Part shown: positions 1 through 64,000 of the stretch, in pieces | Layout of the letters: the number at the start of each line of letters is the position of its first letter | Position numbering within the stretch: position 1 is the stretch's first letter | DNA from: a virus | Virus record (IMG/VR): IMGVR_UViG_3300027804_000046 | Location: 72,550-136,549 of that record | Direction: 5' to 3' (one strand) | Length of the DNA stretch: 64,000 nt | The notes under the pieces: generated by a model | Databases searched by the model: none | What the model was told of the DNA's origin: nothing | The model's input: only the letters and a program-made list of their open reading frames with translations | Program-made: the position numbers and the translations under genes

Positions 1-2
1 AA

Positions 3-170
3 GGCACTATAATTTGGGACACTGCACAGCCAAATGGCACACCGCGCCGCGCACTAGATACTAGCAAGATGGATGCACTTGGTTGGAAAGCCAAGACTTC
101 ACTTGAAGATGGATTGAAAATGACAATTGATTGGTTCTTAGAGAATAGGAAAACATATGACCGCGTATAA
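3..170 (+). CDS. C-terminal fragment of GDP-L-fucose synthase/ColC-like NAD(P)-dependent epimerase-reductase (truncated by window start)
   Basis: Frame 3 reads IIWDTAQPNGTPRRALDTSKMDALGWKAKTSLEDGLKMTIDWF, typical WcaG/Fcl C-terminus; TAA at 168-170. Confidence 0.8.
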   Translation, partial: GTIIWDTAQPNGTPRRALDTSKMDALGWKAKTSLEDGLKMTIDWFLENRKTYDRV

Positions 171-1335
171 ATGGCCATTGATGAAGGACACACTGACTTG
201 GTGCGACAGATGGAACTTGGCCAAGTTCGTGATGACTACAGACAAGTTCACTCAAGGCAAAAAGGTCGAAGAGTTTGAGAATGCTTGGTCAGAATGGCTT
301 GGTGTTAAGTATTCTTTGTTTGTAACGTCTGGCAGCACAGCAAACTTCTTGTTGCTTGATGCTGTCAAAGAATTATACTTCAAGAATAAGAAGAAGGTCA
401 AGGTTCTCGTACCCGCGTGTACATGGGTAACGAATATCAATCCTGTTATGCAACTTGGCATGGAACCAATCTTTTGCGATATCAATCTAGATAATTATAG
501 TTTTGATTTAGACAATGCTGCGGAGATTGCAAAGAAGCATAAGATTGATATTGTGTTCACGACACATTTGCTTGGACTTCCTGCTCCTACTTTTTCTCTT
601 AGATCCATATTTCCAAAAGCAATCATGTTAGAAGATGTTTGCGAAAGTCATGGTGTAAAAGATATATTTGGTCATAAAGTTGGTTCAAGGTCAAACGGTT
701 CTACATTCAGTTTCTACTTTGGTCATCATATGTCTACAGTTGAAGGCGGCATGGTTTGTACCAACAACCTTGCTCTATATGATTTAATGCGTATGAAGCG
801 TTCACATGGCATGTCTCGCGTATCGATGATTTCTGAGTCGTATGCAGAAAAGCATCCTGATATTGATCCACAGTTTCTATTTGTAACTGCTGGATATAAC
901 TTCCGCAATACAGAACTCGGCGCTGTTCTTGGTCTATCACAGTTGAAGAAACTTGATGGCTTTATTGATCAACGTAGAAAGAACTATGCAAAGTTTATTA
1001 ATATTATGCTTATAGACGGTAGAGACAAGTTTTATGTGCCTGGTGGCGGATATATTGAAGAAGGTAATAGTTCATTTTGTTTTCCGTTGATCGCAAAAAC
1101 GCCATACATTAAAGATCAAGTGATTAGACGATTGAAAATGAACTTCATCGAATATCGTCCTGTTGTTGGCGGTAACTTGCTTCGTCAACCTTACATGAAA
1201 GGCCATAGCATCGCATGTAAAGATGGACCATACAACGCTGATATCGTCCATGAGAATGGCATCTATATAGGTAATAACCAATTCGTTGGTGATAGAGAAC
1301 TAAAGATACTTGAAGATATTATTAGGAGTTTGTGA
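157..1335 (+). CDS. DegT/DnrJ family PLP enzyme, ColD-like GDP-4-keto-6-deoxymannose 3-dehydratase
   Basis: SGSTAN, EDVCESHG, and FSFYFGHHMSTVEGG with His where aminotransferases have the catalytic Lys. Confidence 0.8.
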   Translation: MTAYKWPLMKDTLTWCDRWNLAKFVMTTDKFTQGKKVEEFENAWSEWLGVKYSLFVTSGSTANFLLLDAVKELYFKNKKKVKVLVPACTWVTNINPVMQLGMEPIFCDINLDNYSFDLDNAAEIAKKHKIDIVFTTHLLGLPAPTFSLRSIFPKAIMLEDVCESHGVKDIFGHKVGSRSNGSTFSFYFGHHMSTVEGGMVCTNNLALYDLMRMKRSHGMSRVSMISESYAEKHPDIDPQFLFVTAGYNFRNTELGAVLGLSQLKKLDGFIDQRRKNYAKFINIMLIDGRDKFYVPGGGYIEEGNSSFCFPLIAKTPYIKDQVIRRLKMNFIEYRPVVGGNLLRQPYMKGHSIACKDGPYNADIVHENGIYIGNNQFVGDRELKILEDIIRSL

Positions 1336-1700
1336 TGAATAACAATAAGATTGTCTCTGAAATGTTGGATATGATTTTGAAGGAGCATGTGTATGACATT
1401 CTCAGTCGTCAGTGTTTAACTTTTAATCCACCTCCCGATTACGCTGCATCTGATAGTATTGGTGAAGTCCTAGAGAAGCTGGCCATTCTTCACATTCGCA
1501 CATGGCATCTTGAAGATGCCATGCAGGCCGCAAAGTCTGATGAAGAACTGGCTGATCTAAAGCGCAAAGTCGATATCTGTTTCAAGGTCAAACGTCCTAA
1601 GTTGGTTGCTGCATTAAACGCCATGATTGATGATGCTATCGTTCGCAATAAATCTCTGCGTGAAGAATCGGTAAAGCTTTATAAGGGCGTCAAAGAGTGA
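1332..1700 (+). CDS. Hypothetical helical protein (DUF4254-like)
   Basis: SIGEVLEKLAILHIRTWHLED motif; coupled to neighbouring genes. Confidence 0.5.
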   Translation: MMNNNKIVSEMLDMILKEHVYDILSRQCLTFNPPPDYAASDSIGEVLEKLAILHIRTWHLEDAMQAAKSDEELADLKRKVDICFKVKRPKLVAALNAMIDDAIVRNKSLREESVKLYKGVKE

Positions 1701-2566
1701 CCAAGCTTTGTTTCTTCAACTTCTATCATAATGGTGATTTGTTTCATAGCAAGCCATTTGTTCGTGAAGTCATCAAGCATCTTGGCAAAGAGAAAGTCAT
1801 GTATGCACACAACAAAGACCCTCGCGCAATCGAAGACTTAGGATTGCCACATGTTCGTCTTGAAGGCATATCAGATAAGGTAAAGATATTCAGACCAAAA
1901 GATCCAGATATTCTGTTTGTGAATACTTGGATCGGTTCTTACTTTGACAAGTATACTGGTGAATGCACACTCAACTTCAACATGAAGATGTGGGCAGATA
2001 TCTATGAAGATATCAATACGACATTCAAGAAAAAGATGAAGCTTGGTCCAGTGGAAAACTATTTGCCGTATGTTGATTACAGCAAGTATAATCTAGCTAA
2101 TGCTCGTTCTTTTATTGACAGCGAACCAAGACCGAAGATATTGTTCTGCAATGGACCAGCTATGTCTGGTCAGTGTCAATATAATGGTGACATGAGAGAG
2201 ATAATTGGACCCCTCGCAGCACAGCATGAGAACAAGGTATTTCTTACAACTCATAAGCTAGATAATATCTGGTCAAATGTCATGTACACTGGAGATATCA
2301 TTCAGTCTGATAGATGTGATCTAAACGAGATTGCATATCTTTCTAAGTTTTGCAGCCTCATCATTGGCAAGAACTCTGGTCCATTCTGCTATGCTTCTAC
2401 TGGTGAAAACTTGAATGATCCTAACAAGACGTTCTATGCATTCGGTCATCAGGAATCAGATTGCTTCACGATGGGTATTCCAAAGAAGTCAAACTATATA
2501 TTTGAGAAGTATGAAAGTCCAGGACAGCTTTATGCTTCAATCAGAAATCTAGTAGAGAAGGCATGA
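1697..2566 (+). CDS. Hypothetical protein, possible glycosyltransferase
   Basis: 289 aa ORF in sugar cluster; HNGDLF and LIIGKNSGP motifs resemble GT-B fold enzymes. Confidence 0.45.
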   Translation: MTKLCFFNFYHNGDLFHSKPFVREVIKHLGKEKVMYAHNKDPRAIEDLGLPHVRLEGISDKVKIFRPKDPDILFVNTWIGSYFDKYTGECTLNFNMKMWADIYEDINTTFKKKMKLGPVENYLPYVDYSKYNLANARSFIDSEPRPKILFCNGPAMSGQCQYNGDMREIIGPLAAQHENKVFLTTHKLDNIWSNVMYTGDIIQSDRCDLNEIAYLSKFCSLIIGKNSGPFCYASTGENLNDPNKTFYAFGHQESDCFTMGIPKKSNYIFEKYESPGQLYASIRNLVEKA

Positions 2567-2769
2567 CAAACTCAATCTGTACAAAGGTATGTGAATATGA
2601 CAGTGAAGGATCATATAGAAGCGACGAAGAGAAAACTTGCCGAGGCTGCGGCCGCACGGCGTCAGAAATTACGGAATGGTTCTACGCGACCAGAGAACGC
2701 AAAGTCGAAATTGCCAAAGCAGCAAGGGCGCGGACAAAAGCCAAACGTGAGGCCGACAGGCAGGGGTAG
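2563..2769 (+). CDS. DUF1289-like small Cys-rich (Fe-S) protein
   Basis: SICTKVC...CRGCGRTASEITEW. Confidence 0.7.
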   Translation: MTNSICTKVCEYDSEGSYRSDEEKTCRGCGRTASEITEWFYATRERKVEIAKAARARTKAKREADRQG

Positions 2770-2772
2770 ATA

Positions 2773-3765
2773 ATGAATAAAGTGCCCATAAGAGTTATTA
2801 GACGCGAAAACTATGATGTCGAAAGATATCACAATACGTGGTTTAACCTATTTTTGAATCGTTTATCAAATGATTTTGATGTTGAATACTTAAATTGTCA
2901 AGAAGATGTCGTTTTCATTAGAGAGTTCTTTTATGGAGAAGAAAAAGGATATCCAATATCTGATGTTGATATGATTTTGGAAAACAAACTGAACGGTGAA
3001 ATTTGTTGCATATCGTTTACTGAATACTTCAATTCTTCTATTGTACATTACATGAAAAATCCAAGATTCAAGTCAATGATACTTGTGCATTTTAACTATC
3101 ATCATTTATACTACTGGACAAAAAGAGATGATGTTGAGAACAAAATGAATAAGGTAAAACCTTGGATTTTTCCAGTTTATAATGAGTTTGATGTTGATCG
3201 TTATCGTGTTCTAAGAGATAATTCGGATCTAAGTGAAAAACTGTTTTTTAAAGGTTCGGGACTGGATAGCTACAGAATTGCCGTAAGATACCTATGTGAA
3301 CAGAACATTATAGATTCATCAACGCACTCTCTAGATGACTATTTGCAAATCATGGCAAAAAGTAAGATAGCTTTAGGCTACTATCAAGACTTAGATAAGT
3401 ACGTTACACCTTTTGACTATCCTGGCGAATTTTGTTACAGAGATATGGAATATATTTCTATAGGTGTACCATTCATTCGGATTGAATATAGAGATAGTAT
3501 CTTTAACGGTCTTTATCCTAACTATCATTACATTTCAATAAATCGAGAAGTTGCTTATAGTGCATTTGAGAATTATGGAAATGAAGGCGTAGCAAAACTC
3601 ATAAGGGATAAGTATGAAGAAGTAAAAGACGATAGATATTTGTTGGACTTTATTTCAAAGAACCAACGAGAATATTACGATAACTATGTAAGATGGCCAA
3701 ATTCTGCAATTCTCGCATACAAACAACTTGGCTTGAACGATTGGTTAGATATGGAGAAGAAGTAG
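2773..3765 (+). CDS. Hypothetical protein, possible glycosyltransferase
   Basis: 330 aa ORF; GEFCYRDMEYISIGVP resembles GT-B C-terminal motifs. Confidence 0.45.
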   Translation: MNKVPIRVIRRENYDVERYHNTWFNLFLNRLSNDFDVEYLNCQEDVVFIREFFYGEEKGYPISDVDMILENKLNGEICCISFTEYFNSSIVHYMKNPRFKSMILVHFNYHHLYYWTKRDDVENKMNKVKPWIFPVYNEFDVDRYRVLRDNSDLSEKLFFKGSGLDSYRIAVRYLCEQNIIDSSTHSLDDYLQIMAKSKIALGYYQDLDKYVTPFDYPGEFCYRDMEYISIGVPFIRIEYRDSIFNGLYPNYHYISINREVAYSAFENYGNEGVAKLIRDKYEEVKDDRYLLDFISKNQREYYDNYVRWPNSAILAYKQLGLNDWLDMEKK

Positions 3766-3766
3766 A

Positions 3767-4372
3767 ATGTCAGAAATCACAGGTCATACAGAGTATAAAA
3801 ATTTAACCTCACAGCAACATAAAAATTTTTATGGTGTTTTTGAAAAGTTTATCAGTGATATTAAACCAGAAAGAATACTTGAAATAGGAACCGCAGGTGG
3901 TGGCACAACTCTTGCACTAAACGATATCATGTTAAGCATGAATAAAACAAATCGAATAAGAAGTTATGAGGTTAACGATAGTCCGTATTACAAAAAACTA
4001 TATTCTGCTGGAATTGATCTTCGTATAGAAAACATTTTCAATCATGAATATAACAAGTTAAGAAATGATACCAAAGAAAATGTTGTAGAATACATTCAGC
4101 GGCCAGGCACAACGTTAATTCTATGTGATGGTGGTCATAAGATTGGTGAGTTCAATGAACTATCAAGATATCTTAAAGTTGGTGACTATATAATGGCACA
4201 TGATTATGCTGAGTCTCAAGAATATTTTTATGCTAACATAAAAAATAAGATTTGGGATTGGTGTGAAATAACCGAAGAACACATCAAAGAAGCATCAGAA
4301 ATGTATAATCTCAAAAGATACATGGCAGAAGAATTTCAGTCTATTGTTTGGGTGTGTAAAGTTAAAGAATAA
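3767..4372 (+). CDS. Class I SAM-dependent methyltransferase
   Basis: ILEIGTAGGGT, ILCDGGH, MAHDY motifs. Confidence 0.75.
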   Translation: MSEITGHTEYKNLTSQQHKNFYGVFEKFISDIKPERILEIGTAGGGTTLALNDIMLSMNKTNRIRSYEVNDSPYYKKLYSAGIDLRIENIFNHEYNKLRNDTKENVVEYIQRPGTTLILCDGGHKIGEFNELSRYLKVGDYIMAHDYAESQEYFYANIKNKIWDWCEITEEHIKEASEMYNLKRYMAEEFQSIVWVCKVKE

Positions 4373-4387
4373 TTTTTGAGGTAGATA

Positions 4388-5086
4388 ATGACAGACATTA
4401 AAACATTTGGACTTTTTCCTGTGCCTGTTAGTATGGCAAACTTCGGTGAAGATTCTAAAGAATTGAATGAGAGTTTGATTGCAGATATTTTTTCTGAACA
4501 AGCAATGAACCCTATTCCTGCAGGCAGATCAGCCATAGATGGATGGCAGTCTGATGGAAACATGGATGAAAAATATGAGAGTTTTGCCATTCTTCGTGAG
4601 AATATCAAGACTATAATATACTCATTATTACCAAGTTATGGATTTGCTTATGATGGTTCATATGATGATATCTTTGACTGCGGTATGCTATGGGCAAATA
4701 CATTAACACAACACTCGGCATATCATATACCACATATTCATGGAACAGGTGAGACACTATTCTCAGGTGTATATTATCCCACATCTGGACTAACATCACA
4801 ACATGAAGACTATTATCCAGAGGAAGATTATAGTGATGTAGAAATACGAGCATCCTCTGTTCCTGAATCTGGCGATCTTTTCCTGTTTGATCCTGCTGCT
4901 GCACAAAAACGCCAAGTTATTCCTGCGTTTGTTCAAAGATATCCATATTATGGTTCAGAGATTTGCATTCGTCCAAAGAAGGCACATCTCATTATCTTTC
5001 CTAACTATCTAACTCATATGGTTGCGCCAATAAGACTAAACGGTTTTTGCAGATTGAGCATTTCATTTAGTCTGAGAAAGAAATGA
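4388..5086 (+). CDS. 2OG-Fe(II) oxygenase (TIGR02466-like)
   Basis: LFPVPV start, HIPHIH, FSGVYY, IIFPNYLTHMV, RLSISF motifs. Confidence 0.8.
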   Translation: MTDIKTFGLFPVPVSMANFGEDSKELNESLIADIFSEQAMNPIPAGRSAIDGWQSDGNMDEKYESFAILRENIKTIIYSLLPSYGFAYDGSYDDIFDCGMLWANTLTQHSAYHIPHIHGTGETLFSGVYYPTSGLTSQHEDYYPEEDYSDVEIRASSVPESGDLFLFDPAAAQKRQVIPAFVQRYPYYGSEICIRPKKAHLIIFPNYLTHMVAPIRLNGFCRLSISFSLRKK

Positions 5087-6774
5087 ACGACTTCACATTA
5101 GTTACTGGTCTATGGGATATTAAAAGAGGTGATCTAACAGATTTTAATCGTTCGTTTGATCATTACTTGGAAAACTTTGACAGGTTGTTATCATTAGATT
5201 TCAACATGTGCGTATATGTTCCTAATGAACTTAGAAGATTTGTTGACATGCGAAGACTGTCGGCAAATACTAAAATCTATATCAAAGAACTGGAAGAGTT
5301 TCGACAGAACTTTGAGTTTTTCAAAACAACTAATGAAATAAGAATAAAAGAGTCCTGGTACAGCAGAGCAGAGTGGCTAAGAAACTCTCCTCAAGCTAAA
5401 CTTGAATACTACAATCCTATCGTAATGTCTAAGTATTTTATGATTCATGACTGTTCTATTTTTAATCCATTCAATACAAACTATTTCTTTTGGATCGATG
5501 GCGGACTAACTAATACAGTAGACTTAGGACAGTTAAGAAATCTTTCAACGATAAAAGAGTATGTTAAGTCTGTCAATGACAAACTATTGTTTTTATCTTA
5601 TCCTTATGAGAACGAAAATGAAGTTCACGGATTTGAGAGTTCTAAGTTTGCAGAATATTGCGGTGTAGAGAAAACGACATATGTTTGTCGTGGTGGTTTT
5701 TTTGGTGGACATAAAGATAAGATAAAGAGGTTCAATGGTGAATATTATACCATAATGAGAGAAACACTTTCTTCTGGCTATATGGGAACAGAAGAAAACT
5801 TTAATACCATCTTATCATATAAACACCCAGAAGAAATACACAACTTTAAACTGGACTCTAGCGGTCTAGTATATCCATTTTTTGAACATCTATCAACTAT
5901 CAAGAAAGAGTCGAGATCCAATTCTGATCTTATTCCATGGGACAAGCATAAGCAGATTGAAGATATAAAAACATCTCTGTATGTTTTGACTTTTAATAGT
6001 CCAGAACAGTTTAAGACTTTGATAGAGACTTATGAAAAGAATGATCCATTGTTCTTGACAAAGACGCGCAAGATACTGATTGATAACTCAACAAACAAAA
6101 CAACATATTCAACATACAACGAATTGTGTAGAAAATATGGATTTGAACATATAAAGAAAGAAGAAAATCTTGGTATATGTGGAGCAAGACAATATGTTGC
6201 TGAACACTTCAATGAGAGCGACTCGGAATATTATATCTTCTTAGAAGATGATATGAACCTTGGTGATAAAACAGAAGAACTATGTGTATCAGGATATAAG
6301 AAGTGGATAGATGATCTATATTACAAATCTCTTGCAATCATACACAAAAACAAGTATGATTATTTGAAATTGTCGTATAGTGAATTTTACGGAAACAATA
6401 CTACTCAATGGGCATGGTATAACGTTCCGCAGAATGTAAGAGAAGAATATTTTCCAGATAAAAGTAGTTTACCAGAACAAGGATTAGATTCTGACGCGCC
6501 AAAGACGGAAATCTTTCGAGAGAAGAGATATAAAGACTTGAAGTATCTTGAGGGTAATTTTCACTACTGTAACTGGCCACTTTGGTTTTCCAAAGAAGGT
6601 AATCAGAAAGTATTCCTTGATATAAAGTGGGAAAGACCCTACGAACAAACATGGATGAGTAATGTTTTCCAAATGCAAAAGCAAGGAAAGATAAAGTGTG
6701 CAACATTGGAATTAAGTCCAATATTCCATCATCGATTTGATTTTTATGCTGATGAGGAACGAAAAGAGTCTTGA
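5083..6774 (+). CDS. HtrL/YibB-family glycosyltransferase fused to a GT-A-like domain
   Basis: TLVTGLWDIKR, NPFNTNYFFWIDGG, GGFFGG; C-terminal YIFLEDD (DxD-like). Confidence 0.7.
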   Translation: MNDFTLVTGLWDIKRGDLTDFNRSFDHYLENFDRLLSLDFNMCVYVPNELRRFVDMRRLSANTKIYIKELEEFRQNFEFFKTTNEIRIKESWYSRAEWLRNSPQAKLEYYNPIVMSKYFMIHDCSIFNPFNTNYFFWIDGGLTNTVDLGQLRNLSTIKEYVKSVNDKLLFLSYPYENENEVHGFESSKFAEYCGVEKTTYVCRGGFFGGHKDKIKRFNGEYYTIMRETLSSGYMGTEENFNTILSYKHPEEIHNFKLDSSGLVYPFFEHLSTIKKESRSNSDLIPWDKHKQIEDIKTSLYVLTFNSPEQFKTLIETYEKNDPLFLTKTRKILIDNSTNKTTYSTYNELCRKYGFEHIKKEENLGICGARQYVAEHFNESDSEYYIFLEDDMNLGDKTEELCVSGYKKWIDDLYYKSLAIIHKNKYDYLKLSYSEFYGNNTTQWAWYNVPQNVREEYFPDKSSLPEQGLDSDAPKTEIFREKRYKDLKYLEGNFHYCNWPLWFSKEGNQKVFLDIKWERPYEQTWMSNVFQMQKQGKIKCATLELSPIFHHRFDFYADEERKES

Positions 6775-6798
6775 CAACTTGGCTGGATATGCTAATAT
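6771..6798 (+). promoter_or_regulatory. sigma70-type promoter
   Basis: TTGACA followed after about 16 nt by TAATAT, upstream of a small ORF and tRNA-Gly. Confidence 0.5.
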
Positions 6799-6830
6799 GT
6801 CCATACTAACAAACACACAGAGGAACACAA

Positions 6831-7061
6831 ATGCCTACTTTTGAACAAACGGTTTATGTTGATGTAGATGCCGATGATTTTGATGATGACGATCTGATTG
6901 ACGAACTAGAAAGACGCGGTTATACTGTTACTAAAGATCCTGCCGCAGATGCTTGTTTCGTTGATGTTGCTTGGCATATTGAACGTGGAAATTTAAAGGA
7001 AGCGTTGATCCTTCTTGAACGTGAATTGCCTGAACTAAAGGGTATCTCTAGACTGAACTAA
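6831..7061 (+). CDS. Hypothetical acidic protein
   Basis: ORF with GAGG RBS. Confidence 0.6.
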   Translation: MPTFEQTVYVDVDADDFDDDDLIDELERRGYTVTKDPAADACFVDVAWHIERGNLKEALILLERELPELKGISRLN

Positions 7062-7072
7062 ATACAAACAAT

Positions 7073-7146
7073 GCGGGGTTGGTATATGGGTTGTGCCCTA
7101 GCCTTCCAAGCTAGTGAAACGAGTTCGAATCTCGTACTCCGCTCCA
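7073..7146 (+). tRNA. tRNA-Gly(TCC)
   Basis: Cloverleaf; CTAGC-CTTCCAA-GCTAG anticodon arm; TTCGAAT T-loop; CCA. Confidence 0.92.
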
Positions 7147-7166
7147 ATTTTATAATGAGGTGATAC

Positions 7167-7406
7167 ATGCTTTGGCTTATCGTTTTGAATACCATGATGA
7201 ATGACGGCACTCTCTACACCGACATTCGCACTCCAAACAAACCAGAATTTAACAATGAACAGTCTTGCAAGGAAGCAGGACAAATTCTTGTTGATCAGTT
7301 GCAACTTGAAGTCGGCACAAACGCTGGTCGCACATACTACATCTGCAAGGCAATTCCATTTGAGGACATTACGGCAGCCATCGGTAAGGGTGGAAGCGGC
7401 ACCTGA
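7167..7406 (+). CDS. Hypothetical small protein
   Basis: ORF with GAGGTG RBS, hydrophobic N-terminus, two Cys. Confidence 0.55.
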   Translation: MLWLIVLNTMMNDGTLYTDIRTPNKPEFNNEQSCKEAGQILVDQLQLEVGTNAGRTYYICKAIPFEDITAAIGKGGSGT

Positions 7407-7418
7407 TTTGACATTTAA

Positions 7419-8174
7419 ATGAAGAAAAAGGTTAAACACTACAACTCGATTTTCATATCAGACATTCACTTGGGTAGTGAGGGTTCACAGGCTGATATTG
7501 TCAATTCTTTTTTAAAGTATCATTCATGTGATAATCTTTTTCTTGTCGGCGACATCATAGACGGTTGGAAGTTAAGAAAGCGAGTATATTGGCCACAGTC
7601 ACACTCGCTCGTTATTCGCCAGATAATCAATAAGCAAAGACACGGTTCTAACGTTGTTTATCTGACAGGCAATCATGATGAGTTTTTAAGAGATTGGACC
7701 GATATCTCAATTGATATTGAGTCTATTGAAATTAAAGACATGCACGACTATCAAGCATTGAACGGTAAAAGATATTTGATTGTTCATGGTGATTTGTTTG
7801 ATGGTGTGCATAAGGTAGCAAAATGGTTGAGTTACCTAGGCGATAATGCATATACTGTCCTTTTGAAGTTGAATCATTACTACAACAAACTAAGACACTT
7901 ATTTGGATTTGGATACTGGAGTTTATCTGCGTATCTTAAATCTAATGTAAAAGGTGCTGTCAATTTCATTTTTGATTTTGAAAGCACTCTTTCCGATTAT
8001 TGCAAATCTCAAGGATATGATGGTGTTATTTGCGGTCATATACATACTGCTGTAATTAAGCAAATCAATGGAGTCGAATATATGAACTCTGGTGATTGGG
8101 TTGAAAGTTGTACAGCACTTGTAGAAAATATGGACGGATCTTGGGAGATTGTTAATTGGACTTCAAAAGAATAG
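7419..8174 (+). CDS. plcP: Metallophosphoesterase, PlcP/LpxH2-like phospholipase C
   Basis: ISDIHLG, VGDIIDGW, GNHDEFLR, HGDLFDG, CGHIH, NSGDWVESCTALVE. Confidence 0.75.
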   Translation: MKKKVKHYNSIFISDIHLGSEGSQADIVNSFLKYHSCDNLFLVGDIIDGWKLRKRVYWPQSHSLVIRQIINKQRHGSNVVYLTGNHDEFLRDWTDISIDIESIEIKDMHDYQALNGKRYLIVHGDLFDGVHKVAKWLSYLGDNAYTVLLKLNHYYNKLRHLFGFGYWSLSAYLKSNVKGAVNFIFDFESTLSDYCKSQGYDGVICGHIHTAVIKQINGVEYMNSGDWVESCTALVENMDGSWEIVNWTSKE

Positions 8175-9160
8175 TTATCGTAACCGATGCTTGGGAACCA
8201 CAAGTCAGTGGTGTTGTCACTACACTCAAGAAAATGGTAGAGTTTGCTAAGAAAGATGGATACGATATCGTTGTTATTCATCCTGGCTTGTTTAAGAGTA
8301 AATTTTACTTTAAAGTTTATCCTGAAATACCATTTACTATTCCTTTTGGATTGTCTAAGCATCTCAAATATAAAACAGATACAGTTTATCATATCGCAAC
8401 TGAAGGACCATTAGGTCTTGCCGCTGCATTTATTTTAACGTTCAAGAATAGAAGATATACTACATCTTATCATACAGACTGGTCAAAACTTATGAAAGAT
8501 GTGGGCGGTATTCCTGAATGGATTACCAGGGCTTACATTAAGTGGTTTCATAGAAAACGTAAAGTCTTTTGTCCCACTGAAACAATCAAACGGTTTATGA
8601 TTGACAATAAAATTGGTCGCAGACAGATTATCTGGCCAAGAGGTGTTGATCCAGAAATCTTTACGCCTAGAATAAAAGCATCTCTAAAAGGTACTAAAAT
8701 TCTACTCTCTGTTGGCCGTATATCAAAAGAAAAAAATCTAGATGCTTTTTGCCAGTTGCCGAACAAATATAAAAAGATTGTTGTTGGTGATGGTCCATAC
8801 AAAGAAGAACTAGAAAGAAAATATCCTGATGTAATCTTTGTCGGTTATAAGTTTGGCGCAGAACTTGCAAACTATTATAGACAAGCAGATTGTTTTGTCT
8901 TTACCAGCAAAGCAGACACGTTTGGTGTTGTTATGATTGAGGCTATGTATTGTGGAACTCCTGTTGCTGCATATCCTGTTCAAGGTCCAATCGATGTGGT
9001 TGATAACAAGCACACAGGAATTTTAGATGAAAGTTTAGAGACGGCAATTAAAAAGTGCTTGACACTATCAAGAAAAAAGTGTAGTATTACAGCCAGAAAT
9101 AGTTGGTCTTGGGACACCGTTTGGTATACATTTGTGAACAACTTGGAAAAAGATAAATGA
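8156..9160 (+). CDS. agt: GT4 glycosyltransferase, Agt-like (diacylglycerol glycosyltransferase)
   Basis: IVTDAWEPQVSGVV, HIATEGPLG, VGRISKEKN, DTFGVVMIEA; directly follows the plcP-like gene. Confidence 0.7.
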   Translation: MDFKRIVIVTDAWEPQVSGVVTTLKKMVEFAKKDGYDIVVIHPGLFKSKFYFKVYPEIPFTIPFGLSKHLKYKTDTVYHIATEGPLGLAAAFILTFKNRRYTTSYHTDWSKLMKDVGGIPEWITRAYIKWFHRKRKVFCPTETIKRFMIDNKIGRRQIIWPRGVDPEIFTPRIKASLKGTKILLSVGRISKEKNLDAFCQLPNKYKKIVVGDGPYKEELERKYPDVIFVGYKFGAELANYYRQADCFVFTSKADTFGVVMIEAMYCGTPVAAYPVQGPIDVVDNKHTGILDESLETAIKKCLTLSRKKCSITARNSWSWDTVWYTFVNNLEKDK

Positions 9161-9321
9161 AACACATCGAAGTAAGTGATTTCATAGAACATGAAGATGG
9201 TTCTGCTACCATTACTATCACAATGGATTACGAAATTATTCTCTTCTTTGCGAAGAAGTCCCTTCTTGCAACTTTAATTGAAGCGGCTAACGAGGCAAAA
9301 GAAGATGAAAGTCAAGATTAG
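9157..9321 (+). CDS. Hypothetical 54-aa protein
   Basis: MKHIEVSDFIEHEDGSATIT..., overlaps neighbouring genes. Confidence 0.5.
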   Translation: MKHIEVSDFIEHEDGSATITITMDYEIILFFAKKSLLATLIEAANEAKEDESQD

Positions 9322-9895
9322 TAAATATCCTACAGACAGATTGATATGTAGGATTCATGACCGTTACATGAACAAGAAGTACGGTCACGTTTGGCCTCAT
9401 CCTTCAACACCAACTAAGATTGAAAACTTCTTAGAGTTGATTGAAGGAATCATTCAGTCGTTCTATGACGTAACGATTAATCCTATCATCAGACATCGTA
9501 AGCGAAAGATTAGTGTTCGTATTGATGATTGGGATACCTGGAGTGCTGATGTTACTCTAGCCTACATCATTCATCCTATTCTTCTAAAGATTAAAGAAGG
9601 TAAGTTTGGCACTCCATACACCTATCGTGAAGATGCGCCCGATGATGTTATCTATGATGATCGCACCGAAGATGATGATTGGGATCGACCCTTTAACGCA
9701 ATGCGCTGGCATTATATTCTTGATGAGATGATTTTTGCCTTTGAGAAAATCAAAGACGGAGAATGGGACTTAGAAATCTACGAGAGACATAATGGTTGGA
9801 CTACCGAAGCCCTTGAGGAGCGTGATGAAATTCAAAAGCGTATTAACAACGGGCTTCGTCTCTTTGCTAAATATTATCAGAGTTTGTGGACATAA
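9305..9895 (+). CDS. Conserved T4-like phage hypothetical protein
   Basis: RIDDWDTWSADVTLAYII, WHYILDEMIFAF, GLRLFAKYYQSLW. Confidence 0.6.
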   Translation: MKVKISKYPTDRLICRIHDRYMNKKYGHVWPHPSTPTKIENFLELIEGIIQSFYDVTINPIIRHRKRKISVRIDDWDTWSADVTLAYIIHPILLKIKEGKFGTPYTYREDAPDDVIYDDRTEDDDWDRPFNAMRWHYILDEMIFAFEKIKDGEWDLEIYERHNGWTTEALEERDEIQKRINNGLRLFAKYYQSLWT

Positions 9896-9897
9896 AA

Positions 9898-10113
9898 ATG
9901 GCATGTAATTCGTGTAGCAATAATGATAGTTCGAACTCTCTCTTCCTGAAAGAGGGATCTTTCTATATTCTTGGACAATACGGCTCACGATATGACATGG
10001 AACTTTATGCTCTCAAAAGAGCCACATATTCTATCGGTGATATTTGTGATGATTGTGTGAGACAACTAATCAATGAAGGCGTTGCACAAAAAATACAGGA
10101 CGGAGTTTGGTGA
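9898..10113 (+). CDS. Hypothetical Cys-containing protein
   Basis: CxxC...CxxC ORF. Confidence 0.5.
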   Translation: MACNSCSNNDSSNSLFLKEGSFYILGQYGSRYDMELYALKRATYSIGDICDDCVRQLINEGVAQKIQDGVW

Positions 10114-10281
10114 TGTTAGGATGGAAGTACAACGAAAGTATTCTCAGAACCTATATGACTGAACACGCAGAAGACATGGGCAGATTTTGGGCTGAGATAT
10201 ATAAGAATACGCCTAGTTTTTATGAGAACTTTATGCGAGGATTTCTAGAGGAACTAAACAAACCCAAGAAGGAATAGCAAA

Positions 10282-10482
10282 ATGGCATATCAAACTATTT
10301 CCGAAGAGATTATCCGACAAGCAGCAGAGATTATGGGCCCAGATAGCAACTTTCATGTTGCTTTAAAATGGGGTGAAGAGTATAGACAAGCGGGCATGAA
10401 CCCTGTATACTATACAGACGATTCTGAAAAGATGGTATTTGTTACTACAGAAGAAAAGATGAACGGCACTAAGTTTAATTAA
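10282..10482 (+). CDS. Hypothetical protein
   Basis: ORF with AGGA RBS. Confidence 0.55.
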   Translation: MAYQTISEEIIRQAAEIMGPDSNFHVALKWGEEYRQAGMNPVYYTDDSEKMVFVTTEEKMNGTKFN

Positions 10483-10497
10483 GATTGGAGTTTTATA

Positions 10498-10680
10498 ATG
10501 AATATTCTTGAGACGCAATGGAAGCAGCGAACACACGATAGCAAGTGGGAAAAACTTGCTAAGGTTATGGACTACGAAAACAAGTATGTCTATAAGAGCG
10601 AGTCGGGTTCTAATCTGACTTACATTCCTACCAAGTGGATGACAGTCGGTGTGTTTGATTATGTAGGAGAACTAGAATAA
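10498..10680 (+). CDS. Hypothetical protein
   Basis: ORF with GGAG RBS. Confidence 0.5.
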   Translation: MNILETQWKQRTHDSKWEKLAKVMDYENKYVYKSESGSNLTYIPTKWMTVGVFDYVGELE

Positions 10681-10994
10681 TGGCTGCGAATGTGAAGATA
10701 CTCAAGTTAATTACTGGTGAGGAACTGCTTGGTGAAATGCTACCAGGTGGACCCTCAGTTTGTGAAATCAAAAACCCTGTTCGTATCGTTGTGATGCCCA
10801 ACAAGATGGATCCTAAGACTCCAAATGTTGGCTTTGCTCCTTGGGCAGAATTTAGTGACCAGAAAACTTTTATTATTGACAAGTCTCATGTATTGTGTAT
10901 AATAGAGCCAATTAAAGAGTTCGTCAATCAATACAATTCCATGTTTGGCGGACTTGTTCTTCCGACTTCCAATTTGATTAAGCCAGGAGCATAA
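10680..10994 (+). CDS. Conserved T4-like Sm-fold-like protein upstream of the DNA polymerase
   Basis: VKILKLITGEELLG...VGFAPW...YNSMFG. Confidence 0.6.
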   Translation: MAANVKILKLITGEELLGEMLPGGPSVCEIKNPVRIVVMPNKMDPKTPNVGFAPWAEFSDQKTFIIDKSHVLCIIEPIKEFVNQYNSMFGGLVLPTSNLIKPGA

Positions 10995-13555
10995 TGTCCG
11001 ACAACTTTTACACTAACGTTCAAGTGTATGGTTCCAGAATACTTTATAGAGGCATAGAAAACGGTAGGAAAGTAAGACGCAAGATAGATTACTTTCCTAC
11101 TTTTTTTGTTCCCTCAAAAGAACCAACGGACTGGACAACCATTCATGGCAAGTATGTTTCTGAGTTGAAGCCCGGAAACATTCGTGAGGCTAGAGACTTT
11201 CTCAAGATGTATGAGGAAGTTGAAGGCTTTATTGTCTATGGCAATAACAGATATGAATATGCTTTCATCGCAGAAACTTTCCCGAATGATGTTGATTGGG
11301 ATATCTCTAAAATCAATGTGACAAACATCGATATCGAGGTCGGCTCAGAGAATGGTTTTCCTGAACCGTCTCTGGCCAATGAACCAATTACAGCCATCAC
11401 GTTCAAGAACAATCAAGGCAAGTTTATCGTATTTGGCTGCGGTAAGTTTAACAACACCCGTGATGATGTCCAGTATATTCATTGTCGTGATGAGATTGAC
11501 CTTATCAAGAGATTTATTGATGAGTGGTCTGGCGACTATCCTGATATCATCACTGGTTGGAATGTAGAACGGTTCGATATCGTCTATCTCGTCAATCGCT
11601 TTCGCAAGTTGATGGGTGAAGAGTTTGCTAACAGACTATCACCTTGGAATGTTATCAATGAAGGCAAGACTACAAACAAGTTGGGTCAAGTAGAAACAAT
11701 CTATCGCATTCTTGGCATCGCCACACTTGATTATATTGCCATGTATCGCAAGTTTGCTCCTGGTGGTCAGTCTCAGGAATCTTATTCACTCAACAATATT
11801 GCCAATGTAGAACTTGGCGAAAAGAAGTTGTCGTATGAAGAATATGGCAATCTGCACAATCTCTACAAAGAGAACTATCAAAAGTTTATTGAGTATAACA
11901 TCAAAGACGTTGAACTTGTTGACAAGATTGATGACAAGTTGAAACTCATTGAACTTGCTCTTACTCTTGCATACGACAGCAAAACTAATCCAGACGATTC
12001 CTTCTCACAGGTTCGTATGTGGGATGCTATCGTTTATAATCATCTTCGCAAGAAGAATATGGTTGTGGATCCTATTGTCAAGCACAGTAAAGATTCCGCA
12101 TACGAAGGCGCACATGTGAAAGAACCTGTGCCTGGTCTGTATAAGTGGGTCGCATCATTCGACTTGAACAGTCTGTATCCACACTTAATTATGCAGTACA
12201 ACATTTCGCCTGACACAATCATTGAACCAGAAGATTACACTCCTGGTCTGAGAATGTATGTGAAAGACAATCACTTTGAGGTTGATGAGTTTCTTGACCA
12301 AATAAACAACAACAATCAACTCAAGTATGAAAACGTGACTGTGACACCAAACGGACATTTCTATCGTCGCACGAAGCAGGGTTTCTTGCCTGAGATTATG
12401 GAAACAATGTATAATGACCGCAGCGCATATAAGAAGAAGACTATTGCTGCCAAGAAAGAACTAGAGAAAGAAACTGATCCAGAAAAGAGAATTGAAATCG
12501 AAAAGCGTGTAGCACGATTCAATAATCTCCAGTTGGCTAAGAAGGTTTCTCTAAACTCTGCTTACGGCGCTCTCGGTAATCAATACTTCCGATACTTCGA
12601 CGTTCGACAGGCCTCAGGCATCACGACTGCTGGTCAGTTGTCCATTCGTTGGATCGAAAAGAAACTAAATGAATATATGAACAAAATTCTAAAGACGGAC
12701 AAAGAAGACTATGTTATCGCCTCGGATACGGATAGCATTTACCTCTGTCTTGATAAACTGGTCAGCAAGACTATTATTGAGCAGAGTCCAAATGCTACAA
12801 CAAAACAAATTATCGCATTCATGGATAAGGTCTGCGAAAATAAAATTCAACCGTTTATTGACTCTGCTTATGCTGAACTTGCTGAATATATTAATGCCTA
12901 CGAACAAAAGATGCAAATGAAGCGTGAGGCTCTGGCCGACAAGGGTATCTGGACAGCCAAGAAGCGTTACATTCTGAATGTATACAATAACGAAGGTGTT
13001 GAATACGCAAAGCCCAAGCCGAAAGTCATGGGTCTTGAGATGATCAAGTCTTCCACTCCTGCATACTGCCGCAAGATTATGTGGGAAGCAATCGACATTG
13101 TTCTCAACAAGACTGAGAATGATTTGATTGGCATGATTGAAACATGGCGTCAAGAGTTTAGACATCAGAATATTTCAGACATTGCGTTTCCTCGTGGTGT
13201 AAATGGACTTGATAAGTTTGCTGACGCCAAGGCTATCTTTGGTAAGGGTTGCCCAATTCATGTGCGCGGTTCTTTGCTATATAACGATTTAATCAAGCGC
13301 AAGAAGTTGGACAAGACATATCAGGCAATCAAAGAGGGTGAGAAGATTAAGTTCATCTATCTCAAAGAGCCAAACACCATTCAGTCTAATGTCATCTCGT
13401 TTCCAACAATTGTGCCAAAAGAACTTGACATTGAGAAGTATATCGACTATGATTTGCAGTTTGACAAATCTTTTCTAGAGCCATTGAAGATTATTCTTGA
13501 TAGCATTGACTGGAAGACTGAACATGTATCTTCGCTTGAAGATTTCTTCAACTAA
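10994..13555 (+). CDS. 43: Family B DNA polymerase (T4 gp43)
   Basis: Exonuclease DIEV and GWNVERFD; polymerase SFDLNSLYP, KVSLNSAYG, SDTDS, KKRY; C-terminal clamp-binding SLEDFF. Confidence 0.97.
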   Translation: MSDNFYTNVQVYGSRILYRGIENGRKVRRKIDYFPTFFVPSKEPTDWTTIHGKYVSELKPGNIREARDFLKMYEEVEGFIVYGNNRYEYAFIAETFPNDVDWDISKINVTNIDIEVGSENGFPEPSLANEPITAITFKNNQGKFIVFGCGKFNNTRDDVQYIHCRDEIDLIKRFIDEWSGDYPDIITGWNVERFDIVYLVNRFRKLMGEEFANRLSPWNVINEGKTTNKLGQVETIYRILGIATLDYIAMYRKFAPGGQSQESYSLNNIANVELGEKKLSYEEYGNLHNLYKENYQKFIEYNIKDVELVDKIDDKLKLIELALTLAYDSKTNPDDSFSQVRMWDAIVYNHLRKKNMVVDPIVKHSKDSAYEGAHVKEPVPGLYKWVASFDLNSLYPHLIMQYNISPDTIIEPEDYTPGLRMYVKDNHFEVDEFLDQINNNNQLKYENVTVTPNGHFYRRTKQGFLPEIMETMYNDRSAYKKKTIAAKKELEKETDPEKRIEIEKRVARFNNLQLAKKVSLNSAYGALGNQYFRYFDVRQASGITTAGQLSIRWIEKKLNEYMNKILKTDKEDYVIASDTDSIYLCLDKLVSKTIIEQSPNATTKQIIAFMDKVCENKIQPFIDSAYAELAEYINAYEQKMQMKREALADKGIWTAKKRYILNVYNNEGVEYAKPKPKVMGLEMIKSSTPAYCRKIMWEAIDIVLNKTENDLIGMIETWRQEFRHQNISDIAFPRGVNGLDKFADAKAIFGKGCPIHVRGSLLYNDLIKRKKLDKTYQAIKEGEKIKFIYLKEPNTIQSNVISFPTIVPKELDIEKYIDYDLQFDKSFLEPLKIILDSIDWKTEHVSSLEDFFN

Positions 13556-13560
13556 ATATA

Positions 13561-14361
13561 TTGATGCAATCACGTATCCTCACAATTCTTGTGTTCATCA
13601 CAGGAATCGCAATATCTGCTGTAGCCGCTTATTATAGTATAATCGGTCTTACATCCATCTTTGCTGGAGCATTCTGGCCTATTATCATCATGGGTTCAGT
13701 ATTGGAAGTCGGCAAACTTGTAGCAACATCTTGGCTATACAATAACTGGAAACAAGCGCCGTTTCTAATCAAGACTTATCTGTTTGCTGCTATCGGTGTA
13801 TTGATGCTCATTACAAGCATGGGCATCTTTGGCTTTCTTTCCAAAGCACACATTGAACAACAGTTGCAACTCAATACTGGTGTGACAGAACAAGTTGAAA
13901 TACTGAATAGCGAAATCACTCTGCAACAGGAACGCATCGCAGACTTAGACAAACAGATAAAAGTGATAGACGATTCAATCAATAAGATGATTGAAAAGGG
14001 ACAAACAAAATCTTCTCTAGCCGCAGCAAAGCAACAGAAAGAAACTCGCCAAGCTTTAGTCGATGAAAAGAAAACAGAAACAGATAAACTATCACAAATG
14101 AAATCTCAGCGCATAAAGTTGGAATCTGAGTTCAAGAAAATAGAAGCAGAAGTCGGACCAATCAAGTATGTTGCCGAACTAATTTACGGCTCATCCGATC
14201 AAGAAATAGTTGACAAAGCCATCAGATTTGTTATAATGCTGCTCATATTCGTGTTTGATCCGTTGGCAATATTACTTCTGTTAGCCTTCAATATATCCGC
14301 AGCACAGAATAGACGAATTGAATTTTTAGATATGGAAGAATTAGAGAATGACAAAAGATGA
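13561..14361 (+). CDS. Membrane-anchored coiled-coil protein
   Basis: N-terminal TM helices, coiled coil, EAEVGPIKY...FDPLA. Confidence 0.6.
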   Translation: MMQSRILTILVFITGIAISAVAAYYSIIGLTSIFAGAFWPIIIMGSVLEVGKLVATSWLYNNWKQAPFLIKTYLFAAIGVLMLITSMGIFGFLSKAHIEQQLQLNTGVTEQVEILNSEITLQQERIADLDKQIKVIDDSINKMIEKGQTKSSLAAAKQQKETRQALVDEKKTETDKLSQMKSQRIKLESEFKKIEAEVGPIKYVAELIYGSSDQEIVDKAIRFVIMLLIFVFDPLAILLLLAFNISAAQNRRIEFLDMEELENDKR

Positions 14362-14737
14362 TTATGACGATTTTCATAAAGTGTTGGAAGACATTGTAGC
14401 ATCAAGGAAGTATCTTGATGGTGCATCTAGACCTTGGGGTCGCTGGTATGTCCTAGATGTGGATCAGGGATTCAAGGTAAAGAAACTGGAAATTCTACCA
14501 GATCAGGCTATCTCACTACAGTATCACATCCATCGTACAGAAACCTGGACGATTGTTCAAGGCGAAGGCAAAGTGATTGTTGATGGTAATGTGTTTTCTG
14601 TCAAGAAGGGCGACACGTTCTTTGTGCCAAGACAGGGCATTCACAAAATCACAAATACACATCTCAAGGAAATTTTAATTGCAATTGAGGTGCAAATCGG
14701 CGAAATTTGCAGAGAGGACGATATCGTTCGCTGCTAA
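14348..14737 (+). CDS. Mannose-6-phosphate isomerase type II cupin domain
   Basis: RPWGRW, ISLQYHIHRTETW, IEVQIG...EDDIVR. Confidence 0.85.
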   Translation: MTKDDYDDFHKVLEDIVASRKYLDGASRPWGRWYVLDVDQGFKVKKLEILPDQAISLQYHIHRTETWTIVQGEGKVIVDGNVFSVKKGDTFFVPRQGIHKITNTHLKEILIAIEVQIGEICREDDIVRC

Positions 14738-14788
14738 ATACAGCGTCACGGAGAATCGTGACGTTCAACATAATATAGGAGAATCTAT

Positions 14789-15841
14789 ATGTCAAACATG
14801 TTTACTTCCTTACTCAAGGAGATTGATAATGAATATGCGGGAATTGCAGACGAAGGTATCGAAGCTGGTGATGTCACTGGGTTCATTGGTACTGGCTCTT
14901 ATAGTCTCAATGCTCTACTTAGCGGTAGCATTTACGGTGGCTTACCTGCAAACAAGGTCACAGCACTCGCAGGTGAACCCTCAACCGGCAAGACCTTTTA
15001 CACAATCAACATTGTCAGACAATTCCTCAGAGACAATAAAGATGGATTCGTCTTCTACTTTGAATCAGAATCCGCTATATCTAAGCAAATGCTTTCAGAC
15101 AGAAACGTTGACACAAAGCGAGTTGCAGTTGTGCCAGTCGCAACTATCCAAGAATTTAGAACTCAAGCCGTAAAAATCCTCGACAAGTATATCGAAGACA
15201 AAGAGAAGAAGGATCGCCCGCCGATGCTCTTTGTTCTAGATTCACTCGGCAATCTTTCTACAGACAAAGAGATGGCCGACATTGCAGACGGCAAAGACAC
15301 ACGCGACATGACACGCGCACAACTTGTTCGTGGTGCATTCCGTGTTCTTACACTCAAGCTTGGTAAGGCTAAAGTACCGCTCATCGTGACCAATCACGTT
15401 TATGATGTAGTTGGTTCGTATGTTCCGACCAAGAAGATGGGTGGCGGTTCTGGTCTTGAGTATGCTGCATCGACCATTCTGTTTCTGTCAAAGAAGAAAG
15501 ACAAGGACAAGGACGGTAGCGTATCTGGTGCAATCATCACGGCCAATCTCAAGAAGGCTCGTCTGACGATTGAGAACAAGAAGGTCGAAACTCTGCTTGA
15601 CTATTCTTACGGACTTGATCCATACTACGGTCTTATTGATTTGGCTGAAAAGTTTGGTATCATGAAGAAGGTAGCAAACAAGTATGAAATGCCAGATGGC
15701 TCTAAGGCTTTCGAGTCTGTCATTCAATTAAATCCAGAAAAGTATTTTACAAAGGACATCATGGACAAAATTGATGAAGCATGTAAGAATGAGTTTCTTT
15801 ATGGTAAGTCCAATGTCACAGATACGGAGGAATCTGAATGA
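14789..15841 (+). CDS. uvsX: RecA-like recombinase UvsX
   Basis: AGEPSTGKT Walker A, FESE, LDSLG, MGGGSG. Confidence 0.95.
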   Translation: MSNMFTSLLKEIDNEYAGIADEGIEAGDVTGFIGTGSYSLNALLSGSIYGGLPANKVTALAGEPSTGKTFYTINIVRQFLRDNKDGFVFYFESESAISKQMLSDRNVDTKRVAVVPVATIQEFRTQAVKILDKYIEDKEKKDRPPMLFVLDSLGNLSTDKEMADIADGKDTRDMTRAQLVRGAFRVLTLKLGKAKVPLIVTNHVYDVVGSYVPTKKMGGGSGLEYAASTILFLSKKKDKDKDGSVSGAIITANLKKARLTIENKKVETLLDYSYGLDPYYGLIDLAEKFGIMKKVANKYEMPDGSKAFESVIQLNPEKYFTKDIMDKIDEACKNEFLYGKSNVTDTEESE

Positions 15842-16197
15842 TTTTAGGTACAGATTTCCGATTCAGTAATGTCTATAATACGGACACAACTGCTATTCAG
15901 TTATTGACAGAAGCATACAAAGATGTTATATTTCGTTTTACGAACGTAGGCATTCGTGAAAATCCAGAAGATGGAAATGCCACTCTTCGGTTCTCTTACG
16001 AAATACTTTCATCAGGTAAGTTCAAAGAAGAGTTGCTGCGTAAGGATAAGTATTTCGAACAGCATCTTGGTTTGATATTGAATACTTTAATCATAGACAT
16101 TGCGGAGTTAGATGGTGCAGATAGAGAAAGTTATATTGAAGAATCTGGTGAAGAACGAATCGTTCACGCGAAGGGTTCTGCCATTTCTCAAGAGTGA
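15838..16197 (+). CDS. Hypothetical protein at the T4 gp40 position
   Basis: Synteny between uvsX and gene 41. Confidence 0.5.
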   Translation: MILGTDFRFSNVYNTDTTAIQLLTEAYKDVIFRFTNVGIRENPEDGNATLRFSYEILSSGKFKEELLRKDKYFEQHLGLILNTLIIDIAELDGADRESYIEESGEERIVHAKGSAISQE

Positions 16198-17482
16198 ATA
16201 CTTCACGAACGAAGTTGAACGTAACATCTTCAACGAAATTCGTGACTTCACTATCAAGTATAACAATCTACCTACCACAGACGCATTGCTGATTGAAGTT
16301 GATTCGCTTCGCGGATTGACAGCAGACCAGGCCAGAGACGCATCTACTCTCATCAAAGACCTCAACGCTGATGAAGTCGATACAAATGCAGACTGGCTTC
16401 TTGACAGCACCGAAAAGTTCTGTCAAGAGAAAGCAATCTATAATGCAATCATGCAGTCTATCGAAATCATGAACAACAAGGGTGGCACTCTCACAAAGGG
16501 TGCCATCCCTGACCTATTGACACAAGCACTTGCTGTCACTTTTGATCCAAATGTCGGTCATGATTATCTTGAAGACTTTGAAGAACGATTCGAATACTAT
16601 CATCGTGTCGAACACAAGATTCCTTTTGACCTAGATTTCTTCAACAAGATTACCAAGAATGGTTTCAGTCGTAAGACACTCAACATCTTTTTGGCTGGTA
16701 CTGGTGTCGGTAAGTCTCTGACTATGTGTCATATTGCAGCCGCTTGTTTGGCTCAAGGCAAGAATGTGTTGTATATCACTCTTGAGTTGGCCGAAGAAGA
16801 AGTTGCAAAGCGTATTGACGCAAATCTCATGAACATTACGATTGATGACTTGCTTCAACTTCCTCGTGATTTGTATTTGAAGAAAGCTTCCGTTCTCAAG
16901 AACAAGGCACAGGGAAAACTTATCGTCAAGGAATATCCAACCGCAGCGGCCTCTACTCTACATTTCAAGGCATTGCTGAATGAGTTGCACTTGAAGAAGT
17001 CGTTCAAGCCAGATATCATCTTTGTTGACTATCTCAATATATGTGCATCTTCACGCATCAAGCCTGGCGGTAATGTAAACAGTTACACATACATCAAGTC
17101 TATCGCAGAAGAGTTGCGCGGTCTTGCTGTAGAGTTTGAAGTGCCAGTTGTTTCGGCCACTCAGACAAACAGAACTGGCTTTACAAGTTCAGACGTTGGT
17201 CTTGAAGATACTTCCGAATCGTTTGGTCTTCCTGCTACTGCTGACTTTATGGCAGCCTTGATTTCTACCGAGCAACTACAAGAACTAAATCAGATAATGG
17301 TAAAGCAGTTGAAGAACCGATATTCTGATCCGACTCAGAACAAGAGATTTGTTATCGGTATCGACAAAGCAAAGATGAAGTTGTATGATGTAGAACAATC
17401 CGCTCAGATAGATATTGTTGATAGTGGTCAAGTTCCACAGACAAATAGTTCAAAAGATAAGTTCAAAAGTCTAAAGGTGTGA
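16112..17482 (+). CDS. 41: Replicative DnaB-like helicase (T4 gp41)
   Basis: LAGTGVGKS, IFVDYLNIC, SATQTNR, SESFGLPATAD, KQLKNRY. Confidence 0.96.
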   Translation: MVQIEKVILKNLVKNESFTRRVLPFLKSEYFTNEVERNIFNEIRDFTIKYNNLPTTDALLIEVDSLRGLTADQARDASTLIKDLNADEVDTNADWLLDSTEKFCQEKAIYNAIMQSIEIMNNKGGTLTKGAIPDLLTQALAVTFDPNVGHDYLEDFEERFEYYHRVEHKIPFDLDFFNKITKNGFSRKTLNIFLAGTGVGKSLTMCHIAAACLAQGKNVLYITLELAEEEVAKRIDANLMNITIDDLLQLPRDLYLKKASVLKNKAQGKLIVKEYPTAAASTLHFKALLNELHLKKSFKPDIIFVDYLNICASSRIKPGGNVNSYTYIKSIAEELRGLAVEFEVPVVSATQTNRTGFTSSDVGLEDTSESFGLPATADFMAALISTEQLQELNQIMVKQLKNRYSDPTQNKRFVIGIDKAKMKLYDVEQSAQIDIVDSGQVPQTNSSKDKFKSLKV

Positions 17483-17483
17483 C

Positions 17484-17726
17484 ATGACAAGCGACAAGAT
17501 AGAACTAAGGCAAAAGTTCAAAGAAGTAAGCACGGATGATCCCAAGGAGATGACCGACGAAGACTTTGAGATTATATGGGCAAAAGAGTGTATGTTATTT
17601 TATGGTCGGATATTGACTGGAGAAAAACGACACTATTGTCCTGAGTGGGACTTTATGCCGATAGACGAAACTTGTGAATTTGAATTTGAAGCCTGCAACT
17701 GCTATCTGGAGAAAAAGAATGGATAA
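17484..17726 (+). CDS. Hypothetical protein
   Basis: HYCPEWDFMPIDETC ORF. Confidence 0.55.
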   Translation: MTSDKIELRQKFKEVSTDDPKEMTDEDFEIIWAKECMLFYGRILTGEKRHYCPEWDFMPIDETCEFEFEACNCYLEKKNG

Positions 17727-17955
17727 CTACTACGTTCTGCCACTTGAAGTCAATTCCGATTTCATCTGGTGCGTCATGGAAAACAAGACCGAGCAACTGA
17801 TTAAGGCTTTTGAGTTCGAGGAAGATGCATTAGACTATGCTAATTTTCTGGAATCAGGCGGTGCCTTTGACGGATTCACTCCGACGTTTGTACTACGGGA
17901 AGTTGTATTCGCACGGAATGTCAACGCCGACTTCTCCGACTTCATTTCTGCTTAA
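17719..17955 (+). CDS. Hypothetical protein
   Basis: GGAFDGFTPTF motif seen in T4-like phages; GGAG upstream. Confidence 0.55.
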   Translation: MDNYYVLPLEVNSDFIWCVMENKTEQLIKAFEFEEDALDYANFLESGGAFDGFTPTFVLREVVFARNVNADFSDFISA

Positions 17956-17969
17956 AACTCGGTAGGAAT

Positions 17970-18180
17970 GGGCTGGAAAAGCGACTGACCAGCGGGTAGT
18001 ACGGATATATCTGGCTGGATCCACCCGCTCCAGCCCTCTCCTCCTGCGTCTGGACCGACCTCAATAAAATCAATCACTTAGCCGAACGACAAATCAAGCA
18101 CTTAGCCCATGCTCTGGATGCATAGCAGGTATGCAAAAGGAACCCTTGAAAAACCGACTTGCCATCCCCATCTATAGTGT
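17970..18180 (+). repeat. Dispersed regulatory cassette copy 1 (stem-loop, two IHF-like sites, ATGC box, promoter)
   Basis: Aligns by eye with 63764-63960; AATCAATCACTTA at 18068, AATCAAGCACTTA at 18092; box 18109-18134; CTTGAA-N17-CCATCT. Confidence 0.8.
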
Positions 18181-18210
18181 ATGAGACGATCCAACGACTA
18201 TCAGCCAGAC

Positions 18211-18275
18211 ATGCGTTCCGTGCATAGCAGGGTTGCGTTTGCTGCTCTTGATAATCTGATCGACCGACACTATAT
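18211..18275 (+). promoter_or_regulatory. Early promoter with ATGC-N7-GCAT-N7-TTGC box
   Basis: Box 18211-18236, then CTTGAT-N17-CTATAT. Confidence 0.75.
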
Positions 18276-18300
18276 TATGAGTATGAGAAAGAGAGAGCCG

Positions 18301-18489
18301 ATGACCTTTGATGAAGCCGTTGAGATTGTGAAGAACTATACTGGTTGCGGTAACCTTCTACTCGACGGTCTTGAGCAGATCAAGCATGAAATGCAGCAGG
18401 AAGACGCCGATGACTGGCTTAGCCAGCGTGAGAAAGCAGCTTATCGCCTCATCTGCGCCAAAATGCGTCCCCTCTTCTTTGGAGAATAA
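18301..18489 (+). CDS. Early hypothetical protein
   Basis: MTFDEAVEIVKN..., directly downstream of the promoter. Confidence 0.6.
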   Translation: MTFDEAVEIVKNYTGCGNLLLDGLEQIKHEMQQEDADDWLSQREKAAYRLICAKMRPLFFGE

Positions 18490-18490
18490 C

Positions 18491-18916
18491 ATGACCCTTG
18501 CTGAATACCTTGCCGCCCTCAATGCTGAAAAGCTGGCTTGGATCGCCGAAGATCCAGACAATCGTTGGACGGGTCTCTATGTCGAGGAACTTGATTTCTG
18601 GACCGAGATGGGTGTTACCACCGTGCGTGACTTCAAGCGTTACGAAAACGAAACCTTGTTCTGGGAAATGTATAAGGAAGTAGTTGGTTTCCGTCCGCGT
18701 CATATCGACGTAAAGTCAATGTCGGATGCTGAACTGGAAGATTATCTGGATTACCTCGGTAAGCAGATGGCAGCCCAGATCGCCGCTGACGCTGAGTGGC
18801 AAAAGCAGGAAGAAGAATATCGCCTTGAAGAAGAGGCAAAGCGGGCCGCGTGGCTTGCTGAACAGCCTGAGACCATTGACTATGTGGCTCACAACTATCA
18901 GGAAGGTTGGCTCTAA
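18491..18916 (+). CDS. Early hypothetical protein
   Basis: GGAG RBS; YKEVVGFRPRH motif. Confidence 0.65.
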   Translation: MTLAEYLAALNAEKLAWIAEDPDNRWTGLYVEELDFWTEMGVTTVRDFKRYENETLFWEMYKEVVGFRPRHIDVKSMSDAELEDYLDYLGKQMAAQIAADAEWQKQEEEYRLEEEAKRAAWLAEQPETIDYVAHNYQEGWL

Positions 18917-19113
18917 TGTTTAAGCGTTTCATTAGTTGGTTCAAGATCCGTTTCATCTTTTCGGACCAGCAACTAATGGATGCCGTCGATATGGTCGACC
19001 GTGTTGATCCTAATCTGCTCAATGATGAAAATCTTTGGCAACAAGCCCAGAGTGCGCGGATCTATATCATCAGAGAATTGATCCGTCGCGGTCACTATGA
19101 ATACATCATATAA
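18916..19113 (+). CDS. Hypothetical protein
   Basis: TAATG coupling to the upstream gene. Confidence 0.5.
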   Translation: MFKRFISWFKIRFIFSDQQLMDAVDMVDRVDPNLLNDENLWQQAQSARIYIIRELIRRGHYEYII

Positions 19114-19265
19114 TAAGGATTTAGGAATGCTTAGATTTCTGCTCGGTATGGTTCTCGGCGCTTCGGCCACGACTGGACTTGGACTCCAGATGGTTATGGG
19201 TGCAATCGGTCTCGGTCTTATGGCTTGGGGCTTCTATGTGATGTATATGAACGGAGAGTTAATGA

Positions 19266-19481
19266 GTGACTAACACCTGCCTGCATTTCGTTGGTTTCAA
19301 GGATGAGAGATATCTGGCTGCCGTGCGTTTGTTCGGGCAGCCAGATTTCATTCATCCTGGTTGGGATCTCCGTGCTTTTCGTGAGATTGCACCAGGCGAT
19401 ACGGTTGTGTTTGCAAATGGCGATCATACACAGGCGCCGCGTAATAAGTCTTACAGTGACATAAAGGAACCCAATGTTTAG
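19266..19481 (+). CDS. Hypothetical protein
   Basis: LHFVGFKDERY...FGQPDFIHPGWD. Confidence 0.55.
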   Translation: MTNTCLHFVGFKDERYLAAVRLFGQPDFIHPGWDLRAFREIAPGDTVVFANGDHTQAPRNKSYSDIKEPNV

Positions 19482-19749
19482 AGTGCAAAAGGAAGAATAT
19501 CATACTGGTTTTCAAATGATCTTTGAAAATGGTTGGACGGTATCGGTTCAGTTCGGTCGTGGAAACTATTGTAAGAATCGTTCCATGAAATTTGTTGGAC
19601 AAGAACCTGTTTACAAATCGCCCGATGCCGAGGTTGCTGCATGGGATGAGAACGGTGTGTGGTATCGGTTTGATGAGGGCGATTCCGTGAAGGGCTGGTG
19701 CAAGCCTGACGAGGTCGCCGACTTCATCGCTAAGGTAAAGGCATTCTAA
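19474..19749 (+). CDS. Hypothetical phage protein
   Basis: FENGWTVSVQFGRGNYC. Confidence 0.6.
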   Translation: MFRVQKEEYHTGFQMIFENGWTVSVQFGRGNYCKNRSMKFVGQEPVYKSPDAEVAAWDENGVWYRFDEGDSVKGWCKPDEVADFIAKVKAF

Positions 19750-20285
19750 TGAAAATCAACATTCGCGGTAAGACTTCGGCCATGTGTAAGGCCGAAATCA
19801 AGTTTGCTACAATCTTCTTTGCTCAGTATATCATGAGCAAGAGACTGCTAGAAAATATTCAGGTCGATATCTGCTTTGAGAAACAAGGCAAGTATGCACA
19901 GGGTCATTGTTTTTCTTATGATGATGGTCCGCGCCCGCGAATGTTTGAAATCGGTATCAATTCAAAACTGTCCCGATACAAGATGCTGCAATGCCTCGCG
20001 CATGAGATTGTCCATATGAAGCAATATGCGAAAGGCGAGTTGCGACACGAACTAATCACAGCCAAGTGGCAGGGCAAGACCTACAAGATTACCAATTCTT
20101 TCGAGGACTATCTAAACTGGCCTTGGGAAATTGAAGCGTATGGTCGCGACCGTTCGCTATATCTGCTCTATTCTTGTGTCCTGAAACAGGAAAAGATTAA
20201 GTTCAAGCACGGGTATCCTTATATTCGTGGAAAACGTCTGACAAAAAAGATGTTGACATCCTTCAAGACAACTGCTAAGATTTGA
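19749..20285 (+). CDS. Zincin-like metallopeptidase domain protein
   Basis: LAHEIVHMKQY HEXXH and PWEIEAY. Confidence 0.7.
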   Translation: MKINIRGKTSAMCKAEIKFATIFFAQYIMSKRLLENIQVDICFEKQGKYAQGHCFSYDDGPRPRMFEIGINSKLSRYKMLQCLAHEIVHMKQYAKGELRHELITAKWQGKTYKITNSFEDYLNWPWEIEAYGRDRSLYLLYSCVLKQEKIKFKHGYPYIRGKRLTKKMLTSFKTTAKI

Positions 20286-20518
20286 CCATGATGACAAATG
20301 ATTGGAAACCGAACGTTGGCGATCTGCTGCATGTCCGTACTGAATATAAGTATGGTTGTCGGCATGACATTCTCATCAAGAGTGGAAGGGTAGTGAAAAG
20401 TGAGCGATACGATCCAAAAAATACTTTTCGTCTATACACTGGCAATCCTCAGTATCCCGTTTCTATCATCGCATTGGAACGAGTCACTGGTGTTAAGATT
20501 CGCAAAGGTGCAGCATAA
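20282..20518 (+). CDS. Hypothetical protein
   Basis: ORF after a TTGACA...TAAGAT promoter-like motif. Confidence 0.5.
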   Translation: MTMMTNDWKPNVGDLLHVRTEYKYGCRHDILIKSGRVVKSERYDPKNTFRLYTGNPQYPVSIIALERVTGVKIRKGAA

Positions 20519-20706
20519 TGGTTAGGTCATATGAAGTAGATTTTTCTGTAGTTGACAACCGCGTCGGCTTCATGCTATATTGCTTTGAAGAAGATGATTG
20601 CATCTGGGAACAGTTTTTCCTGGACAGCGATGATGCACACAAGACTGGTCATCGTTTTCTTGATGGCTGTTACATCAGAGGCTTTCCTGTTGATCAGGTA
20701 GCATAA
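20518..20706 (+). CDS. Hypothetical protein
   Basis: TAATG coupling. Confidence 0.5.
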   Translation: MVRSYEVDFSVVDNRVGFMLYCFEEDDCIWEQFFLDSDDAHKTGHRFLDGCYIRGFPVDQVA

Positions 20707-20718
20707 ATAAAGTTCAAT

Positions 20719-20795
20719 GGCTCCGTAACTCAACTGGATAGAGTGTCAGACTTCTAATCTGAATGCTGGGGGTTCAAGTCCCTCCGGAGTCGCCA
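20719..20795 (+). tRNA. tRNA-Arg(TCT)
   Basis: TCAGA-CTTCTAA-TCTGA; CCA. Confidence 0.93.
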
Positions 20796-20819
20796 ATTAA
20801 AGTATAATGGAGAAAGTGA

Positions 20820-21086
20820 ATGTCCGCACCAAAGACTAAATCTGCTTACACCTCAAAGGGTGAGCGTGAAGCAAATCGACAGATTTCTAAGGCCATCAAG
20901 CGTGATCGGTCTGCTATTGTAAAGTGGACAATCTTACAGAAGGCTTGGTTGAAGGGTAAGAATCCTTGGTTGTCTGTTCCAAATGAGAACACGGCCGATA
21001 CTCGCGCACGGTTCGTTCGCGTCCGCGCAGATACATATTGGGGTGATCCTCGCAAGGGATTCATTCACGGGTCAAGCAAGGACTAA
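20820..21086 (+). CDS. Hypothetical basic protein
   Basis: GGAG RBS; AWLKGKNPWLSVPN. Confidence 0.6.
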   Translation: MSAPKTKSAYTSKGEREANRQISKAIKRDRSAIVKWTILQKAWLKGKNPWLSVPNENTADTRARFVRVRADTYWGDPRKGFIHGSSKD

Positions 21087-21092
21087 AATAAA

Positions 21093-21168
21093 GCCCCTTT
21101 AGCCCAGCGGTAGAGGCAGAGGACTTAAAATCCTTCAAGGGTCAGTTCGAATCTGACAAGGGGCACCA
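21093..21168 (+). tRNA. tRNA-Leu(TAA), short variable loop
   Basis: GAGGA-CTTAAAA-TCCTT; CCA. Confidence 0.88.
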
Positions 21169-21172
21169 ACTC

Positions 21173-21248
21173 GCGCCTGTAGCATAGCGGTTAATGCTGA
21201 CGGCTCATAACCGTCCGATCCTCAGTTCGAATCTGAGCGGGCGCACCA
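21173..21248 (+). tRNA. tRNA-Met or Ile2 (CAT)
   Basis: GACGG-CTCATAA-CCGTC; CCA. Confidence 0.9.
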
Positions 21249-21264
21249 AAACAAAGGAAGTAAA

Positions 21265-21540
21265 ATGAAAACGCCAAAGACTAAAGCGAATGATACAGTC
21301 AAGGAAGTTCCTCTAAAAATTAAAGAAGAGAAGATTGATCCTGTTGTTGTTGTTTCTGAATATGTGTCAACAGACAAGACACTCAAAGCAGTCATAAAGC
21401 AAAATCGTCTAACATCTTTGTATGAGATCGACTTCTACAAAGACAAGAAGATTGTCGCAACGGAATCATATGCGTTCCATACTCGCAGATATCACGAAGA
21501 TGCTGCTGAGAATTATGTGAACGGCATTAAAAAGCTTTGA
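21265..21540 (+). CDS. Hypothetical protein
   Basis: AAGGA RBS; EDAAENYVNGI. Confidence 0.6.
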   Translation: MKTPKTKANDTVKEVPLKIKEEKIDPVVVVSEYVSTDKTLKAVIKQNRLTSLYEIDFYKDKKIVATESYAFHTRRYHEDAAENYVNGIKKL

Positions 21541-21545
21541 TATAA

Positions 21546-21637
21546 CGGCGTGGGTGTTGGTACACGGGAGGGCCTTATAATCCCTTTAGCACTAGATGAG
21601 TGTTCTTGACTTGGTTCGAATCCAAGCACGCCGACCA
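21546..21637 (+). tRNA. Atypical tRNA with TAT anticodon (nominal Ile) and long variable arm
   Basis: CGGCGTG/CACGCCG acceptor, GTGT-TGGT-ACAC D arm, CTTATAA loop, variable arm, CTTGG-TTCGAAT-CCAAG, ACCA. Confidence 0.75.
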
Positions 21638-21650
21638 AATTTGAGGTAAC

Positions 21651-22730
21651 ATGAAACCTACTTATCTTGATTGTCTTATGCACAATCATTATTACAAAGA
21701 TGACTTTAATTATAAAGAGGGCTGGGGCACACCTAAAGAAGAGTGTGATGAAGGTCTGTTGAACGACATTTGCGATTATTTCTTTCGTAGAATGGAAAGA
21801 GAGAATATAGTCAATGGTGCAGAGTCAATAACATGGGGACCAATCATTGAAACCCATAAAGAATATGCTATGGCTCTTATCAATAAAGACATACCAAAAG
21901 TTCATAATACATTAAAAAACTTATGTAATTCTCCCTTAACTAGAGGCATCTTTGGTGGAGATTTGTTGTATGAGTTCTATAAGAAGAACAAGCACGACAG
22001 AGCAATGTATGTTTTTGGTGTATTCGACAAACTTCTGTCTATATGTGAAGCTAATGGTCTAATTCCATGCTTCAATCCAGAAGACCATGAATATATAAAG
22101 ATTGCATACCAAAAGCCAGAACATTTTCTAGACTTGCTTGCCAAGCACTACAAGTTTGATATATCTGCTCCGAAATATGCTGGTGGCAATCTTGGAATAA
22201 ACACAGACTTTGGACTTTATAATCAGCGTGATATGTTTGCATTGTATATCGCATTGAATGTAGTAAACAAATGTCAAGATAAAAACTTGAGAATATGTGA
22301 GATTGGTGGAGGTGCAGGACATCTGGCATTCTATTTGCATAGACTAGGATTTAGAAATCTGACTATCGTGGATCTTCCTACAGTATCTACTGTTCAGATG
22401 TATTTTCTAGGCACAAACTTGTGTCGATACAATGGAATAAATTTTATGTGTACCGAAGATTTCGATGGCAACTACGACTTGATTATCAATGCCGATAGTT
22501 TCATTGAAATGAATAGAGAGTCGGCCAGTCGATATTTGAACCTGATTAAAGAAAACGGCAGACATCTGATTTCACTAAATCAAGAAACTGGACCTCATCA
22601 ATTTGGTGAAGCAGGATTTAGAGTTTGTGACATAACAGATATGCCAAGAACAACTAGGCATATGTCATGGATTCGTAAGGGTTGGGTCTATGAGGAGTAT
22701 CTAGGAAATAAAGCGAGAGTGACGGAATAG
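21651..22730 (+). CDS. Putative sugar O-methyltransferase
   Basis: ICEIGGGAG, IVDLP, DLIINADSFIEM. Confidence 0.7.
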   Translation: MKPTYLDCLMHNHYYKDDFNYKEGWGTPKEECDEGLLNDICDYFFRRMERENIVNGAESITWGPIIETHKEYAMALINKDIPKVHNTLKNLCNSPLTRGIFGGDLLYEFYKKNKHDRAMYVFGVFDKLLSICEANGLIPCFNPEDHEYIKIAYQKPEHFLDLLAKHYKFDISAPKYAGGNLGINTDFGLYNQRDMFALYIALNVVNKCQDKNLRICEIGGGAGHLAFYLHRLGFRNLTIVDLPTVSTVQMYFLGTNLCRYNGINFMCTEDFDGNYDLIINADSFIEMNRESASRYLNLIKENGRHLISLNQETGPHQFGEAGFRVCDITDMPRTTRHMSWIRKGWVYEEYLGNKARVTE

Positions 22731-22789
22731 GTATACGTATCAGTCTCAAAAACTGAGTTTTGTGGGTTCGAGTCCCACCTTTCGCACCA
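22713..22789 (+). tRNA. tRNA-Leu(CAA), short variable loop
   Basis: TCAGT-CTCAAAA-ACTGA; CCA; overlaps the stop of the upstream CDS. Confidence 0.88.
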
Positions 22790-22949
22790 AACAACAAAAT
22801 GACATATTGGGAAATATACTACGGTAAATGTAAAGAGAAACCGAATGGATCTCCAGAATGTCATGCTTATTGTAAATTATGTAATGGTCTTAATTGGAAA
22901 CCACTAGGACCAAAAACTTACGAAGAACTGCTAAATTTTCACAGGACAC

Positions 22950-22980
22950 TTGACAAATTGACTTCCTTGTGATATAAATA
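22950..22980 (+). promoter_or_regulatory. Promoter of the leader ORF: TTGACA-N17-TATAAA overlapping a T4-type late promoter TATAAATA
   Basis: TTGACA at 22950-22955; TATAAATA at 22973-22980. Confidence 0.7.
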
Positions 22981-23005
22981 GAATACAGAGTTAGAAAGAA
23001 CGGAA

Positions 23006-23089
23006 ATGAAATCGCATTATTGCCCAATTACGAATAATCAATTTGAAGGTCGCCCAGCATGGGCAGACGCGAGGGGTTCTATGCTTTAA
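23006..23089 (+). CDS. Putative attenuator leader peptide MKSHYCPITNNQFEGRPAWADARGSML
   Basis: 27 codons, 19 different amino acids; 3' end overlaps the antiterminator strand. Confidence 0.75.
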   Translation: MKSHYCPITNNQFEGRPAWADARGSML

Positions 23090-23114
23090 GTCTTACGGAT
23101 AGACTTAGTTTCTT

Positions 23115-23152
23115 AGAACCCCGAAGCCAAAAGTTTCGGGGTTCTTCTTTTT
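23115..23152 (+). terminator. Intrinsic terminator (attenuator)
   Basis: AGAACCCCGAAGC/GTTTCGGGGTTCT stem followed by TCTTTTT; the 5' strand can alternatively pair with GGGGTTCTA at 23073-23081. Confidence 0.88.
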
Positions 23153-23157
23153 GAGTT

Positions 23158-23222
23158 ATGCGTCTAGAACATAGCAGTTATGCAAAAATAAAAGTTGACT
23201 TCCTGGTTCTGAACTGCTATAT
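23158..23222 (+). promoter_or_regulatory. Promoter of the tRNA array with ATGC-N7-ACAT-N7-ATGC box
   Basis: Box 23158-23183; GTTGAC-N17-CTATAT. Confidence 0.75.
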
Positions 23223-23377
23223 TGTGTTTGTAAGTTGATTGAAAGAGTTTCCTAGCTGCGGGATAAGCAGCACCGCTGATTAACATTGTTAAGTTCCTTT
23301 TTCCTAGTGATATCAAAAACTAGGCGTACCGAATGACGAGACATCGGTGAGATTACTACGATTCGGCGTAGCCTCAC

Positions 23378-23466
23378 ATTCTATTATCACAGACACATGG
23401 TGCTGTTCCTTAAGTTGGGTAAGAATGCTTCGGCAAATCGTCATCATGTGTCTTTGATAATAGAAT
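23378..23466 (+). ncRNA. Long stem-closed structured RNA module
   Basis: ATTCTATTATCA-C-AGACACATGGTG pairs with CATCATGTGTCT-T-TGATAATAGAAT. Confidence 0.55.
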
Positions 23467-23468
23467 AT

Positions 23469-23544
23469 TGGATAGTAGCTCCAGCGGTAGAGCGCCTCGC
23501 TGTTAACGAGGATGTCCTTGGTTCGAATCCAAGCTATCCAGCCA
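23469..23544 (+). tRNA. tRNA-Asn(GTT)
   Basis: CCTCG-CTGTTAA-CGAGG; CCA. Confidence 0.92.
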
Positions 23545-23546
23545 AT

Positions 23547-23621
23547 TCACGGTTCGTTAGAATTAGTGCGATTAAAGTAACGAGTCGGCAGGATGCATAC
23601 TGTGACCGATCTTCGCCGTGA
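23547..23621 (+). ncRNA. Three-way-junction RNA module
   Basis: TCACGG/CCGTGA closing stem; internal TCGTTA/TAACGA and TCGG/CCGA stems. Confidence 0.45.
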
Positions 23622-23630
23622 TAATAATTT

Positions 23631-23705
23631 GCGCCAGTAACTCAGTGGTAGAGTAGCGGTCTCTTAAACCGAATGTCGTGAGTTCGATTCTCACCTGGCA
23701 CACCA
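23631..23705 (+). tRNA. tRNA-Lys(CTT)
   Basis: CGGT-CTCTTAA-ACCG; CCA. Confidence 0.9.
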
Positions 23706-23706
23706 A

Positions 23707-23789
23707 TTAGAATGTAGTGTGGGTAGTAGGGCCAACTGTAAAATGGAAACCCCGATCAGCAACTCGCGTAAAAATACATTACATTCTAA
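23707..23789 (+). ncRNA. Stem-closed structured RNA module
   Basis: TTAGAATGTAGTGT pairs with ACATTACATTCTAA. Confidence 0.5.
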
Positions 23790-23799
23790 CTAAACAAAC

Positions 23800-23873
23800 G
23801 GTCTTGTAGTGAATGGATATCACACCTCTCTGTCTAAGAGGAGAAGCGAGTTTGAGCCTCGCCAAGATCGCCA
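23800..23873 (+). tRNA. tRNA-Asp(GTC)
   Basis: CCTCT-CTGTCTA-AGAGG; variant T-loop TTTGAGC; CCA. Confidence 0.85.
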
Positions 23874-23875
23874 TA

Positions 23876-23941
23876 TATAAGAACTGGCAGCAGTCGGTGA
23901 AGCAGTATTGTGAAGTGCTGTGGAGAGTGTCAGTTCTTATA
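23876..23941 (+). ncRNA. Stem-closed structured RNA module
   Basis: TATAAGAACTGGCA pairs with TGTCAGTTCTTATA. Confidence 0.5.
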
Positions 23942-23952
23942 AACAAGTATAA

Positions 23953-24029
23953 CGGAGTGTGGCTCAGTCTGGTAGAGCATTCGCTTTGGGAGCGAAGTGT
24001 CGTGGGTTCGAATCCTACCACTCCGACCA
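23953..24029 (+). tRNA. tRNA-Pro(TGG)
   Basis: TTCGC-TTTGGGA-GCGAA; CCA. Confidence 0.93.
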
Positions 24030-24033
24030 ATTT

Positions 24034-24133
24034 GACCGATTAGTGTAACGGTAGCACAGGAGAAGTCCGAGACATCGAAAGATGGAGTAGGCGTCAAATG
24101 CTCCAGAGCGGTTCAATTCCGCACAGGTCACCA
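24034..24133 (+). ncRNA. tRNA-like RNA with an expanded anticodon domain
   Basis: D arm GTGTAACGGTAGCAC, T arm GCGG-TTCAATT-CCGC, ACCA end; about 38 nt between GGAG and CTCC. Confidence 0.65.
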
Positions 24134-24292
24134 AGTCGCTGGATTACTATAGAGACGGACGGTGCACTCTGTCTCTTGTGCGTACCAGTAGAGGCGCCGC
24201 GCACCCCTCTATAAAAACGCGGATGAAATTCAAATGTAGAGCATCGGTTCTAAGAACCGTAGTTGACTATATACTCTAGAAGGAGTATTATA

Positions 24293-24613
24293 ATGGCAGC
24301 AACTTTACATAGTCAAACAAGAAGACTTTCGGATGAACAAGTTTTCGTTGAAAATTCACAGTATGCTCGGCATCATATCAAGCGCCGTGTCATAGAACAA
24401 CAGATGATTCCTTACCGTTGTGCATCTTGTGATAATGACGGTACTCATAATGGTAGACCTCTTGTTTTACAACTTGATCATATGAACGGCGTGAATGATG
24501 ACAATAGATTAGAGAATCTCCGCTTTCTCTGTCCTAACTGTCATTCACAAGAAGATACATATGCAGCAAAGAATAGAAAGAATGCTGCACGAAAACCTAA
24601 AAAATATTGTTAA
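24293..24613 (+). CDS. HNH endonuclease
   Basis: CASC...LQLDHMNGVNDDNRLENLRFLCPNCH. Confidence 0.9.
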   Translation: MAATLHSQTRRLSDEQVFVENSQYARHHIKRRVIEQQMIPYRCASCDNDGTHNGRPLVLQLDHMNGVNDDNRLENLRFLCPNCHSQEDTYAAKNRKNAARKPKKYC

Positions 24614-24614
24614 T

Positions 24615-24688
24615 ATCAGTGTAGTGTAGTGGTAACACGTTGATCTCCAAAATCAAAATCCAGGGTTCGAATCCTTGCACTGGTGCCA
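24615..24688 (+). tRNA. tRNA-Trp(CCA)
   Basis: TTGAT-CTCCAAA-ATCAA; CCA. Confidence 0.92.
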
Positions 24689-24691
24689 ATA

Positions 24692-24863
24692 AAATGGGCG
24701 TGGTAGAAGTCCACTGTATGGGTTGTTGACCCTAGCCCGTTTAGAAGAACGGTAACAGACCGCGAATCTGTGAGAACATGTGTGTATCGCAAACATACAT
24801 TAAGTATCCCTATGATAAAAATGCTGGTCTCCGTTAAGAGCGGGCAGCAGGGAGCGTTCTTCT
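24692..24863 (+). ncRNA. Two adjacent multibranch RNA modules
   Basis: AAATGGGC/GCCCGTTT (24692-24742) and AGAAGAACG/CGTTCTTCT (24743-24863) closing stems with internal hairpins. Confidence 0.5.
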
Positions 24864-25005
24864 AACTCAATTCAAGAAACGTGCCCTTTACGGTTGAAAT
24901 AAACTAGGGTGTTACTGAATGATTTTCTCTCTTCGGCCGATTAAAGAGAGACCGTTAAATAAGTAACCGTTTGCCTGACTGCGATAGTGACAGGAGCTAT
25001 TAATA

Positions 25006-25080
25006 GGGCCCTTAGTGATAATGGGAGCACATCGCCTTTGCACGGCGAGGGTAAGAGTTCGATTCTCTTAGGGTCCACCA
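25006..25080 (+). tRNA. tRNA-Ala(TGC)
   Basis: TCGCC-TTTGCAC-GGCGA; G3:U70 pair; CCA. Confidence 0.93.
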
Positions 25081-25279
25081 ATAATGATCTGACTACGTAG
25101 CAGCAGTGCGCGTCATGAATGTCAGACAGTCAGTCGAATAACTGTGAGATTGACATCAAGTTTGATCTGTCACCATCGCACAGGACGCCGTTCGCTTGAG
25201 AACGGAATAACGTTACTGTGAATGTGTCGCCAAGTTACAGACGACATTCGAGCCGACCGCGTGAGGCTCAGCAAGTTTT

Positions 25280-25363
25280 GGGTAGGTAAAGCTAGTGGTT
25301 CTAGCAGTGGGTCTGTAAAACCCATCCTTAAAGGGAGTGGATCGTAACCGCACCTGCCCACCA
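25280..25363 (+). tRNA. tRNA-Tyr(GTA), atypical T-loop
   Basis: TGGGT-CTGTAAA-ACCCA; variable arm; T-loop ATCGTAA; CCA. Confidence 0.8.
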
Positions 25364-25588
25364 AATTACCCGTCTTTCTAGATAAGACAGGGGAGACCTA
25401 ATAGGCCCAACATGAGGGAAAGCCTATGAATACAGGATTGCTGACTCTGTTCGCGAAAGGGCTTAACCTGTAAGGTGTAACGAATATAGTAACCGCCGTA
25501 GGCCGTGGCGGTATATAAATCCGAGACTATATGTCTGTCGGGGTTGACCGTCCTTTCAGTGGGACCAGCGAAACGGTTCACAATTCAA

Positions 25589-25662
25589 TGCCCATTAGCT
25601 CAATGGTAGAGCGCTCGACCGATAATCGAGTTACAGTAGTTCGATTCTACTATGGGCAACCA
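25589..25662 (+). tRNA. tRNA-Ile(GAT)
   Basis: CTCGA-CCGATAA-TCGAG; CCA. Confidence 0.9.
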
Positions 25663-25795
25663 ATTGCCATAAGCTAGGCGCCATAGCGAACTGGCAGTAA
25701 ACAGGCTACACCCTTTCCCTCGCGCGGGGTGTCCGCATAAGCGTTTGCGTGGTTAGTCTGGGGTAAGAGTCCCAAGCTTGGAGGGATGAATTTAT

Positions 25796-25892
25796 TTCTA
25801 GCATAGCCTGGGGCGGTAGGTGCACACTACCAAAGTACTTGTATTTTGATAGTGACTACCAAAGTACGGTTCAAATCCGTCGCTAGAAGCCA
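25796..25892 (+). ncRNA. tRNA-like RNA with a long hairpin in place of the anticodon arm
   Basis: TTCTAGC/GCTAGAA-G-CCA acceptor, ACGG-TTCAAAT-CCGT T arm, internal duplication of ACTACCAAAGTAC. Confidence 0.6.
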
Positions 25893-25898
25893 GTTTAT

Positions 25899-25972
25899 TG
25901 GGAGATCGTCTAACGGCAGGACGTTGGATTTTGATTCCAACTATCTAGGTTCGAATCCTAGTCTCCCAGCCA
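25899..25972 (+). tRNA. tRNA-Gln(TTG)
   Basis: TTGGA-TTTTGAT-TCCAA; CCA. Confidence 0.92.
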
Positions 25973-25975
25973 ATT

Positions 25976-26050
25976 GAACCCTTAACTCAGTGGTAGAGTA
26001 GCGGGCTTTTAATCCGTCTGTCCTGGGTTCGAATCCCAGAGGGTTCTCCA
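25976..26050 (+). tRNA. tRNA-Lys(TTT)
   Basis: GCGGG-CTTTTAA-TCCGT; CCA. Confidence 0.92.
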
Positions 26051-26051
26051 T

Positions 26052-26123
26052 GGAGCATTCGACTATCGGTTAGGTCACATCCCTTTCAAGGATGAGAGAC
26101 GGGTTCGACTCCCGTATGCTCTA
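26052..26123 (+). tRNA. tRNA-Glu(TTC), CCA not encoded
   Basis: CATCC-CTTTCAA-GGATG. Confidence 0.88.
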
Positions 26124-26127
26124 CATT

Positions 26128-26180
26128 GAAGTCCTCAGGATACTATATAGTATGTAAACCCTATTGTATCCTGAGGCTTC
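26128..26180 (+). promoter_or_regulatory. RBS-sequestering hairpin upstream of the GIY-YIG endonuclease
   Basis: CCTCAGGATAC/GTATCCTGAGG stem covering GAGG; CTATATAG within it. Confidence 0.65.
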
Positions 26181-26183
26181 CTA

Positions 26184-26798
26184 ATGTTCTATACTATCTA
26201 CAAAACAACAAATCTGGTAAACGGTAAGTTCTATATCGGTAAACATAAGACCAAAGACTTGGATGATGGATACATGGGATCAGGCAAAATACTGAAACAT
26301 GCCATCTCCAAGTATGGTCTTGATAACTTTCATAAAGAGATTCTTCATATATGTAAAGATGAAGCTCATATGGATTTGTTAGAAAGTATTCTTGTAGTTC
26401 CTGATGTTGAAACAAACTATAATCTATGTGAAGGTGGCAAAGGTGGTTGGAGTTTCATAAACGCACAGCCAGAGATTCGTCAAAAGAGACGGGAGCATGG
26501 CAAATCGCGTCCTCTAGAACACTTCAAACGAATGGGTAAAGCTAATGCCGAAAACACATCTCGTAGGATGAAATCTCTTCATGCCGAAGGTAAAATTCGA
26601 TATGATACTTGGAAAGGCAAAAAACATACCGACGAACAAAAACAAAAGCTTTCTGCCATCATGAAAGAAAAGCAGAAAGGATCTAAAAACTCTCAATATG
26701 GAACATGTTGGATTACAAATGACCGAGAAAACAAAAAGATCAAACGCCAAGACCTCAATGCGTGGATCGAACAAGGATACAGACAAGGTCGTGTCTAA
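26184..26798 (+). CDS. GIY-YIG (Seg-like) homing endonuclease with NUMOD3-like repeats
   Basis: YTIYKTTNLVNGKFYIGKH, YMGSG, YNL, KGKKHTDEQKQKLS. Confidence 0.9.
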   Translation: MFYTIYKTTNLVNGKFYIGKHKTKDLDDGYMGSGKILKHAISKYGLDNFHKEILHICKDEAHMDLLESILVVPDVETNYNLCEGGKGGWSFINAQPEIRQKRREHGKSRPLEHFKRMGKANAENTSRRMKSLHAEGKIRYDTWKGKKHTDEQKQKLSAIMKEKQKGSKNSQYGTCWITNDRENKKIKRQDLNAWIEQGYRQGRV

Positions 26799-26934
26799 TC
26801 CATTTACCATCACATCACTATCAGAAGTTGGCGCTAAGTCTATTAAGCGACTCTATGAGAAGATGGGTTATAAACATGTATCTATAAAATACGATAACAA
26901 GAAAGAAGTATATACTAATACATTCAAGTAATAT

Positions 26935-27007
26935 TGCGGGTTAGAGAAGCGGTCATCTCGCTTGGCTCATACCCAGGAAATCGTCAGTTCGAATCTGGCA
27001 CCCGCTA
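26935..27007 (+). tRNA. tRNA-Met(CAT), initiator-like
   Basis: 1:72 mismatch; CTTGG-CTCATAC-CCAGG; CCA not encoded. Confidence 0.8.
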
Positions 27008-27008
27008 C

Positions 27009-27082
27009 GCTGCATTAGTTTAATGGTAAAACATCGGTTTGTGGAGCCGATTACAGTGGTTCGATTCCACTATGCAGTACCA
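27009..27082 (+). tRNA. tRNA-His(GTG)
   Basis: TCGGT-TTGTGGA-GCCGA; CCA. Confidence 0.87.
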
Positions 27083-27083
27083 T

Positions 27084-27157
27084 TGCCCTTTCGTCTAACG
27101 GCAGGACTCTGGCCTCTGACTCCAGCAATTGTGGTTCGAATCCACGAAGGGCAGCCA
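27084..27157 (+). tRNA. tRNA-Gln(CTG)
   Basis: CTGG(C)-CTCTGAC-(T)CCAG; CCA. Confidence 0.88.
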
Positions 27158-27173
27158 ATTAGGAGAAAACATT

Positions 27174-27602
27174 ATGAACAAGATTATTGGATTTACATGT
27201 TCTACGTTTGATTTGTTTCATGCTGGTCATGTTGCGATGCTAGAAGAAGCAAAGCAGCAATGTGATTGGTTAATTGTTGGACTACAAGTGGATCCTACAA
27301 TTGATAGACCAGAGAAAAACAAGCCAGTTCAAAGTTTGATTGAAAGGCAATTGCAAGTAAGAGCCTGCAAGTTTGTTGATGAGATTATTGTATATTCTAC
27401 AGAAGCAGAATTGCTTGATATCCTAAACATGCTGCCTATAGATGTTCGCATACTTGGTGAAGAGTATAGAGGCAAGACATTCACAGGATATAAAATCTCA
27501 AAGATGAAATACCATTTTAACAAGCGCGAACACAGTTTTAGTTCATCAGAGTTAAGAAGAAGAATTGCTGTTGAACATTTTAAAATAAATCCGGAGACGT
27601 AG
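27174..27602 (+). CDS. Cytidylyltransferase (TagD-like)
   Basis: STFDLFHAGH HxGH motif, HSFSSSELR. Confidence 0.85.
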   Translation: MNKIIGFTCSTFDLFHAGHVAMLEEAKQQCDWLIVGLQVDPTIDRPEKNKPVQSLIERQLQVRACKFVDEIIVYSTEAELLDILNMLPIDVRILGEEYRGKTFTGYKISKMKYHFNKREHSFSSSELRRRIAVEHFKINPET

Positions 27603-27668
27603 CAAAACGGTTAATGTACGGGACTGCAAATCCTTGAGGTGCCAGTTCGAATCTGGCCGTCTCCTCCA
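27593..27668 (+). tRNA. tRNA-Cys(GCA)
   Basis: GGGA-CTGCAAA-TCCT; U73; CCA. Confidence 0.9.
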
Positions 27669-27670
27669 AA

Positions 27671-27747
27671 GCACTCGTAGCGCAACTGAATAGAGCATCG
27701 GTCTACGAAACCGAAGGTTGGTGGTTTGAGTCCATCCGAGTGCGCCA
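27671..27747 (+). tRNA. tRNA-Arg(ACG)
   Basis: TCGGT-CTACGAA-ACCGA; CCA. Confidence 0.9.
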
Positions 27748-27789
27748 ACTATATACTAAAAGTGGAGGGCGTAACCACTATAAGAAATT

Positions 27790-27877
27790 GGAAGGTTGGT
27801 AGAGTGGTCTATTGCACTCGCCTTGAAAGCGAGAGGTCCGAAAGGATCCGTGGGTTCGAATCCTACACCTTCCGCCA
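27790..27877 (+). tRNA. tRNA-Ser(TGA)
   Basis: CTCGC-CTTGAAA-GCGAG; long variable arm; GCCA. Confidence 0.93.
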
Positions 27878-27894
27878 CTCAAAAGGAAAACGTT

Positions 27895-28395
27895 ATGATT
27901 AGAAAGCAACTAAACATCGAAGAAGTCAAGGCATTCATCAATGCACAAACACCTGAAACAAAGGTGTATCTAGGCGGCGACTCTGAACGTTTCCAGATTG
28001 ACGGTGTTTGGTATGCAGACTACATCAACGTTGTTGTTGTCCATAAGAATGGAAAGAACGGTTGTAAGGTGTTTGGTGGAATTGTTCGTGAAAGGGACTA
28101 TGATCAGCAAAAGGATCGTCCACGTATGCGTCTTATGAATGAAGTCATGAAGACCGCTTCCCTTTATATGGAATTGCATGATGTATTGGAAGACCGTGAG
28201 GTTGAAATTCATCTTGACATTAACCCAAATAAAGAGTATGGTAGTTCTTGTGTGATCAACGAAGCAGTTGGATATATTCGCGGTATGTGTAACATTGTAC
28301 CACTTGTAAAGCCAAATGCATGGGCAGCATCTTACTGTGCTGACCGTTACAAGGATGCAATTCAACATTTGCCTAAGGAAGATAAGGTAGCATGA
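27895..28395 (+). CDS. RNase H-like YkuK (DUF458) family protein
   Basis: KVYLGGDS, RLMNEV, EIHLDIN, KPNAWAASYCAD. Confidence 0.8.
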   Translation: MIRKQLNIEEVKAFINAQTPETKVYLGGDSERFQIDGVWYADYINVVVVHKNGKNGCKVFGGIVRERDYDQQKDRPRMRLMNEVMKTASLYMELHDVLEDREVEIHLDINPNKEYGSSCVINEAVGYIRGMCNIVPLVKPNAWAASYCADRYKDAIQHLPKEDKVA

Positions 28396-28808
28396 AGAAG
28401 ATTTTCGTTATGATGGCGGCTCTGGTTGCAATGACTGGAGTTGCTAAAGCCGAAGATGTAATCATCACGGTCGATGTCTCGGATCAAATCATGTTAGTAG
28501 AAACACCAACGGACTATTATGAGTGGAATGTTTCTACTGGGCGAAAGGGATACAATACTCCTCGCGGTGTATTTCAGCCGTATCATATGACCAAGATGCA
28601 CTATTCTCGCAAGTATGATAATGCGCCGATGCCAAACTCTATCTTCTTCCTTGACGGATATGCAATACATGCAACGGATGCAATAAACAACTTAGGGCGC
28701 CCAGCATCTCACGGCTGCATCCGTCTGCACCCGCAGAATGCAAAGTGGCTATATAGAATTGTCAGCGAGTACGGTAAGGAAAACACGACGATTATTATAC
28801 AGAATTAG
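28392..28808 (+). CDS. L,D-transpeptidase (YkuD family) with signal peptide
   Basis: VSTGR, YDNAPMP, AIHAT, ASHGCIRL. Confidence 0.9.
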   Translation: MKKIFVMMAALVAMTGVAKAEDVIITVDVSDQIMLVETPTDYYEWNVSTGRKGYNTPRGVFQPYHMTKMHYSRKYDNAPMPNSIFFLDGYAIHATDAINNLGRPASHGCIRLHPQNAKWLYRIVSEYGKENTTIIIQN

Positions 28809-28898
28809 GACAGATGGCCGAGCGGCCGAAGGCACCTCACTGCTAACGAGGCATACCCTAATAAGGTATCGTGGGTTCAAATCCCACTCTGTCCGCCA
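28808..28898 (+). tRNA. tRNA-Ser(GCT)
   Basis: CCTC(A)-CTGCTAA-(C)GAGG; long variable arm; GCCA. Confidence 0.92.
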
Positions 28899-28913
28899 AT
28901 ATAGGAGAAACAA

Positions 28914-29060
28914 ATGAGTAAAGACTGTGGTTGCGGTCGTAGTCCAGATGGCAAGTGTTGCGGTTGGCATAACTTGACAAATGAACAATATGATGCTAAG
29001 AAGAAAGAATATGAAAATAAGCAATTGAACGAATCAGCACCTCAATTGTTGAAAGGTTGA
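28914..29060 (+). CDS. Small CDGSH-like Fe-S/Zn peptide
   Basis: MSKDCGCGRSPDGKCCGWH; GGAG RBS. Confidence 0.6.
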   Translation: MSKDCGCGRSPDGKCCGWHNLTNEQYDAKKKEYENKQLNESAPQLLKG

Positions 29061-29061
29061 A

Positions 29062-29751
29062 ATGGAAAAAACTACTTACTGTTTTGATGTTGATGGTACA
29101 CTGACTCCTAGTCGTTCTCTAATGGACGAAGAGTTTCGCAAAGAATTTGTTGAGTTTGCAAATAAGCATGATGTATGTCTTGTTACAGGCTCAGATTATC
29201 CAAAGACATTAGAACAAGTAGGTCAAGAAGTTATTGATTCGTGTTCGTTTATATTCAATTGCTGCGGCAATGAAGTTCGTTCAAAAGACAAAGTTAGATA
29301 TCAGTCTACGTGGAAAGCGGGCGGTATCTTGTTCATGACTTTGGAATATGAAAAGCGCAAGAGTGGCTTTAACATTCGTACTGGCAAACATTCTGAGATG
29401 AGAACAGGAATGGTCAATTTCTCAGTCGTTGGTCGTAATGCAGACAAAGCACAAAGAGCCTTGTATGTCGAATGGGACAATGCAACAAATGAACGAGTGC
29501 AAATTGCGGAACGTATCAGAAAACTATTTCCTGAACTAGATTGTACTATTGCTGGTGAGACTGGACTTGATATCTATCCAAAAGGAAAAGATAAGTCTCA
29601 AGTGAAGGATTGGATAGAAAACAAACTGGTATTTTTTGGCGACAAATGCGAGAAAGGCGGAAACGATTATCCTCTTGCAAAAGTGGCCGATGTAGTGTAT
29701 AATGTAAAAAATTGGGAAGAGACAAGAAAAATTCTGGCTGCCTTGGTATAG
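29062..29751 (+). CDS. Phosphomannomutase (HAD-IIB, eukaryotic-type)
   Basis: FDVDGTLT, VTGSD, NFSVVGRNA, FFGDKCEKGGNDY. Confidence 0.88.
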   Translation: MEKTTYCFDVDGTLTPSRSLMDEEFRKEFVEFANKHDVCLVTGSDYPKTLEQVGQEVIDSCSFIFNCCGNEVRSKDKVRYQSTWKAGGILFMTLEYEKRKSGFNIRTGKHSEMRTGMVNFSVVGRNADKAQRALYVEWDNATNERVQIAERIRKLFPELDCTIAGETGLDIYPKGKDKSQVKDWIENKLVFFGDKCEKGGNDYPLAKVADVVYNVKNWEETRKILAALV

Positions 29752-29812
29752 CTGGTGCGTACATACGCCTGAAGAGCGTGGGGACTCTGTTCGATTCAGA
29801 GAGGCAGCACCA
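29737..29812 (+). tRNA. tRNA-Phe(GAA)
   Basis: TACGC-CTGAAGA-GCGTG; CCA. Confidence 0.9.
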
Positions 29813-29817
29813 TTAAT

Positions 29818-29893
29818 GCGTCTTGGGAGGTGTTGGCAATCTCATCGGTCTCATAAGCCGAACAACCCAGTTCGAAACTTGGAAGACGCACCA
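29818..29893 (+). tRNA. tRNA-Met(CAT)
   Basis: TCGGT-CTCATAA-GCCGA; CCA. Confidence 0.82.
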
Positions 29894-29896
29894 ATC

Positions 29897-29971
29897 GCGG
29901 GTATAGCACAGGGGTAGTGCGTCTGCTTGCCAAGCAGAAGGTCATGGGTTCGATCCCCATTGCCCGCTCCA
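29897..29971 (+). tRNA. tRNA-Gly(GCC)
   Basis: TCTGC-TTGCCAA-GCAGA; CCA. Confidence 0.92.
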
Positions 29972-30017
29972 ATTTATAAATAATGAAAGACCAATCACGG
30001 TCTAATGAGGTAATAAC

Positions 30018-30191
30018 ATGCTAAACACAATTGTAGTTCTTATTCTAGTTGCAGCCGTTCTTTGGGTAGGCTGGGAACTTTGGCAGAATGGTTGGGATGT
30101 AAAGAAGGCAATCGGCGCCGTTGTGGCCGCTGGTGCTGCATGGTGGGTTTGGGCTCACGATGCTGTGACTTCACTTACGTCAGGACTTTGA
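30018..30191 (+). CDS. Small two-TM membrane protein (late)
   Basis: TATAAATA at about 29976, GAGG RBS, hydrophobic 57 aa. Confidence 0.6.
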   Translation: MLNTIVVLILVAAVLWVGWELWQNGWDVKKAIGAVVAAGAAWWVWAHDAVTSLTSGL

Positions 30192-30236
30192 CATAAAGGC
30201 GCTGATCCGTCGCTTCTAATAACGGATCAATAATTC

Positions 30237-30311
30237 AGCCGATTAGTTCACTGGTAGAACACCTCGTTTACACCGAGGGTGTAGGGAGTTCGAATCTCTC
30301 ATCGGCTACCA
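30237..30311 (+). tRNA. tRNA-Val(TAC)
   Basis: CCTCG-TTTACAC-CGAGG; CCA. Confidence 0.92.
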
Positions 30312-30365
30312 TTAACGCTAGTCCAGAAAACTAGCGTATTATAAATACTCCATAAGGAGTATAAA

Positions 30366-30665
30366 ATGGCAAAAGCATATAATCCAGTAAATAGATTTGG
30401 TCCTAGGAAATCAAACGACGAGATATTTGTTATCGATAGCACATATGCTAGACATAATCTTAAGCGTAGACTTTTGCAAGAAAACCTGCTACCATATAAA
30501 TGTTCGTCGTGTGGAATAGGCAATGTGTGGAATAACAAAGAACTAGTTCTTCAGTTAGATCATATAAATGGTAAGAATAACGATAATAGACTTGAAAACT
30601 TACGATTCATTTGTCCGAATTGTCACACACAAACGGAAACATTTAGTTGTAAGAAAAAAAGATAA
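30366..30665 (+). CDS. HNH endonuclease (paralog of 24293-24613)
   Basis: CSSC...LQLDHINGKNNDNRLENLRFICPNCH; late promoter TATAAATA at 30340. Confidence 0.9.
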   Translation: MAKAYNPVNRFGPRKSNDEIFVIDSTYARHNLKRRLLQENLLPYKCSSCGIGNVWNNKELVLQLDHINGKNNDNRLENLRFICPNCHTQTETFSCKKKR

Positions 30666-30749
30666 GCGGATATGGCGAAATGGCAGACGCACCAGTCTTA
30701 GGAACTGGCGGAGTAATCCATGGGGGTTCAAGTCCCTCTATCCGCACCA
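30666..30749 (+). tRNA. tRNA-Leu(TAG)
   Basis: CCAGT-CTTAGGA-ACTGG; variable arm; CCA. Confidence 0.93.
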
Positions 30750-30754
30750 ACTAT

Positions 30755-30828
30755 GCCTCTATAGTATAAAGGTAGTACACGGCTTTGGTAAAGCCGAGAC
30801 ACAGGATCGATACCTGTTAGAGGCACCA
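30755..30828 (+). tRNA. tRNA-Thr(GGT)
   Basis: CGGCT-TTGGTAA-AGCCG; variant T-loop ATCGATA; CCA. Confidence 0.85.
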
Positions 30829-30843
30829 GATAAATAATCAAAT

Positions 30844-30930
30844 GCTGGCTTGGCTGAACGGCTGAAGGCAACGGTTTTGTAATCCGTCGGAGTAATCCCA
30901 TTGCAGGTTCGAATCCTGTGGCCAGCACCA
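30844..30930 (+). tRNA. tRNA-Thr(TGT) with long variable arm
   Basis: ACGG(T)-TTTGTAA-(T)CCGT; GGA-GTAA-TCC variable arm; CCA. Confidence 0.82.
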
Positions 30931-30947
30931 TTTCTTGTGAGCAAACT

Positions 30948-31637
30948 ATGATATATGATGGAATATTTTTTGTTAATCATGCACTGAAAGTCAATCAACT
31001 TTCAGTATATAATGAAGAAGAGCGTTTCAATCAGACTATCGAAACAATCGATTCTATTAACAAGTATTGCCCGAACAATCAAGTATTCATTTTCGATTCT
31101 TCTCCAGAACGTCCCAATGTAGAATACTTCCAGGAACTTAGCGATAGAGGCGTAATTGTCTTTTACACTGGTGATGAATCAGATGTTAAGAGATTTTCTC
31201 AGTTGGGCCAGCGAAGCATCGCAGAATGCATCACGTTTCTGTATTTCCTCAACTGGTTTCAAAAGCAAGACTTCAAATCAAAACGCATCTATAAACTCTC
31301 TGGTCGTTACAGACTGAACGACAACTTTATTGTTGATAGAGAAGATTTCAAAGATGCTTTTGTATTTGCAACGGCTCTTGATTCGTGGATGCCTAAGCAC
31401 AGACAAGATAGTATTGGAGCGCATAAACTATTCCGTCTTCGTTGCTGGCACATGGACTACACTCTGCTTGACACCTTTCAACTAAATCTTTCCAAAATAC
31501 TTCAAGACTGTGCTACACACGGAATAGATGTTGAGCATTCTTACTATAAAAACTTGCATACATATAAGACGATTGAACTTGACAAAATTGGTGTATGTGG
31601 TAATATAGCACCAAGTGGAGATTACATTGATGAGTAA
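30948..31637 (+). CDS. Hypothetical protein (glycosyltransferase-like)
   Basis: RIYKLSGRY, IDVEHS motifs; in sugar cluster. Confidence 0.55.
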   Translation: MIYDGIFFVNHALKVNQLSVYNEEERFNQTIETIDSINKYCPNNQVFIFDSSPERPNVEYFQELSDRGVIVFYTGDESDVKRFSQLGQRSIAECITFLYFLNWFQKQDFKSKRIYKLSGRYRLNDNFIVDREDFKDAFVFATALDSWMPKHRQDSIGAHKLFRLRCWHMDYTLLDTFQLNLSKILQDCATHGIDVEHSYYKNLHTYKTIELDKIGVCGNIAPSGDYIDE

Positions 31638-32655
31638 AACGGTATTGATTACAGGCGGTGCAGGCTTTATTGCACATCATGTTGTGGACTTGTTTCTGCA
31701 AAAGACAGATTGGAATATCATCACGCTAGACAGGCTTGATTATTCTGGCAATCTTAATCGACTACATGAAGTTATTGATCCATATCCCTACGAAATACAA
31801 AAGCGCGTTCGGACAGTCTTTCATGATTTGAAGGCTGAACTGAATCCTCTTGTGCAAAACTTTATTGGCAAGGTAGATATCATTCTACACTTGGCCGCAG
31901 CATCACACGTAGATAGGTCAATCACACATCCTCTTGAGTTCATCACAGATAACATCATGGGCACGGCCAATCTGCTGGAATATGCCCGCAAGTTGGATCA
32001 TCTAGAAATGTTTCTGTATTTCAGCACCGATGAAATCTTTGGTGTTGCGCCTCCTGGTGTCGCTTACAAGGAACGTGATCGCTATAACTCGACCAATCCA
32101 TATTCAGCATCAAAGGCTGGTGCAGAAGAACTGTGTGTTGCCTATGAAAACACATACAAGATGCCTATGATGATCACTCACACTATGAATGTGTTTGGTG
32201 AACGTCAGACACCAGAAAAGTTTATTCCACTTTGCATCAAAAAGGTCTTGCATGACGAGACTGTGACCATTCATGCTGATGCAACAAAGACAAAGGCAGG
32301 TTCGCGCTTCTACGTACATGCGCGTGATGTGGCTGATGCTCTGCTGTTCCTTTTGCAGAACAATCCTCAGCTTAAACCTGATTATGGTCTAGCAAAGTGT
32401 CGCAAGTTTAATATCGTTGGCAAAGAAGAAGTAGACAATCTATCTCTCGCTAAGATGATTGCATCTGCTCAAGGTAAGGAACTAAAATATGAAATGGTTG
32501 ACTTCCATACATCCAGACCAGGGCATGATTTACGTTATGCTTTATCCGGTGATCTTATGCGTTCTCTCGGCTGGGAACCTCGCGTGGCTCTTAGTGATAG
32601 AATTAAAGAAGTTTCTGATTGGTATGTAAATAACACCAAGTGGTTAGGAATGTAA
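31630..32655 (+). CDS. rmlB: dTDP-glucose 4,6-dehydratase
   Basis: TGGAGFI, HLAAASHVDRSI, STDE, YSASK, RPGHDLRY. Confidence 0.9.
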   Translation: MSKTVLITGGAGFIAHHVVDLFLQKTDWNIITLDRLDYSGNLNRLHEVIDPYPYEIQKRVRTVFHDLKAELNPLVQNFIGKVDIILHLAAASHVDRSITHPLEFITDNIMGTANLLEYARKLDHLEMFLYFSTDEIFGVAPPGVAYKERDRYNSTNPYSASKAGAEELCVAYENTYKMPMMITHTMNVFGERQTPEKFIPLCIKKVLHDETVTIHADATKTKAGSRFYVHARDVADALLFLLQNNPQLKPDYGLAKCRKFNIVGKEEVDNLSLAKMIASAQGKELKYEMVDFHTSRPGHDLRYALSGDLMRSLGWEPRVALSDRIKEVSDWYVNNTKWLGM

Positions 32656-32656
32656 G

Positions 32657-33865
32657 ATGGAAAACTGTGTAGAAATCAAAGAATGTATTGCTTGTGGTGG
32701 CACACATCTAGAACCTTTACTCGACTTAGGTGTTCAACCACTGGCTAACTCGTTTCTAAAGAGTCCGACAGATTCAGAAGACAAGTTTCCTCTTGCGACA
32801 AACTATTGCTCATATTGTTATCATGTACAGTTGACACACAAGGTCAATCCTGACTTGCTGTTCAAGAACTATCTGTATGTGTCTGGTACGGCTAAGACTC
32901 AGTTAGATTACTTTGATTGGTTCGCTAAGTTTGTTATAGAAAATCATAAAGCCGAACGAGTATTAGACATTGGCTGTAATGATGGTTCACAACTTGATGC
33001 ATTTAAGAGATATGGCGTATTGACTTTCGGCGTTGATCCCGCAACCAATCTTCATGTAATTAGTTCGCGCAATCATCATGTTCATTGTGGTTACTTCGAT
33101 AAGAATTATCCAACAACTGATTTTGGTGCTGTAATCTGTCAGAATGCATTTGCTCATAACTATAATCAACTAGAGTTTCTAGAGAATATGGGAAAAGTTG
33201 TATCGCGTGATGGTTATATCTACATCACAGTTTCTCAGGCCGATATGATTGTAAATATGGAGTTTGACACAATATATCATGAACATCTTTCTTTCTATAA
33301 CATTCGCTCAATGAATGAACTGTGTAAGAGGGCAAGGTTGAACTTGATTGATGTTGTAAGACATCCAATTCACGGCACAAGTTATATCTTTATCATCTCA
33401 AAAACTAAAGCAAGACCTTCTTACATTCAACTTCTTATGGAAGAAGAAAAACTTAAAGGTCTGTATGATGAACATGTCTACAAAGAGTATGTCGAGAACA
33501 GCAAGGAAGTCATTAGTGAGTTTGCTTCTCATATTGAGGCCCTTCGTAAGACAATGAAGGTTATTGGCTATGGCGCACCAGCAAAAGGTAATACTCTGCT
33601 AAATGCTTCTAAGATTGAACTCGACTATATCGTTGATGATAATCCTATGAAGCAGGGACTCTACACACCAGGTATGCACATTCCTGTATATGGTTCAGAA
33701 GTCTTACAGAAAGAAAATCAAGACGTTGCATTTGTTCCTCTTGCATGGAATTTCTATGATGAAATACACAAGAAGATTAAAACACTCAGACCTGATAACA
33801 AGGACATGTTTCTAAGATATTTCCCATTTGTATATTGCGAGGGACTAAATAATGAATACGATTGA
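32657..33865 (+). CDS. NDP-sugar C-methyltransferase
   Basis: CxxC...LDLGVQPLAN, DIGCNDG, FDTIYHEH, GYGAPAKG, LAWNF. Confidence 0.88.
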   Translation: MENCVEIKECIACGGTHLEPLLDLGVQPLANSFLKSPTDSEDKFPLATNYCSYCYHVQLTHKVNPDLLFKNYLYVSGTAKTQLDYFDWFAKFVIENHKAERVLDIGCNDGSQLDAFKRYGVLTFGVDPATNLHVISSRNHHVHCGYFDKNYPTTDFGAVICQNAFAHNYNQLEFLENMGKVVSRDGYIYITVSQADMIVNMEFDTIYHEHLSFYNIRSMNELCKRARLNLIDVVRHPIHGTSYIFIISKTKARPSYIQLLMEEEKLKGLYDEHVYKEYVENSKEVISEFASHIEALRKTMKVIGYGAPAKGNTLLNASKIELDYIVDDNPMKQGLYTPGMHIPVYGSEVLQKENQDVAFVPLAWNFYDEIHKKIKTLRPDNKDMFLRYFPFVYCEGLNNEYD

Positions 33866-34520
33866 AAAACTTTTTGATGAAACCGAAAAGCCATCTACAA
33901 AGTGGTCTGGATACTTTGATGTATATGAAAAGCATCTTGGCAAGTTTGTAGGCAAAGCACCAAAGATTTTGGAGATTGGTGTTCTTGGCGGCGGTTCAAT
34001 AGAATTATGGCTGAAATACTTCGGAGAAGGAACTAAAGTCATAGGCGTAGACATTGATCCAAGATGTCTACAATACAAATATGATGGTGATGCGACTGTT
34101 GTTATGGGAGATCAAGGTTCGATTGAGTTCTGGGAAAGTTTAATGTCAGAACATAACGACTTTGATATCGTCATTGATGATGGTAGCCATGTCATGCACC
34201 ATCAAATCATTACACTTCAACAAACATTTCCGCATTTACGGGAGGGCGGAGTTTATATTTGCGAAGACACACATACGAGTTACTGGCCGAAATGGGGTGG
34301 AGAGTTTAGAAAAGATTCGTCTTTTCTTTCTTACTCACAGACTATAACTGACGTTGTGAATCAACAGCATTTTCAAAACAGGATTGATGAAACTGTGCTA
34401 AAGACATTTCATAATCTGTACTCCGTTTCGTTCTATAACAGTATGGTTGTCTTAGAAAAGGAGGCACTCAAGCCTTTCGTGATTAAGGATAATTCCAAAA
34501 TCACGTTCAAAATAGGATAA
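33852..34520 (+). CDS. Class I SAM-dependent methyltransferase
   Basis: [31 protein letters not shown]. Confidence 0.82.
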
Positions 34521-34530
34521 GGAACCATAT

Positions 34531-34872
34531 ATGAAATCATTAGTAACTTTATTGGCTGGATTGATGTTATTCATCAGCCCAGTCGAAGCAAGTATTGCTT
34601 CATGGTACGACTGTGCAACACCTGGACAGTGCAGTAAGAGTAAAAGAACCGCCAATGGCGAGAAGTTTAACCCCAATGCGCTGACAGCAGCACACAGAAC
34701 ATTACCATTCGGCACAAAAGTTCGTGTCACATATAAAGGTAAATCTGTTATCGTTAGAATCAATGACCGCGGTCCGTTTATTAAGGGCCGTACGATTGAT
34801 TTATCAAGAGCCGCAGCCCGCGCAATAGGTTGTCATGGCGTTTGTAAAGTGGAGATTAAGGTGGTAGGATAA
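34531..34872 (+). CDS. rlpA: RlpA-like lytic transglycosylase (double-psi beta-barrel)
   Basis: [32 protein letters not shown]. Confidence 0.9.
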
Positions 34873-34903
34873 TAAATAGTCGTATCACTTATGGGAGACT
34901 AAA

Positions 34904-35347
34904 ATGGAAGAACTTCATAACGCACTAAAGATTGTTCTGGCCGATACATTTACCATGTATCTAAAGACACACTCTTTTCACTGGAACGTAATTGGACCTA
35001 ATTTTCCTCAGTATCACGACTTCTTCGGTGATCTATACGGAGAATTACATGGTGCAGTGGATCCTATTGCGGAACAGATTCGCGCTGTGAACTCTTTCGC
35101 TCCCAGTTCACTAGACAGAATCAAGGAACTTACAAGAATTGAGGAATCTGATACCATTCCGACAGCAGAAAGAATGTTTCAACTTCTAATCAATGATAAC
35201 AATATCATCCTTGATGCACTCAAACAAGCATACGATCTTGCAGATAAAGAAGGCGAACTTGGTCTTGCCAACTTCCTACAAGACCGTATGGATATTCACA
35301 AGAAGCACGGTTGGATGCTTCGTGCTACAGCAGGTATGAAGTCCTAA
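34904..35347 (+). CDS. dps: Dps ferritin-like DNA-protection protein
   Basis: HSFHWNVIGPNFPQYHDFF, DPIAEQIR, HKKHGWML. Confidence 0.92.
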   Translation: MEELHNALKIVLADTFTMYLKTHSFHWNVIGPNFPQYHDFFGDLYGELHGAVDPIAEQIRAVNSFAPSSLDRIKELTRIEESDTIPTAERMFQLLINDNNIILDALKQAYDLADKEGELGLANFLQDRMDIHKKHGWMLRATAGMKS

Positions 35348-36612
35348 ACTCTAGGCAATATGCCTTCTGAGATAGGCATCCATCCTTTACTCTCACTATG
35401 AGGCCATACAATCCATTTGTATGGCTTCTTTTTTGTTTCAAACTCTCTCCAGATATTATGAAACTCGCTAGTATTCTCTATATCGTTAATAAGTCTTTCA
35501 ATTTCATGTTTATCTGCATCTTGTCTATAGAGTTCGTTATCGTCTTCATCCTTAAAAGCGATAACCCAGAAATCATAGTCTGTTTCAGGAACAGAACCTT
35601 TCCATAAATCTATACAATGTCTAAAGACATTCTTGAAGGACTTTTCATATGCATTTGCATTTCTGTATAGAGGATTGGGAGGATCAAACTTTTCTAAGGT
35701 ATACTTTTGAACCGCACGGTCAGAAAATCTGATTCCAGAATACTCAACATAGTCGTTCAGAGTTCTGGCATTTCCAAAACCATATTTGCCAAAATCATAA
35801 TCTGCAAAGTCATCGTCAACACCAAGTAGTTGCTTAACTCTCTTTAGAGACTTATTGTTAAGGTCTATCCACTTCTTATTCTCGTCCCAATGTCTGATAC
35901 GACCCTTGCGAGTGTACTCATGCCAGCAAACAATTTGATTTGGAATAAACAAGTCATAACCAGCTGTATATGCACGAACAGCCATGGAAATTTCTTCACC
36001 ATGGAAATACAGATTAGGATCATAGGGAACATCTCTGATAAACTGTCCAAAAGTAAAGACAAAGTGAGCAGAGAAAAATCTAGTCGGAATAGGCAAAGAG
36101 TATTGTTCAACGTTTTCTAGATTAGCAGGAAGCATGAATATGACACCCTCAGGTGTAAATCTGTCGAAGTCTAGCTTCCATACTTCTTTCACTCTAGCAG
36201 CAGGATCATTTTCAGGATCATACGATGGAACATATGCAGTAAGAAGCGGTTTTTCATGACCTGCTTCAATCAAGTCATTAATCATTTTCTTACACTTGGT
36301 ATCCCAACCACGAACAAATCTATGATGACTATCTAACTGTAGAGTATACTTTTCGCCATCATATGCTTCATTCAAAAGATGTCTGGCCCAGCATGTGCCA
36401 AGACCTTCTTTGTAGTCTATATCAATAACTTTAAATCTAGGGTCAGTTGCATACTCTTCTAGTGTATCCCATTCGTCTTCCTTGGATCTTTGCCATGCTA
36501 TAGCAAAAACTAAGTTTTCAGGATTGTCGGCTCTTTTGATACAATCTCGGATTGTTGGAAGAAGTTCAGGATCACGATATGCAGCAATTTGAACAAAGAT
36601 TTTATCAGACAT
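35344..36612 (-). CDS. GlcNAc-transferase (GT60/PF11397, Skp1-hydroxyproline GlcNAcT-like)
   Basis: IFVQIAAYRD, WARH, LQLDSHHRF, GWD, FHGEE, WHEY. Confidence 0.8.
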   Translation of the reverse strand: MSDKIFVQIAAYRDPELLPTIRDCIKRADNPENLVFAIAWQRSKEDEWDTLEEYATDPRFKVIDIDYKEGLGTCWARHLLNEAYDGEKYTLQLDSHHRFVRGWDTKCKKMINDLIEAGHEKPLLTAYVPSYDPENDPAARVKEVWKLDFDRFTPEGVIFMLPANLENVEQYSLPIPTRFFSAHFVFTFGQFIRDVPYDPNLYFHGEEISMAVRAYTAGYDLFIPNQIVCWHEYTRKGRIRHWDENKKWIDLNNKSLKRVKQLLGVDDDFADYDFGKYGFGNARTLNDYVEYSGIRFSDRAVQKYTLEKFDPPNPLYRNANAYEKSFKNVFRHCIDLWKGSVPETDYDFWVIAFKDEDDNELYRQDADKHEIERLINDIENTSEFHNIWREFETKKKPYKWIVWPHSESKGWMPISEGILPRV

Positions 36613-36651
36613 TATATACTCCATGATAATATATAAGTATATAGTCATTTT

Positions 36652-36864
36652 GTGGAGGTGTCAATGTTTAATTTATTCAAAGAAAGATTTAAAATATCAG
36701 AACAGAGACTTGAAATCTGTAGGAAATGTGATAAGTTTAATCCTATAAACTCACAGTGCGCCGAATGTGGTTGCTTTATGGACTACAAAACTTTACTACC
36801 CTACGTCTCTTGCCCATTGGATAAGTGGAAGGCCATTGAATCTGAGGAAGAGATAAATAAGTAA
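36652..36864 (+). CDS. Small Cys-rich protein (DUF6171-like)
   Basis: RLEICRKC...CAECGCFM...CPLDKW. Confidence 0.65.
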   Translation: MEVSMFNLFKERFKISEQRLEICRKCDKFNPINSQCAECGCFMDYKTLLPYVSCPLDKWKAIESEEEINK

Positions 36865-36879
36865 AAGCGGAGAAATAAT

Positions 36880-37602
36880 ATGGCTGGAGTTGCGGCAGAG
36901 AGACAAGAGACTGGCGTTGTTAATGCAATAAACAAGGCCGTAAAACAAAATAAAAACAAGCCAATTGTGGTTCAAGCCGGCGCAGTTAAAATATCAAACG
37001 TTTCTGGAGCCAAGAAATATACAGGAAGACAATCTAGTGGTTCTGAACCATATACAGATGTCATAATTTCAACAAAAAATAAGAAAGATGTAAATCTATC
37101 TCTGAAAGGTGAAGCGGCACCTTCACTAGCCGGTGGCGGAATGAGGGGTTTAGAGGCTATTATTCCTGGCATCGCTGGAAAATTCATGAAAGCCGCACAC
37201 AAAAAGTTGATAGATATGGGTGTACAAGAGGGCGATAAAGTTCCAGATGTTTATGGTAAGATATCAAGATTAAACAAAGAAAAGATTGTTGTCGGCACAA
37301 AAGCTATGGGTGGACCAATCGACTACATGTATATTGGACCAATGGATGTAAAATCAAATTATGATTCTAAAAAGAATATTCTAACTCTAAATGGTAATTT
37401 AACCGAATCTAAAGAGTATGCAAAAACTCATGATTTGTATTTCAGACTTAGGGCTAGAAGAGAGGATCAGACGTTTGATCCAGATGCAGAACAGGGCGGT
37501 ATTCCAAAAATATATGGACGCTCTCCGTCTAGAGGCGATAGTGCAGGTAGAATAGTCATAACAGACAGTGTTCCCAGAAACGCAGTAATAGTGGAAGTAT
37601 AA
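36880..37602 (+). CDS. Hypothetical protein, possible PD-(D/E)XK nuclease fold
   Basis: ERQE...YTDV...NLSLKG spacing. Confidence 0.45.
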   Translation: MAGVAAERQETGVVNAINKAVKQNKNKPIVVQAGAVKISNVSGAKKYTGRQSSGSEPYTDVIISTKNKKDVNLSLKGEAAPSLAGGGMRGLEAIIPGIAGKFMKAAHKKLIDMGVQEGDKVPDVYGKISRLNKEKIVVGTKAMGGPIDYMYIGPMDVKSNYDSKKNILTLNGNLTESKEYAKTHDLYFRLRARREDQTFDPDAEQGGIPKIYGRSPSRGDSAGRIVITDSVPRNAVIVEV

Positions 37603-38837
37603 TGATACTATATCAAGATTATCTATTAGAATCAAAAGAAGGCAAAAACCTTCACTTAGAACACCTAGAAGACGAGGTACTCAATGGAGGAGTTTCTGGC
37701 ACAAGAGGTGCTATATCCTTTTTACAGTCTCTTCGTGATATGCTTTCTGGTCATGCTTCTGGTAAAACTCTAAATCTCACAACTAAGTGGGATGGTGCAC
37801 CAGCCATATTTGCTGGTATTAATCCAGAGAATGGAAAATTCTTTGTGGGCACCAAAGGCGTGTTTGCAAAGAATGCAAAGTTGAACTATACGAACAATGA
37901 CGTTGACAACAATCATCCTGGCGAAGGTCTAAACAGGAAACTAAAGATTGCTCTACAATATCTTCCTGAACTTGATATCGATGGCGTATTGCAAGGCGAT
38001 ATGATGTTTACCAAAGAAGATTTGAAGTCTGAAAAGATTGATGGAAAAGAATATATTACTTTTCAGCCAAATACAATCGTATATACTGTGCCAGCAGATT
38101 CTTCACTTGCAAAACAAATCAAATCTGCTAAAATGGGCATAGTGTGGCATACGACTTATTCCGGTAATAGAATGGAAGATATGAAAGCATCGTTTGGTGC
38201 TGACGTTGGAAATCTTAGACAGACAAAGAATGTCTGGTTCCGTGACGCTTCTTTTGTTGATGCATCCGGTACAGCAACGTTTACTGTATCAGAAACGGCT
38301 GAACTGAATAGCATTCTATCCCAAGCAGGCACACTGTTCAGAACAATCTCAGCACGAACACTAAATGAGATTGCAACAAACGACACTTATAAAATCCAAA
38401 TCAAAGCATGGAATAATTCCAAAGTTCGTGAAGGCCAAGAGATTACTAATACTACTGCTCACGTTCAAGGTCTCATTCTAGAAGTCGAGAGAAAGTTGAA
38501 CAAGAACATTACCGATGCGAAGAAGGCCGACACAAAGGTTAAGAGACAGCAAGAAAAGAATATCGTGATGCGTTTTTATACCAGCAATAAGAATGAATTG
38601 AAGAAGATATTTGATTTACAAAACTTGCTAACAAAAGCAAAGAATATGATTGTCAAGAAACTCCAGACAGTTAGAGATTCTTTAGGTACTTATCTTCGAA
38701 TTGATTCAACTGGATTGAAAGTTACAGCGCCAGAAGGTTTTGTTGCTATTGACCGTGTGGGCAAAGCAGTCAAATTAGTTGACAGATTGGAATTCTCACA
38801 AGCCAACTTTAACGCTACTAAGAACTGGTCATCATGA
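37602..38837 (+). CDS. DUF6267-like protein with ligase-type nucleotidyltransferase motifs
   Basis: HLEHLED, TTKWDGAPA (KxDG), QGDMM, PEGFVA, VKLVDR. Confidence 0.65.
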   Translation: MILYQDYLLESKEGKNLHLEHLEDEVLNGGVSGTRGAISFLQSLRDMLSGHASGKTLNLTTKWDGAPAIFAGINPENGKFFVGTKGVFAKNAKLNYTNNDVDNNHPGEGLNRKLKIALQYLPELDIDGVLQGDMMFTKEDLKSEKIDGKEYITFQPNTIVYTVPADSSLAKQIKSAKMGIVWHTTYSGNRMEDMKASFGADVGNLRQTKNVWFRDASFVDASGTATFTVSETAELNSILSQAGTLFRTISARTLNEIATNDTYKIQIKAWNNSKVREGQEITNTTAHVQGLILEVERKLNKNITDAKKADTKVKRQQEKNIVMRFYTSNKNELKKIFDLQNLLTKAKNMIVKKLQTVRDSLGTYLRIDSTGLKVTAPEGFVAIDRVGKAVKLVDRLEFSQANFNATKNWSS

Positions 38838-39493
38838 ACAAAGAAATCCGTACATTAAATGTGTGGGATATCGATGACACTCTTGGTCGAACATCGGCCA
38901 GAGTTGGTGTTGTCAAGGACGGAAAGATAGTAAAGATACTAGAACCTGGCGAGTTCAATTCTTACAAACTGGCGCCAGACGAAAAGTTTGACTTTGCTCA
39001 GTTTAGGTCAGGTAAAATCTTTCGTGATACATTCAAACCTATCCGTTCGGTTCTGAATAATGCAAAAAACATCGTCGCAAGACAGACAGAAAACTCACAT
39101 TCGATTATTCTTACTGCCCGAGCAGACTTTGATGACCATAAGGAGTTTCTACAGACGTTTCGTGACCATGGATTTCCGATTGATAAAGTCTATGTAGAAC
39201 GTGCAGGTAATGTCTCAAAGTCTGGACCCGCCCACATCAACAAAGGTGTCATTCTCAAGAGATATCTAAAGACTGGTAAGTTTGACCGTGTTCGCATGTG
39301 GGATGACCACGAAAAGAACTTAGATATGCTATTCAAAGTTGCATCTCTTTATCCGAACGTGGAAGCAGTGGGTTATCTGGTAAAAGATGGTAGAGTGTCC
39401 AAATATACTCCAAATGCTAAAGTCAAGACCATCGCTGAAGAAATCACTTCAGTTGTGCGTGAAACCCTCAAAAGAAAGAAATATGAGATATGA
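38834..39493 (+). CDS. HAD-family phosphatase (PNKP phosphatase-like)
   Basis: WDIDDTL, ILTAR, MWDD. Confidence 0.7.
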   Translation: MNKEIRTLNVWDIDDTLGRTSARVGVVKDGKIVKILEPGEFNSYKLAPDEKFDFAQFRSGKIFRDTFKPIRSVLNNAKNIVARQTENSHSIILTARADFDDHKEFLQTFRDHGFPIDKVYVERAGNVSKSGPAHINKGVILKRYLKTGKFDRVRMWDDHEKNLDMLFKVASLYPNVEAVGYLVKDGRVSKYTPNAKVKTIAEEITSVVRETLKRKKYEI

Positions 39494-39671
39494 CATGGGA
39501 AAGAGAAATAGCCAATGCTATATGGCTAAAGTTGAAGGGTAAATCTGTTCCTGAATCATATTCTGAGAAGGAATGTCAGGACATACTGAAAAAGTATTGG
39601 CACAAGGCCATGGAGTCAGAACAATAAAACACTAAATACCTCTATAAGTTAATGTTCCTATAGAGGGAATA

Positions 39672-42600
39672 ATGAAAGTTTTAGCAGTATATCCAGGGCG
39701 TTTTCAGCCCTTTCATAAAGGCCATGCACAGGTCTATAAATGGCTCAAGTCAAAGTTCGGCGATGCAGTCATTGCCACATCTGATAAAGTAGAATTACCT
39801 AAGAGTCCATTCAATTTCAAAGAAAAAGTCAAGATGATGACACTGGCTGGTGTCCCATCTAACAGTATCAAGCAAGTTACCAATCCCTACATCGCCAGAG
39901 AAATACTAAAAGACTACGATCCGAAGACGACGGTTTTAGTCTTTGCTGTGTCGCAAAAAGACATGGAAGAAGATCCACGTTTTTCATTCAAGCCAACCAA
40001 ATCTGGTAATCCAAGTTATCTTCAACCATATGCTGGCAATGAAAAGAAGTTGCAACCTTTCGGCGATACAACTATGCCAAAGGGTTATGTTATCGTCACT
40101 CCTACATTTACATTCGATGTTCTAGGCAAGCCAGCCACATCTGCTTCTGAACTTCGTAAGCAGTTTGTATCATTAGACAACGCAAAGCAGAAAGAGTTTG
40201 TCAAGGATTTGTTTGGCAAATATGATGTATCTGTGCATAAACTGTTGTCCGCTAAACTTCCAAAACCAAAAACATTAAAGCAATTAAAAGAAGAAATTAC
40301 ACGCAAAGAACTAGCGCCAATGCTGGATTCATTTGTGTCGTTCGCATCTGATAAACTTGGTCTAAAGTCTATGCCGACTGTCAGATACAAGACAGATGAT
40401 GATTCATACAATTCATTCGCAGCATATAATCCAGCATCAAACGAACTATCAATTTCTACGTTGAACAGACATCCGATGGATATATTCCGTTCTGTTGCTC
40501 ATGAACTTGTGCATCACAAGCAGAACGAAGATGGTCGGTTAGGTAAAGATATAGAGAAAGAAGGCGCAACTGGTTCTGACATTGAGAATGAAGCCAATTC
40601 AGAAGCCGGTAAGATTATGCGTTGGTTTGCTAAAGCCAATCCAGATATGTTCGGCAAATCTTATGTTGTCGAAACAAACACAGCAGCAATTGGTGGTGGT
40701 ATTCGCGGTCTAGGTAATGTGACAGGCGAAGTATCACCGACTGGTGTGTCGCAATACGTTATAACAAATCAGACATCTGGTCTTTGGTATGACGATGGTA
40801 TTGACAGATATTGGCTTGATAAAAAAGGATCAAGTGAATACCAAAAGAAAGCAACAAAAAGTTTTAAGTCGCTTAGAGAAAATCTAAACGAAGGCATAAA
40901 TGATCCAGGCAAACTCAAGGCTATCTTCTTGGCTGGTGGTCCAGGTTCTGGTAAAGACTATGTAATGAATTCCACTCTTGCGGGCGAGGGATTGAAAGAA
41001 ATCAACTCTGACGTTGCATTTGAGTATCTGATGCAGAAGAACGGTCTAGACCTTGAGATGCCAGATGAAGAAAGAGTTGAGCGCGACATCGTGCGCGGCC
41101 GCGCGAAGAACATCACGAAAGAACAAGAGCGTCTAGTCCTTGCAGGTCGTCTAGGTCTCATCATCAACGGCACAGCAGATGACTTAGAAAAAATCAAGAC
41201 AATCAAACAAAACTTGGAAGCAGACGGTTACGAAACCATGATGGTATTCGTAAACACTTCCAATGAAGTATCGCGTGAGCGTAACGTTGAACGCGGTAAG
41301 ATGGGTAAGCGTAAAGTTCCAGATGGCACAGATAAGCAAGGCGTGCCAGATAATTCTCCAAACATTCGTCAGCAGAAATGGGACTTAGCACAGAAGAATA
41401 TTGGCGAACTACAAAAGATTTTTGGTAACGATAAGTTTGCTGTCATTGATAACACAGCAGATGTTCGCAAAGTTGGACCAGAAGAAAAAGAAAAGATTCA
41501 GGCCAACTTCAATCGTATTCGTCGTATGGCTCAACAGTTTGTTCGCTCTGAAAATCAAAATCCAGCAGCAGCAAAATGGATTGAACGCGAAGCAAGAAAT
41601 CGTGGTATCACAGGATATCAAGAGCCAAAGAGATACAAGACACTTACTCAGATTAGACAGAATGTCGAAATGCCAAGTGTCATTCACAAGCCGGATAATG
41701 ATTTGATGAATCAAGCCAGAAGACTTGGTTTGTCTTATTATGGTTTTGGTAGATTTGGTCGTAAGATTAATGGTGTAAACAAAGTATTATATCACAGTCA
41801 AGGCGGCAAGTTAGTTAAGGTTCAGTTGAGTGAAGATTTAAGAAATTGGTTTAGTAAAACACATCCAGAGGGTAACTGGAAAAGAGTTGATACAAAAGGT
41901 AACATTAAAGGCGATTGTGCTAGAGAGCCGGGCGAAGGCAAACCAAAATGTATGCCAGCATCTAGAGCATATTCGATGAGTAAAAAAGAACGCGCTGCAT
42001 CAGCAAGAAGAAAGAGAAGAGAGGATCCCGTGGCAGATAGATCAGGTAAAGGCAATAAACCTATTATGGTCAAAACAGAGTCAGTTCAAAAAGCAATTGA
42101 CAAGATTAATCGTGATAGAATGTCAGAACAAGTTTTAATGGAAAAAAATAAACCAACTAATCCACAACTATGGTCAAAAGCTAAGTCTCTGGCAAGACAA
42201 AAGTTCGATGTATATCCATCAGCATATGCTAATGGTTGGGCAGCAAAGTGGTATAAGTCAAAAGGTGGTGGTTGGACATCTGTCAACGAAGAAAAGGGTA
42301 CATGCTGGGATGGTTATGAGCAAAAGGGCATGAAGAAGAAAGGCAATCGTATGGTACCTAACTGTGTACCAACAAACGAAGCATTTGAGCAGTTTGTTGC
42401 AGAAGCAAGAAAAATGTCTGCTTGGGAAAAAATTCGCACAGCAATGGAAAAGCAAGGAATTGATCTTGATGCTAAAGCATTAGAAGCCGAAAAATCTAGA
42501 GAAGAATTGAAACGTAGCGCAGACAAGTTGAAGCAAGAGGCTATGGAAGCATCTGTACAGGGCGGCTACGCTTTCGGCGCTGACGGCATCGGCCCAACGA

Positions 42601-43193
42601 TTGGTGTTCCTCGTGCTGGCACTCCATACGGATTCGGTTACGGTTCAGCATATTCAATGGGTCTATCCGAGAGCATTCAGAATTGGATGTCAAAGGAATC
42701 AACTCAGCAAAAGTATATGGAAAAATATGGCGAGTTGTGGGAAGAAAAGTTGGTAGAGACAGCATTAAAACTAGAGAATGCTGGCTGCGGTTGTGAACAC
42801 AGCGAAGAAAAGAAATCGGTAAAGAAACTTCGTGAAGGAATGGAAGGCGGAGTCAATAACATGAGTCCTATTCCAACACAACGTAAAGGTAATCAAGAAG
42901 TTGATGAAGAAAAGTCTCCTGCATGGACTCGCAAAGAGGGACAAAATCCAAAAGGCGGACTAAATCGTAGGGGTATTGAATCTTACCGCCGTGCTAATCC
43001 AGGATCAAAACTCTCTATGGCCGTGACAACAAAGCCATCTAAGTTAAAGAAGGGAAGCAAAGCAGCTAACCGCCGTAAGTCATTCTGTGCTCGTATGGGA
43101 GGAATGAAGAAGCGTCTAACTTCTGCAAAGACAGCCCGAGACCCAAATTCACGTATCAATAAAGCCCTTCGTAAATGGAATTGCGAAGAATAA
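39672..43193 (+). CDS. Large multidomain late protein: HxGH nucleotidyltransferase, HEXXH domain, P-loop (zeta/PNK-like) kinase, small basic domains
   Basis: PGRFQPFHKGH; AHELVHHKQ; LAGGPGSGKD; FDVYPSAYANGW; RRKSFCARM...RKWNC. Confidence 0.75.
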   Translation: MKVLAVYPGRFQPFHKGHAQVYKWLKSKFGDAVIATSDKVELPKSPFNFKEKVKMMTLAGVPSNSIKQVTNPYIAREILKDYDPKTTVLVFAVSQKDMEEDPRFSFKPTKSGNPSYLQPYAGNEKKLQPFGDTTMPKGYVIVTPTFTFDVLGKPATSASELRKQFVSLDNAKQKEFVKDLFGKYDVSVHKLLSAKLPKPKTLKQLKEEITRKELAPMLDSFVSFASDKLGLKSMPTVRYKTDDDSYNSFAAYNPASNELSISTLNRHPMDIFRSVAHELVHHKQNEDGRLGKDIEKEGATGSDIENEANSEAGKIMRWFAKANPDMFGKSYVVETNTAAIGGGIRGLGNVTGEVSPTGVSQYVITNQTSGLWYDDGIDRYWLDKKGSSEYQKKATKSFKSLRENLNEGINDPGKLKAIFLAGGPGSGKDYVMNSTLAGEGLKEINSDVAFEYLMQKNGLDLEMPDEERVERDIVRGRAKNITKEQERLVLAGRLGLIINGTADDLEKIKTIKQNLEADGYETMMVFVNTSNEVSRERNVERGKMGKRKVPDGTDKQGVPDNSPNIRQQKWDLAQKNIGELQKIFGNDKFAVIDNTADVRKVGPEEKEKIQANFNRIRRMAQQFVRSENQNPAAAKWIEREARNRGITGYQEPKRYKTLTQIRQNVEMPSVIHKPDNDLMNQARRLGLSYYGFGRFGRKINGVNKVLYHSQGGKLVKVQLSEDLRNWFSKTHPEGNWKRVDTKGNIKGDCAREPGEGKPKCMPASRAYSMSKKERAASARRKRREDPVADRSGKGNKPIMVKTESVQKAIDKINRDRMSEQVLMEKNKPTNPQLWSKAKSLARQKFDVYPSAYANGWAAKWYKSKGGGWTSVNEEKGTCWDGYEQKGMKKKGNRMVPNCVPTNEAFEQFVAEARKMSAWEKIRTAMEKQGIDLDAKALEAEKSREELKRSADKLKQEAMEASVQGGYAFGADGIGPTIGVPRAGTPYGFGYGSAYSMGLSESIQNWMSKESTQQKYMEKYGELWEEKLVETALKLENAGCGCEHSEEKKSVKKLREGMEGGVNNMSPIPTQRKGNQEVDEEKSPAWTRKEGQNPKGGLNRRGIESYRRANPGSKLSMAVTTKPSKLKKGSKAANRRKSFCARMGGMKKRLTSAKTARDPNSRINKALRKWNCEE

Positions 43194-43235
43194 GATTTAG
43201 ATAAATATAGATAAACTCCATAGAGGACAACTAAA

Positions 43236-44942
43236 ATGCTTAACAAAAACGATCCATTAATTGGCGCAGTCCAAGAAGTGATGAAAAAGAATCAGGCTGA
43301 GCGTGATGCTGTCAGACTGGTAAATGAAAAGTTTGGTGTAACAGACCGTAAGGCTCTTCCACATGAACGTCAGGGCGAATGGGATGCTGCATATAAGACA
43401 GTATTGACAGAAGGTGTAGAAACACTTAATGAATTGTCTCCAGAAACTTTAGAAAACTATAAAGATAAGCGTAAAACGCAAGTTCACGCAACACTTAGAA
43501 ATATGAAGGACTGGCAACTAAAAAAAACACCTCAAGGCGCATCAGACTTCATTATAAATTCGGCAAAAAAAGCAGCTAAACATGCAAAGATGATAAAGTT
43601 GGCAGGCGATAAGATTGACGGTAAGAAAGGTGTTGTTCCTGCTAATAGACCTAAAAAAAGATTAGAAGAAGAAGAACTTGATGAAAAAAAGATAAAGATG
43701 TATGGTATACCAAATAAGGTAAAGCCTAAAAGAGGACCTTTAGGACCTAGAGATATAAATGCAATACGTGTTACTAATGATCTTTTCAGAAGAATGGAAG
43801 CCCTTAAAAAGGGCAACGTTAAAGCTGCTGGAAATGTAACAAAAGCGCAAATTAAAAAAATGCAGAGTGAAGAAGCACTTGATGAAAAGCTAGTAGGCAA
43901 TCAACATAGAATTGATGCCAATAAAAATGGTAGAGTTGACGGTCACGATTTCAAGCTTCTTAAAAAGGGCGTTCGTCCTGTATCAGAAGGTGAAGCACCT
44001 AAAACTGATCCATATGCAGAAGGTCAAGCATCTTCTATTTCCACAGTTTCTCAGCCAAAGAAAGAAGTAACTCCTGCTGATCAGTCTGCTTTGAAGAAGA
44101 AGATTATGAGCATCAAGGAAGCTAAATCTAATGCTTATGCAGTTGGTATGGCTGCGGTAAAGAAGTCTACTGGTGATGAGCCACCAATGAAAAAGAAAAA
44201 TATCATGAAGGCACATAAGATTGCAAAAAAGATTATTGCTAAGAAAAAGATGGACGAGGGTTTTAATAACCGCCACAATTCGAGCGTAAAAGCTTCTGTT
44301 GAAGAACAGGTTGTGGCGGAGATTGCAGCTTATCCAGGAACTCCAGCAGGTTTTGCGGCATCTTCATCAAGTATGCAGGCAGCCGAAAGACAGAGAAGAA
44401 TGGGTGAGCGCCGTTCAGAACTTATTGCTCAAAGACAGCAAGGTGGTGATGTTGCACCAAAACCTCAACCAAATATGACACTACAAAGACAGCAGTCAGG
44501 TGATGTTGCACCAAGACCACAATCTAGTGTAGCTCTACAAAGACAACAATCAGGTGATGTTGCTCCAAGACCACAAGGACAAGCAAGTCCAATGATGGGT
44601 CAAGGCACAAGCAAGTCAAGTGTTAAACCAAATGCACCTGGTGTTGATAGAGGTAGAGCATTACAAGCTCAAAAATCTGCTAGTGCATTAGGTGGATTTG
44701 GTGCAGACAAAACACTGAAGGCTGCGCCAACAACATCTACCGCAACTAAATCAGCAACATCAAAAAAACCGATCTCAGCAGCACCAACCTTAAAACCAAT
44801 GAGAACAGCAGGAGCATCGACAAAAGATGCAACTTTGATGGCCAGAGCACAAGCAGATGGTGGTCAAAAACTATCTCAAACATTTAAAAGTGGTGGAGAT
44901 AAATTAAATTATTTAAGAGCAAGAGCGCAGGCAAACAAATAA
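43236..44942 (+). CDS. Lys/Ala-rich putative internal head protein
   Basis: Repeated LxE sites, EF-hand-like DANKNGRVDGHD, low-complexity tail. Confidence 0.55.
   Translation: MLNKNDPLIGAVQEVMKKNQAERDAVRLVNEKFGVTDRKALPHERQGEWDAAYKTVLTEGVETLNELSPETLENYKDKRKTQVHATLRNMKDWQLKKTPQGASDFIINSAKKAAKHAKMIKLAGDKIDGKKGVVPANRPKKRLEEEELDEKKIKMYGIPNKVKPKRGPLGPRDINAIRVTNDLFRRMEALKKGNVKAAGNVTKAQIKKMQSEEALDEKLVGNQHRIDANKNGRVDGHDFKLLKKGVRPVSEGEAPKTDPYAEGQASSISTVSQPKKEVTPADQSALKKKIMSIKEAKSNAYAVGMAAVKKSTGDEPPMKKKNIMKAHKIAKKIIAKKKMDEGFNNRHNSSVKASVEEQVVAEIAAYPGTPAGFAASSSSMQAAERQRRMGERRSELIAQRQQGGDVAPKPQPNMTLQRQQSGDVAPRPQSSVALQRQQSGDVAPRPQGQASPMMGQGTSKSSVKPNAPGVDRGRALQAQKSASALGGFGADKTLKAAPTTSTATKSATSKKPISAAPTLKPMRTAGASTKDATLMARAQADGGQKLSQTFKSGGDKLNYLRARAQANK
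44430..44582 (+). repeat. Three coding tandem repeats, 54-nt period (QRQQxGDVAPxPQ)
   Basis: Copies start at 44430, 44484 and 44538. Confidence 0.85.
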
Positions 44943-45352
44943 TGAACACTAAACAATTAGCGGAAATGATTAAAAAGTTCCGCAAAATAAAAATGGAACA
45001 AAAGTTGATCGGTTCTGGTGGTTCATATATGGGTGCTGGAGCCGACATACAAGATCCTGCAAGTCCAAACAGACGACCAGGATCAGCAACTAAAGAAATT
45101 CATCACGGTGTAGTGAAAGAAGACGAACTGAATGAGTTTCAATCAGGATCAATGGTAGGTTCTAATGTTCATAAAGCAACTTTAGGCAAAACAGAAACAA
45201 GAGCATCTGCGATGAAGTATCGTAGCAAACCATTAAGCTCTAGACAAAACTCAAGATACAGACTTGGAGAAGATAAGAAATCTTCCAATACCAAGTCAAC
45301 AATAATAAATACTACACCAGAACAAGATTCGGCTATGATAGGCACTCAATAA
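44942..45352 (+). CDS. Hypothetical protein
   Basis: TAATG coupling. Confidence 0.5.
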   Translation: MNTKQLAEMIKKFRKIKMEQKLIGSGGSYMGAGADIQDPASPNRRPGSATKEIHHGVVKEDELNEFQSGSMVGSNVHKATLGKTETRASAMKYRSKPLSSRQNSRYRLGEDKKSSNTKSTIINTTPEQDSAMIGTQ

Positions 45353-45363
45353 GGAGAAAGTAA

Positions 45364-45954
45364 ATGTCACTTTGGACAAATCTAGACGGCATCACAGGCA
45401 ACGGTAAGCCTTTATATGCCAACACAACATATAGAGTTTCAAACTCTACAATCAACGGCAGTAAGGCCAACACAGCAAAGTATTACGGTGCTGTATACGG
45501 TGTGTCTGCAACAGAAGCAGCCAATACACTTGTAGACGGTAAGAAAGTTGCTCACGCTGGTTGGGTATCACAGAAGATTGGCACAGGTCCAATCAAATCA
45601 ATCTCAATCACAAGCGGTGGTCAGGGATACAATTCTGCTGGCTTCTTGACAATCAGTGGTGGCGGTGATGGAACAGTTAATGTTTCATACACAATTGCCA
45701 ACTCACTAAACACAATGCAATCATATTCATCTAATGCTCGACAGAACGTAATTGCAACAGTAACCATCGTAAGTGGTGGTGCTGGATTCAACGTTGCTCC
45801 TACAGTTATTGCTGGCGGTGCTAATATTACACCAGCAACGTTCTCAGTAACACTTGGTGGTCGCGCAGGCCGCGTTCAGTACGAAACCCTAGTTGCTATG
45901 GGTTCTATTACTGGTGACGATCCAGGCGACGATAAGTATTTCCCAGGCACCTAA
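45364..45954 (+). CDS. Putative virion structural protein
   Basis: AHAGWV...GRVQYETLVAMGSI motif of T4-like virion proteins; Gly/Thr-rich. Confidence 0.6.
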   Translation: MSLWTNLDGITGNGKPLYANTTYRVSNSTINGSKANTAKYYGAVYGVSATEAANTLVDGKKVAHAGWVSQKIGTGPIKSISITSGGQGYNSAGFLTISGGGDGTVNVSYTIANSLNTMQSYSSNARQNVIATVTIVSGGAGFNVAPTVIAGGANITPATFSVTLGGRAGRVQYETLVAMGSITGDDPGDDKYFPGT

Positions 45955-45976
45955 TAGAAAGAAATGGCGGTAACCA

Positions 45977-46771
45977 ATGAAGAGATTTAATGAATATCTA
46001 GCAGAAGATTTTGACCCTGCGATATACAATCATGATGGTGGTATTTCCATTGATGATCCAACAGTAGTTGATGCTATCAATTCAAACTTGGAAGTAACAA
46101 CTGCTAATGTGTTTCGCACTCCATACAACGCATTGGAGGATGTTAGAAAGGTTCTTGAATACTACAAAATCTTTCTCCCTAAGGCAATCTTTCTAGATCA
46201 AAATCACGGTAATGATGTTTTTGAAATCTCTCAGTTTGGTGAAAAGATGGGAATAAACGATCAGGGAGAAGTCGTAACCGCCAGCGACTCTCCACTGTTC
46301 GTATATTTTGAATGGTCACTAAATGACGAAGGTATGTTTGATGTCTTCGCTAGTGTAGTAAATGAAGACGAACTGAACGAAATCATGGCCGACTTTGATT
46401 CAGAAGTGGAAGATGATGAGACAGACCTTACGGAAGAGCGTTCTATGGGTGGTGTATCCAAGATGCTTTACAAGTTAGTCAATAAGATGAAGTCTGAAAA
46501 GCAATCAAATGATGTTGATGATTATATTGAGCATGAAAAGCAGGGTAAGACATTCACACAGATGAATGAAGAACCTATGCCTAATCTCAAGAAGAAGATG
46601 GGTGCAAAGAAGGTAACACTTTCTAATATGATGAAGAAGGAAGAAAATGAACCATTTGTTCCTCCTTTTGTTCAGAAAGGAAAAGAAAAAGTTAATCCTG
46701 ACCGCCGCGCTTCAACAATTTCAGCTAAGGCTAAGAAACAAACTAAGAAAATGATTCGTAAAAAGAAATAA
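45977..46771 (+). CDS. Hypothetical protein with capsid-targeting-like N-terminus
   Basis: MKRFNEYLAE resembles T4 internal-protein leader MKTYQEFIAE. Confidence 0.55.
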   Translation: MKRFNEYLAEDFDPAIYNHDGGISIDDPTVVDAINSNLEVTTANVFRTPYNALEDVRKVLEYYKIFLPKAIFLDQNHGNDVFEISQFGEKMGINDQGEVVTASDSPLFVYFEWSLNDEGMFDVFASVVNEDELNEIMADFDSEVEDDETDLTEERSMGGVSKMLYKLVNKMKSEKQSNDVDDYIEHEKQGKTFTQMNEEPMPNLKKKMGAKKVTLSNMMKKEENEPFVPPFVQKGKEKVNPDRRASTISAKAKKQTKKMIRKKK

Positions 46772-47157
46772 TGATTGATGATTTAAATGATGAGAACTTC
46801 ATGATATATGCCATGAAGTGCTATGATTCTCCTAACTGTATAATGAGTGAATTTGAGGAAGACTTAAAGCGTATTAAGTATATAAAGAGACTTATCAAGA
46901 GGTATAAAACAACTGGAGAACTAAAAGAGAGGCTGATACTAAATCACATTATCATCCTCTCTAATGTTTTTGGAACTAGAAATGCTGTTAGAATGTTGTT
47001 CTTTAAACTAGATGAACAAGACTATCAGATACTAAAAACGTTTCTAATGTTTCTTGATTATATGCCAGACTATATTACAGGCATCAGAGGTAAAGACATT
47101 TGGTCAAGAAACATCTCAGTTGACTTGTTTGTTGGAAAGAGACTAAGAGATATATAG
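46771..47157 (+). CDS. Conserved T4-like hypothetical protein
   Basis: EFEEDLKRIKYIKRL...KERLILNHII. Confidence 0.7.
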   Translation: MIDDLNDENFMIYAMKCYDSPNCIMSEFEEDLKRIKYIKRLIKRYKTTGELKERLILNHIIILSNVFGTRNAVRMLFFKLDEQDYQILKTFLMFLDYMPDYITGIRGKDIWSRNISVDLFVGKRLRDI

Positions 47158-47183
47158 GTATTCATATCATAGCGGACATAGCC

Positions 47184-47212
47184 AATATAATGCTTTGTCA
47201 AGAGGTTGTCAA
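47184..47212 (-). promoter_or_regulatory. Antisense sigma70-type promoter
   Basis: Minus strand reads TTGACA-N17-TATATT. Confidence 0.6.
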
Positions 47213-47219
47213 GAGAATA

Positions 47220-47714
47220 ATGAAGTTAGTTAGAAAAAAGATTAAAGAGAACTTAGGCGGAGCAGGAACATCTGGTGATGGTGGAATGTCTGCTCCTTTT
47301 TCTGCTATGGGTCAAGAGATTGATGCAAAGAGAAACAAGAAACCTATTCCGCTTGGCAAGACTATGGGTTCTTATGTAGACGAAGATGCTCCTGTGAATG
47401 CTGCTGGTGGTGGCAATATTGCTGGAATCGGTGTCGGTCCACAAGGCGAACCAGGTCGTCCAGCACAACTCATGCCAATGGCACGCCGCGGCAAGAAGTT
47501 CATGGGAATCGAAACTTATATAGTTCCTTCCAGAGTTTTCAATCAAATCAGAGAAGCAAAGCGTAAGGGAAAACACTGGCGCAAATACTTGGATGAAGAT
47601 GACACTTATCATCACATCCGTATGGAAGCAAAGAAGAATAAAAAGGGTGCTATTATTATAGAAGACGAAAACACAGGCGCACTGTGTTTCGCAAGATATG
47701 GGAAAAACGTATGA
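47220..47714 (+). CDS. Hypothetical protein
   Basis: EDAPVNAAGGGNIAG; IIEDENTG. Confidence 0.55.
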   Translation: MKLVRKKIKENLGGAGTSGDGGMSAPFSAMGQEIDAKRNKKPIPLGKTMGSYVDEDAPVNAAGGGNIAGIGVGPQGEPGRPAQLMPMARRGKKFMGIETYIVPSRVFNQIREAKRKGKHWRKYLDEDDTYHHIRMEAKKNKKGAIIIEDENTGALCFARYGKNV

Positions 47715-48232
47715 CAACTTGGCCATTACAACGCGAATGTGATTCTTTCTATGGAAATCCACGCGGTAAGAATATAACAACACCATCTGTGAAGTGGGAA
47801 TCGGAATATCTTGTATATTTCACTCCACCATTTCGCATCACATATGCTGGCAAGCCAGTATCTCGCTTCAAGGTAAACAAGAACTGTCTTGTTGGCTTTC
47901 AAGAAGCATTCAACAATTTACACAAAGCTGCTGGCGGTAAACAGACTACACTAGATCACTGGGGAGTTTCTATCTTTGGCGGTGTGTATAACTATCGTTT
48001 GATGAGAGGTGGCACAAGTCTATCAATGCACTCATGGGGATGTGCTATCGACTTGGATCCAGCAAACAACGGACTCGGTGACCAGACACCTCGTTTCGCT
48101 CAGTTTCCAGAAGTGTTAGATGCATGGAAGAAAACTGGTGCTGTGTGGGGCGGTGATTGGAACGGAAACAATAATACACTAGACGAGCGCCGTTGCGACG
48201 GTATGCACTGGCAGTTTGCGAGACTTGGATGA
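47711..48232 (+). CDS. M15-family peptidase (probable endolysin)
   Basis: YNYR, SMHSWGCAIDL, WGGDW, DGMHWQ. Confidence 0.85.
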   Translation: MTTWPLQRECDSFYGNPRGKNITTPSVKWESEYLVYFTPPFRITYAGKPVSRFKVNKNCLVGFQEAFNNLHKAAGGKQTTLDHWGVSIFGGVYNYRLMRGGTSLSMHSWGCAIDLDPANNGLGDQTPRFAQFPEVLDAWKKTGAVWGGDWNGNNNTLDERRCDGMHWQFARLG

Positions 48233-48516
48233 AAGAAGAATCGTGGATCAAACAATACTGGCGACCAGCAATTGCTTGGCAGTATTTTGCTGTCTGTATG
48301 TTTGATTTCATTATTTTTCCATTCTTTGATTTCGGACTGAGTTATTATTTGAAACTTGATAACAACTGGGATCCTATCACTCTAAAAGATGGCGGCTTCT
48401 ATCATCTAGCAATGGCCGCAATTATCGGTGTGAGTGCATGGACGCGCGGTCAAGAGAAGATTGAAAAGATGATTATTGAAAACAATGCGACTACAGAAGA
48501 GGAAAAAGCGAAATGA
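48229..48516 (+). CDS. 3TM-type holin
   Basis: WRPAIAWQY...FDFIIFP...AIIGVSAWTRGQEK. Confidence 0.7.
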   Translation: MKEESWIKQYWRPAIAWQYFAVCMFDFIIFPFFDFGLSYYLKLDNNWDPITLKDGGFYHLAMAAIIGVSAWTRGQEKIEKMIIENNATTEEEKAK

Positions 48517-49316
48517 CAATTACACCATTCTTTGATGGCATAACATTAGAGTTGACATCGCAGAGCAACATCAACGCTCATTGGGAATTTATGAACCCTG
48601 ACCAAACATCTTCTGGCACAGATATATCAAAGCAATACATTCACAGTGATGCTATGAGAGTTCATAGAGTCAATGCCAGCGATTCTGACAGCACATTCGT
48701 TGCAGACATTCGCTCGTTGAATCCTTTGCAGTATTCTGGCGACGGCGACCACACATGGGCAGGTTCACCATCATTTACAATCATAAACTATCTTCCAATA
48801 ACTTTGAAATTGAATATCACAGGTATCGATAATTACGATTGGAACGGCAATAGACCAGACCATAATTATCCAGAAGGTATAGAGAACTATACTTTACCGT
48901 CAGCATATTCAAATAATTTAGATGTTAACTTGGCATTTCCAACTGTTTTACTTTATCCAAATCCACACTCAAGTTCAATTCCTTTTGACCTTACTGTTTC
49001 TGGCAGTTCATCTATCTTTACTGATAGAATCTATTATGGACACTTCGATGTGAACTATGAAAATGATAGTTATACAACTACGTTATGGTCACCAAGTGAA
49101 GATGTTAGTGGTAGAACATTTACAGGACATTGGGATACACCAAAGCAGTTAGGCGACTTTACATATTATGATAATAATGGAAATCAACAAACTGGACATC
49201 GTGTAATTACTCGTAGGCAATACATGTTTTACACAGGCGATACTGACACACCAATTGCATTTGTTACTACAACGATATTACAGATTAGACCAGATTCTAC
49301 ACCAGGTCCAATTTAA
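48513..49316 (+). CDS. Hypothetical beta-rich protein
   Basis: 267 aa ORF inside the lysis cassette. Confidence 0.55.
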   Translation: MTITPFFDGITLELTSQSNINAHWEFMNPDQTSSGTDISKQYIHSDAMRVHRVNASDSDSTFVADIRSLNPLQYSGDGDHTWAGSPSFTIINYLPITLKLNITGIDNYDWNGNRPDHNYPEGIENYTLPSAYSNNLDVNLAFPTVLLYPNPHSSSIPFDLTVSGSSSIFTDRIYYGHFDVNYENDSYTTTLWSPSEDVSGRTFTGHWDTPKQLGDFTYYDNNGNQQTGHRVITRRQYMFYTGDTDTPIAFVTTTILQIRPDSTPGPI

Positions 49317-49327
49317 AGGAGTAAAAT

Positions 49328-49837
49328 ATGTTTTTAGCATTGTTATCACCTCTCTTTGGTATTATTGGAAGTCTATTGCCTTCCATTGTGAGAATATTTG
49401 AGCGTAAGCAGGAGATAAAGTATGAACTTGAACTCACTAAGGTTAAGTTGGATGCAGCCGAGCGCCAGGCCAATCTCGATTTTAATATTGAGATGGTTAG
49501 GGCTGACAGTCAGCTTCGACAATCTGCTCTTGATCATGATAAGTCTATTGATGGTGGAAAGTTTATTAACGCACTCCGCGCTTCTGTACGCCCTGTTATA
49601 ACATATACATTCTTTCTTGTGTTCATTGCAGTGAAAGTTGCAGCAGCATATGTCATGTTGACCACAGGACAATCTGTGCCAGAAATGTTGAAGGCTGTTT
49701 GGGATGCAGAAACTATGGCTCTGTTTTCAACAATCATCGCATTCTGGTTTGGTAGTCGTGTGATGGAAAAGCAAGGTCAAGTGCCACAGGTTATGGTTAC
49801 CGCGACAACAGTTTCACCAACAAACAAGAAGAAATAA
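49328..49837 (+). CDS. 3TM-type holin-like membrane protein
   Basis: RASVRPVITY...IIAFWFGSR. Confidence 0.7.
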   Translation: MFLALLSPLFGIIGSLLPSIVRIFERKQEIKYELELTKVKLDAAERQANLDFNIEMVRADSQLRQSALDHDKSIDGGKFINALRASVRPVITYTFFLVFIAVKVAAAYVMLTTGQSVPEMLKAVWDAETMALFSTIIAFWFGSRVMEKQGQVPQVMVTATTVSPTNKKK

Positions 49838-49860
49838 ATATACGAACAAGGTCAATCGTC

Positions 49861-50337
49861 GTGGATACAGAACAAGAAAACCGAATTGAGATAGAACTAC
49901 TCAAGAAAGACGTTACAACAATGGCAGCATTGTTGAATAAATTTGACACGACGATTGACAAGATGCAGGAGATTGCATCAAGTCTTTCACGTATGGTATC
50001 TTTGCAAGAGCAGAGGATTGAAACACAAGAACGAATCACTCATGAAGTGCAGGGTATACTGGAAATGCGTAGACAGGAACAGCAGAATAACATAAAAGAC
50101 GTTTACAATAGAATCAATACAGTCAACAAAGAATTGACGGACAAGATTGAAGATACCGAAAATAAAATCCTTGAAGAACTAAAAAAGATTAGAGAAGACT
50201 TGACTAAGAAGGACGAAGGATTTGGAACTCGTCTTGGTCAAATTGAAACATGGAAATACGGAATCGCCGCTATCATCACATTCCTTCTTTTCTTGATAGC
50301 CAACAACGCAATCAACATTACCAAACTATTCGATTAA
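49861..50337 (+). CDS. Coiled-coil protein with C-terminal TM helix
   Basis: Heptad pattern, IETWKYGI followed by TM; usual position upstream of the primase. Confidence 0.55.
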   Translation: MDTEQENRIEIELLKKDVTTMAALLNKFDTTIDKMQEIASSLSRMVSLQEQRIETQERITHEVQGILEMRRQEQQNNIKDVYNRINTVNKELTDKIEDTENKILEELKKIREDLTKKDEGFGTRLGQIETWKYGIAAIITFLLFLIANNAINITKLFD

Positions 50338-50348
50338 GGACAACTACA

Positions 50349-50558
50349 ATGAATATCAGAGAGAACTTTTATAGCAAACTACAGCAAGTTCGTGAAGACT
50401 TTAGTCATAAGGATGCTAAAATGGCTAGAAATGCTAAAAAAGTTGCTGACGGAATTATCAGTCGTTTCGGCCAGAAGAAATGGAATAAGAAGGCTAAGAT
50501 ACTTCAAAATAAAGCCGTAACTGGAATGGAAGAACCATCTAAGAAGACTAAGAAGTAA
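50349..50558 (+). CDS. Hypothetical basic protein
   Basis: AAGGA RBS. Confidence 0.5.
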   Translation: MNIRENFYSKLQQVREDFSHKDAKMARNAKKVADGIISRFGQKKWNKKAKILQNKAVTGMEEPSKKTKK

Positions 50559-50561
50559 TCG

Positions 50562-50618
50562 TTGACTTTCTAAACCTACCTGTTATAATGCCATCTAAGT
50601 ATCATTAGGTGGCATTAT
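50562..50618 (+). promoter_or_regulatory. Primase promoter and RBS-sequestering hairpin
   Basis: TTGACT...TATAAT; ATAATGCCATCTAA/TTAGGTGGCATTAT stem. Confidence 0.65.
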
Positions 50619-51621
50619 GTCTTTATTCATCGACAAGAAGTTCGTTTCCTTAGTTTCTCCAAAACTGGAACGTTTTAAGCAAAAATCAGAATACTTGTGG
50701 AATTGTCGCTGCAAAATCTGTGGCGATTCCAGCAAGAACAAAATCAAGGCTCGCGGCTATTTCTATCGCCGCAAGTCGGACATATTCTACACTTGCCATA
50801 ATTGCGGAACAAGTCTGTCTCTTGGCAACTTCATCAAGATTATCGATCCATCTTTGTATCGTGAGTATCAATTGGAAAGATACAAGAACGAGTCATCTGG
50901 TAATGTTGCGAAGCCTGATTTTTCTATGGCCCGTGAGAAGCCAACATTCTCAACTAAGATAAATCTGCCGACAATATCTTCCTTGTCTGACAACCATCCT
51001 GCTAGAGTATATCTGACAAACAGAAAGATTCCTGCCGATAAACTGAACGATATATACTATGCTGAAAACTTTGCAGACTTTGTGCAAGATATTCATCCTG
51101 ATTATGATAAGACTGTTTACAAAGAACAGCGGATCATCTTTCCTTTTTATGATGTTGACGATGAATTGCTTGGATTTCAAGGTCGTGCAATCGGTGATAG
51201 TAAGGTTAAGTATATTACAATCAAGTTAGATGAAGAAAACGCAAAGATATTTGGAGCAAATAAAGTTGATCCAAATAAGCGCATCTATGTGGTAGAAGGT
51301 CCGATTGATAGTATGTTCTTGCAAAATTCAGTTGCAACTATGGACGCTTCGTTGTATAATGTATCTCTTTTGCTTGGCAATCATGATTATGTTTTCATAC
51401 ATGATAATGAGCCGAGAAATGCTGCTATTGTAAAGCAGATGGCCAAGACAATCAGTCAAAATAAAAATATTTTTATTTGGCCTTCACACATCAAAGAAAA
51501 AGACATAAACGACTGGATTATGTCAGGTGCGACACCTAGTGAAATCCAGAGTATTATAGATAGAAATACGTTCTGTGATCTTAGGGCAAAGTTGGAGTTT
51601 GAAAGATGGAAGAAAATTTAG
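50617..51621 (+). CDS. 61: DNA primase (T4 gp61)
   Basis: CKICGDS...CHNCG Zn finger; GFQGR; VVEGPIDS; DNEPRN; KDIND. Confidence 0.95.
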   Translation: MSLFIDKKFVSLVSPKLERFKQKSEYLWNCRCKICGDSSKNKIKARGYFYRRKSDIFYTCHNCGTSLSLGNFIKIIDPSLYREYQLERYKNESSGNVAKPDFSMAREKPTFSTKINLPTISSLSDNHPARVYLTNRKIPADKLNDIYYAENFADFVQDIHPDYDKTVYKEQRIIFPFYDVDDELLGFQGRAIGDSKVKYITIKLDEENAKIFGANKVDPNKRIYVVEGPIDSMFLQNSVATMDASLYNVSLLLGNHDYVFIHDNEPRNAAIVKQMAKTISQNKNIFIWPSHIKEKDINDWIMSGATPSEIQSIIDRNTFCDLRAKLEFERWKKI

Positions 51622-51872
51622 TGAGAAAGTTTAGAAAGAGGCCAGTAACGATTGAGGCGATGCAATTGACAGATGCAAAGTTCGTGTTAGATATAGAAGA
51701 ATGGATTAACAGTCCAACTATTGGATTCTTAACTAGTCCGCCAACAATGTGGATCGATACGCTAGAAGGTCGCATGACAGCAAATGCAGGCGACTGGATC
51801 ATCAAGGGTGTGAACGGTGAGTTCTATCCTTGCAAGAATGAAATCTTTATCAAGACATATCAGGAAGTATAA
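51606..51872 (+). CDS. Phage protein with GDWII motif
   Basis: FRKRPVTIEA...TLEG...GDWIIKGVNGEFYPCK. Confidence 0.75.
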   Translation: MEENLVRKFRKRPVTIEAMQLTDAKFVLDIEEWINSPTIGFLTSPPTMWIDTLEGRMTANAGDWIIKGVNGEFYPCKNEIFIKTYQEV

Positions 51873-51873
51873 T

Positions 51874-52116
51874 ATGAATTTCAGTGATGTACTAGGCGTC
51901 TATTGGTGGCGTGAAGAAGATGGATCTATTCACTATCGTGCTAGGGGTATCGGACCAAAGTATACTAGATTGTATGAATGGTTGCCTAAGACTTCTTATC
52001 GTTGCACCAGCACAGATTGGCCATGGGACTTCTTTGTGTTTGATGATCCTGAAGATCATCAGCGATTGATCAATGAGTTTGGATTTGACGTTATAAAGGA
52101 CAGAGATAATGAATAA
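51874..52116 (+). CDS. Hypothetical protein
   Basis: AGGA RBS. Confidence 0.5.
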   Translation: MNFSDVLGVYWWREEDGSIHYRARGIGPKYTRLYEWLPKTSYRCTSTDWPWDFFVFDDPEDHQRLINEFGFDVIKDRDNE

Positions 52117-52777
52117 TGTGAAGTTGGTCGGCGTGACGCAGCCGACGATGGTAAATTCATCTATGGATAATGCAGAAGATTTGATTGCATACTGTGCTAG
52201 GGTATCTAATCCTGCTAATCAGGATAATCCAGATAGTGAGAAGTTGCTCAAGTATCTTGTGAAGAACAAGCACTGGTCGCCGTTTGAGATGGTACATCTT
52301 GTTATGGAAATCAATACCACGCGCGACATTGCACGACAGATCCTTCGTCATCGCTCGTTCTCGTTTCAAGAGTTCTCACAGCGTTATGCTGAGGTTCAAA
52401 ACTTTGCACCAAATCGTGAGACACGTAGACAAGATCAAAAGAATCGTCAAAACAGTATAGAACTAGACAATGGTGATGAAGATTTTGAGTTGAATCATAT
52501 GTGGAATGAATGGCAAAATCAAATCAAAGCTGATGCAAATGAAGCTTATGATTGGGCAATCAAGAATGGTATCGCAAAAGAACAAGCCCGTGTAGTTCTT
52601 CCTGAAGGCCTCACTATGTCACGCATGTATATGTCAGGTTCACTTCGCAGCTGGATCCATTACTGTGAATTACGCATGGCCAACGGAACGCAGAAAGAGC
52701 ATCGTATAATCGCAGAACAATGTTGGAATGTTATCGTTGAACAATTCCCCTCACTTAAGACCGTATTAGAACAATAA
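52109..52777 (+). CDS. thyX: Flavin-dependent thymidylate synthase
   Basis: HWSPFE, QILRHRSFSFQEFSQRY, EQAR, TQKEH. Confidence 0.96.
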   Translation: MNNVKLVGVTQPTMVNSSMDNAEDLIAYCARVSNPANQDNPDSEKLLKYLVKNKHWSPFEMVHLVMEINTTRDIARQILRHRSFSFQEFSQRYAEVQNFAPNRETRRQDQKNRQNSIELDNGDEDFELNHMWNEWQNQIKADANEAYDWAIKNGIAKEQARVVLPEGLTMSRMYMSGSLRSWIHYCELRMANGTQKEHRIIAEQCWNVIVEQFPSLKTVLEQ

Positions 52778-52798
52778 AAACAATTTAGGAGTATTCGT

Positions 52799-54727
52799 AT
52801 GTCAGGCAGTAATATGTTACCGTCTCTGTATCAAGAGTTCATTCATAAGTCTCGTTATGCCCGTTGGCTGTGGGATGAAAATCGTAGAGAGAACTGGGAT
52901 GAAACAGTTGCTCGGTATTTCAATTTCTTTGATGAGCATGTCAAGGAAGTTACAGGTTATACTGTAACCAAAGAAGAACGCAAGGAACTAGAAGAGGCAG
53001 TTCTTAATCTTGAAATCATGCCATCTATGCGTTGTCTTATGACTGCTGGTGAAGCACTCAAGCGTGAGAACGTGGCTGGTTATAACTGCTCTTATGTTGC
53101 TGTAGATTCTCCTCGTTCGTTCGATGAAATTCTTTACATTCTCATGAATGGAACTGGTGTTGGATTTTCTGTAGAAAGCAAGTTTGTAGATCAACTGCCT
53201 GTGATTGCAGATGACTTTCATGATACAGATACTACTATTCTTGTGGCCGACTCAAAGCTTGGTTGGGCAAAAGCATTAAAGGAACTTATTCATCTTCTTT
53301 ATGCAGGTCAAGTGCCGCGTTGGGATGTTTCTAAGGTTCGTCCTGCTGGCGCTCCGTTGAAGACATTTGGTGGTCGCGCATCTGGTCCAGCACCACTTGA
53401 AGATTTGTTTAAGTTTACTGTAGCAACATTTAAGAGGGCTGCTGGTCGCCGTCTATCAACATTGGAGTGCCATGACATTGTATGTAAGATTGCCGAGATC
53501 GTGGTTGTTGGTGGTGTTCGTCGTTCCGCTCTTATCTCTCTATCTGACCTTTCAGACGACCGTATGCGCGTTGCGAAGTCTGGTGACTGGTGGAAAGAAA
53601 ATGTTCAACGCGCACTCGCAAATAACTCATTCGTCGCAAAGGAAAAGCCAGACGTTGGTATCTTCATGCGCGAGTGGCTTTCGCTCTATGAGTCGCGCAG
53701 TGGTGAGCGTGGTATCTTCTCCCGTCAGGCATCTAAGAAGCAGGCAGAGAAGTTTGGAAGACGAGACTCGGATCACGATTTCGGCACCAATCCATGTAGT
53801 GAAATCATTCTACGTTCCAGAGAGTTCTGTAATCTCACAGAGGTTGTCGTTAGAGGAGATGACACCCCAGAAAGTCTCAAGCGTAAAGTCAAACTCGCAA
53901 CTATACTTGGTACATTCCAGTCAACACTCATCAACTTCAAATACTTGAGCAAGAAGTGGCAAGAGAACTGCGGTGAAGAGCGTTTGCTTGGTGTGTCATT
54001 GACTGGCATTATGGACAATGAGTTTACAAATGGTAAGGTTGCAGGTGTTGCACATCTCGGGCCAATGTTGGAGGGACTACGTGATGAAGCTGTCAAGACT
54101 AATAAGCTATGGGCTGCGAAGCTTAATATTCCTGTGTCTGCTGCCATTACCTGCGTTAAGCCTTCTGGTACTGTATCAGCTCTTGTAGACTCAGCAAGCG
54201 GCATTCATGCAAGACATGCTCCATATTATATTCGCACTGTAAGAGCAGATAAGAAAGATCCTCTTGCAAAGATGATGAAAGATATGGGATTTCCATGTGA
54301 AGATGATGTAATGAAACCAGATCACACTTATGTTTTTTCATTTCCTATGAAGTCTCCTGAATATGCTGTATTTCGTAAAGATATGTCTGCTATTAATCAA
54401 CTTGAAATCTGGCTGACTTATCAGCGCCACTGGTGCGAACACAAACCCTCTATCACCGTAAGTGTTCGTGAAGAAGAATGGCCAACAGTCGGTGCTTGGG
54501 TATATGAACATTTTGATGAACTCAGTGGTGTTTCATTCTTACCATTCAGTGATCATAGTTACAAACAGGCACCTTATCAAGATTGCACCAAAGAAGAGTA
54601 TGAAGAACTTCTTGCAAAGATGCCTAAGAACATCAATTGGATGGATCTCGCTAAATACGAGAAAACTGATGCTACAACAGGTTCGCAGGAGCTGGCTTGT
54701 TCAAGCGCCACGGGATGCGAAATCTAA
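52799..54727 (+). CDS. nrdJ: Class II (adenosylcobalamin) ribonucleotide reductase
   Basis: PSMR, YNC, GTGVGFS, GGVRRSA, TNPCSEI, CNLTE, VKPSGT, C-terminal CSSATGC. Confidence 0.93.
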   Translation: MSGSNMLPSLYQEFIHKSRYARWLWDENRRENWDETVARYFNFFDEHVKEVTGYTVTKEERKELEEAVLNLEIMPSMRCLMTAGEALKRENVAGYNCSYVAVDSPRSFDEILYILMNGTGVGFSVESKFVDQLPVIADDFHDTDTTILVADSKLGWAKALKELIHLLYAGQVPRWDVSKVRPAGAPLKTFGGRASGPAPLEDLFKFTVATFKRAAGRRLSTLECHDIVCKIAEIVVVGGVRRSALISLSDLSDDRMRVAKSGDWWKENVQRALANNSFVAKEKPDVGIFMREWLSLYESRSGERGIFSRQASKKQAEKFGRRDSDHDFGTNPCSEIILRSREFCNLTEVVVRGDDTPESLKRKVKLATILGTFQSTLINFKYLSKKWQENCGEERLLGVSLTGIMDNEFTNGKVAGVAHLGPMLEGLRDEAVKTNKLWAAKLNIPVSAAITCVKPSGTVSALVDSASGIHARHAPYYIRTVRADKKDPLAKMMKDMGFPCEDDVMKPDHTYVFSFPMKSPEYAVFRKDMSAINQLEIWLTYQRHWCEHKPSITVSVREEEWPTVGAWVYEHFDELSGVSFLPFSDHSYKQAPYQDCTKEEYEELLAKMPKNINWMDLAKYEKTDATTGSQELACSSATGCEI

Positions 54728-55043
54728 TGGGACTATTTGCGCTGCCTCTGTATGATGATCCAATCAAAAATGCAGAGGCAGCGATATCCAATCTCAAGCT
54801 ATATACAACAGGAGAGGGCGGAAGCTACAATCTTGGTTTTGCCCTAGCTTGTATAGAAAAAGCTATAGAACAAGAGAAAGAACAACATGACAAAAGAAGT
54901 AGAGAAGATTAAATGCAACTTCTGTGAGTCATCATACAAAGTGCTTTACGACTATGAAGAAACACAGGGGCAGCCTCGTTTCTGTTCCTTCTGTGGTGAA
55001 GAATGCTTTAATGAAGACGAACTTGATTTAGAGGATGATGAAA

Positions 55044-55337
55044 ATGAGTGATGATTATGCAAAGGGATTCAAGGACGGTTTTGCTGTTGGTCTAGAAGAA
55101 GGTAAGAGACTTGCTCCTAAAACTACCAGATTAGATGACTATGTTTTTGGTAATAGTTATGGATGCCCGAAATGCGGTAAAAACTTCAACGATGGTAAGA
55201 TTTGGGGCTATGTGTGTTCCGTCTCAGGATGTCCGAGTAGAGTAACATGCGGTGCTGTCGGAGCAACATACGATAACATGTCATCATCATATCCTGATTG
55301 GGCAGGAAATCCTACTATCGCACAATCTGACAAGTAG
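55044..55337 (+). CDS. Hypothetical Zn-finger protein
   Basis: CPKCG...GYVCSVSGCP. Confidence 0.55.
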   Translation: MSDDYAKGFKDGFAVGLEEGKRLAPKTTRLDDYVFGNSYGCPKCGKNFNDGKIWGYVCSVSGCPSRVTCGAVGATYDNMSSSYPDWAGNPTIAQSDK

Positions 55338-55363
55338 CATACATACTCTCATAGGAGAGTGTT

Positions 55364-55765
55364 ATGTGGACTTACAAAGGTAAAGAGATTGGTGATGATG
55401 AAGTTGTCGGCTATGCAGCATTCGTTTACATCATCACCAATCTAGAAAATAACAAGAGATATATTGGTAAAAAAATCTTCACATCTGTCAGAAGACAAAA
55501 AGTCAAAGGCAAAAAGAGAAGAAAGAAAGTCCAAAAAGAGAGTAACTGGAAATCTTATTTCGGTTCAAATCTAGCACTCATCGCCGATGTTGATAGATTG
55601 GGCGAAGATAAGTTTAGTCGTGAAATCGTAAAACTCTGCAAGACAAGAGGAACGGCCAGTTATTGGGAAGCATATTATATTATGTTTCATCATGCAATAA
55701 TATCGGAAGAGTTTTATAACGAATCTCTTCAAGTTCGTGTACATTGTTCACATGTGAAGGATTAA
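55364..55765 (+). CDS. GIY-YIG nuclease (T4 endonuclease II/DenA-like)
   Basis: FVYIITN...YIGKK...SNWKSYFGS...FSREI. Confidence 0.8.
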   Translation: MWTYKGKEIGDDEVVGYAAFVYIITNLENNKRYIGKKIFTSVRRQKVKGKKRRKKVQKESNWKSYFGSNLALIADVDRLGEDKFSREIVKLCKTRGTASYWEAYYIMFHHAIISEEFYNESLQVRVHCSHVKD

Positions 55766-55846
55766 CTGCGACACTATTGCACTTGCTAATAAATGCTGCA
55801 TGTGCTAAATAGATGTGTATCACAACATAACAAGGAGAGTCCTACC

Positions 55847-56026
55847 ATGACCGCATGGGGAAGAATGTTTCTGAACGCCATGAATGGATTTCGGAATGAA
55901 AGCGAAACTGGATTGGTTCGCATGTTTCGTGTAGAGTATTCAAAAGAATACCGCCAGTTGAAAAAACTGGGAGTGCAACTGGACGATGCATTTGTTCGTC
56001 AGTATCTCAAGACAATAAAAACCTAA
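55847..56026 (+). CDS. Hypothetical protein
   Basis: AAGGAG RBS; CTAAATA late-promoter-like motif upstream. Confidence 0.55.
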   Translation: MTAWGRMFLNAMNGFRNESETGLVRMFRVEYSKEYRQLKKLGVQLDDAFVRQYLKTIKT

Positions 56027-56029
56027 TAA

Positions 56030-56146
56030 AATCAATAACTTAGCAAAACCTCATTAAAATCAATAACTTAGCCAACCTGCTATGCATCCGCCGCATAGCA
56101 GGTATTCTCATTCCAGTCTTGTATTTCCTAGCTATCAGCACTATAT
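56030..56146 (+). promoter_or_regulatory. Early promoter cassette: two IHF-like sites, ATGC box, promoter
   Basis: AATCAATAACTTA at 56030 and 56058; box 56082-56107; CTTGTA-N17-CTATAT. Confidence 0.8.
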
Positions 56147-56175
56147 TATAAGAGTAACAAGAGAGAGAAAAACGA

Positions 56176-56523
56176 ATGGCTAAGATGAACCTCCCCGTTG
56201 AATTCCTTACCGATTATGCTGATCATATCAAGACCGACTATATCAAGTGGTGGGGAAATCGTGCTTCTGAAAAGCATGTTCAAGAAATGATTGCCGAGCG
56301 AGGAATTGAGTTTCAGCCTGGCTCTTCCTACATCAAGGTTGTTGAAACTCGCAACGGTGTTGTGGATCGGGTTCACTCGTTCATTGTGAACAAGGCTGGG
56401 AAGTTCCCGCTCGGTACCATCCTTAAGGCTGCTTCGTTCAAGGCTCCTGCGACCAATTTTGGTCGTGGCAATCTTCTCGACCGTCAGACTTGGAACCGCG
56501 TTGTTTGGACTGGAGTGAACTAA
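56176..56523 (+). CDS. Early hypothetical protein
   Basis: YIKVV...VHSFIV...GTILKAASFKAPA. Confidence 0.7.
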   Translation: MAKMNLPVEFLTDYADHIKTDYIKWWGNRASEKHVQEMIAERGIEFQPGSSYIKVVETRNGVVDRVHSFIVNKAGKFPLGTILKAASFKAPATNFGRGNLLDRQTWNRVVWTGVN

Positions 56524-56680
56524 TGCGGCCGCGCTTCTACTATCAAATAGAGTTTGATGACGGCCGAGTGATCCGCCGTGAGTATCAAACCAAGTCCATG
56601 GCCGAAGCCATCTACAAATCGCTTGAAGCTGAGATGCTTCTGTTCAATATCAAGCTTGTTCAATATGGAGAAATGCGCTA

Positions 56681-56956
56681 ATGTCTTATAACGGTTGGGC
56701 TAACTACGAAACCTGGAATGTTGGCATGTGGTACGGCGATGTTTTCGCTGACATGGCTTCCGAACAAAAGCTTCACGGCGTCTATCTTGAAGAGATGGTC
56801 GTTGAAATGGAAATGGACAAGGTTCCCGATTCGTCTCTCGCGGCTGATATCATGAATGCGTTCCTGCGCCGCGTTGACTGGGACGAACTGGCCGACCACT
56901 ATAACGAAGATTCCGATTTTGTTGACGAAGACGAGGAAGAGGAAATCGATGCGTAA
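56681..56956 (+). CDS. Early hypothetical protein
   Basis: YNGWANYETWNV...VDWDELA. Confidence 0.7.
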   Translation: MSYNGWANYETWNVGMWYGDVFADMASEQKLHGVYLEEMVVEMEMDKVPDSSLAADIMNAFLRRVDWDELADHYNEDSDFVDEDEEEEIDA

Positions 56957-57276
56957 GCCATATGAGTCCTATGCCGAGATTCCTGTTCTGGTGGCAGAAT
57001 ATGTCTTGACAGTCGCAGCCGAAAAGCGTATTATGGACATACCGCTTGAAGATATCAATTCCTTTCTGACGGGTCTTCATGAGCATTACAAGACGAAGCA
57101 GGAAGAGTATTCAGAAGGTTGGGTGTAATGGCGGTCATGTATCGCTATGATCGGCATGAAAAAAACTGGAACATCAATACTACTTGGATTGGCGGTTTCA
57201 TCTTGTTTTATGAACCGTCCGAGTGTATAATGTTTGTGCCTGGTTCATATCAGGAAATGTTGAAGGACTATGACTA

Positions 57277-57639
57277 ATGGCACTCGTATATACTAAGACT
57301 TCATCTGGTCGTAAGAGGCCGTCTAAGAAGACGCTGCGGTTGCGCGAAGACCGCAAGGCTTATTTCAAGTCCATTCTGAGTGGTTCGGTCAAGGAACGGC
57401 CGATCAATCTGCCTGAGCCGATGGTCAAGAAGTCTCTGCCGCCGCTGTCTAACTCCGTCGGCAATGGCTTCAAGCGGTCCGTTGATGACTACAAGTGGAA
57501 GCGCGACCGTGAGGAATCTGTAGCTACTGCGAAGGCGATTGAAGAAAAGAAGAAGCGTTTGGCACCTATTGCGAACAAAACTGGCTATCAGTACATAACT
57601 GATGGCGCTGATGTTGAAACTCTTGGGAGAAAAGTGTGA
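57277..57639 (+). CDS. Hypothetical basic protein
   Basis: APIANKTGYQYIT motif. Confidence 0.65.
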   Translation: MALVYTKTSSGRKRPSKKTLRLREDRKAYFKSILSGSVKERPINLPEPMVKKSLPPLSNSVGNGFKRSVDDYKWKRDREESVATAKAIEEKKKRLAPIANKTGYQYITDGADVETLGRKV

Positions 57640-57991
57640 TGGAAGTTTATCGTGAACAGTTTGGATCTTGGGCTGACGTTCAACGTGAGTTTGAGATGGA
57701 TGTGCCTGAGCCTGATGATGTAATATATGCTGAGTATAATACTCCGTCTTACGAAGGTTACGCCAACGAGGTGAAGGGGCATTTCCTAACTTTCGCGTAC
57801 CTGAAGTACGGAAAAGTTCAATTTCATGTGGCACTATGCATGAGTATATGCTAACCTTCTCGTACCTGAAGTACGCGAAAGTTAGGCGGCATCGCTGGCG
57901 TCTGGATGACCTCGGTCGTCAAGTTCAAGAACACATAATGGATGCTGTACTGGCTTATCCTGGCAATGGCCAATTTGCGGGTCATGCGTAA
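57639..57991 (+). pseudogene. Small gene interrupted by a palindromic repeat element
   Basis: 5' part MEVYREQFGSW...GYAN stops at 57854; a plausible C-terminus HRWRLDDLGRQ...AGHA* lies in another frame, ending 57991. Confidence 0.55.
57785..57886. repeat. Two palindromic sites in direct repeat (arm-CTGAA-arm)
   Basis: CGTACCTGAAGTACG at 57796 and 57861; outer arms CCTAACTTTCGCGTAC and GTACGCGAAAGTTAGG are perfect reverse complements. Confidence 0.9.
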
Positions 57992-58325
57992 ACATAAAGA
58001 GGAATAGAAATGAAAAAGTACACTGTGAGTTATAGAATTGGTGCATATTGGTATCAATCAGAAGTATTTACATCTAGTTCAAGTGCTGCTATACTTTGGG
58101 CTGAGAATATCGGTGGACATAATGCTATCGTAATGAAAGAAGAAGAAGTAGAATGAAAAAGAAAACTTATATCGATCCGCCAGGCGGTTGGCGATATGGA
58201 TTTCCAAAGATTCTTCCTGATGATATCAAGAATGTCAACTCTTGGCTCGTACAAAATGGCTATCCACAAAGTGAGATAGATAGTTGTGGAAAATATTTTC
58301 ACTGTCGTTACTGGGAGTCTGAGTA

Positions 58326-58580
58326 ATGGAAATTAAAATTTATACCAAAGATGATTGTTCATGGTGTGTCAAATCTAAAGAACTAATGAACAAGTTGCAT
58401 CTGAAATATATAGAGTATAAACTTGGAACAGATTTTACCCGCGAAGAATTGCGTGAACTTGTTCCTGAAAATCTGCCGTTGACTTTGCCGCAAATCTTTG
58501 TTCGTGGTAAGCGCATCGGTGGATATGAAGACTTTGCCGATTACTGCGAAAGCACAGGAATAATGGGGTTACAAGGATGA
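58326..58580 (+). CDS. Glutaredoxin
   Basis: IYTKDDCSWC, TLPQIF, IGGYED. Confidence 0.9.
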   Translation: MEIKIYTKDDCSWCVKSKELMNKLHLKYIEYKLGTDFTREELRELVPENLPLTLPQIFVRGKRIGGYEDFADYCESTGIMGLQG

Positions 58581-58984
58581 AAACATTTATCACAATTATA
58601 GCAGCAGTATTTGCTGCATCAACTTTACTTTCTACTCCTGTCATTTCAGGAGAAAAGCAGAAGCAATTCAAGCATCATAGACCAGTAAAGCCACATCGAC
58701 ATCATAGGCGTCATCACGGTGGCACTTGGAACTATAACTATAATTACAAGTATGAGTATGATAATGGCAATTGGTATCAGGATCCATATCTTTGGGGTTC
58801 AGTCGCGGGTGTAGTTGGCGGACTTATTCTAGATTCTGGTCCAGAATATGCTGTTCCTCCAGTATATGCCCAGCCGCCAGTGTATATGGATGAGCCGATT
58901 GCAAACGGCGGATGCTTTGAAGTCATTCGTCGTGTTTTAGTCGATGGTGTTTATATAGATCGAAGAGAAATGTATTGCCCGTAA
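58577..58984 (+). CDS. Hypothetical secreted His/Tyr/Pro-rich protein
   Basis: Signal peptide, His-rich stretch, hydrophobic segment. Confidence 0.55.
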   Translation: MKTFITIIAAVFAASTLLSTPVISGEKQKQFKHHRPVKPHRHHRRHHGGTWNYNYNYKYEYDNGNWYQDPYLWGSVAGVVGGLILDSGPEYAVPPVYAQPPVYMDEPIANGGCFEVIRRVLVDGVYIDRREMYCP

Positions 58985-58997
58985 GAGAGAAAATAAT

Positions 58998-59264
58998 ATG
59001 ATTGACAAGAACACACTCAGAGAAAACTTGACAAAGTGTATGGCCCGTGTTATCTTTACAAAGACAGACGGCTCTACACGGGAAATGAATTGTACTCTGA
59101 TGGAAGATTATGTTCCAAAGCAGAGTGAGCCAGTTGTGCGACATTTACCTCGCGCAGAAAACGATGAAGTTCTAGCCGTATGGGATCTAGATAATTCGGG
59201 TTGGCGGTCATTCCGTCTCGACTCAATCAACACAATTGAATATATAGGAGTGAATAGAGTATAA
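58998..59264 (+). CDS. SH3-like beta-barrel (WYL_2-like) phage protein
   Basis: FTKTDGSTREMNCTL...VWDLDNSGWRSFR. Confidence 0.75.
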   Translation: MIDKNTLRENLTKCMARVIFTKTDGSTREMNCTLMEDYVPKQSEPVVRHLPRAENDEVLAVWDLDNSGWRSFRLDSINTIEYIGVNRV

Positions 59265-59356
59265 TGCCACATCCACATAAGAATAGACCGCGCAAGGGTC
59301 GTCGTAAGATTGGTTCTAGTAAGCGCAAGAAGGCTGCTAAGAACAGGAAGAAGTAA
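59264..59356 (+). CDS. 30-aa Lys/Arg-rich peptide
   Basis: MPHPHKNRPRKGRRKIGSSKRKKAAKNRKK; TAATG coupling at both ends. Confidence 0.6.
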   Translation: MPHPHKNRPRKGRRKIGSSKRKKAAKNRKK

Positions 59357-59679
59357 TGAGTTCAGATAATGGAATTTATATTCTGCACACAAGAGGTCCA
59401 GAATATCGTGTAGGACATCATCAAGGAATTGATAATATCTACGGAAACTTTTCCGATGAAACGTTCCGATGGCAAGGTGATCCTGAAATGATTTGGGATT
59501 ATTTCCATGCCGACAAGATGTTTACCAATATTGAATTAGCACTTGACTATGCCGAGATGATCAGTTACAATTATGAATATCTTGAGTATGGAATTTGTGT
59601 GATTTCCGACTTCAAGGATATCGATTTCAGAGTGCTAGAGGAAAAGTATGGCAAAGAAGCAGAAAGCGATTCGCGGTAA
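59356..59679 (+). CDS. Hypothetical protein
   Basis: MSSDNGIYIL...LEYGI. Confidence 0.6.
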   Translation: MSSDNGIYILHTRGPEYRVGHHQGIDNIYGNFSDETFRWQGDPEMIWDYFHADKMFTNIELALDYAEMISYNYEYLEYGICVISDFKDIDFRVLEEKYGKEAESDSR

Positions 59680-60769
59680 GTTTGCAGATGAAAAGTATCT
59701 TGGATCAGAACCAGACTTGCGTGGCGAAGTCACAAACGCACAACTTGCTCAAGCATACAATTGGTACAACTATTTCTATGACTCAGACCAGGCTAAGGCG
59801 TGGGTCATCGAATATCTAAAAGAGTTTTATAAATCAGACAAGGAGTTAATAAAAAATGCCAACAGAATTAATCCTCATTCTTGCCGCACTTGTGGCTGGA
59901 GTTCTCGTATATTACTACTGGGCGGGAATCTCCCAGAAGGAATCGAAGAGCGAAACATTGCCAGAATTAAAGCCCTCGCCGAAGCCTGTAGTGGAATCAG
60001 CGAAGCCGAAGAAGAAGGCAGCGCCAAAGAAGAAGTCAAGCAAGTAATCTCCATTCAGGAGCGAGTGGCCAATCGGGCTAGTGAATTGATTGCCGATATC
60101 GAAGTCCATCTGGACAACTACTATCGTAACGGCACTCAATTCAAAGCCTCTGATTGGCTCTCTCAAAATGATGTAAAGCCGCAGATTGCACAACGAATTG
60201 CGGACTATTACAAGCCGCTTTACTCAGAAGCATTCGATGCCCTGCAAGGCAAAGATGCACAACTGAAAGAAGGCTATTCACACTGGACTAAGCCGAAACT
60301 CAAGGCTTATATTGAGTTCATCAAGTCTATCATCTCAGCGGCTGAAACTCGTTCAGTCATCGCAAAGGCTATTCGTAAGCCACGCAAGAAGAAGGAAAAG
60401 CCCGCTTCTGTTCTTGTGGCCAAACTCAAGTACAAAGAGAAGGATGAAACCTACAATGTCGTTTCAGTCGATCCAAAGCAGATCATTGGATGCAATCAAC
60501 TTTGGGTGTTCAATACCAAATATCGAACTATGGCTGTTTACAATGCTATGGGCCCTGCTGGGCTGGGCATCAAGGGTTGCACCGTAACTGGCTATGATGA
60601 GAAAACATCCATTGTGAAGAAACTGCGAAAGCCGACTGAACAAGTGAACAAGTTACTTGACGGCGGCAAGGTTGTTCTTCGCAAGTTCATGGATGAAATT
60701 AAGTGCAAGCCGAAGGAAGCGAACGGTCGCATAAATAGTGATGTCGTGCTTCTAAGGATTATCAAATGA
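59648..60769 (+). CDS. Conserved T4-like hypothetical protein
   Basis: YNWYNYF...LWVFNTKYR...KKLRKP...NGRIN. Confidence 0.7.
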   Translation: MAKKQKAIRGKFADEKYLGSEPDLRGEVTNAQLAQAYNWYNYFYDSDQAKAWVIEYLKEFYKSDKELIKNANRINPHSCRTCGWSSRILLLGGNLPEGIEERNIARIKALAEACSGISEAEEEGSAKEEVKQVISIQERVANRASELIADIEVHLDNYYRNGTQFKASDWLSQNDVKPQIAQRIADYYKPLYSEAFDALQGKDAQLKEGYSHWTKPKLKAYIEFIKSIISAAETRSVIAKAIRKPRKKKEKPASVLVAKLKYKEKDETYNVVSVDPKQIIGCNQLWVFNTKYRTMAVYNAMGPAGLGIKGCTVTGYDEKTSIVKKLRKPTEQVNKLLDGGKVVLRKFMDEIKCKPKEANGRINSDVVLLRIIK

Positions 60770-61128
60770 CAAACGTATTCAAGTTTCCCGAACACAAAAT
60801 CGTCAGAGAAGTTCCAGTCAATCTGGAAGAAGTAGAGAAGCAAAAGGAAAAGGGCAAGCAAAAGTATGCTGACGGAATCGTTGGCGAAGTTGCAACTGGA
60901 CTTATTGCTGAACTGGAAAACTATGGAGTGGAAATCGAAGATGATGATGGAAGTGTGAGCAAAGATTTTATTTTCTTGACAGACGTTCTGAAAAGTGTTA
61001 TATATCGTAACATGGGTCTAAAGCATTCACTCCACAACTTTGTCGATGACAATGTGGAAATCTTTACCAACGAAAAAGAATACAAAGAATACCTAGAAAA
61101 AGCAGAAGTAGAAACTAACGACAACTAA
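60766..61128 (+). CDS. Hypothetical protein
   Basis: NVFKFP start; ATGA coupling. Confidence 0.6.
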   Translation: MTNVFKFPEHKIVREVPVNLEEVEKQKEKGKQKYADGIVGEVATGLIAELENYGVEIEDDDGSVSKDFIFLTDVLKSVIYRNMGLKHSLHNFVDDNVEIFTNEKEYKEYLEKAEVETNDN

Positions 61129-61138
61129 TAGGTGTAAT

Positions 61139-61990
61139 GTGATTTTGATTGACCTGAATCAGGTCCTGATTTCTAATTTGATGCAACAAATCGGTTCAAA
61201 TCCCAAAGTCAAATTGGAAGAAGATTTGATTCGTCATATGGTACTAAACTCTCTTCGGTCATATGCGCGGCAGTTCAAGCAGAAGTATGGCGATATCGTC
61301 ATCTGCTGCGATAGCAAGAAGTATTGGCGCCGTGATGTGTTTCCGTTCTACAAGTCCAATCGAAAGAAGGATCGTGAAAAGTCCGAGTTCGATTGGAATC
61401 TCATCTTTGATACTCTCGGCAAGATTAGAAACGAACTGAAAGAAAACTTTCCGTATCGCGTACTGGAAGTTGAGGGCGCAGAAGCGGACGACATTATTGC
61501 TGTCCTGTCGGCCAGAACCTCACCGAATGAAGAGGTACTTATTCTGTCCTCTGACAAAGATTTCGTCCAACTCCAGAAGTACAGCAACGTAATCCAGTAT
61601 TCTCCCATTCTCAAGCGATATGTCGAGGCTCAGGATCCTCATCTGTACGTGAAGGAGCATATTATTCGTGGCGACCGCGGCGACGGCATTCCAAACTTTC
61701 TGTCTGCTGACAATACCTTTGCCCTTGGAGAACGCCAGAAAGTCATAAATACTAAGAAGCTGGCCGAGTGGCTGCGTAAGACTCCAGAAGAGTTCTGTAT
61801 CAACGACAATATGCTTCGCGGATACAAGCGCAATCAAATGCTGGTTGACCTGGATTATATTCCAGAGACAATCAAGCAGCAGATTGTGGAAGCTTACGAA
61901 AACACCAAGCCAAGCACTCGCCAGAAGATGTTCAACTATTTCATCGAAAAGCGGTTGAGCAATCTAATGGAAGTCATTGACGAATTTTGA
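61139..61990 (+). CDS. rnh: T4-type RNase H (5'-3' exonuclease)
   Basis: ILIDLNQ, YWRR, YKSNR, EADDII, SSDKDFVQL, GDRGDGIPN. Confidence 0.93.
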   Translation: MILIDLNQVLISNLMQQIGSNPKVKLEEDLIRHMVLNSLRSYARQFKQKYGDIVICCDSKKYWRRDVFPFYKSNRKKDREKSEFDWNLIFDTLGKIRNELKENFPYRVLEVEGAEADDIIAVLSARTSPNEEVLILSSDKDFVQLQKYSNVIQYSPILKRYVEAQDPHLYVKEHIIRGDRGDGIPNFLSADNTFALGERQKVINTKKLAEWLRKTPEEFCINDNMLRGYKRNQMLVDLDYIPETIKQQIVEAYENTKPSTRQKMFNYFIEKRLSNLMEVIDEF

Positions 61991-61997
61991 GGAAAAT

Positions 61998-62426
61998 ATG
62001 ATTAAGAATATTCATGAAGTGTTTGAAGAACTAGAAGCTGCGCCGCACAAGGATGCAGCCAAGGCGATACTATATTACAATATAACTCCAGGTCTCAGAG
62101 GCGTCCTGAGGGCCAACTTTCATCCTGGAATCAAGTTCGTCATAGATGAGGTGCCGCCTTATCGTGAGAATAATGCGCCTATTGGATTGGGTGATACTTC
62201 CATTCACAAGGAAATCAATCGCGTCTATATCTTTGAGCAGAACAATCCAAGGGTTGATCCCAATCTAACGCTGGAAAGAAAGAAGATAGTCCTTACTCAG
62301 ATTCTGGAAGGGCTAGAGGCTAAAGAGGCTAAGATTTTTGCTGATATGCTACTGAAACGTATCAAGGTAAAACATCTCAACAAGAAGTTGATTGAAGAAG
62401 TTTTCCCAGATATATTTTCGTATTGA
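61998..62426 (+). CDS. Conserved T4-like hypothetical protein
   Basis: QILEGLEAKEAKI motif; follows rnh. Confidence 0.6.
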   Translation: MIKNIHEVFEELEAAPHKDAAKAILYYNITPGLRGVLRANFHPGIKFVIDEVPPYRENNAPIGLGDTSIHKEINRVYIFEQNNPRVDPNLTLERKKIVLTQILEGLEAKEAKIFADMLLKRIKVKHLNKKLIEEVFPDIFSY

Positions 62427-62468
62427 TGGAGTGCCTTACATCATGGTCAATCTAACGAAGGAACGATC

Positions 62469-62861
62469 ATGTCTAAGAAATCGAAACTTGCAAAACTACT
62501 GTCTACAAAAGAACATTACGAATATGAAACAACGGTTGAGGATTGCCAGAGATGGTTCAATATCCTCAACCGCGAACTATTCAACGAATCCCTTCCAAAA
62601 ATTGATGAAATCGATATACGCTGGCGTCGAGGCGCTCATGCGTGGTACGATTATGACCAGACCAATCCTGGCGCTGGCACGTGTAAGTTGCTCATGAACA
62701 AGCGATACAAATCAAAACAGTTTTTCGTTGAAGTGTTGGCCCACGAAATGGTTCATCACTATCAATACATCTACAACGAGGAAGTTGGTCACGGGTCCTC
62801 GTTTCTAAAATGGCGTGACAAGTTTAACAAGAAAGGTTTGAATTTATCAAAGGCGTATTGA
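62469..62861 (+). CDS. SprT-like metalloprotease
   Basis: FNILNRELF, LAHEMVHHYQ, GHGSSF. Confidence 0.8.
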   Translation: MSKKSKLAKLLSTKEHYEYETTVEDCQRWFNILNRELFNESLPKIDEIDIRWRRGAHAWYDYDQTNPGAGTCKLLMNKRYKSKQFFVEVLAHEMVHHYQYIYNEEVGHGSSFLKWRDKFNKKGLNLSKAY

Positions 62862-63058
62862 CATGAAGTACAAAAAGAATTACTATGGCACTCATGAAGA
62901 TTATGATGATGAAGAATATGCAGAACTGAGAGCAGGGCAAAAAAGACGCCCGATTCGCAATTGGACCAGAGCCTATACTCAGAACCAAGACGAGGCCGAG
63001 GTCATAGACGATTTTTATAGTAACCGCAAGAGTTACAGATGACGTAGCGTAAGCAGGT

Positions 63059-63123
63059 ATGCTTTGGCCACATACCTGCTATGCGTTTATAAACGTTGAA
63101 TTTTTGGGTGGTAGGTCTTATAT
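63059..63123 (+). promoter_or_regulatory. Early promoter with ATGC-N7-ACAT-N7-ATGC box
   Basis: Box 63059-63084; GTTGAA-N17-TTATAT. Confidence 0.72.
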
Positions 63124-63157
63124 CTAGTCCATCAGACAATCAATGGAGACTTTCCTA

Positions 63158-63793
63158 ATGGCTATCGCTTGGACTGAACAACACAACGGCTTTGAGGGTA
63201 CCCAGACCGACTGGGCTGGCTATGTGCTTGAAAAGATTGTAGATACCGGCTATCGGATCATGTCCGACATATGGGGTACTGCCGACTTTGCCCTTGTCTG
63301 GGACGAAAATATCAATGGTCCCAAGCAGATACTGGTCAATGTGTATGACATGAATCCTGAGGGCTGGCACCCTGTCCAGATCACGGTGGATGCTACTCCT
63401 GAGATCCGCGAAAAGCACAAGCAATGGTTGATCAACCGCGAGTATAATCGCCTGCTTGGTAGCGCGGAGATTGCAGTTCGCCAGATTGAGAAGGGCACTA
63501 TCGCAAAGGTTGTACGCGGTCGGAACGGCAAGGGTACTATCGGGAAGGTTGTAGTTCAGATGATTGCAACCTACGGTATGGGCTATCGCTCAACCAGCGA
63601 ATACAAGCTGGCAATTGCTACCTCTGACGTTAAGGTAAAGAAGCCCTTACGTTCGGGTAAGGTTGTCGAAGTCTACCAGGACGTGGTCTGGGTCTGGCAG
63701 CGCAACTGTGAGCGGGTTGACGTGGCCAAGATTGACAAGGATGCTCTCCTCCAGACGGCTCAGGAGCGGGTGGTACGTAGCCTCGCGGCCTGA
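63158..63793 (+). CDS. Early hypothetical protein
   Basis: GGAG RBS; VDATPE, KVVRGR motifs. Confidence 0.65.
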   Translation: MAIAWTEQHNGFEGTQTDWAGYVLEKIVDTGYRIMSDIWGTADFALVWDENINGPKQILVNVYDMNPEGWHPVQITVDATPEIREKHKQWLINREYNRLLGSAEIAVRQIEKGTIAKVVRGRNGKGTIGKVVVQMIATYGMGYRSTSEYKLAIATSDVKVKKPLRSGKVVEVYQDVVWVWQRNCERVDVAKIDKDALLQTAQERVVRSLAA

Positions 63794-63960
63794 GCCTACC
63801 CACTCCAGCCCGCTCCTACCGCATCCTAGAGAGTCCCAACAAAATCAATCACTTAGCCGAACCCAATAAAATCAATAACTTAGCCATGCGGTGGATGCAT
63901 AGCAGGTATGACAACTCCGTTATTGAATCCGACGGGTACCATCACTATATTATGTATGTA
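63764..63960 (+). repeat. Dispersed regulatory cassette copy 2
   Basis: Aligns with 17991-18180; IHF-like sites at 63843 and 63870; box 63886-63911; ATTGAA-N17-CTATAT. Confidence 0.8.
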
Positions 63961-64000
63961 AGAGAGAGATGGAAATGACCGATACCGACCGACTGATTAG

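Follow-up and report, generated by a model that had tools for sequence, protein, structure and literature searches.

The element described here is probably a ribosome-operated transcription attenuator of the trp/his type, which would set how much of the transcription started at promoter P1 continues into the main tRNA array of a phage. Its layout, as read from the sequence, is that of the classical leader-peptide attenuator, with four strands that would pair as 1:2, 2:3 and 3:4 as in the trp leader. From this layout we infer that the leader is translated, where ribosomes would stand on it, in which direction the switch would respond and to what physiological signal. Without a ribosome, strands 1 and 2 would pair around a hairpin P, and strands 3 and 4 would form the terminator. 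A ribosome at the stop codon, which lies at the foot of a second hairpin, H, would cover strand 2 and open H, and 3:4 would again terminate. At the opposite, a ribosome delayed somewhere in about codons 2-17 would break 1:2 and leave strand 2 free; the free strand would form an antiterminator with strand 3 around H and so let the polymerase read through. When decoding falters, the synthesis of phage tRNAs would be raised.

The source record is a viral sequence of 136,549 bases, 81% complete, in which the element is present once. The phage is of the T4-like type, its family-B DNA polymerase being about 52% identical to the polymerases of Synechococcus myoviruses, and matches in freshwater metagenomes indicate that these contain its DNA. 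The window, i.e. the whole stretch of 64,000 nucleotides that was analysed, holds 30 tRNA genes. A mini-array (Arg-TCT, Leu-TAA, Met, Ile-TAT, Leu-CAA) occupies positions 20719-22789, and the main array, 24 genes from Asn-GTT to Thr-TGT on the + strand (23469-30930), is the presumed regulated target. The leader element is placed between these two arrays, 3' of the first; its size is about 200 nt.

All parts of the element stand on the + strand. Promoter P1 is made of the -35 hexamer TTGACA (22950-22955) and, 17 nt further 3', of the box TATAAATA (22973-22980) as -10 element; it matches TTGACA-N17-TATAAA exactly and is compatible with the sigma-70 consensus. The leader ORF (23006-23089) has 27 codons plus TAA and encodes MKSHYCPITNNQFEGRPAWADARGSML. 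A weak Shine-Dalgarno-like GGAA (23002-23005) precedes it, the last base of which adjoins the ATG. Strand 1, GCAUUAUUGCCC, corresponds to codons 3-7 (23014-23025) and pairs with strand 2 in the minimum-energy folds of the full-length transcript; the pairing encloses hairpin P (GUCGCCCA-GCA-UGGGC-A-GAC, 23049-23068), a candidate pause hairpin. Strand 2 covers codons 23-26 (23073-23084) and has two partners: positions 23074-23084 pair with strand 1, while GGGGTTCTA (23073-23081) is exactly complementary to TAGAACCCC (23114-23122) of strand 3, with which it would form the antiterminator. The antiterminator helix is capped by hairpin H (23087-23107, TAAGTCT at 23087-23093 and AGACTTA at 23101-23107), and the stop codon of the leader is the 5' foot of this hairpin, i.e. 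its first three bases. Strand 3 (23114-23127) is the 5' arm of the terminator plus T23114; strand 4 is its 3' arm (23133-23145), and the U tract (23146-23152) comes next.

The promoter, the ORF, the pairing, the hairpin and the terminator had all been proposed by a first, sequence-only reading of this DNA, and all are present where it had placed them. The terminator (23115-23145) has a GC-rich stem of 13 pairs and the tail TCTTTTT, and is the strongest of 6 terminator-like sites between 20 and 32 kb. The fold of positions 22985-23155 reaches -54.5 kcal/mol, against -38.6 +/- 3.6 for shuffled sequences (z = -4.4, none of 200 shuffles as good). Rfam scored only tRNAs in positions 20000-32000, with no leader, riboswitch, T-box or sRNA family; a permissive search of 22940-23470 gave as best match the rnk leader, at 17.2 bits for a threshold of 55 bits (E = 2.4).

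Relatives of the element were collected in several ways. A nucleotide search of a collection of isolated phages with positions 22790-23470 found no match. The 359-aa protein encoded upstream led to two viral contigs bearing the element; this neighbouring protein is 73-77% identical among relatives. Scans with patterns of the conserved core, together with an HMM search over all fetched loci, gave 27 loci. A conserved array-leader motif, GCTGATTAACATTGTTAAGTTCC (23275-23297 on the + strand of the window), matches exactly, with one base left free, in 25 stretches of viral contigs, and a scan with this motif, as GCTGATTNACATTGTTAAGTTCC, gave 15 more loci. The HMM matched 14 of them; the fifteenth, L195, has only 105 nt of upstream sequence and is too short to judge. 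The element was found in 8 of the 37 stretches of the first viral scan, the others being chance matches in GC-rich DNA, and in 14 of 29 metagenome stretches; a scan with a 14-base pattern was unspecific (3 of 116 stretches with the element).

Altogether 22 distinct versions are available, all in contigs of uncultured T4-like phages: 19 DNA versions come from the pattern and HMM searches, L103 was added to them, and the array-leader scan further yielded groups B and C. Group A has four subgroups, among which the window type, the L012 type, the L019 type and L003/L059. Group B is represented by MKHYCPFTINQETRQPSWAGVGGSMY. Group C has diverged strongly and uses GTG as its start codon (MNKPYALSQKIEWNRPCDFHVGVLCM in L184, MNKPCVQLSNSIEWNRPYDFHVGVLCM in L190).

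The mutually exclusive antiterminator and terminator claimed for the window are conserved, and with covariation. For each of the 16 aligned group-A versions, a transcript cut before the 3' arm of the terminator folds 2:3 around hairpin H, and the full transcript folds into the terminator. The alternation is found in 4 of 6 versions of groups B and C; L194 keeps 2:3 even at full length, and L188 is missed by the cut used. In a MAFFT alignment made independently of any structure, 92.0% of the cells of the antiterminator are paired, against 30-48% when the partners are slid by 1-3 columns. Nine of its pairs have changes on both sides, and the covariation score is reached by none of 500 column shuffles. 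The terminator form has 88.4% of its cells paired.

Some of these changes are worth describing individually. L041 carries a triple change: GGGG becomes GAGG in strand 2, where it is synonymous, CCCC becomes CCTC in strand 3, and GGGG becomes GAGG in strand 4. The 2:3 helix of L003/L059 is extended to 12 pairs (GGGGTTTCGTGT / ACACGAAGCCCC) and uses bases outside the terminator stem. The L001 type has its end pair A-T changed to G-C, and contains an internal G.A mismatch. Hairpin H is kept by entire replacement of its sequence, as TGTAGG/CCTACA in L003/L059 and ATGTGA/TCACAT in L190, with an imperfect equivalent in L184 (ATGTGAT/ATCGCAT), and in every version the stop codon lies in its foot or next to it. 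Hairpin P has 97.7% of its cells paired across 16 versions; at the same place, groups B and C have a hairpin of different sequence.

The candidate 1:2 pairing follows the same tendency. In full-length folds strand 2 is paired, around hairpin P, with a strand 1 that contains CCC and falls in codons 3-8; the partners change together, as CCCAUUG/CAGUGGG in L003, CCCUAUUG/CAAUAGGG in L059, CCCUAC/GUAGGG in L184 and CCCCUUCAC/GUG.AGGGG in group B. This pairing appears in most minimum-energy folds, but beats 95% of mononucleotide shuffles in only 9 of the 22 versions. The energy of the 2:3 duplex does so in 14 of the 22; it is weak in the L188 type (-10.5 kcal/mol, equalled by 41% of the shuffles). 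Each of the 22 versions has a terminator hairpin, the U tract of which is short and interrupted in the L012 and L019 types.

The ORF has been maintained as an ORF. The 27 codons claimed for the window have their counterpart in a leader frame of 25-27 codons, open in all 22 versions; stops interrupt the other five frames almost without exception. The start codon is ATG in 20 versions and GTG in 2, the latter with AGG/AAGGAAG upstream; relatives have GGAA, AGGA or GAGGA 0-9 nt 5' of the start, except the L012 subgroup, which has none of them. Insertions and deletions within the ORF are all multiples of 3 nt, like the 3-nt insertion (one codon) in the loop of hairpin P of L103, whereas those downstream measure 1, 1-3, 2 and 1 nt. 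The pooled pN/pS is 0.71, and variability is nearly equal at the three codon positions (23/16/25), so that conservation of the peptide as the main constraint is rejected. Synonymous sites inside the stems, hairpin P included, are invariant; much of the conservation of the peptide is thus due to the RNA stems. Taken together these patterns indicate that selection maintains the frame and the RNA helices, not the protein, as expected for a leader peptide. The residues common to all groups are Tyr, two Pro, Arg-Pro and Trp. There is no run of codons; the only repeat, a tandem Asn-Asn, has disappeared from L003/L059, group B and group C.

An overlapping ORF in the +2 frame (23059-23154, MGRREGF...) was also considered as a gene and rejected: it lacks a ribosome-binding site, measures anywhere between 17 and 31 codons, and is thrown out of frame where indels of 1-2 nt occur in the H loop.

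The most unusual property of the leader is its composition. The window leader contains 19 different residues, only Val being missing; 15 of them have occurred by codon 16 and 18 by codon 21. Random 25-27-mers of phage composition have 13.9-14.4 +/- 1.4 different residues (14.4 for a 27-mer); the probability of at least 19 in 27 is about 0.001, and that of 20 in 26, which is the case of L002 with all 20 amino acids within 26 codons, about 2e-5. The window has 75 ATG ORFs of 25-29 codons, and the next best after the leader contains 16 different residues. Over the 22 leaders the number of different residues is 14-20, with a mean of 17.2, against 14.9 for open dinucleotide shuffles and 10-18 for the other five frames. 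A by-product of GC-rich stems joined by AT-rich spacers, which was considered as the source of the diversity, is not supported by these shuffles and frames.

As the 22 versions are related, they provide few independent samples for diversity. In a further test we held fixed the residues common to two lineages and redrew the remainder. The window type, L002, L003 and group C are then more diverse than the redrawn peptides (P from <0.0002 to 0.045); L019 and group B are so in some comparisons. Counted by lineage, 5 of 6 surpass random redraws at the positions that are not shared. Group C has 18-19 different residues although only 4-10 of its 26-27 positions are common with the other groups. By contrast, the L012 subgroup has 14-16 different residues and no excess over redraws (P > 0.5). 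The claim of a pan-amino-acid leader therefore stands for the mean (17.2, where about 14.4-14.9 is expected) and not for the L012 subgroup; likewise the excess predicted to persist despite divergent sequence is seen in most lineages, group C included, and fails in the L012 type. The excess is real, recurrent and not an artefact of composition; it is not universal, and the lineages are few. Whether the diversity itself is under selection we consider evenly balanced.

The choice of codons gives one more indication. Codons read by the tRNAs of the mini-array are absent from leader codons 2-17 (0 of 352, for a usage of 5.9%) and are not met before codon 21. With few independent lineages behind it, this hints only weakly that the leader avoids them. 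Exact matching of codons to the anticodons of the phage's own tRNAs says little, since almost every amino acid is served by the array.

With 15 amino acids in 16 sensing codons and no codon run, the switch would report on general decoding capacity, i.e. the supply of tRNAs or aminoacyl-tRNAs, and not on a single amino acid. From the sequence, such a general sensor is plausible, with a chance that comes near to one half. One may go further and see in the leader a deliberately codon-diverse "test message" by which the phage gauges the whole aminoacyl-tRNA pool, a collapse of the pool opening its own array of about 24 tRNAs. We hold this reading tentatively, at somewhat less than an even chance. 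Within it, the pool might collapse through starvation, through decay of host tRNAs late in infection, or through a tRNA-cleaving defence; the link that had been proposed with starvation or with tRNA-cleaving anti-phage defence is a conjecture about the signal.

The same attenuator might instead be tuned to a single input, such as one given codon or amino acid, an arrest by the nascent peptide, or simply how tightly transcription and translation are coupled, as in pyrBI; the diversity would then be incidental. The residues kept in all groups would suit such an input, and so would the L012 subgroup, which presumably works with its 14-16 different residues. It would also agree with the part of the RNA stems in the conservation of the peptide, down to the invariant synonymous sites of hairpin P, and with the weaker starvation response that single codons give compared with the runs of his or leu leaders. 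Nevertheless this explanation is unlikely: no codon run exists apart from the tandem Asn-Asn, which several groups lack; the C-terminal residues vary freely, which makes a TnaC-type arrest at the stop codon unlikely; and the excess of diversity recurs in group C while it is absent from other frames and from shuffles.

Whatever its input, the attenuator is expected to act on what follows it. As had been proposed from the window, the element precedes tRNA genes: same-strand tRNA genes are found within about 0.1-0.75 kb 3' of it at every one of the 23 loci that were looked at. Leu-CAA, the element and Asn-GTT follow one another in this order in 20 of these, namely those with a record that extends far enough downstream; the record of L059 stops before the expected position of Asn. 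In the L188/L194 type, visual reading shows an additional small ORF, some 75 codons long, inserted between the terminator and the array. In group C, no more than about 20 nt separate the U tract from a small hairpin and the conserved array-leader motif, behind which come the tRNA genes.

Two contigs from RNA libraries, both from relatives, cover this junction. One, of 341 nt, corresponds to positions 23003-23343 with 10 differences and 2 gaps, and runs across the terminator; the other, of 151 nt, corresponds to 23030-23181 and extends only 29 nt past the U tract. They are a weak hint of read-through transcripts, since assembled contigs are silent on ends, strand and regulation, and they could be DNA carried over into the libraries.

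The promoters determine how much of the array the switch could control. TTGACA or a near match stands 5' of the leader in most of the 22 versions, and a box TAAATA(G/A)RRTA in all 22. In L159, L059, L194 and L189 this TAAATA-type box lies 5-6 nt behind a separate -10 hexamer (TAAAAT/TAGAAT), which suggests that the box is conserved in its own right; box and separate -10 would fit dual early and late promoters. TATAAATA is also compatible with the consensus of T4-type late promoters. The label "late-type" that had been given to it was nevertheless not confirmed: the window contains 3 copies, all located in the tRNA region, for 3.4 expected by chance.

A second promoter-like site, P2 (TTGACT-17-TATATT, 23195-23223, + strand), lies 3' of the terminator in the window, so that in this lineage the switch could modulate only part of the transcription of the array. 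The caveat of a second promoter, raised in the sequence-only reading, thus holds for the window and not for group C, in which the terminator abuts the array leader and no P2-like site was found between the two. Judging from the arrangement of group C, P1 and the putative switch are there the sole visible entry to the array, as no room is left for a promoter after the U tract.

The promoter, the ORF and the strong terminator could also be considered as a complete unit in itself, i.e. a self-contained small gene or small RNA whose product, either a micro-protein or an RNA of about 165 nt, would act in trans, with a constitutive terminator and an alternative pairing that is merely part of the fold. 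The promoter-like site that the array possesses for itself in the window lineage agrees with this, and terminated attenuator leaders are reported to act as sRNAs in Sinorhizobium (PMC7968998). We find it distinctly improbable. A small gene is at odds with the pN/pS of 0.71, with the near-uniform codon positions and with the peptides of group C, which are almost unrelated to the others; compensatory changes preserve each of the two mutually exclusive helices in which strand 3 takes part, which is the signature of a switch and not of a single fold; and group C has nothing between the terminator and the array leader. Finally, that the element is a plain terminator or insulator ending the transcription of the upstream mini-array and genes, with an ORF and a complementarity arisen by chance and inherited, might be thought of because the relatives are fairly close (see the 359-aa protein) and the duplex energies unexceptional against shuffles in 8 of the 22 versions, but is very improbable given the promoter directly 5' of the ORF in all versions, the triple compensatory change of L041, the pairing extended to 12 bp in L003/L059, the restriction of in-ORF indels to multiples of three and the covariation that no column shuffle attains.

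We therefore come back to the ribosome-operated attenuator and to what it would mean. Why phages carry tRNA genes, and when these matter, has been debated for decades. Recent reports link phage tRNAs to the escape from tRNA-cleaving defences (PMC10264068, PMC11464382, PMC11555353). If the attenuator works as a general sensor, the phage would gauge how well decoding proceeds and respond by making its own tRNAs, and a correlative question would become a testable circuit: a feedback homeostat for the translation capacity encoded by a virus. Leader-peptide attenuation would be extended to RNA-gene targets, to viruses and to an input of many amino acids. Besides, the element is compact and its promoter sigma-70-like, so that it could be transferred to reporter or cell-free systems.

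The closest relatives by mechanism are the leader-peptide attenuators of enterobacterial amino-acid operons, trpL, hisL, leuL and pheL, which contain runs of codons. The phage element shares with them a short leader ORF, four strands with predicted 1:2, 2:3 and 3:4 alternatives, an intrinsic terminator, a hairpin at the position of the pause hairpin and, as in trp-type leaders, a stop codon placed so that a ribosome finishing the leader would mask strand 2. Unlike them it belongs to a phage, contains its strand 2 entirely within the ORF, has no run of a single amino acid (15 residues in 16 codons), has tRNA genes behind it rather than biosynthetic enzymes, and matches no Rfam leader. A leader that reports on more than one amino acid is not in itself exceptional: the thr leader is sensitive to Thr and Ile, the ilvGMEDA leader to Ile, Leu and Val. 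These, however, use clusters of 2-3 types of amino acids that belong to one pathway, whereas the phage leaders use 14-20 types, mostly once each.

The leader ORFs that sense the inhibition of translation, detected by Term-seq in Bacillus and Listeria or known from erm and cat, open terminators before antibiotic-resistance genes. There also a ribosome stalled at any point of a short ORF flips an antiterminator/terminator pair, and the signal is the state of translation rather than a metabolite. Their output is a resistance protein and their trigger a drug, and several need specific arrest peptides, while the phage element stands in front of tRNA genes; we know of no leader of this type reported before tRNA genes or in a phage. 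T-boxes, which bind uncharged tRNA directly and contain no ORF, have in common with the proposed element a terminator/antiterminator switch that depends on tRNA charging; the phage element is based on an ORF and has no T-box match.

The sequence-only reading knew of no described equivalent, and full-text searches of the literature outside subscription journals and supplements turned up no paper in which tRNA genes are attenuated. The closest published case is the trn operon of Anabaena sp. PCC 7120, a long tRNA array induced by translational stress via the repressor TrcR (PMC8421152, PMC10272220). Like the phage array it is an extra set of over 20 tRNA genes, and its transcription rises when translation is impaired. 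The abstracts describe, in a bacterium, a DNA-binding ribbon-helix-helix repressor acting at the promoter, and mention no leader ORF or terminator switch. The class of mechanism proposed here is a textbook one; what sets this element apart is that its target is tRNA genes, that its owner is a virus, and that its leader has nearly one codon of each kind instead of a run.

Shortly 3' of the attenuator, at 23275-23297, lies the array-leader motif GCTGATT(N)ACATTGTTAAGTTCC, which is also carried by the related phage loci L184-L198 and by other loci; exact matches to it were found in 25 viral-contig stretches. This motif may mark a site at which the long tRNA transcript undergoes processive antitermination or processing. 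In two relatives (L188, 4600-4890, and L194, 9820-10110) the attenuator terminator and the motif are separated by a small inserted ORF, judged by eye to have about 75 codons, which is accompanied by a promoter-like site of its own.

Further downstream, a long perfect inverted repeat (23377-23464) adjoins the 5' side of tRNA-Asn. At the equivalent place in relatives (L001, 1640-1790; L003, 440-508; L059, 2395-2462) a long stem encloses a tRNA-like element of 68-69 nt, for which ARAGORN gives either an odd or undetermined anticodon or Arg-GCG.

Within the array itself, eight relatives (L005, L012, L018, L019, L050, L098, L103 and L189) carry a tRNA-Tyr(GTA) between tRNA-Ala and tRNA-Ile(GAT). 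The corresponding place in the window is the segment 25081-25588, and tRNA-Tyr was detected neither there nor anywhere else in the window; the Tyr codon is nevertheless kept in the leader of all 22 versions of the attenuator element. The leader regions of L018 and of the window are almost identical, but no good match to the tRNA-Tyr/Ile segment of L018 was obtained in the window, and this disparity between sequences suggests a mosaic exchange inside the tRNA region.

The array is also interrupted by two endonuclease-like ORFs (24263-24613 and 26184-26798): one, of 116 aa, displays an HNH-like Cys/His pattern, as read by eye, and the other, of 204 aa, has a weak match to the GIY-YIG protein SegE (23.1 bits, under the 25-bit cut-off). 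As for the box TATAAATA, which forms the -10 element of promoter P1 ahead of the leader ORF, its three copies in the 64-kb window (at 22973, 29975 and 30340) are all on the + strand and all within the tRNA region.

The tRNA-Ile with anticodon TAT (21546-21637) has a length of 92 nt and a long variable arm; among Rfam families it is matched best by tRNA-Sec, with a sub-threshold score of 27.9 bits, and most relatives retain this tRNA. Outside the tRNA region, the window encodes a protein of 1173 aa (39672-43193) whose domain matches comprise a cytidylyltransferase-like domain, a Zeta-toxin/AAA kinase-like domain and DUF6321. Judging from the first two, it could be a large fusion protein of nucleotide metabolism resembling NadR.
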